Shown piece by piece: positions 1 to 64,000 of a DNA stretch of 64,000 nucleotides (within the stretch, counting starts at the first letter, position 1; the number at the start of each line of letters is the position of its first letter). The position numbers and the translations under genes were made by a program. Source of the stretch: Amoebophrya sp. A120 (Eukaryota; Protista; Dinoflagellata); the NCBI GenBank assembly GCA_905178155.1, contig CAJINV010000033.1, positions 85,891-149,890 of the forward strand, read 5' to 3'. A model generated the notes under the pieces. It worked only from the letters and a program-made list of their open reading frames with translations. It had not been told where the DNA came from and ran no database searches.

Positions 1-365
1 GATCTTTTCAACCATTTTGCAAAACGACTCTACTCCACTGCTTTCATCGTCTCTGCTGCTACAGTGGGAGCTTTATATATATATTTCTGATATAATTATA
101 ATCTTAATCTCCGAAAGAGGAAGACAAGAGCAGGGCACGTGGCGTTGTGCACAGAATAATTTGATGTTCTACAACAGCAAGTGCATAAAGTTAATAAAGT
201 TGTAAGAACTAAAAGTAGGCGACCAACATACAACAACGCTAGTAGAACCTGCGACAGAGTAGAAGTTGTCACTTTTTGATACAAAACTACAGTTGCTTTT
301 TCTTGTACTATTCTACTTTTCCGTGCTGTATGAATCAAAAACACGACATTAGAAACTTTTAGATC

Positions 366-3300
366 ATGGGGGGTTTTTCGCGGCGCAACCGGAAGCAGAG
401 CCAGCAGGCTGGCGGCGAAGTGAGCATGACTTTGTCCCTGCTGCAAGACCGGATAAAACGGGACTCTCTCGCGTACAAACAGGAGTTTCAAGCGCAAGTA
501 CAGCACTTCGAGTCCGTTCTCGAGCTTTTGCTCCTCAACCCGCAGAAGCCCTCGAAACAGTTCGATGAGCAGGTGATGTTTCTCGCGCACGTATGCCCCT
601 ATTATGAATACAAGGACTTCCCGCAGAAAATCATCAAACTGCTGAAGGAAAAATCCAACTTACTCCACGCCCAAACGCGGAAGGTGCTGGTGCAGGCATT
701 GATTCTGCTGAGGAACCGGAACCAGTACGAGTTGATCGACGCCCTGCCGCTCCACTTTCAGCTGCTGGCTTTGGACGACAAAAACGTCCGGTCCATGGTG
801 CACACCCACATCGTCCGCGATGTGCTGCGCATGAACGAGAAGAGTCAAAACATGATCGAGAACAAGAAATTGCAAGGGTTTTTCTTCGCCCAGTTGGATC
901 ATGGGAATAATAAAACGCAAAATGGGATGAAGAATGTATCCAATACAGGAAATAATAATAACCTCCAAAGTAGCAACAGTTCGACGGTGTCGGTGGGGGA
1001 CGCAAATTATACCGCAAGTTCAAGTGGCAGCCCTAACACGATCGTGGCAGCGCGGAAGGCGCTGATCATCCTGATCTCGTTGTACAAGAAAAATATTTGG
1101 ACCACCGCCTCGGTCGTCAACGCCATCGCGCAGGCGGTTCTCCACAACGACATGCACGTGGCCAAGGCGGCCGCGAATTTTCTGTTGGGGAACACGCATT
1201 TGGTTGCGGAGGAGGATGGGGAGGACTCGGAGGATGAAAACAAGAAGGAAATCGGCAATGTCAGCAAGAAAGTATTGGATTCGACGTGAAATTCACTTTG
1301 AATATGATTTTTGTTTTCATCTGTCGATCTTTGTATATTTAGATTTGACTCATCTAGTTCTTATTTCTGCTTCGCGTGATCGGCACACCACATTATATGC
1401 CTATACGAAACTTCCGCTTCCCCAGGTCCTTGGTATCAAGCGGTTTGCGAAATCGGGTCAGAAAAAGAAAAAGATGGAAAAAGCGAAGAAAAAAGCTCTG
1501 AAGTCCATGAGCGGGAGCAAAAAAGCGAAATCCGGTCTCGAGAACAAGCAAAATTTCGCGGCGATTGACCTGCTCCACGACCCGCAGAAGCTGGCGGAGC
1601 AGTTGCTCGTCCGGATCATGCGCGGGAACGAAAACTACGCGTTTCGGTTGTTGTTGCTGCAGCTGACGAGTAGGTTGATGGGGCGGCACAAGCTGATCAT
1701 CCCGAATTTCTACCCCTACTTGCAAAAGTATCTGTCTCCGACGCAGCGCGAGGTCACGACCGTTTTGGCGTGCCTAGCGCAATCCTGCCACACGGAACTG
1801 GCTTGTGAGGTGGTCCGGCCCGCGGTGGCGCACGTGTTTTCGACCTTCGTGAATGAGACCAACGCACCGGAGGTATACAGAATTTCACCGTATGTAACAT
1901 GTGCTAGCTATAGTAGTATTTGTACTTTTCAGATGGCGTAGCATGTGGTCCTCGGGTGCTCTAAATCCTAAACCCTACTTAAGTGGCTACTTAGTCTTCG
2001 ATGCGTATGAAACGATGAGGGAATATGTACTGCCTCCAATAAAAAGCATTATGCGGTCCTAACGGATGAATCATATCAAAATTTTTTTTGATCTACCAAT
2101 TTATTTGCGCTTTACTCATCATTCTCTTCCTGCAAAACCAAAATGAAAATTTCCCAACCCAACAAAAATCTCTAGGTGATCACGGTGGGTATCAACAGTC
2201 TGCGCGAGATCGCGTGCCGCGTCCCCCACGCGCTCACCGAGGAGGAGGTACACGACCTGTGCGGGTTCCGAAAGTACAAGCACAAGGGTATTCCAAGTAA
2301 AAACGTCCCTACCCCATAGTTGTCATGCAGATTTGCAGTTACAGAAAGATTTGCAGTGCGCATCCCCATGAGAGGCATTTCCAGTTGCGTTTTGGACTCT
2401 GTAATGCTATAAACAGGATGCGTAGATGGATTTGTGTTGCGGCTGTACTTGCCAAACTGCACTACAGTACAGAGACGAACTTGTCATGCGTGACTCCCAA
2501 GACTTCTCGACTTGTGTTGCGAGACCGCCATCTTGACTCTGGGGTGGGGACGTTTTTACACAGAATAAAGGGCGTCCGCGTGGGCGTGAAGTCGCTGGTG
2601 AACATGTATCGTGAACTGAACCCCGCGTTCCTGCAGAAGCAATTCCGCGGCAAGGAAGCGGCGGAAGCCTTGGCAAGGGGGGAACTGAAAAACAATGGCG
2701 AGGTCACCGCGGAAACGTTGTTTGGCCAGGGGATGGAGTTGCTCGCTGCGCGGAAACTGCGGAAGGAGGAGAAGAAGAGAGAGAAGGAGGAAAACACCGG
2801 AGCTGATTCAGGATCGGAGGAAAATGACTCTGATGCCGCAGAAGTAGATTCTGATGCTGAACAGAGCATAGAAGACTGGCTCGACGAAGAGGAAGAGGAT
2901 TCTCAATCAGGGACCGAGGGCGATGACGAGAATGATAGTACGGAAAACATCAAGCCTACGACGAAGAACAGCCCTCCTGGAGGTAAAAATAATAGCACAG
3001 TAGACGTCAAAAAGACGGTCAAGAAAGCTGGTGCATCGAAGGCGTCTACTTCGGATGTTGACGATGCTTGCAAGTCCAACTCAAAGAAGCAAGAAAGAAG
3101 GTCAAAAAGTAGCTCGAAAAAAGAGAGTGAAAAGGATGCAGAATTGTCAAATTCAGAGGAGGAATCGGGCTTCGAAGATTTAGAGGAGGAGGACTTCAGC
3201 GATCTGGAAGAGGAAATCTCAGACTTCGACGAAGTTCCTTCCGGCTCCGAAGCAGAAGACGAAGATCTTGCACAAGATGGTGCAAATAGCGACAGCGCGA

Positions 3301-4061
3301 ACGACACGAAAAATGATGATAGTACTACTTCCCGAAAGCGACCGACCAAGGAGCTGTCGAACGCGACGCGAAAGAAGCGAAAGCTAGCCGAAAAGCGGGA
3401 GGAGAAGAGACAAATGGACGAGAAAAAACAGAAAATCGAAGCCGCGGCCAAGAACATCATGATGGACCAAATTTTGGGTCCGGAGGACTTCAAAAAGATG
3501 CGAAAACTCCAGGCGCAGAAGGCGATGCAGATGCAGACCGGGCGGGGGCGGAAGAAAAACGCAGATCCCTATGAATTTTCCACCGATACTAGTTCGGATA
3601 GTGACAACGAAAAGGATAACTCGGATAAAGAGAACGACTCCGACGACGAGGATGGTTCGGACAACGACATAGAGTCCTCTTCCGACGAAAATCTTGACCC
3701 TGCGGAGAAAGCCAAGAGGGAGAAGCAGAAGCAGTCGAAGAAAGTGTACAACGATTTGGATTTTTTGGATCCTTCCAAGCTCACCGGCTTCACACGGAAA
3801 AAGCACGACAAGCACACACGCCTGCAATCCGTGAAGAAGGGGCGCGAGGGGCGGGAGAAGTTCGGGCAGAAGAAACAAACCCGGACCGGGGGCAGCACGA
3901 ACAAGGAAAAGAGAAGGAACAAGCCAATGTTGATGCAAATCCAGTCGCGACAGGTTCGAACCAAAAAGAACGGGCAGAAGGCCACCGCGAAGTTGGCCAA
4001 CCTGCGAAAGCACATTGGCAATCTGAAAAAGGGAGGCAAACACCAGAAGCGGAGACGATAA
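366..4061 (+). CDS. SDA1: SDA1 homolog (60S ribosome biogenesis factor); exons approx. 366-1271, 1426-1872, 2176-2288, 2573-4061
   Basis: N-terminal LQDRIKRD..YKQEF, FLAHVCPYY, FYPYLQKYL, VITVGINSLREI, KGVRVGVKSLVNMYRELNP, acidic linker and C-terminal GGSTNKEKRRNKP match SDA1. GT-AG introns at 1272-1425 and 1873-2175, plus one introner, join the ORFs in frame. Confidence 0.93.
2289..2567. mobile_element. Introner, family B (TIR TATTC..GTAAAAACGTCCC.ACCCC), direct repeat AAGGG
   Basis: AAGGG at 2284-2288 and 2568-2572; about 30-bp imperfect TIR; removal gives KYKHKGVRV in SDA1. Confidence 0.9.
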
Positions 4062-4789
4062 TGCACCTAGTAGTATATTTTGGACAAAGACGTGAAAAAA
4101 TGGCTAGGAAGATGAATTATTTTTGCTCTTTGCTGGGCCTGGGAATAAAAATAATTCATCATGCGGCCAGTAATTATATCATGTTTGTCGAAAGATTGAA
4201 CGTGCGACCACTAGAACCACGCTCGATTTGGTACATGAAAGGCGTCCTCCTGAAGCGGATTTACAACAGTGAAACTGGAAGATGCGGCGCTCTCATAGTG
4301 TACAGTAAGATGAAGACACATTTATTTTTTTACTAATCGAGACTCTGACTCGCCGCGGTCTCCGTCTACCTTCACCTTCTTCCTGCATCCTAGGAAATAA
4401 GTAAGCCCATGCGCCGTCCTTAGTTGATGTGGACCGCATTGCTCTTGTGTTCTGCAGAATCTCATTGATGTTGCAGGCTCCGTGTGTGTTTTGCTTTGCG
4501 TCGTGCGGAGGAAGGAATTTCGGTCTGTTTTAAAAATTTGGTTCTATTTTTTTCTTTTGATCATGAATTTGTCGGATGCGGTGATCCCGGTCTTCCTTGG
4601 TATGCTAGTGATCTTCTATCTAGAAGTGCCAGTCCTCTGCAGAGGACTGTTCCGGAGCTACAAATTAATACCTGATATTCACTCATCCAAAAGTGCGGGT
4701 ATGACTTAGTCACCTTGTTCCAGCAACGTACGTAGTTTAGAAAAGCATCTTACTCAACCATCATTCCAAGAAGAAATTCACAAGCAAAA

Positions 4790-5264
4790 ATGGAGCAAGT
4801 GGCGCGAAAAATTTTCAAAAAGTACCAGGCGGAAACACCTGACCGCATCAAGTTGCTCGATCTCTACGCATTCTCCTTGGCGCTCGTGGGTATACTTTTA
4901 CTTGTTTTATTGCAACAGGTTTATGGTTAACGTGCTTTCTAATTCTATTATTTGATTCCTTTGCTTCGTCACCCCGACGCATGACAGACGCTGGTTGTTT
5001 CTCGAAGATCATGTGCTACAAACATGCATCAAATCCACATCAGGCGCTGTTCTTTTCGTCTACGTGGTGATAGTAGGCACGTTTCCCTTCAACAGCTTTC
5101 TGTCAGGCTTTATCGCCGCGATGGGCACGAGCGTGATCACAGTGTGTCTTCGGGTCCAGCTCATGGACCCCGATACGTTTAAGCTCAGCGTGGAAAGAAT
5201 GATTGCCGACTACCTGCTTGCAAATCTGTGTTTACACATTGCCTGTATTTGCTTTTTGGGATGA
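4790..5264 (+). CDS. DAD1: DAD1/OST2 oligosaccharyltransferase subunit; GT-AG intron 4890-5043
   Basis: MEQVARKIFKKYQAETPDRIKLLDLY...VGTFPFNSFLSGF...VCLRVQ...ADYLLANLCLH..C..FLG is the DAD family signature. Confidence 0.93.
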
Positions 5265-5875
5265 CATAGAAGAAGGTCGTCCGCAAAAGGAGGCTCAAAT
5301 GGATATTAGCGAAGACTTGCCTGAGAATACAGGAACAGACAGAGAATGAGTGACAGCCAATCGATTCATCTGAACAAGAAGAAACCCCGTTTAGTCTTCG
5401 CGCTGCCACCTCTCGTCCTTACCAGCGCGCGATGTTGAGTAGAAGCGAAGCGGCGACTTTGTTCTTCTGACCACAAGAACCCTCGCAGCAGCGGTTGCGG
5501 GATAAGATTCTGACATTTCTTCTTGAAATACAACAGGAAAAGCAACAAAAATACTTATCAAAACTGAAGAAGAAGATCCGCAAGAAGGATGGATCCCTAT
5601 GGTTTTTGTTGAAGCTGCTGCTTGATCATGTTTTTCTTTCTCTTCAAACTCGCTGTTGGTTCCTGCGAATGTTTTTCATTGTCCTCTTGTCGGGAAAACT
5701 GTGAAAAAGACAGGATCTGATGTTCTTACCACCTTGCTATGCCAAGGAAGGCTTTAGATACTATGATAACTACATGAAAGATTGACGCGTAAAAATCACC
5801 TGTGCATAGTTCTTTTGAAGAAGGTGAGGTTTATATTTTAGTTTTTTTGAGAAAGACGAGAAATGGATACAAATA

Positions 5876-8800
5876 ATGGTGGTATCTGAGTCGTTTGCAA
5901 ATTCTGGTGCGCCAAAACCAGCAATGACTTCTCCGGAAGGAAGTCCTGCTTTGCCAGACGTTCTTGGCCCGGGTGGTCAGGAAAATTTCCACCACAGAAG
6001 CGCGCAGGTGACGAAGTGTGAAGAAGAAGGAGAAGATGTTGGTGCTGACAACAAGGATCACAGCACAGATGATCCTTTTGCACCACAACCAGCTGCAGGC
6101 AGCACCAACCCCATCAGCCCGAGCAGCAACACAAACAAGGTAGAGGACGAGGCAGTACGGGATTTGAAAAAATGCATTCTCCGCAACACCAAGCAGACCA
6201 GCCTGAAGCGCTCGGAATCCGAGCCCGACTTGAGGCGCAGTAAAATGCGGTCGGGCCGAATTGCGCAACCCGGCGGCTTCCGGAGACACTTTGTCTTGAC
6301 GCACGAACAAGGAGCAGCGAGTGGATCCTCTCTTGAGGCTGCTGGAGAGAACAAGCATCAAGGTTTGCTCCACGTTTCGTCTTCGGGCCGGACTCTCGAT
6401 AGCAGCGATGGTAGTTCTACGATCCGGGAAAAAGCCAGCAGCCTCGCACCGCAGCTCTACCGGAATCGTGGGCAGTCGTGCTTGGCGGGCGGTAGTAGTA
6501 CTACAGGTGGAGCAGCTGCAGCAGCAGCTTCTCCGGCTCCGCGCACACCTCCTATGGGCGCAGGCGCAAATCATGCGACTGGGGTCTTGACGAGGGTGAT
6601 TCAGGGAGGACTCTTCACTGAAGACACCAGTCCGGTTCTTGGCGAGGATAGTAAAGAACACCACGACCTCCAGGCGGGCGCCGTTGAAACAACTTCTTTT
6701 GATGCAACGGCGCGAGGACAAGGCGTCCAAAATCCTGAAGATGGCGAAATTGATGGTCACGCTGTAGTAGTTGGCGAGAAGATTAAGGCCGCTCCACGGT
6801 TGAGCAAGACGTGGAGCTTTCCGGTTTCGTTTCAAGAAATGCAGGAGGCAAACAGCTCGTGCAGCGCCACTGTGAAAGACAAGCCCGATAGCAGCTGTGC
6901 AACGCAGGAGCAAGATGACAGAAAACAACCAAGCAGCGCGAAGATGAAAGACACTGGAGTAGATCATGGGCAGCTAATTCTTTCTGCCGACGCAGCTCCT
7001 GTGGTCGCTGCGGGTGCTGGCGCACCTCCGACGAGTTGTGCCGTTGCTAGTACTGGTGCTACAACCGCTACGGCTCCTCAAAGTTGTATCAAACAAGACG
7101 GCAACAAGCTGACGAAGCAGAACCAAAGCGCTCCGGGAGTGTTGGAGTGTGCTGCTGCGTCCAGAAACAAGAACGCGCTTGTTACCGAGCCGGCTGTTTC
7201 CGCCGTTTCGGGACACGCCGACGTCCCGGACCTTCATCAAGGAGGCACAACTTCTATAGGTTTAGAAGGTGCTGACAATAATATAGTACCTTCCTACCCC
7301 TGTACTAGCACCCGCTCCACGAGGACGTCGTCGACCTCTGCCGCAGCTACGATCGTCAGCAGCGTCGCTACAGTGCTTCCCGTCGCTGCGGCTGCAAACT
7401 CTGCGAAAGTGGTGCGCAGCGCTGCTGGCCACGCTAGTACAACAACTTCTGCAACTGCGAAAGCAGCTGGATCGAGTAGAGCTACAACGGGCAATAAAGT
7501 TGCTTCGTCTAGTACAACTACAACTATTTACGGTACCTGTGCAGCTTCTGCATCCTCGAAAAATCAACAACCTTCAAAAAACAAAAAGAAGCAGCCAAAC
7601 CTTTCCTACGCACGCATCCCGCTCTTGTCCCAGTTGTTGGATCCTCGGTTCGCGTTTCCCGGTTTTTCCGCGGACGAAGAGGACGAAAGCGACACCGAAA
7701 ACAGCAACGCAGCGTTGAAAGCCGTGCAGCAGCGGTTGACATGGACCCCGATTTTGGAACTCTCGGACGATGACGAAGAACTGTTGTATGGCAGTTCAGA
7801 ACAACTCGGAGATAGTTCTTGTGAAGACCATACGCGAAATAGAAATTACAGCCGTAGCATCTACGGCTCAACATCGTCAACACCGGACAAGCTGCGTGAT
7901 TTCGAGAACAATGCGAATGAGCTATTGGTGGACAGGCGTCTCCTCGGCAAGAGGAACAAAGCCACCACTCCACCCCTGCTACCGAACAAGGGCCCAGCCG
8001 ACCGTGGCATCAACCGGGCTGGAAGTAGGAAAAAAGAGCACAACAGGCTGGATGATAGCAGAACCGCGTCTGGCTCAAGAGCAAAAAAGCTGAAGCATGA
8101 CCGCAGTCGACGTGCCAAGGCCGCGAATCAAATAGGATCATTTGGAGGTGGGGGTCTCGGTGGCGAAGATACCACACCGGAAGAAATTTCCTCGACGCTG
8201 CGGCATGAACTACATCACGAAGAAGTCCACGACTCGGCTTCGTCAGATGACGATGAAACGCAGGCCCTGCTTGCGCGCACTCTGACGGCGACTAGCGGAC
8301 CCAATGGCACTACTACAAGTACTACACACGTCCGGAAACTGGTAACAGCGACGAAAAAAAGGGAAAGCACGTCGAGCTTGAAGAAAGGGACGCAGAATGA
8401 AAAGTTTGCAATCACTCCTGGAACTACTACATTAGCGACACAAAGTGCCATGCCAGAAAAGAAGGTGAGTCGCGCGGCCACGATGACGACGGTTTTCATT
8501 TTGACGAAAAGCATGATTGGAACGGGAATCTTTACCTTGGCGAGACCGCTGGGAAAGGCGAGTGTTGTGAACGGCTCGCTGGTTTTCACATTTATCTCCT
8601 GCCTCTGCGCCTACTGCTGCTTGTTGCTCATCCGAGCACGAAACGCGCACCACGACCGATTGAGGAGTGCGGGGCAGACGGAAATTTCGAAGGTGATAAA
8701 GATGTAAGTATATGCGTGGCGCCGCTTATCATGACAATAGGGGACGTAGATGGAGATTTTTGTAGTACAACGCAGGTGAACGACTGGAAGTTGATGCAGA

Positions 8801-11800
8801 AGAGTAAGTACCGATTGACAATAGTGCGTGATTGTATTTGTATTGCCAGCCATTTTATGCTTATGTATGAAATCTGTATAAAAATTATATCAACTACACA
8901 GGACCAGCTCACGTTCGAATCTCTCGCCGCCCACGCGTTAGGGGGAAAGTGGGGCAAGATTGTTTTCTCCTTTTTTCTCCTCGCGGCGGAGTTCGCCATG
9001 GTGATCTCCTCGTGTATCGCCATCGCCTCTGCGTTGTCCGGCGCTTTCCGCAATATCGTGCCCGAGAAGGTTTTGGGGGACAGTGTGTCCCGGGAAACGG
9101 CGCTCTTACTCGTCGTGACGCTATTGCTGATTCCGCAGTGCTGGGTGCGGAAAATCAAATACTTCGTCTACAACAGTTTCGTCGGTGCGTTGACGACGCT
9201 GTGGTGCTTGTTCTACGTGTTGGGGTCCAACACCTTCCAACTGATTTTCGAAGAAGCGGCGACAACACCTCCAGGTCTGAACTCGGTGGTATCAAAGCCG
9301 GAAACTTTGGTGGGACAACTGCCAGGAGGCGTTCTCCTGTCAGAGACCGCCTTGATGGCAGGAGCATCTTCTCTGTTAGAAGATTATACACAGGAGCATG
9401 GAGCTACTGGAAGTACTTCTAGAGAACAACAAACATCAGTGCTACAACAAGCTGCTTCGCCAGTTGTCTTTTCGGCGAACCGAGCGGCTCGTATGCGCGG
9501 CGGTGCGGAAGCAGAAGGTCTTAATGAGGACGAAGGTGTTCCAGTAGTTCTTGGGGACGAGGAGGAACCAGCAAGGCCAGGCACGAGCTCATCACCTGCG
9601 GGCGAGTTTGTTCCGGGAGGAACCCTTGCAACAAGTAGAACCGCACCTCCTTCGGAAGGTCGTGACCAGGAACAAGGGCAGCGGAATTCTGCGGAAGAAC
9701 GGATGTCCCCAGGTGGTGGTGGTGGTGGTTCACCATCTCCTGTTGTTGTTGACCAAGATGTAGTTGCACAGCCGTTTGATACCATGCCAACTTCTCCTCC
9801 TCCCTCTCCTCCCTCTCCGCCCCTGCACCACCACACGCGACACCCATCAAATCGTGAAGGTAAGAATGATGACTTGAACGCAGCCAGCACGACCCCTCTA
9901 TTTGATCGTATCGGTCTTCCCGACCAAATGACCAACGCGTTCGCTCAAGCGGATGAAGATCCACCAACGTCGAGTAGTACTAAAGGCCCAACAAGACAAC
10001 AACTTCTCCCGAAAAGACCGCGGTTGGACAGCCCGTTAACCGAGGACTTTCTTTCTAAGCACGACCAGGCTATTGGGGCCCGCCCGATGGGAACAAGTTT
10101 TTTTCAAAACGCCCCGGATGAAGTTGTAGATCCGCGCTGGAGCCAGGACCCGCTGAAGGGCGGCAAGAACAAGAAAAACTACGCCAACGATCAGGAAACG
10201 GGGCGAAGCCAACTCACCGAGTCAACCCGACCACCCGACAGCGCTATTCACAGCGGCATCCGCAGTCCGGTGAGTTCGAGCTCGGACGTTTCGCGGATGG
10301 GGGGAGCGGACGGGGGGTCAGCCGAGCAGGAGAATTTGCTGGACTTACTGCTGGAGCGAACTACGACGAATAATGATGTTGGTCGTGAGACAGCCACCGG
10401 TTCTGCTGGCCGTCTTGCGGAACCCGACGCCTCCTCCTCGTCCGGCTTGATGCTGTACCGAACTTGCACGACCGAGGGGGAGGATGGTGCGCGAATCGTT
10501 TCTTTGGTGCCAAAATCGCCCAGTGCAGCGGAGGATGAGGACAGCGAGAAGAGTCCCGAGGTTCTTGTTCCACCTGTGGCTTGTTCAAACACGGATCATC
10601 CGGGTGTTGAGGGCTGCGGTGGTGCAGCACTTCAACAAACTGGCGCAACATTGAACCCCGGATCGCTTGCTCCGGCAGAAGACCTTGATGAACGAACTCG
10701 TGCCCCCCACCTCCGGAGGGCAATATCTTCGCCACTTTCATCTGGTCAACAAAACTGTCCCCCACCCAAGTCGAAACCCCCGTCGCTGAAAAATCGACGA
10801 CGTCCCTCGCCCCTCGTCACCCGCAACAATGCAGCAGCTGCTGCACCTCCTTTCCGCCGCGAGTTGACCCCGCCGGACGAAGCGGATGAAGTGGAGACGA
10901 GCCAGTTGTTGGAGAAAAATCCACTGGGACAGCAAGCGCTTGGAACAACTATTCCGGGAGCTGCTACTGCTCCTTCGGCCGGCGTTTATCTTGCAGGTCA
11001 AGATGCAGTAATTTCGTCGTCCAACAGTAGCTCATCATCTTCACAATCGGCTGCTCCAGACGGTAAGAGTCCGGGAGCTGTTGGTGTTGTACTTCTAGAG
11101 AACAAGACCAGCGGGGGCACAGGGGGTGCAGGGGATGGCAGAACAGGTGGTGGTCCAGGGGATCATGGCAGCGGGGGTGTGGTGCATCAACTAAGCGAAA
11201 ATACAAGTAGCGGAAAAAACACCCCAGCTGCACCATCACCGCTGTTGCAAAACGGTTCGAAAACTAGTTTAAAGCCGTCAAATGAAATTTCCGGTGCGAC
11301 ATCAACCCCACAACTTCGAAGCGCGCAAACCGCAGGCCCCAGCACAGGGAACAAGAGCAATTCCAGCGTCGGGATCATATCGGAACGCAAATTTTTGCAA
11401 CCAGGCGGAAGTGCTGGCGTGTTTCTTGCGGCCGATAATTCCGATAAAAATTCGGGCAGAAGTGGAGGTGCAGACAAAAATGAGATCATTTTCGGAGTAC
11501 TACCACCAGAACTCGCCTCAGGAATATTAAAACAGGGAGGCACAACAGCAAATACCCGTGTTCGAGGAGGAGGCCAACCTCATCCACGACAACCCGGCAA
11601 CATGATAGTACCTGCTCCTCTCTCGTCGTCCTCCTCGTCGTCCACCCCACTTGACATGAACGATCCGTACGACGTCGATATTCAAAACGGATCAACAGCG
11701 CCGACCCCAAGAACTTCTACTGCGACTTCCATCAATTGGTATGTGCCCGAGGATTTTATGTCACTCGTCTCCCTGGCTGGAATGACCCTGTACTCCGCGG

Positions 11801-13280
11801 AGTATATCCCAGAGAAAAAAGCTGGCAGGGCACATTTGTAATGCAAAAATAAATACACAGAAAAAATTGTCATGGGTGGCCCCGTAGCATGCTGCTTCGG
11901 ATACGCAATACAGATTTTTTTGTGTATTTATTTTTGCATTACCTGCCCGCTTTTTTCTGTGGGATAGAGTACGTGAACACCATCCTCCCCATCTACGAGG
12001 CGCATGAGAAAAAGGACAACTTCCCCCTCATTTTCATCCTCTGCGCGGTTTGTGTGGCGGGGCTCGCCTGGGCGATCAGCTTCACGTCGTATTTGACGAA
12101 CCCGTTATCCGAGTCCACCTACTGCTTCGCGGATCTGCCGGAGGGTCCGCTCCGCACCGCGGTGCAATTGTGCGTCACTGCCGGTTGCTTTCTGTCCATT
12201 CCGGTGCTGTTCTTCGTGATCCCGCACTTCTACGAGAAACAACTCTTCCACCAGTTGCTCAGCATGACCGGGAAGTCCGAGGAGGAAGTCAGTCGGCGAA
12301 AATGGTGCAAAAACGGGGTGTATCAAATGTAAAAATGTCTGGGTCTGGAAGATTGCAACTTGTCATGCTAAATCTGCAGCATGCAAAAATCTGTGTTGCA
12401 TGATTACCAAAAGTCGCCAAATTTTGACCAAGTGGGGAGGTAGTTTCTCATGCAGAATAGGCATTAGAAAGGTCGCGCAGAATCTGTCATGCTAGGTCCG
12501 GCATTCCAGACCTCATGGGTCATGGAAAAGCAGCATCACAAATCGCGCATTCTTCCAGACCCAGACATTTTTGCAATTCATAGGGTGCGCACGCTGATCC
12601 TGTGCTCCATCGTCCTCGTCGCGATCCTGCTTGGCGAGCAGAACGTCCGTATCAAATGCAAAAGTGTCTGAGCAGTCTGGAAGATTGCGAGATTTGTCAT
12701 GCTTGTCTGGCATGACCAAAAAGTTTGTGATGCGTGTCCAAGAAGAGACCCTTTTGCCTGTCATGCAAAAACGCAGTTTGTCATGCTCATGCGACAAACT
12801 GCGTTTTTGCATGACAGGGCATTCACTATTCCCAACGCAGCATTACAAGTTTCCAGACCCAGACATTTTTACAGTTGATAGTCCGCGTTTTGACGTCCTT
12901 CGTCGGTGGCTTTGCCTGCGCGCCCTTGGCGTTCATATTTCCGGTATTTATAAATGAAAGGACAAAAAATGCTGGAGTGGTGCCAAGAGTAGCTGCAAAA
13001 AGGCAGAAATAAACAACTGTATAAGCAAAAATACGGACACCAAGCATCGATCGAAAATGGGGTGAAAAATGGGGTGAAAAATGATTGGGTGTTTCCTCAA
13101 AGAAAGTGAAAGATTTGAATTTGAACAATACTCATATAATTCCAGGTAATCATCTTCAACCAGCTGGGGGAGCCTACGCCCGTGCTCAAAGTGCTCAACT
13201 ACGGCATTGGGGTTTTTGGAATTCTGGCCTGTATCAGCTGCACCTACTTGGCGTTTACCGACCCAGGGGGCGGACATTGA
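5876..13280 (+). CDS. Amino acid transporter (Aa_trans/AAAP family, vacuolar Avt3/Avt4-like) with very large low-complexity insertions
   Basis: PGGFRRHF motif, FILTKSMIGTGIFTL, LLLIPQCWVRKIK, YSAE-YVNTILPI, SFVGGFACAPLAFIFP. GT-AG introns 8693-8901 and 12944-13145, three introners, stop at 13278-13280. Confidence 0.85.
11805..11966. mobile_element. Introner, family C (TIR TATCCCAGAGAAAAAAGC), direct repeat GAGTA
   Basis: GAGTA at 11800-11804 and 11967-11971; long palindromic body; near-identical to 21431-21601. Confidence 0.92.
12321..12582. mobile_element. Introner, family A (TIR TATCAAATGTAAAAATGTCTGGGTCTGGAAG), 262 bp, direct repeat GGGTG
   Basis: GGGTG on both sides; TIR; body closely similar to 39731, 55661 and 55979. 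Confidence 0.93.
12650..12880. mobile_element. Introner, family A, direct repeat GTCCG
   Basis: GTCCG at 12645-12649 and 12881-12885; removal gives EQNVRVLTSFVGG. Confidence 0.92.
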
Positions 13281-14973
13281 GTGTGACTTCGTGCTGTCGA
13301 AGATCTCGTGAACAAGCTGTTTCCACCACCTCCTCCGCAAGTGCGTGTTGGAAGCGACGAACAGCAGCAGGCTTTCGGGAGATAGATTTGATTACCTGGT
13401 GGCCAGAGACCGTTGTGCGGAGGAGTCAGTTGTTTTTGTTGAGGGCACCAGCATGGTTAACCGTTTTAACGTTTAGAGATCTCACTAAAAAACTTTGTGT
13501 TTGAAGTTTTCAAGACTTGAATTGACAACTCAAGAAAGCTGTACATCGGTCCGCTCCGAGTCCGAGCCGACAGGAAGCTTAACAAGGAAAACAAATAGAA
13601 CCGTGTGCAGGAGAAGCGGTTCGATTTCACAGCATCACGTTCTGGACCTCCTCTAGTGCTTAATTAGAAATCTGTGATATCAACAACATCGAAGACATTC
13701 TGTAGTTGCTCCCGCTGTTGCTCTAGTAGTACCCCTTCAAGGATCAGTAATAGGGCTACGCGACCATCATGTCGTGTAGCTGCATGAATGAAGAGGCGTC
13801 GCGGCAATTTTATCGGTTTTTATAATTTTGTCGAGAACTTTTACTCTACTCTGAAGTCACTTTGATTTTTACCGTTTTTCGTTTGGAATTGAATTAGTTA
13901 CTTATTTTGCAAAAGGAAAATAATAGCGAGGAGACTCCACATGGTGCTCCTACATAGTCTAGTGGTTCAATTATACTTTCGTTTTCATTTTCGTTGTCCG
14001 AAGCAAACAAAGTTCTTCTCTTTCTTGCTCTCGAGAACACAGCATCAACGTTGGCTCCTGTAGTAGGTACCAAACCGCAACATGAGAAAGTTGCTAAATC
14101 ATGTGAAATTCAACTTGTTGACTCCGATCGAGCAGTATGATCTTTTGTATTCACTTACATTTTCAATTTCAAAAGTTCAAGTCCGCGTAAGGTACCCAAA
14201 ACAAACCAATTCTACTTATGCTCCTTTCTGCTGAATACAGACCCTCAATAAATTCAAAATGAAAAACCACACGAAATAAAATATTACAGAAAAAAACTCT
14301 AGCGTAGCTGGAAATTTTGAGCGCAACTCTGCTCTGAAGCTTGTGCTGCAGAATGGATGAGCAAAGGGTGCGCGGTGTTCCGAGAAAAAAAAATGTGTGA
14401 TGCAACAGGTTATTGCTAATCCTAATGCTATTCCACGACGACTACAAGTACAAGTTTGTCCACGCTCTGAATGATTAATGACAGAGCTCAATATAATGAA
14501 GAAAGACAAAGATCCGGCGTGGAAATTTCCCTGCACTAAAAGACGTGTCGACGCGGACGCGCCAAAAAATATTTTCCAATGAAATGCATTCCTAGGGCCT
14601 GGTTGTAAAAATATTTATCATTTATTATCAACAAAGCCCGACCACAGCGGAACAACATCAACAATACTTCTAAGTGCATAGGTATTTTTGTTAAGAGAAA
14701 GACATTGAGTATAAATAAGTTGAGTCGTCCTCGTGACGGCGACGTATTGATGACAACTTTACAATTTTAGGTGCCAAATAAAATGAGTCCGCACTAAAGG
14801 ATGTTGGGTACTATAGTTAAAGTTGGTGAACATCACGGTGATCGTCGATGAACACGGTCGTGAAGCAGGTGCAGCCTGGGCAAAAATAGTACCGCAGAAA
14901 GAGCTTCTGCTTCGATATCGCAGCTCGGAAAGCGGAACATCAAGCCATCGGAGTAGAGTATTCTATTGATATC

Positions 14974-17900
14974 ATGACGAAGACGACGAAGTTTCACACG
15001 GGAGGTAGTTGTGGCGGACCAGCCCACGGGCAGCAGCAGCACCACCACCAAAATCCGCCTCCCCCTCCCCCGTCCACGACGAGTACGACTACAGCAGCAG
15101 CGAATAGTAATTACCCGGTACAGCTTCTACATGGACAACAACAACATCACCAGCACAATACTAATTACAGTGCTGTACCCAACCAGATCATGCAACAGCA
15201 TCCTGTGTTGACAGTCGAGGAGAACATCAGCCTCGAAGAGCGACACCCCTACGACCACGACCAAGAACATATTAGCCCGGGAGACGAGGACCTCCACGTT
15301 GACCATGACCATGACCACAACTATCACGACAACGACCACGACGAACACGACAGCCAGCACGAGGACCAGCATTCCCAGTACGACGACGACTGCAGCAATC
15401 ACTCGGAACTAGACGAGGAGGAGCTCGCGGAGAGACAGCACATTATCCAAAAAACTAACAACGTCGACGTGTCGCGTGCGACGACCCCAGAGTTGATGTC
15501 ATGCAGATTTGCAATGACAACAGCTGATAAACACTTGTGATCATCATGCGCAGCCAGCCCATGACTGGCATTTGTTCCATGTTTTGATACAAACTTGTAA
15601 TGCTGTAAAGAGGATAAAAATTATCAGGTGGACATGGATTATTTGTAAAAATGCGGCTGTCCTTGCTAAAAACCTGCACTACACGACTATCGGGACTGCA
15701 AGAACTTGTCACGCGTGACTCTGAAATAACCTATGTGTCGCGAAATCAATAATTAATCTCCATCTAGTTGTACTTGTACTTGAGGACTCTGGGGTCGTGT
15801 GGGCCCCCGGCCCGTTCTATTTCCTCAGGATACACGTTCCGCTGTACCCATCCTCCTCACATGACTGCGACGAGGAGTACCTACCGCCCTCCGGCTATGG
15901 AAGCGTCAGGTTTGAAATCGTCAAAGTTGAAATAATTTGTAATGCATAAAATGCGACACAAAAAGCGACTCTATTGCAGAGGACCCACGGGCGGCAGATT
16001 ATAGTCCTGGTAAGGGTCAAAAGTTGGACTGCTAACTAGCATGACAGAAGGCAGCTCCTTTGCCCTAAACCGCATGACAGACTCGCTTCCAGGACCGGGA
16101 AAATTTGTCATGCACCGACTACAAACTGTAGGTCTAACTGGTATCCGTTTTATGCATGACAAACTATTTCAACTTTGACGATTTCAAACCTGACACATCC
16201 ATACCGGCACCGGATCGGCCCGGGGAAGTTACCACGACCACGGGTCCAACCACGGGGATGGTACCATGAGCAATTCGGGAAATAACCACCACTATGGATT
16301 GTAAAAATGTCTGGGCCTGGAAGGTTGGAACTTGTAATGCGGGTCATGCATTCCTGGAAAATCTGTGTTGCATGAGCAGCAAAAGAGAGGCTTTCTTTGT
16401 CATGCAAAAACGCAGTTTGTAATGCGTGCTAGGCATCAGCAGGCCTCTCAAAAGCTTGTCATGCTTGGCTGCCATTGGAAGCGCTTCAATCATGCGCAAT
16501 TCAGCATCACAAGTTTCCAGACCCAGACATTTTTACAGTTGATAACCACTACAGCCAGGACGGCACTAGTTCCGGCAATCCGGGCGGGGTTTGTTCGTCT
16601 GGGGAGATGAATCATTTCCAAGGTGGAACTACATCCAATGTCAACACCTCCGGGGGAAATATGAATTCGCAGCAGCAGCTCCAAGCGGGCGGGCAGCAGC
16701 AGCAGCACCCAACCAGCACCGGTGGTCAGCATCACCACCACAACTACGGTCGCGTACACATGAACGGGGGTGGCCACCCGGCGAGCATATCAAATGCAAA
16801 AATGTCTGGGTCTGGAAACTTGTGATGCTAAAATGTGCATGATGAAAACACTTCCGAATGCAGTCCAGTATGACAATTTCCCAAAACGCTTTCCCATAGG
16901 CAATCTGCATGAGAAACTGCGTTTTTGCATGACAAAAGAGGCTGCGGCTTTTGTTGGTTATGCAATACAGATTTCCCAGGAATGTAGAGCTAGCATTACA
17001 AGTTCCAACCTTCCAGACCCAGACATTTTTGCAGTGCATAGAGCACCAGTGGCAGCAATTTCGCGCATCTCGAAGGGACTGGAGCGGAGGCGGACGGCCA
17101 CTACAACCAGTACTATAACGACCACCAGTTGGCGATCATCCAAAATTACGGGCACAACCCGGAGGGGAGAATCGCCTACGAGGGCTACGATGGGTACGGG
17201 CAGCCCACCATCGGCTTAGGGGTGGTCGGCTTCATATGCATTGCAAAAGCATCTTCGCGCTAGTAGTTGTAGCAATCGAATTTTGGCATCACAAAGGTTC
17301 CATAATACAGCAGTTCGAAAGTCAGTGAGGTGGAATTTCTGATGCTGATTCAGCTAAGAAAGGAAATGTGCTGTCATGCAGTCTGGCAAAAATTCGTACG
17401 AGTGCGATACTTCTTTTGCAGAGGATAGTTCACGGGCGTCGACGACACGATCGAACCGGCGAAGCTGTGCGACATGTCGGAACAGTACTCTTTCGTCGAG
17501 TGGGGTGTGTTGCTTCATAAGGAGCGGGAGGGGAAGCCGCGGTATGCCTCGCAAAAGTGGATAAACCGGCTGCGCGACGAGGTGGAGCGGCGGCAGAAGG
17601 ACCGGTGCGAAGCCGGACGAAATAACCTGAACGGGTCCGCCTGCGCGAACGGGGGTGGCGGCCACGGACACCCTCAACGGCCCCGAGGTAGAAAGAAAAG
17701 TACGAAATACTTGTTCATCTTCTGTGTGGCTTGCTATAAAATTTTTGAATTTTTGATCACGTGACGCTGCTGCACTGCGAGCCTTTATACGAAGAAGTGG
17801 TAAGAAGTCCCCTAGTACGAACGACGAACAACGTATTAATTGCACTTCCTTATCAGGTGGCAAGAAGCAGACCCAAGGGTACCAAATTCGGCTCGCCGCG

Positions 17901-18925
17901 CATCTTGGGGGTGAGTACTGCCTCCAAGCACTCAACGGGGATGACAAATTCATCCGGGAAACGCTAGTGAAAGAGCTTGGGTACAACTACTTTTTTGAAA
18001 CTTTCTGCTGCAGTAACCTAAATATTGCACTGGTGATGTTGATGACACCATGATGCGAATAAGTAAGTGTGTTGCGGTTCTTGCGACATCAACAGCTTGA
18101 ACTTCTATCGCAAATTAGTAAAGGTACTAGATACGAACGATTACGAGCGAAACAATAAACAGGTTTTCCCGTATCCAGCTGAACCCTACCAAGCCGAACG
18201 GCGTGAACGAGTCAAATCTGTTGAAGTTTATGAAACCCTTGCAGCAGCTGTTGGGCACGTTCGAACGGGAGTTCGAGCACGTGGAGTTCATATTCCAGGT
18301 GAACAAGCAAACCAAGGACTTGGCATTCGCGCTGATGGATGACCCAAGGCCAAATCTCGCCTTCCTCTACGACAGCAGCATGGGAGCAGGGAAAACGCCG
18401 TACACTTTTTGAATAATGATTCGTTTGGTGATAAGAAATAGAAGCAGGATCTTCTTTTGCTGGATGACAATGACCACGACGTCCACGTACTGATATGGCT
18501 TCACTTGTTGAATGGGAAGTAGAACCCGCGCGGCGACAAATGATCTTTCTATAGGAAGAGCCCTTACTAGCGCTGCAACCCAAGAACTACGTTGGTCCCC
18601 TTGGTCCAACAATCTTGAATGTACTTAAATTTTTCTCAATTGCAGTGCCCGCCGCCCCGTGCCGCTCGCGCACCCAGGCGTGCATGTCGGCTACGCAGGG
18701 GGGATCGGTCCCCATAACTTGCGCGACGAGCTGAAGAAGGTCATGACGGCCGTCGTGAACAGTGACGACCAGCAGCAAAACTACACCAATCTCCACGAGG
18801 AGCGCACAATATGGCTGGATATGGAGAGCTCTCTGCGGAACAAGGAGGACCTCTTTGACATCACCAGGTGCGAATCGATTGTGGGGCAGCTGTTCGACAT
18901 GGGGGTGCTACGAGATGCAGATTGA
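14974..18925 (+). CDS. Protein with His/Gln-rich N-terminus and C-terminal phosphoribosylanthranilate-isomerase-like (TrpF-like) TIM-barrel domain
   Basis: Spliced motifs GFTGVDD, VEWGVLL..REGKPRY, AHLGGEYC, RIQLN, FIFQ, FLYDSSMGAG, VGYAGGIGPHN, WLDMESSLR. Five introners plus other introns; start codon uncertain. Confidence 0.65.
15444..15832. mobile_element. Degenerate introner, family B-like, repeats CACAT/CACGT
   Basis: TATCC...GGATA ends, GACCCCAGAGT/ACTCTGGGGTC inverted pair, TGTCATGC motifs. Confidence 0.65.
15896..16203. mobile_element. Introner, family H (TIR TATGGA..GTCAGGTTTGAAATCGTCAAAGTTGAAATA), direct repeat CCGGC
   Basis: About 55-bp near-perfect TIR; CCGGC at 15891-15895 and 16204-16208. 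Confidence 0.92.
16293..16544. mobile_element. Introner, family A, direct repeat ACCAC
   Basis: TIR plus ACCAC on both sides. Confidence 0.9.
16788..17040. mobile_element. Introner, family A, direct repeat GAGCA
   Basis: TIR plus GAGCA at 16783-16787 and 17041-17045. Confidence 0.92.
17235..17427. mobile_element. Introner, family D, repeats CTTCA/GTTCA
   Basis: TATGCATTGCAAAAG...CTTTTGCAGAGGATA; removal yields GVVGFTGVDDT. Confidence 0.82.
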
Positions 18926-19990
18926 TACAACTTCTTTTTGTCATCACATCTTCGTCGTGTTGAAGTTGCACACCAGGACGACGAGAGGATTTGCAGATTG
19001 CTGTTGCTCTTCGAGGTTCTTGTTCACACGAAAAAGATAAATGAATAATAAAGCGACCTTCTTTATTTTACGTTCCTGATAAAGTACACGTACACCCGTT
19101 ATACTTTTTAGTTCCCGCTGAGAACGAGGGCGAGCCCAGTACTCAGTTAGTAGAAGTTCTTCTTGGCACAAACGACTAAGACTCGTTGAAAATTATACGC
19201 GCCAGGATCATGTACTTAAGCAAGTAAGTAAGCGCCGCCGTCGACCGATATTAAATTAATACTGAAGCGCGAAGAGGCTCAGTGCTATCGGATCGGGTCG
19301 TGTTCTATCGTGTGCCTTGTCCTCGTAGAGTGCTGTTCGTCTTCGAAAGGAGTGCGTTTTCTACTTTTCGTGTTGGTTTCTCCTTATATGCAAAGTCAGA
19401 ACTGAGGAAAAGAAAGCCGCAGAGAAAGCACGCTGGCGCGTCGTTGACGCTGTTCTTCAAGAACACTGGAAGCGGTTGCACGTCGTAGTATACTTGGAGA
19501 AAGAGTTTATCGTGGAGAGACTGCTTCATTTGATTCCATGGTATTTGTGGACTTTGTTCTTCGGCAGCTGCAACCTGAGTGCAGTATTGAAAAAATCCGG
19601 TATGATGTCATCCTTTATTTCTAGCACTGTAGCGCAGATGAGAACAAGTTGTAAGTGAGTAGAAGAACTACACCACTTGTAGCGTTAAAAATTGTGGTGC
19701 ATATAATTAGCAGTGCAAAGCAAAAGAAGGATGGCAGGAGCAGAAACCGCAGAGTCGTTCATCGCGCATGAAGATACTACAACCGGAGGACATTCACAGG
19801 AGCACAGCTGCGCACGTGGCGTGACATGATCACTAGCTTGTGCTGATTCAATCATTTTGTGATGTTCTTGGCAGCTGCCATAAATCAGAGAACATCAGCA
19901 ATTCTACCCGAAACTGACTCGACCCGCGAAGGAAGTGGACGACGATAGATACCTATAGGTGCAGAAGAACAAGTCGGTCGCCGTGCGAGG

Positions 19991-20835
19991 ATGTTGCTGC
20001 ACTGGAAAAGAACGCCACCGTCGGCTGCGCGATCCGTCGCGTTACTGTTGCTCCACGTGTGTAATATTTTTACCACGGTAGAAGTTCTTTTCACGACAAT
20101 CTCCACCACGGCGGCGGCAGGAAGGCAAGTGCAAATGCGGCAAGAAGAACTGCACGAACAACAACATGACCAGCAAGATCCAGTGGTGCCCGCCAGTGCG
20201 GCGCAGAAGTTGCTGAGTCCGGATGTGTTTCGCACGGAGCTCTTAAATCTCCTCGCCGATTACGACGCGCGGCATGGCAGGTACCTGGTACCCGAGGAGT
20301 ATTTGTTGGAAATCGTGGAACAAGCGCAAAACCAGACATTTCTAAACACGTCCAAAAATTCTTCTAGCACCAATTCAACATCCACGAATGCATCTTCCGG
20401 GTCGCAAAATGCGACGTCAAGTGGAACATCAACTCCTTTTGCGTTCACGGCCTCGTCGTTCTTCGCAAATAAAATGATGTCGAGGACAACCTCATCCCCG
20501 TCATCTCTTCCACAACATGCGACCTTCAAGATGTTGCCATGGCAGGCTGCGAGAACGCCTTCCATACTCGCGGAACAGCAACAACAGCACGGGAAGAGTA
20601 CCACGATAAGGGACCACGCGTCGGTTCTTCGTGCTGGTAGTACAAAAACAACTTCGAACACCAGCAGCAACAACTCTACTATCACAGCCTTGGCAGAGAT
20701 CCAGCTCGTGTTTCGCAACGACTCGATCAGTTTGGAGGAACTATTGAACGGAACGGAGGTGAGCATATTCAGTGGTACTTCTAACGGGTCCTCTTCTAGT
20801 ACAAATCCTGCTGGAGTCACAAACAACTCGAATAA

Positions 20836-20885
<50 letters not shown>

Positions 20886-23800
20886 CCTCAGGGAACAATA
20901 ACAGCAGTAGTCGGGTTGTGTTGAACTCGAACTCGTCTGCACAGACCGCAGTTTTGAATCTTTCCTTCGTCTTCGGGGAGCTGCTCGGCGGGCTGTTGCA
21001 GTTGGGGCAGGACGACTTGAAAATCGAGGCGGTGGTTGTCAAGAAGCGAGTCAACTTTGAAAGAAAGAAAAAAGAAAACGCAACGAATTCCACGGACCAG
21101 GAGAGTGATTCTAATTCTAATTCCACAAAGAACGCAAGTGGAGAGCAGAACGCGTCTGCCCCATCGTCGAGCAGCAGTAGCTTCATATCTACTCATCTTC
21201 AGAGTAGCAGTTCTAGTTCGGCTTTATCAAAATCTGCAGTGCTGGCCTTCACCTCTTCTACTTCTACGCAGAAGTCCTCTATCGCTGACCGAGTTGCAGC
21301 GCGAGAGGGTCGTGGTGGTCTTGTCACTGGAACTTCTAGTTCACAGCAAAACGAAACCTCCTCTAGTACTACTGGACCTGGCGACGAAAAAATCACGGAA
21401 ACCGCGACCGTAGAAGTCCGGTACACGCTTTATCCCAGAGAAAAAAGCTGGCAGGGCATATTTGTAATGCAAAAATAAACACACAGAAAAATTTGTCATG
21501 GGTGGCCCCCTAGCATGCTGTTTCGGATATGCAATACAGATTTTTTTGTGTATTTATTTTGTCATTACAAATATGCCCTGCCAGCTTTTTTCTGTGTGAT
21601 ACGCTTGCGAATCTGAACGCTACCCGCGTTGCGGACCTCCAATCCGTCCTGTTCCGCACCTACACCTACTCTCTGCAGCTCCGCGAGGGTTTGAAGCTCA
21701 TGTTCAAACAGGACAAGCTGTTCGACAAGATTGTGTCCAAACCTCCCGCCACCGGCCTGAAGCTCAACGCGCCGAAATTCGTCACCGACTGGGGCCGGTC
21801 CTTCTTGTGGCGCGAGGTGTCGGCGATGCAGCTGCACAACGAAATCCCCGAGGCCGCGGCGGCGCAGGTCGCTCGGGCGCTTCTGGCGCAAAGCGCCAGC
21901 GGCAACAAAAACGACGCGATGAGCAACGCCACGCAGGTGGAGTCCTTTGCGACGAAGCTATTGTTGCAGGCCGCGAAGTATCCTGTGCAAAAATCATGAA
22001 TCTATCGTAATGGTACTCGTAGGAAATCAAGTGCCAGTTGTCTTGCATGACTCGTCACCTAGTACTTGTTTTCCCTGAAGCTGCAGGTGGGCAGATAATT
22101 TTTCCGTCTTTTCCTTTTGGAAGGAAAGATATCGATTTGTGTAAAATGCAATTTGTTCTAGTCCTAGATACTGATACGAAATCGAAATATTTTTGCAATG
22201 CATACTTCGCAGACGTACGCGACGGCGCTGAAGCCGGACGGGTCGGTGGAGCACGCGGGGCCCTGGATGGACCGGCTCTGGACGAAAATCCGCACGGAGT
22301 ACAATTCCGTCCCCGTGGAAAACTTCACAATTGGCACGTTTCTGTACGCGAAAGCGTTCGATCCGGTGGAGACCATCCAAGAAATGCTGCAGTTTTACCA
22401 CAGCCACAACGAAACCGGGGTCATCAACCTAGTTTCCGGGCTTTTGACTGCCGCCGGGCTGCCGGCGTTGCAGTCCGTGTGGGCCGCGGGGAAGATGAAG
22501 AACGGGAGTAGCGGGACGAGTAGTTCTTCTGGGGCATCAACTACAGCAACTGGTACTTCTTCTGCCCCAACAACGGTCGTGGCGAACAGCAGCAACGGGA
22601 GTGCCGGTGCAAACATTTCGAACAACAACACGATAACTGCACCACTCACGAACGCGCAACTCCTTTCCTACCTGCTGTTCTACAGCTCGCCTGGTGTCGT
22701 TTTGAACACTTTTTCTACAACCCCTGCGGCAGCAGTGAACAACAGTTCTGGCACTGCGACAAACACGAGCGCTGGCGGGAACAACAGCAGCTCGACTAAC
22801 AGCACTTCTAAAAACAGCACCTCCGCATCGTCGGGGTCCAATTTGAATTTTATCAGTAACCAAACGCAGCAACAAATCCTGGCCTCGCTGTCGCAGCTTC
22901 TCCCAAAGTACTACTACATTGGGCTGCCGCTGCGCGACACGCTCGAGTGTGAACACAGTCAGGGTCTGGATTTTGGGAACGGACGCGAGGAGGACCTGGT
23001 CCGGAACACGAACAACACTGTAGTGTCCGTGCAAAATGCGACGACGACCACAAACGATCCCGATTTTCTCGCCATTCTCCGTACGGCCAGCGAAGAATTC
23101 GACCAACGAATGATCAAGGAGGGGAACGACTGGCTGGCGAATCAGAGCATCCACGGGATGACGGTCTCTACCTATCTCTTGGACAACAGCAATAATAATG
23201 GAACATCTTCATCAGCTTCAGGAGCTACAGCCAACGCATCATCTTCCAACAGCTCGAATGCAACAGCGGCTTTTAGTTCTTCGAGTAGCTCGATGTCGAT
23301 GTCCTCATTAGTCGAGAACGTTGTGCGCGGGATAAGGAAGAAACTGGGCGGACGAGAAAGGAGCGAGGCACGACAGGTTGCGGTCGACGTGGGAAAGAAA
23401 AATAAAAGCGAAAGGACAAGATCAAGAATCGTATTCGACGAGACGTTCTTACCGGCTGCAACAAGTTCGTGGTCTGAGGTGGAGAGTAGAGTGAGAATAC
23501 ATGCAGACAAGCGAGAAATTATTGAAAATTTGTTCCAGAAAGCACAGACTACGCCAGACGTAGGCAGGCCAAAATCAACTCCCTCCTCCTCATCATTCAT
23601 CTCACCGGCGCAACTCGTAATACCTTCGCGGAAGACCACGAGCAGCAACGGAATACTAGAGGAACGAGCAGACGAAGACGACGATCTTGAAAGCGGTGTT
23701 GCACTTGCGGGTGGTGACATAAAAACGCATGTGATACTAGAAACGCCGATAACAAATAAAATCGCGAGAACAGGAAGAAGAGAAGAGCATGAAGAAGATC

Positions 23801-26800
23801 CAGAAATAAGCACCGCGCAACGTGAAGTTGTAGAACTGCAGCCGCAGGAAAAGCTCCTGAAAGAAATCAATTCCGAGGGATCGTCTCCTGCAGAACAAAC
23901 GAGCACCGCCTTTCTGGCAGAGGACCTGCTTTCGGAAGAAGCACAGAAGGCACCATCTTCACACGAAGTAGTACAGGCAGAAGATGCTTCTCGTAAAGCG
24001 GCCCCTGCTTCTACTACCGCTGGTGCAGATCATGTTGATCTAGTTCCTGCAGAAGATGTTGTATCTATGCCAACTACACGTAGTACAGGCACATCATCAA
24101 CGCAATCACACCTCGATGGAACTTCTACCAGCAAGCTCGACCTGGCGGCCACCGGCGAAGTGTTGCTCGCGTTGCAGGACTTAAGTAAACACAGCACGAC
24201 CGCGACCAGTGGTAGTAGCGAGAGGATGATGAAGATGGCAAGTACAGATAGAGCTGAGAATCAAAAGTTATTGACGAGCACAGGAGTCCTCGGCACCACG
24301 CCTGGGTCCGGCGCAACCGGTCTGCAGGTGGACACGGATACGGTGATCACGTCCTACATCCCGATCGCGTGTCTGCAAAACTGCACCGTTCCTGACTCCG
24401 ACGAGTGCATCCGCTGCAAGCAGTACACGGTGATGCAGCAGTGGTGCATCGCCCACCACAACGACCCGAGCTGCATGCACGTGTTACTGGACTCCGGGGG
24501 GTACTTGCTGAAGCACGAACTGCACTACCGGAACGGGTCCCTGAAGATTGACTGGGCGAACTTTTCCCTTTCGGAGCACTTGGTCGTGTCGACAGACGAC
24601 GGGGAGGGAAGCGGTGGCAGACGAGCCGGGGAGAACGGGATGGTCATGACTACAGCGGGGCAAATGTCGCAAATTTCCGACGAGATGCCTCTCCCGGACG
24701 GCATGGAGGAGAAAACCGGGCCCTGCAGCTACCAGAAGATGGTGGGGCACTGCGTCCTGACCGGGGAGCACGGCCGCGACCAGCAGCTGGTCCGCCACGC
24801 CCTGCCGCACTTGCTGGCGGAGGCCGACTGCCGCGAGGCGTGCGACGCGGGCGGCGACGAGTGTGTGGGGTTCGAGTTTGTCGAGTTCACCCGCGCCGCG
24901 GCGGACAACCTCGCGCAGTGCACGGTGGTTCTAAACCCCCTGTTCGCGGACAACAGCGGGATCGCGATCCGGCGGGGTAACCAGGAGCTGGGGGCTTTCT
25001 GCTCCGCGAAGAACGGTTTGGTGCCCGTGGACTACACGAACCAAAACTCGTTTCTGGAGCAAGAAAGTTCGGCTGCCGGCGGTCGTGCTGGCACGACGTC
25101 CTGGTCTAGCAACAACGGATCTAGTACTTCTGCGTTAAGCGTCGCCTCCGCGCCCGTGGTCTCGGTTGATGCAGCTAGCAGTATCCCGCGGTCGCGGGAC
25201 AGCATCATAGTTTCGTCCCTAAACCTCTCGTCACCGCTCCATCTCGACAGCCGGCCGGCCGAGCAGTTCTCCGCCTACCATGATCCGACGTTCCGCCGGG
25301 CGCTGGCGATCACCGACGGACTGCAGCGGAGCAAGTAGAAATAAAGGATAGCACTTTCATCTTATTTCGTCATGATAATGTGTTGTTGATGATACGTGCT
25401 GGTATATTTCTTCTTTTCGTGAAGTATGAAGAAATCCACTTCCTGGTTTGTAAATGCAAGCGAGCATCATGCAAATGCATATACAGTTCTGCATAAGCAT
25501 AACTAGACTAAAGTGTTGTTCAATCTCAATCTCATTCCAGTTCTGCCGTTTTTGCTTTTGCTTACGTGGACGATTTTTACTCGAGCCCACTTGTTCAATA
25601 ACAAACAGCTACAACACGGACCTGGTCGCTTTCCGCGCGGCCATGTCCACCGACGATCCGGATCGCAAGAAGCTGGCGGATCTCCGTGGCGTGGGACTCT
25701 GGGCGAGCAGTTGTAGCCTCCCCGGGAACGTGGTGCCGTTGCGGTATTTTGTCCAGGCGAGGCCCACCTTCATTCCCAAGAAGTTCTGCGTCACCAGTGC
25801 AAACCCGGCGCAGCAGTCATTCTGTCAAACGGAAGTAATAGGAGGCCATCATCTTCAAGACGGCCGCGGGAGTCAAACTATCTCCAGAGGTGGTGACGAG
25901 AAAGCAGGCTCAATAGTGACCCGGACCAAGGCAAAGGTGCTGTATGAGAAGGGAAGAAGTAGAGGTAGAGATACAACTAGAAGTTCAGAAGCTGACCAGG
26001 ATCCAGAGACCGGAGTGTTTTATTCTATCCCGAAAGCGAAAACGACATCGCGAAAAGGGGTCACCAGTACAACCAGCAGTACCTCGGAAGGGGCAAATGA
26101 CGAGGTAGGACCTTCCTCAAGGATTCTGAGTCAGGGTAGTTCTTTAAATTACGGGTCTTTTCTAGAGAAGGAAATGGACGACGACAATCCACGAGATGTA
26201 ATTGGAAACAGCAGGAGTTCCTCCTCTTCTACTAGTAGTGATCCAGGCGCAAGAACAAAAACGGCATCCGCGATACAAACGGCAGCAAGGAGTAGAGTAC
26301 GGAAAAAAAGTCAGGACGACGGTGCCACCAACGCCCACCCCGCCGCGCCGGGCTACCTGAGCGCCCCGGTTGCGAGAATCGAGAACAATCCGTATCAACT
26401 GCAAACGTGGCTGGGCCTGGAACGGCAGCAAGCTCTGTTGCGCACTAGGCATGATCAGAAAGTAGAAGCGTTGTAAAAGGTGGTAGGTCATGCAGCAACA
26501 CATAGTTCTTCGCTGCAATTTCTTTGTGCAGGCGTTGCGATCAACATTCCACGATGCAGCATAATCCCGCAGATAATTTTCAGGTCCAGGAGAAATCAGA
26601 TTTGCCACGCATAACCCGTTCAATTTCACGCTCGAGGATTTCATGCCGCTTTACGACGCGGAGGGCATGCCGACGCAAGTTCCAAGAATCGCTGCGCTTC
26701 CTATCATCGAACAGGACTACTGGAAGCACGAATTGATGAAGGATTTCCTCGCCCGCGTGGGTACGTCTCACCTGAAACTGCAGGACAACGAAGCGTATGC

Positions 26801-27832
26801 TGGTTCGCAAACCTATCGCACTTACTCGTCGCTGTACCTAGCATTTTTGCAATCATGGATGACAAATGCATTCTAGGAAATGGAAATAAAATCAGCATGA
26901 CCACTAACTTACTACCGACGTTTTCCCTTGACGAAGAATTTTATATTGCAAGTTACTATGCGACGAATAAAACGATGCCGCTTTTCCATGCTTGCATAAG
27001 GCGAGTTCGCTCGCCGCGAACTCTGTCGGCATGCAGGCTTACCACAACGTGTTGACTAGTCAAGACTGCTGGTTGCTGTGTTCCGAGTGGAGCGACTGCG
27101 TCATTTGGAAGTACACAGACTGCAATGATTTGGACAGCTGCCGGTACACCAACGGCGCCTGCGTCCTCTATATGAGAGTGCACGAACAATCCCCCTCCCT
27201 TTCCTCATTTGAAAGGCAATTAGTTTAACTACATGGACAGAAACATCACACGCAAAAGCGTCACAAAAAATCGACGCCTCCCGTTTGACAAATCCGCAGA
27301 CAGATTGTAGTGATCATCCAAGTTTCTTGGGTTTGGGACACAGCTTTCTACTCATGAAAAGACTGCCTTATGGTTGTGCTTGTGGCAAGAAGTGGATTTC
27401 TTGGTACTATTTTGCATAAAACAGCACGAGGGTCGGGAGGGGGGAAATTTGTGCGCTCTGATTCTCTACAGCGACCCGGACGTGGTGCTGATGCCGAACC
27501 TCTACGAATCGCAGCAGGCCTCTGAGTCCCGGTACTGGGTGGACCACAACTACTATCACGGCCACCGGTTTTGCCGGGTGGACTGGCAGGAGACCGGGTT
27601 CTCGAGGAAGTTCTACGAATTCCTGCCTTTCGGGCTACTCAGTTTGGCCGCGTGCTGCTTCGGGGTGTTCCTGTCGCACTGCAAGCGGACCTACTACCAC
27701 AAAACGTCCCAGCTGCACCAGGAACAGCACCTGCACCACCCGCGCAGGGCGTACCGGAAGGATTCGGGGACGGATATTTCCCAGCCGGCCCGCTGGCTGC
27801 CGCACACGACAAGACTGCACAACCACGAATGA
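19991..27832 (+). CDS. Large putative surface/membrane protein: hydrophobic N-terminus, Ser/Thr/Asn-rich tracts, PAN/apple-like Cys motifs, C-terminal TM segment
   Basis: Chained long + ORFs; EADCREACDAGGDECVGFEF and SQDCWLLCSEWSDCVIWKY motifs; FLPFGLLSLAACCFGVFL near the end; GT-AG intron 25335-25608 and several introners. Confidence 0.6.
20837..20890 (+). repeat. (TCA)n microsatellite encoding poly-Ser
   Basis: Directly visible run inside the 19991 ORF. Confidence 0.9.
21431..21601. mobile_element. Introner, family C, direct repeat CGCTT
   Basis: CGCTT at 21426-21430 and 21602-21606; near-identical to 11805-11966. Confidence 0.92.
21979..22204. mobile_element. Degenerate introner, family D-like, no intact direct repeat
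   Basis: TATCCTGTGCAAAAAT...ATTTTTGCAATGCATA ends interrupt the ORF chain. Confidence 0.65.
26393..26613. mobile_element. Degenerate introner, family A, repeats ATCCG/ACCCG
   Basis: TATCAACTGCAAA..CTGGGCCTGGAA left end; degenerate right end GCATA. Confidence 0.7.
27171..27463. mobile_element. Introner, family E (TIR TATGAGAGTGCAC), direct repeat CTCTA
   Basis: CTCTA on both sides; similar to 34092 and 40823. Confidence 0.8.
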
Positions 27833-28859
27833 CGCTGCTGGGATGGTTAAGACGAAAAGGAAGAAAAATTCCATCGCGTTTATCTTGATCCAACAAGTAA
27901 ACAAGTTCCTCGTGCGGGGACGATTGTAATTTGTGCCATCGATCATATCAATCTCGTAAACGATGTTGTATCGATTTATAGTTTTTCCCAATGAATAATC
28001 TTTTGTCTTACCCGCAAAGCAAAAGCTATGTTTGTTCAAATCGACGACTTTTTGTCGCACAAACGAGGCCAGTTCTTTCGGTCATGTCTTTCATTTTCTC
28101 TATATGTATGATTTTTGCCTTGCTATCGCTTGGTCGTAGTGCGCGGCGCAAAAAAGTTTCCAAGAAAATGAACCGACTGAGAACTAAAGGGCGTTGACAG
28201 TGCGTAGTCAGCGTTCATTTATGAAATGCACCGGAGACAATGACGACCCTAATCAATGTACATCTTCCAAAATGACCCCGCCTGTATGACTTTAGTAGAA
28301 CTTTAACTTTTCTTATATTTGATTTGGTGAAAAAATAAGAGCTCACAAGAATCGTAGTCGTAAGTATGAGTGCGTCTTCAATGGCGTCCTAGATGTCGTC
28401 AGAGGGATACGTGTGCAGTAGCATTCCCTGTCAATATGTTCTTCGCATCTTCAAATTCATCCAGATCAGCAACGTGGTCAGTTTTTTTTCTCCTAAGTTC
28501 TTCCCTCCAATGACGCCGGGCGGTTGCTTCGGTTTGATGTGCTTCAAACGTAAAAACACTTTGTCCATAGCTGAGGTCGGTCTGCTAGAAGGTGCAAACT
28601 GTTCATCACCTCTCTTACGATTCGGGCGGTGGTGAGCGTGAGGCTGAGGGTGACATAGACAGTGCTTGGCCTTCGTTCAGGCATGTTGCTCAAGAGCATC
28701 TACCGCTTTGGAGGTGTTGTTGAAAGGGACTCCTGATTGTGAGGCCATACTCAATATTCGGCTGCCGCGATTTTTTTTTGTATGTATCTATGCAGGTATG
28801 TACTTGTGCATGACGAACTCCTGCATTTTTCCAGACCGAGACCTTTTTACATTTGATAT

Positions 28860-29664
28860 ACGGATCTCTTGCGGGCGGACGACAAGCCCGAACAAGTGCA
28901 GCAGCAAGTTCCGCGCGTCATGGCGAACCTGACCGACAACGTTTTCGCGAACTACGCCCCCGGGGTGCTGGACGTCCATTCCGAGAAACGGCTCCAGCCC
29001 GAAACGCCGCCCGCCGATCGTGCAGACTTGATCCGGTGTGCGAAAAAAAGAGCCAACGCCAAAAAGGGGCCGCTGTGGAACGCTGCGGCGAATTTCTTGA
29101 CGGAGTACATTGCCGTGTGTCAAGCGAACAAGCTGGAACTGAAGGACCGGAACAAGTACCTTTTGCAAACCGTGAAACTGTCTTTCAACAAGATGAACGG
29201 GATCGGCCAGGAGGTGTACAAACTCCACCTGGATGCGGCGATTCAGCAGAACCTCGTAGAGACGAAGTTGTTCGGAAACTTGCCCGAACTCATGCGGTAT
29301 GAATTGTAAAAGCATCGTACTAGCAGTAATTGCATTACAAATTATAACCCAGCATGAGCATGACAAATGGAATTTGTCATGCTGTTTTACCTTGGGATGG
29401 AGATTTGAAATGCATAATTGCAATTACTACGAGTACGATGCTTTTGCGCTGGATATGCGGGAAGACCCGATGTTCAACGAGCTGTACTACGTCGGCTACG
29501 ACCTGTTCGCGGCGATGTCTGAGAAGGCTAAGTATGATGTCGATGAGGACAAAGTCGACGACTTTTTTGACTGGATCATCTTCGCCGTGGGGCTGGGTAG
29601 TGCCCGCTTGGACACGGCCTTTCTCGATGAGCGCCTCGATGCATCGGAGTGGGTGGAGCTCTAG
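28860..29664 (+). CDS. Hypothetical protein (3' part; 5' exon unresolved)
   Basis: GC3-rich ORF 28869-29297 continues in frame (ELMR-EDPMF) after introner removal to TAG at 29662-29664; preceded by a family A right-end TIR near 28830-28858. Confidence 0.6.
29298..29455. mobile_element. Introner, family D (TIR TATGAATTG.AAAAG.ATCGTACT), direct repeat TGCGG
   Basis: TGCGG at 29293-29297 and 29456-29460. Confidence 0.9.
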
Positions 29665-30866
29665 AGAGCTCTCGTTGATGACCGTTGGACGACCACTTCT
29701 TTGCAAGCAGATCTTCCCGAGGGTGCATAAGCATCTTCTTGAAAAATATACCGACACCGCCGACGTGATGGAATCTGTATTCAGTTGTACTCCTTTTTTA
29801 CTACCTCCGACCACATTACGTATGTTCTCTTTCTTTCGTGAAGTACTTACATCACTCGTGCTTTCTTTCGGAAAGTACTTACATCACTCGTGCTTTCTAT
29901 CGTATGAAGATCAAACCTGCTTCTTCCCCTCATTTAATTCTGAAGTTTTGCTCTCTCCACCTGAGTAGTTTATTTCGCACGACCCGTCAGTGGTTGTGCT
30001 TGTGCCTTGTGGTTTATTTGCCTATTTTGTCCTTAACATTTACTTTAGATTTTCATCTTTGTCTTCCTGCATACGTCGTTATCTTCACGCCCTGCTACAG
30101 GAAAATTCAAATCTTTTTGAAAGATTTGAATTGGATATAATTCCGAAACGTTCTTGACTTATCCCCTGCTGTCTTGACACGCGAAAAGCGCCGACAAGCT
30201 GCAGTTCCACCCCGGTCGGCCTTTTGAAATAAAAAATACACAAGGCTATTCTAATTCGTGCTGTACCTGCAGTTGGGATTGCTCGGGAAGAAGTGAAAGT
30301 GTTTCGGAAAACGCCTTGATGTTTGTCTTTGTTTTATTTCGATGAGATCGAGATGGAGATGTACTTAAGTTCTTGGCGCTCTTTGACACAATGAAAAAGT
30401 TGGAAACACCGAGCGAAAACAAAAAGAGAGGTACAAAAACAGCTTTTGCATTCATGAAGTTGCTTTGTCATCTGTGTCAGATGGTGCGAGAGAGTTTTTT
30501 TATTTTTTGTTCCTTAGCGAAAACAAGCGAGGACAGGGGAGGGGGGGAGCAGTGGCGGCTGTGAAGAATTACTCGGGAAGATTTTGGCTGTTGCTGGGAG
30601 CCACGATTGGGGTCTTGATCGATGATCTCTATGGGGAAGACATAATTTCCTTTTAGTTCATTCTAAACGAAAACTGAAACTGAAGCACTATTGAGAGGCA
30701 TCGTTATTTCCCATCGCCAGACCAGTAGTTTCGAAGAACGAATTCTTTGTTTCTCTTTTTGTTTCACCGTGTTTCATCGTCATCGTGTTGGAGATAGTTG
30801 TTACTTTTTGTTTTCGTTTGTTTCGCATTTTTGGTTTTACTTAACGAGATAAAATAAGAGAAAAAG

Positions 30867-33800
30867 ATGTTTTCCTTTTCGCTTGACGGCAAAGGGGCAA
30901 AGCCTACGGGGCTCAATAGTACTGGTGCGTCGACCACCTCTACATCGGGTAGTAGTTTCAAACCGCTCTCTGCGTCGCCGCTGCGGGCGCCGACACTGTA
31001 AGACAGTAGCAGTAGCAGAGTCGTTTCTATTTTTTCCGCTATGCTCTTGATGTAGTCTTCGTTATATCAACTGCGTGTTTCTGTTTATTAGGACAACAAC
31101 TACAAGCTTGGACTAGGGGGGCGCTTTCCACGATTGGATTTTTTTCAAAGGTGCTGATAATTGCTGTCAAGTGCTGGTCGATATTTCTCTAAAAATCTCA
31201 TCTGAAAATCAGCACCGGTGCTTTCCGCCAGTCTCCACCCGCCCCAAAGTCAACGGTAGGACCACTTATACCGCCAACATCTACTACTTCCACCTATATT
31301 AACCCAACGTACATTCCCGCACCGGCTTCGCAGCTTCCTGGCGCACCACCTGCGCATGTCTTGCTGACAAACGGCGGTGGTGCGGTCTCGTCGCATCAAC
31401 AGCTGAGCAGGGTGAACAAGAACTCCACACGAGTTTCATCAGCGGGAAGCGCTTCCAACGGGAAGATGAACCATAGTACAGCCGGTAGTTCTACTTCTGG
31501 TGGAACTGTGAGAACAACAGTTTCCACCACTTTGCCGGCGGGCAGCACTTTCCCTCCTCCGCCCGTACAACTGCATTCTGTTGCCGATGGCACGAGTTCT
31601 TCTCACGGCGGGTCGACGTCCTCCAGAAGCGCCACCGCCGGTAGAAGAAGCGGTGATCCCGCGCCATCCGTGTCATCATCACACACGCAAGCAGGAGGTC
31701 CCCCCGTGAACAAGCAGGTCCTGCACGATGCTCGCGCAGGAGCACCAGCGGTGGATCTTCATGATCTTCCGTCTGTTACTCGTCGAGGCTCTCAGCCTGC
31801 TCCAGTTCAGCTTACCGCTGGAGGTGCCGTTGACACGACTGAAGGAAATAAAGAAGAGCTTCAGCCATCGGGAGAGGTGGCGCAGAAATTGTCCTCGACG
31901 TCTTCGGGTGGTACAACAAACAAAAACGGAGAAACGCCTGGCACGCTGGAAAAAAGTGGGAAAATGAATACAGCGCAAGATGAAACTAGTACGAATAGCA
32001 GGGGTGCGGCGGTGGAACCGGTGGACGAACAAAGAACATTGCGCACTAAACCGACAACGCTGTTCACTCCAGCAAGCGGCACTACCGCCACGACTGGCGC
32101 AGGTAAAAACGCACCAGACGGTGGAGTGCTGCCAGGACAAGTATTAGATACCGGGCCTACGACTTCTGCTACAACTTCTACACCCGAGAACGTTTCCCCT
32201 CCGCAACGTAGCAGCGCTACAAGAGCAAAGGCCACTGCCACTACTGCTGCAACCGCACCTGTAGAACACGGGGGCTCAACAGTAGATCCAGTTCCTCCAC
32301 TCCTATCGTCTTCAACCGCTACACCTATACCCGGCTTCGATGCGCGAGCCTCACCCGACCACGGCCTGCGGCCCGGGGATAAGGTATACAACAACAAATG
32401 TTGGAGAGGAATTGTCTTCATGCACGACGACCAGGAGGTTTTTTGAAATTGATATGAATGCGTTCTTCTTCTTGCAGATCAAAGGTCAAACTTGTCCACC
32501 TCCCACACCGAATCTAATACATAAGATCTTTGTCGTCCTCGTATCGTAATAAATTCTATCAGGTCATCTTTTCCGAGGTAATCACCTCCTCTTCCCCCGA
32601 CCAACGGCGGCACAGCGCTACCCTCTTCCGCGTGGATGGGGAGTGCTTCGAATCCCGCGAGGCCATGATGGAGTACATGAAGAACAACTATGCACTGCAA
32701 ATATATGAAATTTGGATCTGGAAACAATACTTGTGATGCTGAATCCTGATAACTGACTGCGCCTCTAAGGGCAGTGAAGCATGACAAACGTTCAGGACAA
32801 CGCTTTCTCATAATGCCTAGTGCGCGAAAATACTTAAACAAAAAGCGGCGCTTCTATATGTAAGTATGCAGTACGGAATCATTTTCAGGATTCCGCAATA
32901 AGCGATACAGATTGAAAGTGTCCAGATGGAGCCATACATATCAATTTGCAGTGGATAATATCCAACAGAGCACCAAACGCGTGATCGGCGAGTATTACAC
33001 CGGCACATCAGAAGGGGGTCGAGGTGCGGCTGGTTCTAGTTCCGCCGGAAGCACGACAAATTCTGCAGGTGTTTCTTCAACGGCTGCCGTGTCCTACCAG
33101 TGCCCACTGTGCGGGAAAGGTGATTAGGCACTGGAGAGAAAATAAGTCTTCCACAGTCACGAAGTCTAAGTTGCAGGCCTTGCATGACAAATTTCTTTGG
33201 CACCGCAACAGAATTGATTATGAATTCTCTTACACAGCTTCAGAGTGCACTCCTTGGCTTGTCCGTGAGTAGTAGTAGATCGTGACGAGCGTTTTTCTCT
33301 GGAAAGTGATGCGACGAACGGCACAAGTGAGCAACCAACTAATCCGGTGGAATTCCCCACGCGGGAGGAATTTTTGAAGCACATGGGGGAAATGCACGAG
33401 AACAAGGTGACGACGCGTCTCCTGGAGGGGGATGAGGTAATCTTGACTAACAGATACAGATGATGAATATCACGTGAACGCTTTTCAATGAATTTTTTCA
33501 CTAGTATCGTTTCAGGAAAGATGCTTGATACTAGACGTAACTGTCTGGCGTCGAAAGCCATGATCCAACTTTTTTGTTCTTCACAGGCGGCACCTGTAAC
33601 AAGTACTCTGTCAAATTAGCAGGTGGTCGACGACAGTGGTGAAGTTCTGACTCCTCGTCGAGCGGAAGAGGCTCGCCAGAAATTGTCCCAACGGAAGTCT
33701 GAGCTGGGTCCGTCGGGAGAACTGCAAAGCAGCCCGGCCACTAGAAACGGTGAAGAAGAAGCCGCACATCAAGCCAGCATGCAGATTGTGACGCAGACGA

Positions 33801-35743
33801 ACCCAGAGACAGGGGATACGAGGACCATTCTGCGCGATGCTGAAACCGGCCGCATTGAAGCTGCATTTGATGAAGACACGGCGGAATTTCTGTTGGAGGA
33901 CAAGCACACTGCAAGTTGTAAAAACACCGCCGTTGGCACCACCACGACCCCGGCACAAGGAAGTTGTACTTCTCCAACTTCAAAGGTTTCTGCAAATATT
34001 AAATCTAAAGCAAAATCCAAACCCAAAGCCCCCACCTTGTCCGAAGAGCAGGAGAAGTACCTGCAGGAGCTGTCGCTCCTCGCGTTCCGCGTATGAGAGT
34101 GCACAACTCCCCTCTCCCTCATTCGTATGCAATACAAACAACTGAAGCTGCCTGTGCATGACTAGTTCTCCGGCCGAAGGTGGTACTATTTGGCCTTCCG
34201 AAATTAAAATTTGTCACGCAAACAGTGCCACAGGGCAGAAAATGGATTTACGGTTTTGCCTGACAATCGAGGGGGAGGGGGAGTTGTGCACTTTCATACC
34301 GCGCGTTGGTGCAGGATATGGGGAAGCGGTTACTGATATCATCTGTAAAAACGTCTCCACCCCAGAGTTGTCATGCGAATTTGCATGCCCAAATTGTTTC
34401 TCATGCGCAGCCCACTGAGGAGTATTTTAATTTTTTCATGCTGTCTGGCTCTGGGCCTTTGTTTGTCATGCTCTAATCCGGATTAGAGCCCAGATTTGTA
34501 GTGATGCGGTCTCACTAGCCAACCACGACTACACTACAGGCCCAAATTCGTCATGCGCAACAGGCAAACCTTGTGGGTTTGTGTTGCAAAATCGCCAACT
34601 TGACCTTTATAGTGGGAACGTTTTCGCACAGGATAACTGAAGCAGTCCAAGAGCTTTCACGAGAAGAAGCGGCGGAAGGAATCGGAAGCGGTGCGGCAGG
34701 CGATGGAATTTTTCGGCCTGAAGGAGGAGGGAGCCACGGCGCAGGAGGCGAATGCGGCCTACAAGAAAAAGGCACGGGAAATGCACCCGGACAAGTGCGG
34801 GGGGACGGACGAGGCAAAGCAGGCCTTTCAGGAAATGAAGGCTTTGTACGATATGGTGAAAAGCACACTGGAGGGTGCAGGTTCTGGAAGCGGAAGCAAG
34901 GCGGTCGGCGAGGACGAGTCGCAGAGTCCGGGTAAGTACTACTATTGAAAAGTTGTATTGATACGATCTTTTATTTATTTTTCGACTTGCTCGCCGACAA
35001 GTTTCAGTCTGTCATGCGGATGTGGAAGCCGCTGCCGCGAATCGAATGCGCATGCGAATGCTCTTTTCTGAGATCCGTTATTGTCTCGCTGGACCATTAT
35101 AAACAAGATCATGTGTGAAGATATTTACTACTTTAATTCGGCTTTTTGAAAAATATCATATATTATTGTTGATGCCCGCTTGAGTTTATGGTTACCTTAT
35201 TTAAATAATTCAAATGTAATCGTCTGATGGTGCAACTCAAACTCTAGATCGGGCGCAACCGGAAGGCCGTCAAAAAGAAGCTTACGACGAGGACAGCCCA
35301 CCGCAGGGAAAGCGGGACCAATATCCTGGGCAAAAACGTCCTCGCATCAGAGTCAAGTTGGAAACTTAGCAACACAAATGCAGAAGTTTTGGGAGCCACG
35401 CATGACAAGTTTTCCTCTGAATAATTGTAGTGCAGGTAACCAAGGATAAGGAAATCCGCATCACAAATCCATTTCCTCATCCTGTCTACAGCATAACAGA
35501 TGCCAGATAAACACGACTGGAAACTACACTTCCCACAAGAATGTGCATTACAAATGTTCCTGAAATTGCGAAGCTGCATGACAACCCTGTGGTGGGGACG
35601 TTTTTGCTCAGGATAACCAAGACGAAGCTGCAAAAGCCATCTCGTACGATCCGAGTTCGCGGGACAGCATGCGGGAGGCGCTGGAGAGGATGTTGGCGCA
35701 GATTCGAAATGCTCGCCGACAAAGCGAGGACTTGGACAAATGA
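30867..35743 (+). CDS. Multi-exon protein with C-terminal DnaJ (J) domain
   Basis: EFFGLKEEGATAQEANAAYKKKAREMHPDKCGGTDEAKQAFQEMKALY (HPD motif) at about 34705-34850; low-complexity upstream exons; 5' structure approximate. Confidence 0.7.
32689..32957. mobile_element. Degenerate introner, family A
   Basis: TATGCACTGCAAAT...ATTTGCAGTGGATA ends; direct repeat decayed. Confidence 0.65.
34092..34298. mobile_element. Introner, family E, direct repeat CCGCG
   Basis: TATGAGAGTGCACAACTCCCCTC / GAGGGGGAGTTGTGCACTTTCATA. Confidence 0.92.
34337..34635. mobile_element. Introner, family B, direct repeat ACTGA
   Basis: ACTGA at 34332-34336 and 34636-34640; removal gives GKRLLKQSK. Confidence 0.88.
35322..35615. 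mobile_element. Introner, family B (reverse orientation), direct repeat ACCAA
   Basis: TATCCTGGGCAAAAACGTCC / GGACGTTTTTGCTCAGGATA. Confidence 0.9.
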
Positions 35744-36595
35744 TCTGCCACTACTCCCGTACGGGTACTTACCCGCCCCGGCGAGATTACTTAATGATAT
35801 GCAGCTCGTTGGTTCAGACGATGAAGAATTTATAAAAGTTTCTGCTCGTTGATGAAGTGAAGAATAAACGTTTCAGTGGTGTTTCATTTTGTTGTCACTT
35901 TCTCTCGGAAGCATTCTACTCATCCTGAAGGCACTTCACTATGTGTCGTGGTCAACAAGCTGCAAGTCCTCTGACAGCTTTGCGACTGCCTGTTCTTGTG
36001 TCCCGTCTTCAGTTCCTTCTGATCATGTCAAGACACGTTGATTATATGGCAATGAATAGCAATGATCAGTCACGTACTTGTACTTCTGGTGAAATCCCGG
36101 CTCGATGGCACCATGATCCCAGCACTTGTACGCAATGAAGAAAGGACGAGAGAACAAGAGTTGATGTTTCTGGAGTAGCCAGGGAGGAGCGTGCCACTAA
36201 AGATCCCAAACTAAATATGTGAGAGAATGATCTGGTCGGTGGCCAGCATGAAAAAGATGATGCACTATGTTCGCACAAGAATTGTGGGGCGATTCACATT
36301 CACACTGACACCGGGCAAAGATTCTATAAAAATGATGTTATTTTGTTATCTTTGAGTAGCTCCTTCTGCTACTTTTGTAGTTTAGACTCTCTCTAGGATC
36401 ATCAAGATGAAGCATCTTTGGCCGTTGTTTTCAGGTGCATTCCCTGTGGTCGTGACGCTCGGTCCTCGGCGTTTTGCGTGTTGAACAGGTAGTTGCGTTG
36501 TCTGCTCTTGGACACATCACGACTGAGCAGGTCCTCTCCCGCAGCAAGGCCGCGTTCTCGATCGCACGACCAGCACACCGTCGTCGAAATAACAA

Positions 36596-39500
36596 ATGTC
36601 TTCTCCAACGGCGAGTGCCGGGCCCAGCGATGGGGTTCTGTACATGGGAGATGTCATCCTGTTGCGGGTCAAGATCACGGAGAAGCGCATGGGCTACGTT
36701 AGTTGCGACGGGTTCACGAATCCAGAGATGTCCGTGGTTTCTCCGCCGGACATGCAGGCGATCGACGACATTCGGGATTGTTTGTTCAAAGTGGTACGTG
36801 CAGAAGAAGAAGTGCGTTGTAGTTTATTTTTCAATTGATTGCAAAAGATCATCGACGAAGCCGAAGGCTAGTTCCGCCTGAGCAGTCTGTGTGCACTCCT
36901 AAGTACGCCGCCTTACACCGAAACTAATCGATTCCGATTGCAGTTTATCATCTACGGGCAAAAGTTAAAGTATAAACGTGTGAAAAGCTTTTCTCAGGTT
37001 TGCAAGCTCGACTACACGGCCCAGCGCGAGCTTGCGAAGTTACAAAATGAACGGAAGATGGAGGGTGACCCGCTGCGGTCCGCGAGTCGGTTCAGTGCGA
37101 AGGAGAAAAATCTGGACGCGGACATCCGGCGGGCGCAGGGGAAGGTGGAGCTGGAAGCGCAGACGAACCGGGAGAAGGAGAGGTTTGTGCACCCGGTGAC
37201 CTATGGCGACACGATTCAGCTGTTTCACATCAAGTCAGGGAAGTACCTCACCGTTCGCTCGCAGGAGTCGGCCTCGGTGGAAAACCACAACCGACTGGTC
37301 TCCGTGGCCGACGGGAACCAGTACTCCGCATTTCCTATGTCCGGCTTAGCGGGACGAATCGCAACCTGGTGGACCATAAGTAATGTTGTACAGTCGGAAC
37401 TTCTCTTGTACAAAGGGCGAGAGCGCAGACGCAGAACTTGCTTACTTCAACTTCTGCTTGTTGAGATGAAATTTGGCCATGCTAGAATGAAAACAACTCT
37501 CCTTTACTGACGCATTTTGCATGATCGCAATCTCTTCAACATCGTCCTTCTGAGAAGATTCTTCCTCCACCTGAGCCGGGTATATTCCGCGTCCGCAGTT
37601 TTTACAAGCACAAGTACCAGGGCGAACGGGTGAGGTTCAACGAGCAGGTGATTTTTGACGTTCAGAGACTCGGCAAGGAGTGGACGTTGCGCACGGCCGG
37701 GACCGAGTGCGAGACGCCGGACGGCATCCCGTTTTTCGAAATGAACTGTGCGTGCGACCAGGTGACCGGGTACTTTCCCATGCTGTACAGCCGCAATCCG
37801 GACCACCTAAACTACGCGTCCGTCGTGCGCCTCTACTACTGCGGCGCGAATGCCATGGTGGGGGCGAGCTGCCACGATGAGGAGGCCACGAGTACCCTGG
37901 TCTTGGAGAAGGAGAAGGATGTGCAGCAACTGTCCGAGCTGATGACAGGGTCCGGGCTGCTGCAAAACGAGCTGCGCATGAAGGGCAAGGTGATCCCGTC
38001 GGGGGCGAAAACCGACATGACGATGCGGGAAATACGGGAAAAACTCCCAGCGGACGTGGTGTTTCACTGGAAGACCAACGTGAAAACCCCGTATTTGCGG
38101 CCCCTGCCACAACTCGCCTACGACCACGTGGACAATCTGTGGTCGAAGGGCTGCTGGTTGATAGAACAAACCGCAAACCGGTTGGGCGGGGGCGCGGTGG
38201 AGTGGAAAAAACCGATCTGCTTCCGGCACTTGGGCAGCGGCAGATACCTCAGTGTCTCGAACCGGTTCCCGGATGGGGAAGGGAATTTCGGGTAGAAGGA
38301 AAAATGACTTCCACTAGAAGCCAACTCATTTTTTTCAAGTCTGATCGGTCGTCCCTAGGCTAATTGTTTCAATCTGCATGTCGATGAAACTGAAAGCAAA
38401 AGAAACGGATGTTGAGGCATGGTGCAGCTGTTGTATCGCAGCATGATGGAGAAGATACACAAAAGAACTTCAACTTGGCAATCAACAGTGCCTGCATGCT
38501 GAAGCGCGCGGACGCGACGTCTTTCTTTTTTCTCGAACCTATCGAGCCCATCGACGGTGCCAAAGTACCTCTCGGGCGTATCCGCTGCCTGATCGGGTGG
38601 AAGGATGAGTCGACCGGGCAGCAGTACTTTTTGTCTGTCGGCTATCGCAAGAAAAAAACTATGTGAGTGTAAATCTGTGATGCAGAAAGTGCAAAACTGT
38701 TACACTTGTCATGCTGGATCTGCGTCATGCGCTACTTTCATACGTGTTTCCACGTACTAGCTGCGCATGACAGATTTTCCCTGTAATGCAAAGCTAATTT
38801 GTGCTGCTGTTTTTCCGTACACAGTTACACTTACACATTTTTTTTCCTGGATATCGGCGGGCAAAAAGCTTCCCGGCTCTCGGCCGCCGCTACGCTGCGC
38901 AAGCGACAGCTGAACGCCACCCGGGCGCGGGGCGGCCAAGCGGTCAACGAGGGCGAGGGCAGCCAGAGCAGCCGCGACATTTTGTTTCTCAACTCGCGCC
39001 GGGTGCGGGACGCGGTGCAGATTGAGTGCATGGAGGGGAAATCCAAGGATACGGACCCCTATGTCCTGCCGGAGTTGCTCACCTACGTCACCGACATTAA
39101 TCGCTTGTACGTGACCAAGAACTTTTTCAAAACCTCCTGCCGCCGCCTAGCGCAGCTGCGCGACACCTTGAAGCTGTGGCACAAGCAGGGCGGGCCCAAG
39201 GCGAGCAACAGTCCGACGAGCAATCGGCCGGCAGAGCAAAGGCGGACCTCCCGCCGGTTGTCGGACGAAGCTGCGTATCAATCGCAAATTATGGATCTCA
39301 GAGTCTGGTTCTGGAAGGAAACAGAGGTTTTTCCTGCAGCTGTGGTCGCATGAGCATAACCACCCAGAAAGTGAAAGTCGGGTAGGAAGAACAAAGTGGC
39401 CCTAGCATCACAGGTTTTGAGACAAGGAGGTTTTTTCATCTCAATGCCTGCCCCGCATGTCGAGACAGCGACAGCGCTGCTGGTTTCGGTGGCCGGTCTG

Positions 39501-42500
39501 CCGGAAGCGGCAACCTTATGCTGCCCAAGCATGACACTTTTTTGCGTACTAGTCCTCTGAAAAGCGCATCTTCACAACAAGTTTGCAGGTTCTCCCCAGA
39601 ACACGAGAAGACATAGTTGCAGTGCATACGGATCGGGCGGTGGACTTCGAGGCCGTGGTGATTGCGGAGCGGAAAACATACCTGCAAATCGCCCGGGTGG
39701 TCAACGAGTCCATTGCCTTCATGCTGACCGTATCGAATGTAAAAATGTCTGGGTCTGGAAGAATGCAACTTGTCATGCTAAATCTGAAGCATGTAAAAAT
39801 CTGTGTTGCATGATTACCAAAAGTCGTCCAGTTTTGACCAAGTCGGGAGGGAGTTTCTCATGCAGGATAGGCATGAGAGAGATCGCACAGAATCTTTCAT
39901 GCTAGGTCCTGCATTCCAGACCTCATGGCTCATGGGAAATCTGCATGACAAATCGCGCATTCTTCCAGACCCAGGCATTTTTGCATTTGATAGACCAGCG
40001 CGGAGGCTGAGGCATTGCCGGAGAACTTCACCGCGCTGGCCATGGGAATCGCGGGGAGGCGGAAGTGCAACATGATCCGGCAGAAAATCGCCAAAGAGCT
40101 GAAGTTCATTGACGCTTCCGTTTCCATGGAGGAAGCCATCTGGATGCTGGGCGGGTGCAGGTTCATGAAGGGCGTCTCGCGGACAGTAATCGATCTAAAC
40201 CCAAACGCGACCGCCGCGGCAGCGAAGGCGTCAACGGTACTGATAGTGTGTTTGTGAGTAGATACAACTTGCAATATCGAACTGGAATCAGGCAGCTTAG
40301 ATCTTGACGACGACAAATCCAAGTGCGTCCTTCTCCTTCTACCATCTAATTTGTCATGCGAAACCTCCTATGCGAAAGCGAAACCGAATGTGATGCGAAA
40401 CCTCCTATACGAATCCGTCTATCAGACCGGCTCCATGGCGGAGAATGTGGACCTCGCGGACACGCCTTCGCCGGAGAAAGTGAACTGCATGAAGCTGTTG
40501 CTCATCCTGTGGCAAAAGTGCTTCCAGGCAAACCTGCCGGTGGAGGACTACTTTGTGCGCAATGAATGGATGGAGTTGATCAACAGTCTGAACGGGCTGG
40601 GGCTCGGCGCCGCAAGCGTCCTCGGGGTCATGATGGAAACAAACGCAAACTTGGTCCGGAACGCCAAACCCCACGTGGTGCTTCAGTTCGTTGATTTCTT
40701 GAAGCGGCTCGGCCCCGACGCCACCTGGCTAAACTTGCTCCAAGGGTTCTGCAGCTGTCTCGGCGTGCCGATCCAGTGCCAGCAGCAGCTGGTGCTGCAA
40801 TCTGTGTACGATCCGGGGAGTATATGAGAATGCACAACTTCTACCCCTCCTACTCAATTGTCATGCAAAATTACCAAAAGCATATGCGCCCTTTGCCTCT
40901 TGGCGTTGGCCCTTTTTGCATTTACAGATTCATCTGGCAGCCCATACAGAACTAGAACAATACGCAGTGCAGTTGTCATGCAAAACCTTCACTCTTGCCG
41001 AGCCGACGCTACGCAGCTGCTCATGCACCTCGAATGAGGGGGAGGGGGAGTTGTGCACTCTCATAGAGTATTCAGCCGAATACGGAGTGGATTGGGAACA
41101 AAAAGAAACTACTCCTCTCCTGCCGCTATGCATTGCAAAAACATCTTCGCGCTAGATAGACAAAAATTGCTTCAGAATATTAAAAGTGTGCTAAGTTGTT
41201 AGTAGACTCGTTGAATGTTGCCATCTGTCCTCACTACAACGCGCGACAGATTATATTTTGCAAAGGATAGTCGCCTCGGTTCCGTCGTGTGCCCCTTTCC
41301 GGAAACCCTCCGTGCCCAGTACACCGGCGGCGAAGCGAGTGCAGCGATCTACGGACACACCCTCCTCGCCTCGGGGATCCGCGATTTGTTTGTCTCCTGG
41401 CACAGCTCCGACGGGCAGCTGTGGCAGTTGGGGAACACGGAAAAGTTCGGGCTGTACTTCTCGCCGAAACAGCTGGGCCTGAAAACCTTCACGTTTCCGG
41501 ACGACAGCGACCGGCGGCAATGGGTGAATTTGGCGGACATCATGTGGGTTTTGGATCCCAACGCCTGTTTTAACGTGGTCTTCGACACCAGGGAGCGGTG
41601 GCCGGACCGACAGAAAAAAATGTCGAAGTCGGAGAAGGCCAGCATGCAGGCGAAGCAGGTGCTCGCGAACTTCTTCATCGCGCAGCTGCAGATGCTGACG
41701 GAGATGTGTCTGGATCGGCAGGTGAACGCGATCGGGGCGATCGAGAAGGAGTACTTCTACGAACTGGTGGTGTGCGGCGTGTGGCACCCCTTCCTCCCCG
41801 AAATCGTAAGGTCGAGGTTCGCGGCGCTGACCGACAATTTGTGGATCGACCGGCACCCGCACTACGAAATGGAGGTGCCGAACTTCATCCGGAAGTACTT
41901 TGGAACCACCGCCATGCAGATGATCACCGCGGGCACCGCGCAGCACCAGTCGGAACTGCCGAAGTTTGAGTTGATAACCCCGCCCGTGACCTCGAAACAG
42001 GGCGAGGCGGAGCAGGCCGGTAACATGAAGGTGAACCCGTTTTACGGGATTACCAGCTCGCAGAAGTTCCAACTTCTGCTGGGCTACATCCAGTACCACA
42101 TGGAAAAGATGGAGGGGAAGATGTGCATCACGCAGAAGGGTCTGAACCAATACACGGGTGCGTTGATGGAGATGGGCCTGCACTTGCTACGCTTCGGCTT
42201 TATCCCCACCTGGGACCAGCTCTGCGACATCCTGGAACCCATCCTGAAGTGCATGGACGGCCGGACCGACTGGCTGAAGCAAGCTTATGGCGTTCTCAAA
42301 CGTTACATTCTCAACTGTTACATGATTTGTCATGCAAAATGACCATGACCCGCCAGACGATCAAGCTGCTGCGCATGACAAATTCTCGGAGGTCTAAACA
42401 GCACTATAATCCGCACGAAACCTGTAATGCAAGACGCGCAAGGTTCTCCCTCTCACCTGTGCTAGTCTTGCGTTACAAATTCATGTAACAGTTGAAAACG

Positions 42501-45500
42501 CCATAAAGCTACCGACCAGCTCACTCCCCGGTCCGCGTTTGTGCTGGACGTGGGGCCTATCAAATGTAAAAATGTCTGGGTCTGGAAGAATGCCAGACTT
42601 GTCATGCATATTTTGCATGACTCGGGATGTCTGTAATGCGTGATCTGGCATCACATATTTCTAGAGGCCTTCCTGATGCCTATCCCGCATGACAAATGCC
42701 CTCCCCGCGTAGCACAAACTGGGCGCCTCTTCCTGGTCATGCAATACAGATTTTTTTAGAGTCCAAAGTTAGCATCACAAGTTGCATTCTTCCAGACCCA
42801 GACACTTTTGCATTTGATAGGGCCGAACGGCCTAGACCCGCACGGTGCAGCGCTGGCAAGCGCGGAACAGGGCGGTGGCGGGGGCATTTCGCCGAGCTCG
42901 ACGATCGTGTCGGGGTCGAGCGCCACGAAGCTCGCGGCGGAGCCGCTGCTGAGCGGGTTTTCGACGAAAAGCGGGGGGTTCTGCGACGTGAGTGTGCAGG
43001 AAGACGTCGAGATGCGCGTGACGAGGAGAAGGCCAATACATTCCCCGCGGTGGGCGGGAACAAGAATGTATAGTGCCGAATAGATGCTGTAGCGTTTGTC
43101 GCAATAGTACAAGTGCCGATGCGAAGGCGTCTACGTCTTTGCAACACAAACTTTTTGTTGATTCGCAGTACTAACTTACGTAGAGAAAATCCAACTTCAA
43201 TATGCTTCATTTCTTGTATACCATTTGCATTTGTTTCACCTCGCCGCTCCTTACAAATTGAAATTTCCCCTGCCTAGTCCTTCATGGAAGATTTTCTGCC
43301 CGACGAGGATCACTTCCAAAGAATGTAAACGTACTTACACGATGGATCCAGGTTTCCCCCCATCCCCACCGTCGCAGAAGACGAACTAGTTCGATGGCAC
43401 GACAGCCCAGAGAACGCCGAACTGATGGAATGTAAGTCGTACATGTGCGAACTCTGCCTCCGTGTACACGACCTGGCGATCGATCAGATCCTAGGCCGCA
43501 TCGTCCCTCTCTTCAAACAGTGGGAGGCCACCACCGCGGGCGGTCGGCAGGGCTACACTGGCGCGCGGTTCAGTGAGCAACAGGGCGCTCTATGGATCGT
43601 GAATGTATCGTACTACAGTACGGAGACGAACTGCAAAACTTAGCATGAAAAATGGGATTTGGAATGCGGATCTTCCACCTTAGGAGTGGAGAGGGATTTG
43701 TATTGATGCATGATTGCAATTACTAGAGACTCCTACGAATATTACGATACTTTTGCAAACCATACTCTCCCGTTTCCATTGATTTGGTCGAGCAGGTATT
43801 GCTACCCATTGCAAATGTGCCTGGGTCCCCCGGAATTTTGCCATGCGAAAAGTAGATGAAGATGAATGACAAATGACTGACTGGCTCCAGTACGCAGCTA
43901 AGCATGAGAAGTTTCACAGCGGTTTTACTTTTACAACGGTAGTGCGAAGTGCGCATGAGAATAAAACACGTTTTTTCGACGTGACAGAGACGTGCCGCTC
44001 TGCGGCAACATGCATCACAGAGTTCAGAACGGGTTCGAGTATATTATACAATAATGCGTGTCCAGCTCCAGAATGTGAATGAGGACAAGTCATATTTGCA
44101 ATGCATAGATGCGGCAAATCACGCTGAAGAAGTTCGGGTTCGATACGTATATGGACGGCGGCAACTTCACGGTCTATCAAAATGAAAAATCCCCCCACCC
44201 CACATCAAAACGAAGTTTGTTATGTTGGATTTGCGTACACAAATCAGATTTGTCTTGCTTGGAGAGAGGACTGCAGGCCCCTGCCATGCCTGAGTAGAGA
44301 GGTTTTGGCCTAGGCGCTTAGCATGAGAAACGTCTATGCTGTAGCCAACAGCATGACAAACCGCCTGCATAATGCGGCAGAGCCTGTGGAGTTGTCTTCT
44401 TGCAACACAGACGTGCGCTGTGGTCTCAAATCAGCAAGAGGAAGTTCGGCGTGTCGGGTGAGGGACCCCCGACGTCTGGCCTACGGATATCATGGGGAAC
44501 TAAGGCTCAAATCAGCAAGACAAATTTTCGGAAACATAGCGCTTCGATATGGGGAGGGGGGATTTTCACTCTCGATACGGTCATGCTACTGGACTTGCTG
44601 ATGTACGAAAATGCGAACTTGTTTCAGTTGGTGTTGGAATTGATCTTTAAAACGGGGTTCCGCACGAAGGAGGCCTTGAAAAATATGGACAGCGTCTTCC
44701 TGGTGCTCAACACGGACGAGGACAGGAGAATAGCGACGATGCGGCGGGACATCGTCACTCTCACGAACGGCTTTCACACGTTCGAATCCTGGGGGCAGTC
44801 GGACTCCTTTTCCCAGCACGATTCCGAGAAGGCGAAAAACATGAACGCGATTTGCCGCCGCTTGCGGCACAACTGCTCGGTCGGCGGCCAGGACACGGGC
44901 GACACGAGTGTGCCGGACGAAACGGCGCAGCGGAACCTACTGGACCTCGGTCTGATGCGCGCGATTTCCGCCGCGATAAGCATCCCGATCACGGAGTTTC
45001 AAGGCGAGGGTTTGAACGTGTTGAAAGAGATGATGAAGGAGGTCACGGGGCTCCTGACCATGTTTGTCTACGACAACAAGCGAAACCAGCATGCGGCTTT
45101 CGAGCACCTCCCCACACTGCGCATATCAAATGCAAAAATGTGTGGGTCTGGAAACTTGTGATGCTGGGTGGCGTATCATGAGGAGGCCACAAGTGCTGGC
45201 TCAGCATGGCAAATTTTTGAGCTTCCAGGTGTTGCCTATTCTGCATGAAAGGGACACGCCGTTGGGTCGTCCGCCATCGTGATAGGATCGCCGTGTCTGA
45301 TCATTCGACCCCCTGTATGCTTTTTAGCGCGCAACCGGTCACAGAAGTAAGTCTTAGAGCAAGTTTGTAAGACTAACCCATCAAGGCAATACTGGAGCTC
45401 CACCGTGCTCGCGGGCTTGGATGGTAAGGCAGGTCAGCCACACATAGCGCCCACTGGCTGTAGCCATGCGTAAGCAATCGATAGCAGTTTTGCAGGTGCA

Positions 45501-48500
45501 GCCGGGTGGTAGTTAGGAAGTGGGCCGGGTCCCCACGACCTAGGGGCATCGGCAGAGGCTAAATGTGTTCTAGCGCCCAGGTATTGGCAGAGGCTAAATC
45601 TGTTCTAACGCCAACCCGCCAGGAGTTAAATGGTACTACTACTACTACTGCATGACAGAAAAATGGTGCTCTTGGGTAACGTGCATGACTACAGATTCGA
45701 GAGTCATGCCAGACAAGCATGACAAACATGCATTCTCCCAGACCCAGACATTTTTGCAGTTGATAGCGCACCTGGTTTAACTACGGCGTCGGCATGGCAA
45801 ACCCCATCGCAAGTATTTTCCGCAACAACCGGGAGCTGTGCGAGAAGGTCCCCGTGGCTCTGATCTACGACTTCGCTTTCGCGCTGCAGGCCCGGTCCCG
45901 CGGCTTCTTGCCGCACCAGCTGGCGTTTTTCCACTCGATCCTGGTGGTGGGGGACCGAAAAATCAACCGAAACGCGGATATTCTAGCGGAAATCCTGTCG
46001 AAGCCAAGGTTTGATAAGGTTCTCCACTGCTTGTTCGACTCCGACGGGCGGAAGAAACGCCGGAGCATGCTGCGGAAGTTTGCGAGTTTGGAGGAATTGT
46101 CGAAGCCCGAGCCGTATGAATTGCAAAAGTATCGTACTCGTATAAACGCATTACAAATTTCCTCAGCATGTTGATAAATAAAATTTGTAAAAATGCGGAT
46201 ATACCTAAGGAAAAAGATTTGTAATGCATGGGCGCAATTACTACGAGTACGAGACTTTTGCACAGGATAAGCCGTTCCGAAAGTGGAACGGCGACGACGC
46301 CGAGCTTGTCTACTCCGTGAAGTCGGTCGAGCTTCTCAGCTTGATTTGCCTCGGCCAGGGTGACGGCGGACGGTCCAGCTTCGTGGTGAACATGATTTCG
46401 CCAGACTCACTGACGGTCCAGTACATGGAAGTCCATGAGACCGTCTACATTACCACCGAGCCGGTCGGCGGCCAGCCCTCGATCTCCAAGGCCGCACAGG
46501 AGATGGCCCGGGTGTTACAGGGCGCGATGCTGGACCTGATGTCCAACTGCTACTACGAGACGGAAGTAAGGGACGACCGGTTCTGGAATTCGGATATTCA
46601 CTTGTATCTACTCGAACTGCTCACCACGGAAATTGACAAAATCTTCAACGTATCAACTGCAACTATGTCTGGGGCTGGGAGATTGCGAGACTTGTCATGC
46701 TAGTCTGGCATGACTCTGAGCTCTCTATTACGTGGCCGCGAAGAGCTCCGCTTGCCCGTCATGCAAAAACGCAGTCTCTCGTGCGGAGTACGCAACTCAG
46801 AACCACAGCAAAACTTGTCATGCTGGGCAGCGCATTACAGTGCTTTCACTGTACAACTCCCTTCCCTGCAACACAGGTTTCCAGACCCAGACATGTTTGC
46901 ATTTGATACAACGTGAGTGCAAAGAACCGCCCGGTCACGGACAGCGAGGAGATTTTCGTCCACAGGGTGCTCCGCGCGCTAAACAACTACGTGCAGTGGG
47001 CGATGAGCATCACGGAGAAGCACGGCACCACGCACAAGGGCATCCTGGATTTGTGCTATCCTGAGTAAAAACGTCCCCACACCAGAGTTGTCATGCAGAT
47101 TTGCAATGACAGGAACATTTGTAATGCGCATCGCCAGGAGAGGCATTTTTAGTCGTGTTTTGGAATTTGTAATGTTGTAAACAGGATGAGCAGATGGATT
47201 TCTGATGCAGCTGGCCATGCGAACCTGCACTAAACTACGGACTGCAACTTGTGACGCGTGACCCTCAAAAGTTCTAGGTTTGTGTTGCAAAATCCCCATC
47301 TTGACTAGGTTTGTGTTGCAAAATCCGCCGCATTTTTTTAAAAAATTGCCGGTTGCAGCGGCATCTAACTCGAAGTTTGACAAAGCACTTTATAAGAAAA
47401 AGCACTTCGTAAAGAAAAGCACTTCGTAAAGAAAAGCACTTCGTAAAACAAAACGTAGTCATGTAAAGCAGCACGGCAGATACTTCAACATACTAGCAGT
47501 GTGCGGGGGGGGCCAATGTGGTCCCCCCCACGCGCTGCGCCTATAAATAAAACACGCCAGGGAATTTTCTTTTTTTTCCAGCAGAGGCTGGCTGTGGGAC
47601 TTGGGGCAATGCCGGGGATTAGAAATGCAAATATGATGGCAGTGCGTTTCTACTCTTAAGTATCCTGCTTCAAACATGTTTTATTTTTTTTTGGCCTTTT
47701 GTCACGCTCTTTGTCATTGTCTTTGGATTAGTACCGCGTCACACAATTGCACAAGTATTTAGAAAACATCATGGAAAATGGCACGCGGAGTCGGAAACAT
47801 TGAAAACGACGCCGAGCTCGACGGANNNNNNNNNNNNNNNNNNNNNNNNNNNNNNNNNNNNNNNNNNNNNNNNNNNNNNNNNNNNNNNNNNNNNNNNNNN
47901 NNNNNNNNNNNNNNNNNNNNNNNNNTGTACGAAAATGCGAACTTGTTTCAGTTGGTGTTGGAATTGATCTTTAAAACGGGGTTCCGCACGAAGGAGGCCT
48001 TGAAAAATATGGACAGCGTCTTCCTGGTGCTCAACACGGACGAGGACAGGAGAATAGCGACGATGCGGCGGGACATCGTCACTCTCACGAACGGCTTTCA
48101 CACGTTCGAATCCTGGGGGCAGTCGGACTCCTTTTCCCAGCACGATTCCGAGAAGGCGAAAAACATGAACGCGATTTGCCGCCGCTTGCGGCACAACTGC
48201 TCGGTCGGCGGCCAGGACACGGGCGACACGAGTGTGCCGGACGAAACGGCGCAGCGGAACCTACTGGACCTCGGTCTGATGCGCGCGATTTCCGCCGCGA
48301 TAAGCATCCCGATCACGGAGTTTCAAGGCGAGGGTTTGAACGTGTTGAAAGAGATGATGAAGGAGGTCACGGGGCTCCTGACCATGTTTGTCTACGACAA
48401 CAAGCGAAACCAGCATGCGGCTTTCGAGCACCTCCCCACACTGCGCATATCAAATGCAAAAATGTGTGGGTCTGGAAACTTGTGATGCTGGGTGGCGTAT

Positions 48501-51500
48501 CATGAGGAGGCCACAAGTGCTGGCTCAGCATGGCAAATTTTTGAGCTTCCAGGTGTTGCCTATTCTGCATGAAAGGGACACGCCGTTGGGTCGTCCGCCA
48601 TCGTGATAGGATCGCCGTGTCTGATCATTCGACCCCCTGTATGCTTTTTAGCGCGCAACCGGTCACAGAAGTAAGTCTTAGAGCAAGTTTGTAAGACTAA
48701 CCCATCAAGGCAATACTGGAGCTCCACCGTGCTCGCGGGCTTGGATGGTAAGGCAGGTCAGCCACACATAGCGCCCACTGGCTGTAGCCATGCGTAAGCA
48801 ATCGATAGCAGTTTTGCAGGTGCAGCCGGGTGGTAGTTAGGAAGTGGGCCGGGTCCCCACGACCTAGGGGCATCGGCAGAGGCTAAATGTGTTCTAGCGC
48901 CCAGGTATTGGCAGAGGCTAAATCTGTTCTAACGCCAACCCGCCAGGAGTTAAATGGTACTACTACTACTACTGCATGACAGAAAAATGGTGCTCTTGGG
49001 TAACGTGCATGACTACAGATTCGAGAGTCATGCCAGACAAGCATGACAAACATGCATTCTCCCAGACCCAGACATTTTTGCAGTTGATAGCGCACCTGGT
49101 TTAACTACGGCGTCGGCATGGCAAACCCCATCGCAAGTATTTTCCGCAACAACCGGGAGCTGTGCGAGAAGGTCCCCGTGGCTCTGATCTACGACTTCGC
49201 TTTCGCGCTGCAGGCCCGGTCCCGCGGCTTCTTGCCGCACCAGCTGGCGTTTTTCCACTCGATCCTGGTGGTGGGGGACCGAAAAATCAACCGAAACGCG
49301 GATATTCTAGCGGAAATCCTGTCGAAGCCAAGGTTTGATAAGGTTCTCCACTGCTTGTTCGACTCCGACGGGCGGAAGAAACGCCGGAGCATGCTGCGGA
49401 AGTTTGCGAGTTTGGAGGAATTGTCGAAGCCCGAGCCGTATGAATTGCAAAAGTATCGTACTCGTATAAACGCATTACAAATTTCCTCAGCATGTTGATA
49501 AATAAAATTTGTAAAAATGCGGATATACCTAAGGAAAAAGATTTGTAATGCATGGGCGCAATTACTACGAGTACGAGACTTTTGCACAGGATAAGCCGTT
49601 CCGAAAGTGGAACGGCGACGACGCCGAGCTTGTCTACTCCGTGAAGTCGGTCGAGCTTCTCAGCTTGATTTGCCTCGGCCAGGGTGACGGCGGACGGTCC
49701 AGCTTCGTGGTGAACATGATTTCGCCAGACTCACTGACGGTCCAGTACATGGAAGTCCATGAGACCGTCTACATTACCACCGAGCCGGTCGGCGGCCAGC
49801 CCTCGATCTCCAAGGCCGCACAGGAGATGGCCCGGGTGTTACAGGGCGCGATGCTGGACCTGATGTCCAACTGCTACTACGAGACGGAAGTAAGGGACGA
49901 CCGGTTCTGGAATTCGGATATTCACTTGTATCTACTCGAACTGCTCACCACGGAAATTGACAAAATCTTCAACGTATCAACTGCAACTATGTCTGGGGCT
50001 GGGAGATTGCGAGACTTGTCATGCTAGTCTGGCATGACTCTGAGCTCTCTATTACGTGGCCGCGAAGAGCTCCGCTTGCCCGTCATGCAAAAACGCAGTC
50101 TCTCGTGCGGAGTACGCAACTCAGAACCACAGCAAAACTTGTCATGCTGGGCAGCGCATTACAGTGCTTTCACTGTACAACTCCCTTCCCTGCAACACAG
50201 GTTTCCAGACCCAGACATGTTTGCATTTGATACAACGTGAGTGCAAAGAACCGCCCGGTCACGGACAGCGAGGAGATTTTCGTCCACAGGGTGCTCCGCG
50301 CGCTAAACAACTACGTGCAGTGGGCGATGAGCATCACGGAGAAGCACGGCACCACGCACAAGGGCATCCTGGATTTGTGCTATCCTGAGTAAAAACGTCC
50401 CCACACCAGAGTTGTCATGCAGATTTGCAATGACAGGAACATTTGTAATGCGCATCGCCAGGAGAGGCATTTTTAGTCGTGTTTTGGAATTTGTAATGTT
50501 GTAAACAGGATGAGCAGATGGATTTCTGATGCAGCTGGCCATGCGAACCTGCACTAAACTACGGACTGCAACTTGTGACGCGTGACCCTCAAAAGTTCTA
50601 GGTTTGTGTTGCAAAATCCCCATCTTGACTAGGTTTGTGTTGCAAAATCCGCCGCATTTTTTTAAAAAATTGCCGGTTGCAGCGGCATCTAACTCGAAGT
50701 TTGACAAAGCACTTTATAAGAAAAAGCACTTCGTAAAGAAAAGCACTTCGTAAAGAAAAGCACTTCGTAAAACAAAACGTAGTCATGTAAAGCAGCACGG
50801 CAGATACTTCAACATACTAGCAGTGTGCGGGGGGGGCCAATGTGGTCCCCCCCACGCGCTGCGCCTATAAATAAAACACGCCAGGGAATTTTCTTTTTTT
50901 TCCAGCAGAGGCTGGCTGTGGGACTTGGGGCAATGCCGGGGATTAGAAATGCAAATATGATGGCAGTGCGTTTCTACTCTTAAGTATCCTGCTTCAAACA
51001 TGTTTTATTTTTTTTTGGCCTTTTGTCACGCTCTTTGTCATTGTCTTTGGATTAGTACCGCGTCACACAATTGCACAAGTATTTAGAAAACATCATGGAA
51101 AATGGCACGCGGAGTCGGAAACATTGAAAACGACGCCGAGCTCGACGGAGCCGCATGAAGGGCGGCGGGGGGTTGGAAGATCTGCGCGCGTTGTCGGGGC
51201 CACAGAAAGAGGAAGACCAGGCCGCGGGGCATACGCACGCGGGGGAGGAGGGGGAAAACGGAGGCGAAACGAGAACAAGGGGCGCAGTACGAAAACGGAT
51301 CGAGAACCAACATGCTGGAGCAGGGGACAAGAGCGGAAAAGTAAGAAATCGGGAAAAAAAAGCCGTATACCTGCGCAATTCCTTACATGTGAATAACATG
51401 GTGGGCGGGAGGGGTTCTTCACATTTTTGGAAACGCCCACCGCCCCGACTAGAATAACTGAATGATGAAAAAATTGGGGGCAGGGCAAAAAAAAAATCCC

Positions 51501-54500
51501 CATCTTGACTCTGGTGTGGGGATGTTTTTACTCAGGATTTGTGCAGGGGCCGGATGAGCGGGCTGCTGAAGCAGATTCAGAACCGGGAGTTGCCCATCAG
51601 CAAGGACGTGTTTCTGATCGAGAACAAGCGGCTAATCGCCTGGATCGAGGGTTCCGACGCGAAAGACCAACTTCGCATTCCGTCCGGGGTCATCACCGGC
51701 ACGGCGAACAAGGGCCAGCAGGGCAACAGGAAGTCCTCCAGCTCCTCCTCCTCCGACAGTCATCATGGCGACCTGAAGCACAGTCGCGGGCGGTACACGC
51801 GGTTTCTGTCGCAGTTGAAGCACTCGCCACTGGTGAAGCACGAACTGCAGCGGGAATCGGACCTCTTGATCGCGAAGATGATTTCCATCGACCAGTACAC
51901 CGATCCGACCAACGCGCAGTTTCAGTCGGCGAAAAAGCTGTCCATGGCCACGGGGCAGCCGATCGGGTGCGACTACCGCCGGATCAAGATCAAACTCGAA
52001 GATTTGGTCGACCGCATGGTGCGCCACTGCATGCAGATCATGGGCGAGATTAGTGGCATGCCGACGATCTTGCGAGTGTACGAGCTGCTAAATTTGATCA
52101 TCGACTACTGTGATATTAGTTCGGGCAGTACTACTACGAACGCCATGTACACCCTGGTCGAGTGTCAAACCATTTTCACGAAAGCCGGCGTGGTGCGGCT
52201 GATCATCGAGACCTTGATGCTCAAGCCGGACGCACACATCACGCAGAAAGCGCTTTCCTTATGGCGTTCTCAAACGTTACATTCTCGACTTGTACATGAA
52301 ATCTGTCATGCAAGAATGGCAAGAGTGAAAGGGAAAAGATCGGCCCTTTTGCATTACAGGTTTGGAGCAGATTATAATGGTATCTAGCGCGTCGAGAAGT
52401 TGTCATGCGGAGAAGGCTTGATCGTGTGCAGAGCGATAGTATTTTTGCATGACAAATCATGTAACAGTTGAGAATGTAACATTTGAGAACGCCATACTCC
52501 TTGGGGATTTCCATGCTGCGGCCGAACAACGAAACCGTGCAGCAGGCCTTCACCTATCACAGGAAAAAAGTGTATACAGTTACACATTTGTTGGAGTTTC
52601 TGCATCACAGAGTGGCTCGTCATGGCAAAGAAAACCTGTAATGTGCAGACTATAAGGGAAAACACGAATGAAATGAGATAGGCAAGCATGTCCTGCATGA
52701 CAGAGGTTGTCTGTCTTGCTTGTCTCCCATTGGAGTGTGTAACTGTAACACTTTTTTCCCACGATATCACCGAGGTGTTCTACAGTACGGACGATTCCGG
52801 ACTCTGGTCGGTCTTCTGCACGATTTACGACCAAATTCTGAACAACTTGAAACCCGTCCGGACGCTGAAGAAGGTGCAGCGGAAGTACGAGCAGAAGCGG
52901 GCCCAGGTTCGCAAGGAGCGGCCGGACTTGGCCGCGCAATTGGACGAGGTGTCTGACTCGGCCTTGACCAGCGAAGAGCAAGAGTATTTGCAAATCTGGT
53001 CCGATATCCTACCGAAAAAAGCATAATGAAACCATGTTGATTTCTTGATGTGAAGATGCAAATCGAAGTCGACTCATGCTGAAAATTTACCACGTGCAGC
53101 ATGCCATGTGTGTGCGCTCCCGCCTCATGGCAAACCCGCTTCCTGTGTCGTGCAACTACGATCTATATTTTCGCATGACTTTCACATCAAGTCGAAGTTG
53201 TCTTCTGCGCCGTTTTTCGGTGTGATCTCTGAGCAGGTCGAGAGCTGCTGCAAGTGCATTGAGTTCCAGCAGAAACTGTCCGAGGGGCACAACCTAACCA
53301 TGCAGAACTACACCTACAACCAGCACGACAACTCGGCTATTACAATGAAAAATGCCCCCACCCCCGAACTTGGGAGCATTTGTATTGCAAACCTTTCCAA
53401 ATGAAACATTCGCCCTCTTGCATCTATCAGCATCACAGATCTCCAATCGTGAATAGCAAAAATTTGTATTGCAAAATACCCCAGCAAGAGCGGCGCTTGT
53501 CGTGCAAGCGATGCGATAGATACACACCTAGGCTCTGCATCAGAAAGATTCATACTCCTTTCATGCATGACAAAAAGTTTTCATTTGGAAACTTCGCATC
53601 ACAAATTTTTGCAATTTCAGGGTTGGGGGGCACTTTTCGCTGTAATATCGGCGTCAGTGAATTTTGTGGAAAAAACTGTGGACTTATTTGTGAAATTGAC
53701 CAAGTCCCGGGAAATTGTGGACGACCTAGACGAAGAAGAGCTAATATGCATTGCGAACACCAATTATATCCCTGGATGTCTGGAAGGTTGCAACTTGTCA
53801 TGCTAAGTCTTGGATGATCATGCAAAAGTCTGTGTTGCATGATTACCAAAAGTTGTTCACTTTTGACCAGGTTAAGAGGCAGTTTCTCATGCAGGATAGG
53901 CCTGATAGAGATCTCACTCTCACAGCATTGGTCATGTTAGGCGCTGGCGCATTCCAGCCCTCATGGGTCATGGAAAACTGGCATCATAACTCGTGCATTC
54001 TTCCAAACTACCCGCCAGACATATTTTTTGCATTTGATAGCTAGCGCTCGCCTGCAACAGCCTGGATCTGATCATCGAAGTCTTGCAAGGGCCGTGCGCG
54101 AGGAACCAGGTGTACGTGTCTGTGTCCGGGCTGGTGGAGCAAATCAACAAAATTCTCCGCTGGCCCTTCGCGAACATCGTCGATTTGAACGACGTATGAT
54201 CCTGTGCAAAAGTATCGTACTCGTACTGTAATTGCAGTAGTTATGCAGGACAAATCTCTTACTCTTTCTCGAGGCAAATCGGCATTACATAATGCTGAGG
54301 TAATTTCATATTCATTTGTATTGCAATTTACGCTAGTCGCGCGATACTCTTGTATCAATGCATACGACGGCGATCAGTACCCGGACAGCGTGCGCGAGCT
54401 GAAGTACAAGTGCTGTCTCTGTTTGAACTGTCTGCTGGAACTTCGTCCGGACACAGAAGTTATCCACTGGAAGAACCATGTCTGGGTCTGGAAACTCGTA

Positions 54501-57500
54501 CTGCTGGGTTTGGAATATTAGTGTATCATGCTCTCTAGTAAAAATGCACAGCCAAGCATGTTGAGAAATATCATCTGCGCTGCTTTTTAGTGTTGCGTTT
54601 TCCGCGTGACGGACTGCGTTTTTGCGTGGCAGTACATACATAGATACAAAAGGGTCTGCTCGTCTTCTTGGACACGCATTGTCACAAAGAACAACTCTTC
54701 AGTCATGGCAAAAGACAAGCCTGAAGACCACAAACCTTCGTATCCTTCCAGACCCGGTGGACATGATTGCGATGCATAGAAGTGCACCGAAATATCATCC
54801 ACCGCGTGGACATTTCCACCTTTCAAAACCGAGTCATTTTTGCGCACCGCTATTTCTTGTCCGAGGTGCTGAACTGCGGACCCACAATATCCTGAAGAAA
54901 AACGTCCCCACACCAGCGTCAAGATGGAAAATCTGCTAGACAAATCAGCCAGCTTTGGTTGTTTCGCATGACAGGTCTATCCTCGTAGTGTAGTCGTGTT
55001 TAGGTAGTTTACCAGCGTCACAGATCTAGCATATCGTGCTGGTTATAGCATCATAAATTCCAAAACACGACTAGGGAATGCGAGTGCCTCTCATGGCGCT
55101 CCGCATGAGAAACTTTTTTGGCGTGCAGATTTGCATCACAACTCCGGGGTGGCGGTGGGGACGTTTTATCTCAGAATACACAAATCTAGAGGCCTTCGAC
55201 GAGCCGGACACTAAACTGAAGCTCCCCAATATCGCAAGAAATGCGTGTTACAGTTACACATTGTGTTGCAGGCAGAGCGAGACAGACAAGCTCTGTCATG
55301 CCGGGTATGCATAGGAGCGTTGTTTCATACGCGTTTTCATTCCCGTAGGAGTCACAACAAATGTGTAACTGTAACACTTTTTTCGTGTGATACCCAATAA
55401 GTCGCCACAGTTGGTGGTGGAAAACTTTACGAATGATTTAGGCATTGCAGGAGCAACAGTATCTTCTGATATTAGTAGCAATTGCTAGAAGTGCTCGTGG
55501 TCCTCACAAAAATACGAGAAATAGAACTTGCATGCAATCATGTTGTTGACGTTTGGAAAATGGTCATGTAGGAATATAATTGCAGTTGCTACTATGAATT
55601 AAGTAGGTGCATGAAAAATACTTTTGCAGAGGATATGGTCAGTTGCAAGACTATTTCGGCTATGGATTGTAAAAATGTCTGGGTCTGGAAGATTGTCAGA
55701 TTTGTCATGCAGCTTTTCCATGACCCACGAGGTCTGGAATGCAGGGCCTAGCATGACAGATTCTATGCGATCTCTCTCATGCCTACCCTGCATGAGAAAC
55801 TCCCTCCCGACTTGGTCAAAACTGGGCCACTTTTGGTAATCATGCAACACTGATTTTTGCATGCTTCAGATTTAGCATGACAAGTTGCATTCTTCCAGAC
55901 CCACACACTTTCACATTTGATATCGGCGAGGCCTGGGAGCTGATCATGGTGATGAACCAATTGTCTGAAGCGGACGAGTATGCACTGCAAAAATGTCGGG
56001 GTCTGGAAGGATGGAACTTGTAATGCTTATTCTGGATCGTGCAAAAATCTGTGTTGCATGAATGCCAAAAGTTGTCCACTTTTGACCAAGTTGAGAGGAA
56101 GTCTCTCATGCAGGATAGGCATGATAGGGATCTCACAGGATCTGTCATGCTAGGTCCTGCATTCCAGACGATGCAGCTCATGGAAAATATGCATGACAAG
56201 TCTCACAATCTTCCAGACCCAGACATTTTCGCATTTGATAACGAGGACTTCAAAAAGGCCGCAAGACCAAACTTCGCGCTGGCCGAGAAGCAGTTTGGCC
56301 CACTGGACTTCGCCAACGACAGCGAGCGGCAAACCGCGGAAAACGCCCGGACGTACGTATCGCGAGGGAAAATCCTCCCTTCCCATATCAAGATGGAAAT
56401 CTGTGATGCAGATTTTTGGTCACAATGCTATAAGGGCAATAAAGTTGCGGACTGTAGTGCTGGGTGGTGTGGGAAAGCCTTGCATATTCAGCATGACAGG
56501 TGGCAGCTGGAATTGGGACACAGCATGACAAATTAACTGCAAGCGAAGCCACAGCTGCGGCTGTTGGCCTTCTAGCAATACAAGTCGATTTGTGTTGTAC
56601 TCAAATACAGCACGATAAATTCGTTTTCGATGTTGGGAGCAGGGCGGATTTTTCTTCTTGATAGTGCGCGAAGAAGTTTGTGTTGGCGCACGAGTTTTTC
56701 TCGCGGTGGATTAAATCGATTGAAATCATGGTGGACGGAAACATTTTTGACGTGTGGTTCTATGCATTTTTGCAAAAGTGCAATATAGTATCCGATACTC
56801 GGTGTATAAAATAAAGTTGCGGTCGTGCATGTAGTGATAAGTCGAACTTCATCGTCCCACCTGAAGATCTAGAAGCATTGCATTTTTTTCTTGAAATTTT
56901 TTTGCACGCTATTCCTTTTTATTATAGTTCTCCGATACTTTAACTTTTGCAATGCATATACTCCGCATGCCAGTGATTTGCGATTTTGTGTTGGGCAGTG
57001 CGAAAAGGGACATTGTGAACAAAATCAACTTCTCGTCGCCAGAAGAAAAAGCGGCCGAGTTCGTGGAAATGAGCGAAGCGATCTTCGCACAGGTACTTAT
57101 TCCACAAATACTCCATACTTTCTAGAAGCACTACTACTTAAACGACGAGGCAACACTATTTCATTTATCTTGCCACCAGCACGAAAATCTGACCAATGGT
57201 GTTTATTCATGCGCTAGTACAACGAACTCCTACTTCAACTACGTAGAAGCAAAAATGCTCGCACGTGATGAATTATTTTTTTAAAATAGCGCTGCAAAAG
57301 AAGAAGAACAACGTAAGTACTATCTCTCATCTACCTCTACACAGACGGAGCACACTCGTGCGCTTTCGAAGTGGGAGTGGCCGATGGCGTTGTTGGTTCC
57401 AGGGCCGGCGAAGCGGCCGTTCAACTTTTTTCTGAAGAACGATTCGCAGAACTTGATGCGAATATCGGAGTACACGCTCTACATCGCAGTAGTGTTAAAT

Positions 57501-60500
57501 TTGATCCTGGGAAACAACATGTACCTTGCTGACGTGAACGATGTGCAGGGAGATTTGCACCACCCCATCTACCCCATCCTCCACGCCGACGCCTATTGGT
57601 CCGTGATGGCAATCGCTTGGTTCTACCAGGTGCTCTATCACATGCAAATATGTTGTCTGGCTCTGGGAGGTGGTCCTCTGGGCAAAGCGGCTTACTTTTG
57701 ATGTAGCGCATGAACGCACTCTTACAAGTTTTAGTTTATTTTTCGGTCACCTCGTCATGGAGAATTCATTCGCATGCAGCAAGCAAAGAAGTTGTTTGTT
57801 ACCTCGTGGTCCCAGCACGACAAAAAAACTGGTCATTCCTATTCATGCAACAGGATTACTAAAGAAGATTTTGGGGTTAAAATTTAGTACATTGATTCCG
57901 CAAGATCACACATGACATCTATCAGCATCCAGACCCACCAGACATGTTTGCAATGTATATTCGAATGCTGATTACCAGCTTTATTTCCATCTGCCTCTAC
58001 TCCCCTCTGGACCTGCGCAAATTTGAGGAAGAAACGAAAGTCGGCAAAAACGCGAGCTTTTTTGAGTACGTGAAGTCGACCAGGCCACTCGATTATCCAC
58101 TGCAATAGAACAAATATGGTCTTCATCAAGTTGTCTGGAAAATGACAACTGAGCTTGTCTTTGTCATGGTAAATGTGAACCGTGCATCGAAGTAAATCTG
58201 TGTTGCGTCAGCGGCAAATGCTACCCAATTTTCCTCGCCAAGCAAAGGGCGAACTTTCATCAATATGGAAAAATGGGTGTTTTCAAGCTCCGTTACGCAA
58301 TCTTTTGTGACGCAGTTGTAGCTGCTTCCTCTGGTGTTTTTTTACAACCTTTCTATCTTCGTCAACTTCACGAGAAGATTCGATTGATAAATGACTAATT
58401 CCAGAACAGCACCATCCAAGTTTCAATGCATATCGAAACCCTGTTGGCGGTGCTCACTCTGATCGCCGCGGTATACTGCTTTTCCATTCTCTACAAGATG
58501 CACTGGCTATCCTACAGAAAAAAGCGGTCAGGGCATATTTGCGACGAAAAAATAAGTTAAGACAGAGAAATCAAATCACTCTGTTTAAATTCATCTGTGC
58601 TGGGCGCTCCGCGTGCTGTTTAAATTACAGCATACAAAGGACATGTTGCAAGAGGGATTGGTTCTTTTGCGTCTTTATTTTTGCATTACATACAAGTACC
58701 TGCTTTTTTTTCCGTGTGACACTGGCTGGCCTCCGTGATTGCGGTTTTCTTTCTGTGCGGGTTCTGGGACGACATTTGGCAGAAGCCGGAGGGGCACCGC
58801 CGAAACCACCGGTGTCCAAACAACTACTGGGCGCATCTGATTCGGACGGTCGCCTATGCACCGCACATATGTCTGGGTCTGGAAAGGACAAGAAGTGAAC
58901 TTCTCATGCGCATTCCACAACACACACAAATCTCTCATGCATAGGCAGCAAAAGTTAAAGTTGCCCACTTTCTGTCAGGAAATTGGGGGATTGTCATGCG
59001 GATTAGGAATTGTAGAATCTTCTCGATACCTGTGAAGATGCTAGGGCCTCCATGCCCGACCTTCTGTGTCATCCAAAAACAGCATGACAAAAATCTGCAC
59101 CCTTCCAGACCGAGACATATTTGCATTTGATATCGCCATCGCCGGGGAAATATGCATTGCAAAAGTATCGTACTAGTATAGATTGCATCACAAATTTTTT
59201 CAAGAAGAGAAATGGAATTTGTAATGCTGATTTAGCTAAAAAGGGATATTTGTCATGCATGATCGCAATTACTACGAGTACGATACTTTTGCACAGGATA
59301 GGAAAGAAGACCAATCTGGCGCCGCGTCGGACTGTCCATCATTTGTTGGCTGGGCATCTTTATGAATTGCAACAAAAGTACCGTAGTTTAAGTATCTTAA
59401 TTGCAGCGCTGCCTGGAATTGGAAACTCAAATTTTTCATCAGGCAGCTTACAACTACGTAGTAATCTATTCTATTGAAATCAAAGTACTTACTCTTAGTG
59501 CGGTACTTGTGTAAAAATGCATAATCTTTGATGCGTGGTATTTCTTTTCCTTTCTGCTCCTGGACACGATGTTTCAGTACCCCATGCTGGAAAACGGTAT
59601 CGAAGCGGAAAAAAAGCTCACCGCACACGACCCCGAGGACCTCGACTGGTGGCCTTGCATGACAAGAAAACAGGTTACTACTTCTTGCCACGTTCAGCAT
59701 TACAAGTTCCAATGCATACAAACCTGGCTTCTATCGAAGTGGATGAACAAGTTTGTGATGCGCGACTCTGCTTATTGATGTCGTTCTCGTTTGTAGATCC
59801 ACAACATTCCACCAGGTTTGTACAACTACTCCAACGCCAACGTCGTGCGCGGAAAAGAAATTCGAATTGCATAACCTTGTTGAAAGCGGTGATGATACCG
59901 ATAAAATCGCTGGGGCTGACCTTTCTACTTGGAATGATCATCATGTACACTTACGCGTTTGTGGGATTTTACTACTTCCGCCCGGATTTCTATCGCACGA
60001 AATACTTGCGGTCCCAGTCTCAACTTGTTGTAACAAGAACAACTTCGATAATTGTCGATTTTTTTTGTCCTCGAAGACGCATTAAATTTGTCTCCATTGA
60101 ACTTCCCTTCACTGCTAAAATGGGCGGTGTTGCGTCGTTCAAGATGCCTGGCTCTCAATGCAATCCAGTGCAGACAATTTACCTTCAGGAAACTTAGACA
60201 GTTCGTTAGCAGTTCCTGGCTCGCCTTGGCAGCTATTACAGTGCCGAAGAAGCTTGCTCCACATTGTCTTCCTGATGCGCCATGTCGAGCATGGCAGAAT
60301 CTGTTATGCTGGACATGGCGGAAGAAAGCCAAGCATAGGTGGCTTTCGTGCGTTTTTTCTTTTGCTTTTGATGCATCAGAGTTTTTACTTTATATGAATG
60401 TGAATCGGTATGTAGCTGAAATTCCAATCTTCAAAAGGCCATCTACTGAGACTGAGACATTTTTTTTTTCTTGCGATATCCCTGAGGGCGCCTGCACAAA

Positions 60501-61897
60501 TATCGCGGATTGCACGGTGACGACGATTTATCAGGTAATATAGCATCTTCATCTTGTCTAGAAATGTTTTTCTAGTTGCTCTCCAAAAACCGGTTACAAA
60601 TATGAAAATTCGGAAACAAACTGCAGAAAGATGATGCTACATATGGGTGGATCGAATGTTGTCTTCACCGCACCATCAAGAGGAAGAGGTACAACAAGGA
60701 GGCAGCGTGATCATGATCGATTCTGTGTTGTAGTAATAAATCGAACGCCTTCAACTTCAACATAACATCTTCGACCAGGGCATGCGTTCCGACATCGGCT
60801 CCGCCCTGCACGGGGTTTCGCCTTCGGTTCCGAATTGGTACGAACGAGTGGGCTACGACCTGTCCTACTTCATCATCATCACCACCGTGCTGATGAACGT
60901 GATTTTCGGTATCATTTTGGACACCTTCGGGTCCCTCCGGGACGAAACCCAACAGCGGGAGGAGTACATGAAAAATGTCTCCTTCATCTCCTGCCTGGAC
61001 CGGTCGGAAATCGAGAAGGCAGCGAGCGTGTTGGAGAATCCAGAGATCCGATATCCAGAAAAAAACACCCATCCGCATCCATTTTTTGCATGCCAAACAC
61101 TGGACCTTATGCATGTTCTGCATGACAAACTGGAACTGGATGGGGATGGGTGTTTTTTCCTGGATATCCGATCCGGGTTCAAGTACGTGGAGGAGCAAAA
61201 GCAAAACAAGTGGAACTATGCACGGCAATAAACATGTGGGCTGGGCCAGCATCTGGAAACAAGTTCGATACTTGTACAGCTATCTTCACCCTCTTTTGTT
61301 ACACAAGAACACACTTTATTCACATTCGCATGCGGACTGCGTGTAATGCGAGAGCGTTCTGGTGGAATAAACATAACGTTGTCATGTTTATTATTTGGCT
61401 GCATTTGATGGAAGTGTTTGCATCGATCATCCGCATCATGATTTTGGCATCGCAACTTCCTACACCCTGACCCAGATCTTCGATATTTGCATTTGATAGG
61501 AACTACCTGAACTACATGTTCTATCTTTTCCGGAAAGAAAAGGAGAACTACTCCGGTCCCGAGTATCCTTTGTAAATAAGTATCGCACTAGTATCGACTA
61601 AATTTCTGTTGCAGATAGATATGCGTGCCAAAGTTTTTTCTTAAGGTAAAGGTATTAAACCAAGAGCATGACAAGAAAGAACTCAAAGGTTTTTCATGCA
61701 GACCAAGAATCTTGTATGTGAATGCGATTTAGACGACACGACTACTAGCGCGATAGTAGTTTTGCAAGGTCGATATCGAGTCCTACGTGGCAAACCTGAT
61801 GAAGGAGGGCGACAGCTCCTGGCTTCCCATAGGAAAATGCCGGCTTGTCGACGCCGCAACGGCAAAAATCGAGGAGGCGCACCAGCATAAGAAGTGA
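36596..61897 (+). CDS. ITPR: Inositol 1,4,5-trisphosphate receptor family Ca2+ release channel, split by about 30 introners plus GT-AG introns
   Basis: Suppressor domain (LYMGDVILL, RDCLFKV, YTAQREL), MIR motifs (VTYGDTIQLFHIKSGKYL, FRHLGSGRYL), EMCLDRQVNAI, SEGHNLTMQNY, LIEVLQGPCARNQ, channel YDLSYFIIITTVLMNVIFGIILDTFGSLRDE, YSGPESYV; stop at 61895-61897. Confidence 0.92.
38643..38853. mobile_element. Introner, family G, direct repeat TCGGC
   Basis: TATCGCAAGAAAAAAA / TTTTTTTCCTGGATA; TCGGC on both sides. Confidence 0.85.
39276..39628. mobile_element. Degenerate introner, family A
   Basis: TATCAATCGCAA...TTGCAGTGCATA; direct repeat not preserved. Confidence 0.6.
39731..39992. mobile_element. 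Introner, family A, 262 bp, repeats GACCG/GACCA
   Basis: Close copy of 12321-12582. Confidence 0.92.
40823..41065. mobile_element. Introner, family E, direct repeat GAGTA
   Basis: TATGAGAATGCACAACT / AGTTGTGCACTCTCATA. Confidence 0.9.
41127..41269. mobile_element. Introner, family D, repeats GCCGC/GTCGC
   Basis: TATGCATTGCAAAA / TTTTGCAAAGGATA; removal keeps frame (LLLSCRLGSV). Confidence 0.82.
42286..42505. mobile_element. Introner, family F (TIR TATGGCGTT.TCAA), direct repeat AAGCT
   Basis: Related, in opposite orientation, to 52260-52496. Confidence 0.9.
42558..42819. mobile_element. Introner, family A ends with a different interior, 262 bp, direct repeat GGGCC
   Basis: About 35-bp TIR; GGGCC on both sides. 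Confidence 0.92.
43591..43764. mobile_element. Degenerate introner, family D, repeats CGCTC/CTCTC
   Basis: TATGG..GTATCGTA / TACGATAC..CCATA. Confidence 0.7.
43803..44107. mobile_element. Degenerate introner, family A, repeats ATTGC/GATGC
   Basis: TACCCATTGCAAAT / ATTTGCAATGCATA. Confidence 0.65.
44175..44577. mobile_element. Introner, family I (TIR TATC.A.A.TGAAAA.TCCCCCC), direct repeat CGGTC
   Basis: CGGTC at 44170-44174 and 44578-44582. Confidence 0.87.
45124..45765. mobile_element. Introner, family A, with nested 400-bp insertion; direct repeat GCGCA
   Basis: GCGCA at 45119-45123 and 45766-45770; TIRs intact. Confidence 0.9.
46115..46269. mobile_element. Introner, family D, direct repeat AGCCG
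   Basis: TATGAATTGCAAAAGTATCGTACTCGTA / TACGAGTACGAGACTTTTGCACAGGATA. Confidence 0.92.
46651..46908. mobile_element. Introner, family A, direct repeat CAACG
   Basis: TIR plus CAACG on both sides. Confidence 0.9.
50381..51539. mobile_element. Introner, family B, with about 840-bp internal insertion; direct repeat TGTGC
   Basis: TATCCTGAGTAAAAACGTCCCCACACCAGAG / CTCTGGTGTGGGGATGTTTTTACTCAGGATT; left part similar to 2289-2567. Confidence 0.88.
52260..52496. mobile_element. Introner, family F, repeats TTCCT/CTCCT
   Basis: TATGGCGTTCTCAAACGTTACATTCTC / GAGAATGTAACATTTGAGAACGCCATA. Confidence 0.9.
52555..52766. mobile_element. Introner, family G, direct repeat TCACC
   Basis: TATC..GGAAAAAAGTGT.TACAGTTACAC TIR. 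Confidence 0.9.
53338..53647. mobile_element. Introner, family I, direct repeat TCGGC
   Basis: TATTACA.TGAAAA.TGCCCCC TIR; removal gives QHDNSASVNFV. Confidence 0.9.
53745..54039. mobile_element. Introner, family A, repeats GCTAA/GCTAG
   Basis: Interior homologous to 12321 and 39731. Confidence 0.87.
54195..54364. mobile_element. Introner, family D, direct repeat CGACG
   Basis: CGACG at 54190-54194 and 54365-54369. Confidence 0.85.
54461..54778. mobile_element. Introner, family A, direct repeat GAAGT
   Basis: CATGTCTGGGTCTGGAA / TTCCAGACCCGG..GACATG. Confidence 0.85.
54888..55178. mobile_element. Introner, family B (reverse orientation), direct repeat CACAA
   Basis: AAAACGTCCCCAC / GTGGGGACGTTTT. 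Confidence 0.88.
55230..55392. mobile_element. Introner, family G, direct repeat CCCAA
   Basis: GTGTTACAGTTACACATT / AATGTGTAACTGTAACAC. Confidence 0.9.
55661..55922. mobile_element. Introner, family A, 262 bp, inverted relative to 39731; direct repeat TCGGC
   Basis: Its reverse complement matches 39731-39992. Confidence 0.93.
55979..56240. mobile_element. Introner, family A, 262 bp, direct repeat ACGAG
   Basis: ACGAG at 55974-55978 and 56241-56245. Confidence 0.93.
56358..56663. mobile_element. Introner, family I-like, repeats GTACG/GTGCG
   Basis: TATC..GAG.GAAAATCC.CCCT / AGGG.GGATTTTTCTTCTTGATA. Confidence 0.72.
58508..58721. mobile_element. Introner, family C, direct repeat CTGGC
   Basis: TATCCTACAGAAAAAAGC left end similar to 21431. 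Confidence 0.78.
58855..59132. mobile_element. Introner, family A, direct repeat TCGCC
   Basis: ATATGTCTGGGTCTGGAA / TTCCAGACCGAGACATAT. Confidence 0.88.
59151..59300. mobile_element. Introner, family D, direct repeat GGAAA
   Basis: TGCAAAAGTATCGTACT / AGTACGATACTTTTGCA. Confidence 0.92.
59361..59523. mobile_element. Introner, family D, direct repeat ATCTT
   Basis: ATCTT at 59356-59360 and 59524-59528. Confidence 0.8.
61052..61166. mobile_element. Introner, family J (TIR TATCCAG.AAAAAACACCCATCC), 115 bp, direct repeat TCCGA
   Basis: Near-perfect 23-bp TIR; in frame and stop-free. Confidence 0.9.
61217..61498. mobile_element. Introner, family A (diverged), direct repeat GGAAC
   Basis: Removal gives QNKWNYLNYMFYL. 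Confidence 0.87.
61564..61775. mobile_element. Introner, family D, repeats CCGAG/TCGAG
   Basis: Removal gives YSGPESYVANL. Confidence 0.85.
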
Positions 61898-63608
61898 AGT
61901 AGTAGCCTCGTGCTCGTACGAGGAATAAAAATAGAAGGGGCAGGCCGGGAAACTTCAAAAATGATCTTCGTCCTCCGTTGAAAATTGCTTTCCTCGAGCT
62001 CGACTTACACTTTGCCATGCAGGAAGATAGCTGCGAAATACTAGAACGAAGTACTACACAGGAACTTAAGTATCAAAACTGTTATTTCCAGGAATGATCT
62101 TACTAAGCAAAATAACGTAAAAGAATCTGCGTCTAGAAGTTTCTAAAAAGATTGCCCTTGACGAAAGGCTGTGAAATAAATCTGCTGAATACTTTTGCAT
62201 GCTTTCTCCAGTACAGACAACTTGATAGTAATAGAAACACAAGAGTCAGCATCTCGCTTGTGGGTCCGAATAGAGGTAAGTAGAAGTACACCTGTCGAGC
62301 TTTCGCTGCAATAGCGTTGAGTGACGAGGCTGTAATAATTTGTTTTCGCGGTGAATGATGTATACGAATCTTTTGGATGAACATGGGCCGGATAGAAGTA
62401 GGCTGTTCAATATTCAGTTTCTTTTGTAATCACACACCTGCAGTTGATGCCGTAAATCCTATTAACAAAAAGAAGCTGAGCAATTTCTTTTTCTGAATTC
62501 CAAAGGTGGTGACTGAAGAACTTGTAACCTTTTGGTACTATGAAAGCCGGCATGCCACATGGATAAGTATGTGCCCCCGTGTGTTTGGCAAGCTGCTCAA
62601 CACCTTCTAAAGGGCACGTCGGGAAATGCAAGCTACAATTGCATTTGTAAAGAGGATGAAAATTAGAATTACAACATGATTTTTTCAAAGGCAGCCCACA
62701 GCTACTTACAACCTTCTCACCCGTCGTCTTTGAAGACAAAGTTTGGTGTGTAATCTTGAAAAAATGAAAAATCGTATCGTCGCTGAAAATCATATCGATA
62801 GCGCAGGAAAAATCTTTGCGGCGCACGTAGATGACCACCTGGAGAAAATACTAATACGTTTCGGTTCTAGATTTGAAAGAATAAGCTACCCCCATGTCGG
62901 GGACGCTTTTTCTTTGGAGCCTAGAAATAAGTAAGTCGCTTGGTCGGTTTTCGTCCCCTATGTTGTAGTTGTGCTTGCAACCGGAACCGCGTTATTTTCT
63001 ATCCTATTCGATTACTACACACAACTTCTGTCGAAAACAAAGGTCGGTGTTGTCGTACTTCATCGATGCCTTCTCATGTTTCGGTGTGGTGCTCGTGCTG
63101 TTGAGAACTGAAAATAATATCGGTCAGAGAACCTCCAAATCGTGTTCTGCAAACCATCCCCGCAGCGAAATTTGGAAATCGGTTTTATTTCCGGAGAGCT
63201 TCGGTCGTCGGTCCACCTCTACGTGGACTTGGACTTGTACAACTTTCGAGTATAGTATTGTTCCTCCACCAGGGTGGCTACTAACTCTGCGGCGTGCGTG
63301 TCAGTGTTTCTTGCTGTCGCCTTGTCCAGAAGCAGACTCTTGCTTTTTGTATAGTTCGCATGGCATTATACCAGGACCCCAAGAACGCCAATGACCATCG
63401 TTCTGACGTATTTGTTCTTCTATTAAGCTTTGGGTCTTTCAATTCGAGAAGTACTATCAAGTACAAATGCAGTTTTCGTAGCACTAGCACTTTTTAAAGG
63501 GTTGTTCCTTGTGCTGTTCTTTCCACACATAATTTGAAATCAAACCCTTGTCAAGTCTCTGTACTTCCACCAAGTAAAAATCGATCCTAGTAGACCACCT
63601 CCACCATC

Positions 63609-63771
63609 ATGGGTTGCGGAGCGAGTAAGAAGCCCGTGGCTCCGGAGCCCTCGGAGATCTCGACCGCACCGACGCTTGAGGACCTCCCACCGCCGCCGCC
63701 ACCCCCGCCGCCGCCCCCTCCCAAGGAGAAGGATGTGCACGAAGACGAGAAATTTGTCAAGGGGGCCACGA
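63609..63771 (+). CDS. First exon of a protein with N-terminal myristoylation/palmitoylation motif (MGCGAS) and poly-Pro; continues past the window
   Basis: MGCGASKKPVAPEP...PPPPPPPPPPPK, then interrupted by an introner. Confidence 0.65.
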
Positions 63772-64000
63772 TATGCATTGCAAATATCAATCTGGGTCTG
63801 GAAGATTGCCGGGTTTGTCATGCCTATTTTGCATAACCCATGACGTCTGGAGTAATGCATGCCCTTGCGGCACAGATTTTTTTTAGAGGGCTTCGTGATA
63901 CCTCTAGGGCATGAGAAATAATGCCATCCCCGCGTAAAGCACCATCTGGACTCTTCTTGGTGGTTAGCAACAGCACAATTTTTTTTAGGATCCAAAGACA
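63772..64000. mobile_element. Introner, family A (42558-type interior), truncated by the window end
   Basis: TATGCATTGCAAAT..CTGGGTCTGGAAG left TIR; interior similar to 42558-42819. Confidence 0.8.

What the first reader, a model, noticed from the sequence alone, without database searches (positions are those of the whole stretch)
39731..56240. The same introner family is inserted in both orientations in one gene, implying strand-independent splicing
Seen: 55661-55922 is the reverse complement of the 262-bp element at 39731-39992 (also 12321 and 55979); the ORF track shows the same spurious peptide on opposite strands. Family F (42286 vs 52260) and family B (2289, 50381 vs 35322, 54888) also flip. 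Inference: directional spliceosomal signals (branch point, pyrimidine tract) cannot come from the interior, so recognition probably depends on the symmetric TIR stem.
Basis: partly seen in the sequence, partly recalled or inferred. Interest (0 to 1): 0.8.

Follow-up and report, generated by a model that had tools for sequence, protein, structure and literature searches.

The report
Transposon introns removed facing either way
In what is likely the marine parasite Amoebophrya, copies of the same small transposon sit in one gene facing both ways and both are missing to the base from likely RNA assemblies without GT-AG ends; these introns are already published, but their conserved end bases follow the direction of transcription, so they are likely read as hidden splice signals by a relaxed spliceosome rather than as a plain hairpin.

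Summary
Observation confirmed. 55661-55922 is the reverse complement of 39731-39992 (90.5%), and families F and B also flip; three of the named copies lie in other + strand genes. The elements are TAT...ATA mini-transposons with 5-bp target duplications, matching the published Amoebophrya A120 introners; 40 interrupt one IP3-receptor gene. Likely-RNA contigs lack both the reverse copy and the forward copy beside it, each as element plus 5 bases, with no GT-AG option. All 21 non-canonical joints fit one cut: 1 base before TAT, 4 after ATA. In a related assembly the family faces either way 30:31. The stem inference is only partly supported: several cleanly removed copies have almost no predicted end pairing, G-U does not outnumber A-C (91:94), and all 7 terminal deviations in 150 independent copies spare U+2, A+3 and A-7 in transcript direction. 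The mirror-image ends thus likely supply directional signals both ways, read by a relaxed spliceosome (about 0.55). Efficiency by orientation was not measured. This scan has noted both-way removal and the cut rule before on other DNA of this genome.

The parts
36593..61897 (+). Host gene: IP3 receptor-like channel; model of 3017 codons with 40 TAT...ATA introns and 7 GT-AG introns (start codon not located; duplicate block counted once)
   Evidence: One stop-free frame after removal by the -1/+4 rule; Pfam Ins145_P3_rec and MIR above cut-off, RIH and Ion_trans below cut-off
55661..55922 (-). Family A element, reverse copy, duplication TCGGC; removed as 267 nt
   Evidence: joint in X4 and matching loose ends in X1, X2, X3; no GT-AG among its 6 possible cuts
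55979..56240 (+). Family A element, forward copy, duplication ACGAG; removed as 267 nt
   Evidence: Joint 55973 to 56241 in 4 of 4 runs; no GT-AG among its 6 possible cuts
39731..39992 (+). Family A element, forward copy, duplication 4 of 5; removal inferred from the reading frame only (an in-frame GT-AG reading 39730-39993 is also possible for this one copy)
   Evidence: Stop at 39811 if retained; not covered by the two lays
53745..54039 (+). Family A element, forward, decayed 5' end; removed as element plus 5
   Evidence: Joint in 4 of 4 runs; predicted end pairing 0.04
42558..42819 (-). Family A element, reverse copy; removal inferred from the frame
12321..12582 (+). Family A element, forward, in a separate gene (likely amino-acid transporter)
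42286..42505 (-). Family F element, opposite to 52260; removal inferred from the frame
52260..52496 (+). Family F element; removed as element plus 5
   Evidence: Joint in 4 of 4 runs
50381..51539 (+). Family B element with about 870 nt of nested insert; removed as element plus 5
   Evidence: Joint in 4 of 4 runs
54888..55178 (-). Family B element, flipped against 50381; removed as element plus 5
   Evidence: Joint in 4 of 4 runs; interior score 59 vs 23
2289..2567 (+). Family B element in the SDA1 gene
35322..35615 (-). Family B element, flipped, in a DnaJ-domain gene
52555..52766 (+). Element of a further family, flipped against 55230-55392; both removed
   Evidence: Interior score 45 vs 19; both joints in 4 of 4 runs
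55439..55635 (.). Decayed element (starts TAG, weak inverted repeat): removed in some contigs, retained in others
   Evidence: tables 5, 7 and 8
59598..59873 (.). Element with mismatched duplication that fixes the cut at -1/+4 with no ambiguity (ends GT..CT)
59991..60478 (.). Second element fixing the cut at -1/+4 (ends CT..CC)

Best explanation
These are TAT...ATA mini-transposons with 5-bp target duplications that sit in genes facing either way and are missing from likely RNA contigs as element plus five bases in both orientations; they are likely removed by a relaxed U2-type spliceosome that reads directional signals held in the mirror-image ends. Shown: both orientations, exact removal, no GT-AG, one cut register (1 base before TAT, 4 after ATA). 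Inferred: the left end would act as a donor N|UA (the UA of the host's ordinary GUA donors with the first base free), the first A of the closing ATA (7 bases before the cut) would be the branch point, and the 3' cut would be set by distance from it, not by AG. Because each end is the mirror of the other, a flipped copy presents the same signals; the 1+4 geometry removes exactly one copy of the duplication and restores the coding sequence. The long hairpin likely helps by holding the ends together but is probably not the ruler.
For: Reverse copy 55661 and forward copies 55979 and 53745 are all skipped in contigs of the same runs; X4 carries all three skips in what appears to be one 7402-nt contig. 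Flip pairs 50381/54888 and 52555/55230 likewise. 21 of 21 element joints remove element+5 and fit only (-1,+4) in common; the next best register fits 19; two joints are unambiguous. 6 of 7 modelled GT-AG introns of the gene begin GTA. In 56 window elements all 6 terminal deviations spare U+2, A+3, A-7 (this set suggested the rule). In 150 strand-called elements from 130 loci of another assembly, found blind to the three terminal bases, all 7 deviations again spare them (one-sided chance (1/2)^7, about 0.008, my arithmetic). G-U vs A-C 62:54 and 91:94. Removed copies 53745, 54461, 58508 and 59598 have predicted end-pair probabilities of 0.1 or less. Orientation 30:31 in 61 strand-called family A copies. 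Farhat 2021 report U2, U4, U5, U6 and all but 6 of 89 spliceosome proteins in A120.
Against: No lariat or spliceosome evidence exists here. The first and last intron bases are unconstrained, which standard second-step chemistry does not tolerate well (own knowledge). The bases before A-7 match the YTRAY branch consensus in 5 of 6 family A copies but in none of 5 family F and B copies shown. No preference for G at +5 on the donor side (23:27; 14:8, p 0.29). U1 was not detected in Amoebophrya. The asymmetry rests on 7 events, with strand called by a codon model and splicing not shown in that assembly; among the 49 elements dropped for a weak strand call, 2 deviations fit the rule and 1 (L067) would break it. 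An asymmetric protein endonuclease could impose the same base needs. The one partly retained element (55439) has both a changed +4 base and a weak stem, so it fits a role for the stem too. Folding predictions are equilibrium models.
Confidence: 0.55

Rival explanations
1. One reading: the paired terminal stem itself is the signal, and a non-spliceosomal nuclease and ligase (or a separate machine, as proposed for euglenid nonconventional introns) cuts at fixed staggered distances from the base of the stem.
For: Inverted repeats of about 20-50 bp in most copies; terminal three pairs intact in 53 to 55 of 56; junction bases free; Farhat 2021 draw a hairpin model and did not find U1; the decayed element 55439 is retained in contigs of 3 of 4 runs.
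Against: Exactly removed copies with predicted end pairing near zero, including 59598 where the cut is unambiguous; pairs 4-7 are often broken (56-85% paired); no G-U excess; terminal changes fall on one partner of each pair according to transcript direction (7 of 7). Inverted repeats are expected from transposition alone.
Confidence: 0.22
2. A protein that binds the terminal A/T-run region or the strand-balanced internal 9-nt motif (for example a domesticated transposase or a U1 substitute) marks the element on RNA or DNA and delivers the spliceosome; the ends only set the register.
For: Motif TGT[CAG]ATGC: 52 forward and 53 reverse in 15,181 nt of elements, 7 and 2 in 45,495 nt outside; positions 11-14 are A-rich at both ends across families.
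Against: Such repeats are expected as transposase binding sites with no role in splicing (own knowledge); their number varies from 1 to 5 per copy; no such protein was looked for.
Confidence: 0.17
3. The contigs are DNA of a strain or allele that lacks the insertions, so nothing is spliced.
For: The tool marks X1-X4 as RNA by guess only; all four come from one study and two samples.
Against: The same kind of contigs skip a GT-AG intron (60535-60778); no letter differs from the window at 99%; some contigs keep 55439 while lacking 55661; retained elements would put a stop in the frame; runs X5-X7 of another study hold 0.53-0.74 of the words against 0.35-0.39.
Confidence: 0.03
4. Each orientation has its own ordinary GT-AG sites and branch point.
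For: 39731 alone offers an in-frame GT...AG of 264 nt.
Against: 0 of 21 element joints allow GT-AG or GC-AG at any slide position.
Confidence: 0.03

Closest known systems
Introner elements among the non-canonical introns of Amoebophrya sp. A120 (Farhat et al. 2021, PMC7789003; Gozashti et al. 2025, PMC12130899)
   Same: Inverted repeats starting TAT, seven loose bases, then a run of A; short direct repeats at the borders (5 bp in their Fig. S19 legend); non-canonical ends; about 240 nt; tens per gene; co-oriented genes.
   Different: The passages read call the splice sites variable relative to the hairpin and do not discuss insertion direction. Here the sites reduce to one register, both directions are removed, and end conservation follows transcription.
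TIR introners of Micromonas pusilla and Aureococcus anophagefferens (Huff et al. 2016, seen only through reviews PMC10228655 and PMC11282704)
   Same: Non-autonomous DNA transposons with TIR and target duplication that become introns; reported to insert in both orientations.
   Different: They keep canonical ends, one from the element and one from the duplication; the duplication is 3 nt in Micromonas. Here neither end is canonical.
MITE-derived non-canonical introns of Fritillaria borealis (through review PMC11282704 and the listing of PMC13326754)
   Same: TIR and duplication, non-GT-AG ends, removed by a modified spliceosome: the nearest precedent for the mechanism proposed.
   Different: They have preferred ends (AG-AC, AG-AT) and a preferred target; here junction bases and target are free.
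Euglenid nonconventional introns (through review PMC11282704)
   Same: Paired ends near the junctions, duplication-like repeats, unknown removal machinery.
   Different: CAG/CTG signature and base preference at junctions, excised as circles; neither signature is present here.

Membership tests
Amoebophrya A120 introner elements | Inverted repeat of 8-20 nt or more at the two ends | tested here: met
Amoebophrya A120 introner elements | Repeat starts TAT, seven loose bases, then three or more A | tested here: met
   Position counts in 56 elements against the paper's section 11
Amoebophrya A120 introner elements | Direct repeat of 3-5 nt overlapping the exon borders | tested here: met
   5-bp repeat; skip equals element+5 in 21 of 21 joints
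Amoebophrya A120 introner elements | RNA-supported non-canonical splice sites | tested here: met
   the runs are RNA by the tool's guess and by their behaviour
Amoebophrya A120 introner elements | Repeated families | tested here: met
Amoebophrya A120 introner elements | The window comes from strain A120 | tested here: inconclusive
   No genome held; protein search found no relative; two end motifs not found in 14 supplements of PMC12130899. Rests on the motif match and on unchecked scan notes
U2-type spliceosomal intron | GT(GC)-AG ends | tested here: not met
   0 of 21
U2-type spliceosomal intron | Donor U+2, A+3 and an invariant candidate branch A | tested here: met
   Invariant in 56 of 56 and 150 of 150 under the -1/+4 register; role inferred
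U2-type spliceosomal intron | Excision as a lariat by snRNPs | not testable with these tools
   No raw reads of this strain; X9 and X10 did not lay on exons
Micromonas/Aureococcus-type introners | One canonical site carried, one taken from the duplication | tested here: not met
Micromonas/Aureococcus-type introners | Insertion in both orientations | tested here: met
Euglenid nonconventional introns | CAG at +4 to +6 and CTG at -8 to -6; base preference at junctions | tested here: not met
   Ends are N-TAT and ATA-NNNN; flanking exon bases near uniform
Euglenid nonconventional introns | Excised as full-length circles | not testable with these tools
   Needs RNA end mapping
Non-autonomous TIR DNA transposon (MITE) | TIR, constant-length duplication, no coding capacity, many copies | tested here: met
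Non-autonomous TIR DNA transposon (MITE) | A cognate transposase that mobilises it | not tested
   No genome available; none seen in the window

The most novel reading that the evidence does not exclude
Amoebophrya runs a spliceosome that needs neither the first G nor the last AG: it takes N|UA as donor, branches at an A seven bases from the end and counts to the 3' cut. The transposon's palindromic TAT...ATA ends are donor and branch site at once, and the 1+4 ruler matches its 5-bp duplication, so any insertion, at any sequence and in either direction, is a perfect intron from the start.
Probability: 0.45. Interest if true: 0.8.

Novelty: new variant of a known kind. Interest (0 to 1): 0.55.

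Why it matters
How Amoebophrya removes the more than 60% of its introns that lack GT-AG is left open in the papers read (PMC7789003, PMC11282704). Both-way removal, a fixed register and polarised end conservation turn that into sharp predictions: a lariat at A-7, loss of splicing when U+2, A+3 or A-7 change, tolerance of changes in their pairing partners. If right, it shows how far spliceosome chemistry can drop terminal-base rules and explains why this genome tolerates tens of thousands of exon insertions. It would also fix intron borders in the annotation, where the reported variety of splice sites is likely an effect of sliding within the 5-bp duplication. The elements themselves are published, and both-way insertion is known for canonical introners, which limits the surprise.

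Tried and rejected
No genome held for the window, so no genome-wide count in this assembly. Contig cover inside 55661 is higher than inside 55979, but short matches from other copies can explain it; not used either way. The joint table shows 15 rows at most, so 33 joints were not seen; 22 joints were analysed (21 elements, 1 GT-AG), leaving out 2 rows (one repeat-to-repeat joint; the two-intron skip was entered as its component 55655 to 55923) and 5 of the 15 rows (four repeat joints, one two-intron skip). A protein search with one exon found no relative; Rfam found nothing; two end motifs were not in the supplements of PMC12130899. Tests that came out null: G-U excess, preference for TATG at the transcript 5' end, orientation bias; sense strand folded more stably in 35 of 55 (mean 2 kcal/mol; not pursued). 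The codon model was trained with one block in the wrong frame; it still called 36 of 36 window elements right at margin 3 or more (39 of 40 overall; all true cases on +). One search used the corrected training. One search had one element off by a base and one intron end off by a base; both were corrected. Huff 2016 is not held. Figures of the supplements (Farhat S19-S25) could not be seen and may already show the register.
Full report
OBSERVATION. A self-BLAST of the window aligns 39731-39993 with 55922-55660 on the minus strand at 90.5% over 263 nt; 12321 and 55979 match on the plus strand. Since these elements have long inverted ends, I trimmed 45 nt from each end and realigned the interiors of 56 elements: 39731 vs 55661 scores 284 reverse and 18 forward, against a maximum of 24 in 400 shuffled pairs. 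Family A has four forward copies (12321, 39731, 53745, 55979) and two reverse (42558, 55661). F (42286 vs 52260) and B (2289, 50381 vs 35322, 54888) flip as stated, and so do 52555 vs 55230. Copies 2289, 12321 and 35322 lie in other + strand genes. The 3.2-kb perfect duplicate around 100 N is treated as an assembly artefact.

ANATOMY. The elements begin TAT, end ATA and are flanked by a 5-bp direct repeat of any sequence. Forty interrupt one + strand gene. Removing each with five extra bases, plus seven GT-AG introns chosen to join frames, gives one frame of 3017 codons with IP3-receptor domains. Retaining any one of 37 tested cleanly puts a stop inside it; the last three could not be judged in that run because of an off-by-one upstream. 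The join at 42988-43351, including a 27-nt intron, is a model only.

RNA EVIDENCE. Runs X1-X4 (one study, two samples; RNA by the tool's guess) were laid as contigs. The forward copy 55979 is skipped as 267 nt in 4 of 4 runs. The reverse copy 55661 is skipped in X4 (joint 55437 to 55923 with the 16 letters of the small exon between) and shown by matching loose ends in X1, X2 and X3. Forward 53745, F 52260, B 50381 and 54888, and 52555 and 55230 are skipped in 4 of 4 runs. The contigs behave as RNA: a GT-AG intron is skipped too, no letter differs from the window, and contigs in X1, X2 and X3 keep the decayed element 55439 while lacking 55661. Efficiency by orientation could not be measured.

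CUT RULE. Of 22 joints analysed, one is GT-AG and 21 are elements. All 21 remove element plus five bases and none allows GT-AG or GC-AG at any slide. The only register common to all 21 is a cut one base before TAT and four after ATA; two joints with mismatched duplications fix it exactly (GT..CT, CT..CC). Contig coordinates agree with the model over unseen joints (625 predicted, 625 seen; 233 vs 228+5).

ORIENTATION AT LARGER SCALE. A scan for the family A end gave 130 loci from another assembly, with copies up to 95% like the window's. Host strand was called with a codon model (36 of 36 right on window elements at margin 3). Of 91 full copies, 84 had a duplication of 4 or 5 matches and 61 a strand call: 30 face like 39731 and 31 the other way. 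Splicing is not shown for these.

STEM OR LINEAR SIGNALS. But a mirrored end carries any linear signal both ways. Three tests bear on this. (a) If RNA pairing were selected, G-U should outnumber A-C on the transcribed strand: 62:54 in the window, 91:94 in 150 outside elements. (b) Copies 53745, 54461, 58508 and 59598 are removed exactly with predicted end pairing of 0.1 or less. (c) A stem or a transposase would not care which partner of a terminal pair changes. In the window all 6 changes spare the first T, the second A and the first A of the closing ATA, that is intron U+2, A+3 and A-7 (4 of the 6 are in RNA-shown copies). In one search, 200 elements were found blind to those bases; 49 were dropped for a weak strand call and 1 for unrelated ends; all 7 changes in the other 150 spare the same three bases (chance about 0.008). 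Among the dropped, two changes fit and one (L067, margin 1.5) would not. The sample is small. Against a plain spliceosomal reading: no bias for G at +5 (23:27), free first and last bases, and a branch-like context only in family A. For some role of the stem or of U+4: the one partly retained element has both damaged.

MECHANISM. Most likely (0.55) a relaxed U2-type spliceosome takes N|UA as donor (6 of 7 modelled GT-AG introns start GTA), branches at A-7 and cuts at a fixed distance; the hairpin may stand in for U1 in bringing ends together. These steps are inferred. Rivals: a stem-measuring nuclease-ligase (0.22); an adaptor protein on the repeated, strand-balanced 9-nt motif (0.17); DNA of empty sites (0.03); ordinary GT-AG per orientation (0.03).

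WHAT IS KNOWN. Farhat 2021, PMC7789003 (abstract, passages, sections 10-12, supplement legends) describes A120 introners with TAT-starting inverted repeats and 3-5-nt direct repeats, a hairpin model, variable sites and no U1. Its four uses of 'orientation' were not all displayed; the ones shown concern gene order. Gozashti 2022, PMC9860276 (passages) allowed opposite-orientation matches in its search. Gozashti 2025, PMC12130899 (passages, supplement search, one part of a table) lists A120 families as TIR DNA elements with mixed sites. Mikina 2024, PMC11282704 (parts 1-3 of 5) reviews Fritillaria, Amoebophrya and euglenids. Girardini 2023, PMC10228655 (passages) reports that Huff 2016 found both orientations; Huff itself was not seen. 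PMC12621601 and PMC13326754 (passages) do not mention Amoebophrya. Searches found no paper stating both-way removal, the -1/+4 register or the polarised conservation for these elements; subscription papers and supplement figures were not visible. The organism is inferred from the motif match and scan notes, not tested.

EARLIER SCAN NOTES. Searches show that both-way removal, the register and the UA / A-7 reading were noted on other DNA of this genome (one search found nothing). They are unchecked and not counted as support. The register came, before I read them; one note uses the same UA and A-7 wording, and another pointed to the 9-nt motif that I counted.

VERDICT. A real feature, in a published element class, with a property and a testable rule that I did not find in print. 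New variant of a known kind; interest 0.55.

Noticed in passing
window 44602-47825 and 47926-51149: 3224 bases 100% identical either side of 100 N; likely an assembly duplicate, since contigs run through one copy only.
   Followed up: partly
window 55439-55635: Decayed element (starts TAG, weak inverted repeat) is retained in contigs of three runs while the next element is removed: a natural weak-splicing case.
   Followed up: partly
window 21979-22204: The flanks are reverse complements of each other (6 bp), not a direct repeat, extending the stem; the -1/+4 cut restores a good frame. It would separate a stem ruler from linear signals.
   Followed up: partly
window 50631-51500 and about 45250-45660: Nested inserts inside two elements (total 1159 and 642 nt); the 1159-nt one is still removed exactly. 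Reads of run X10, which do not lay on exons, match part of the first insert at 90-99%.
   Followed up: no
window 59137-59149 and 55640-55659: Micro-exons of 13 and 20 nt between adjacent elements are kept in the contigs.
   Followed up: partly
window 43325-43351: A possible 27-nt GT-AG intron removes an in-frame stop in the receptor gene; model only.
   Followed up: no
element ends, positions 4-10: Pairing between the two ends drops to 56-73% at positions 4, 5, 7 and 10 but is about 90% or more at 1-3 and most of 11-25; end variants such as TATGCATTG follow the element's own left end, not transcription, and recur across families, hinting at end exchange.
   Followed up: partly
window 63772-64000: Another family A-like copy begins near the end of the window and is cut off.
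   Followed up: no
whole window: A 5-bp duplication is what Copia-type integrases make (recalled), and PMC12130899 describes an A120 TIR element with Copia-like coding sequence; a possible mobiliser, not tested.
   Followed up: no
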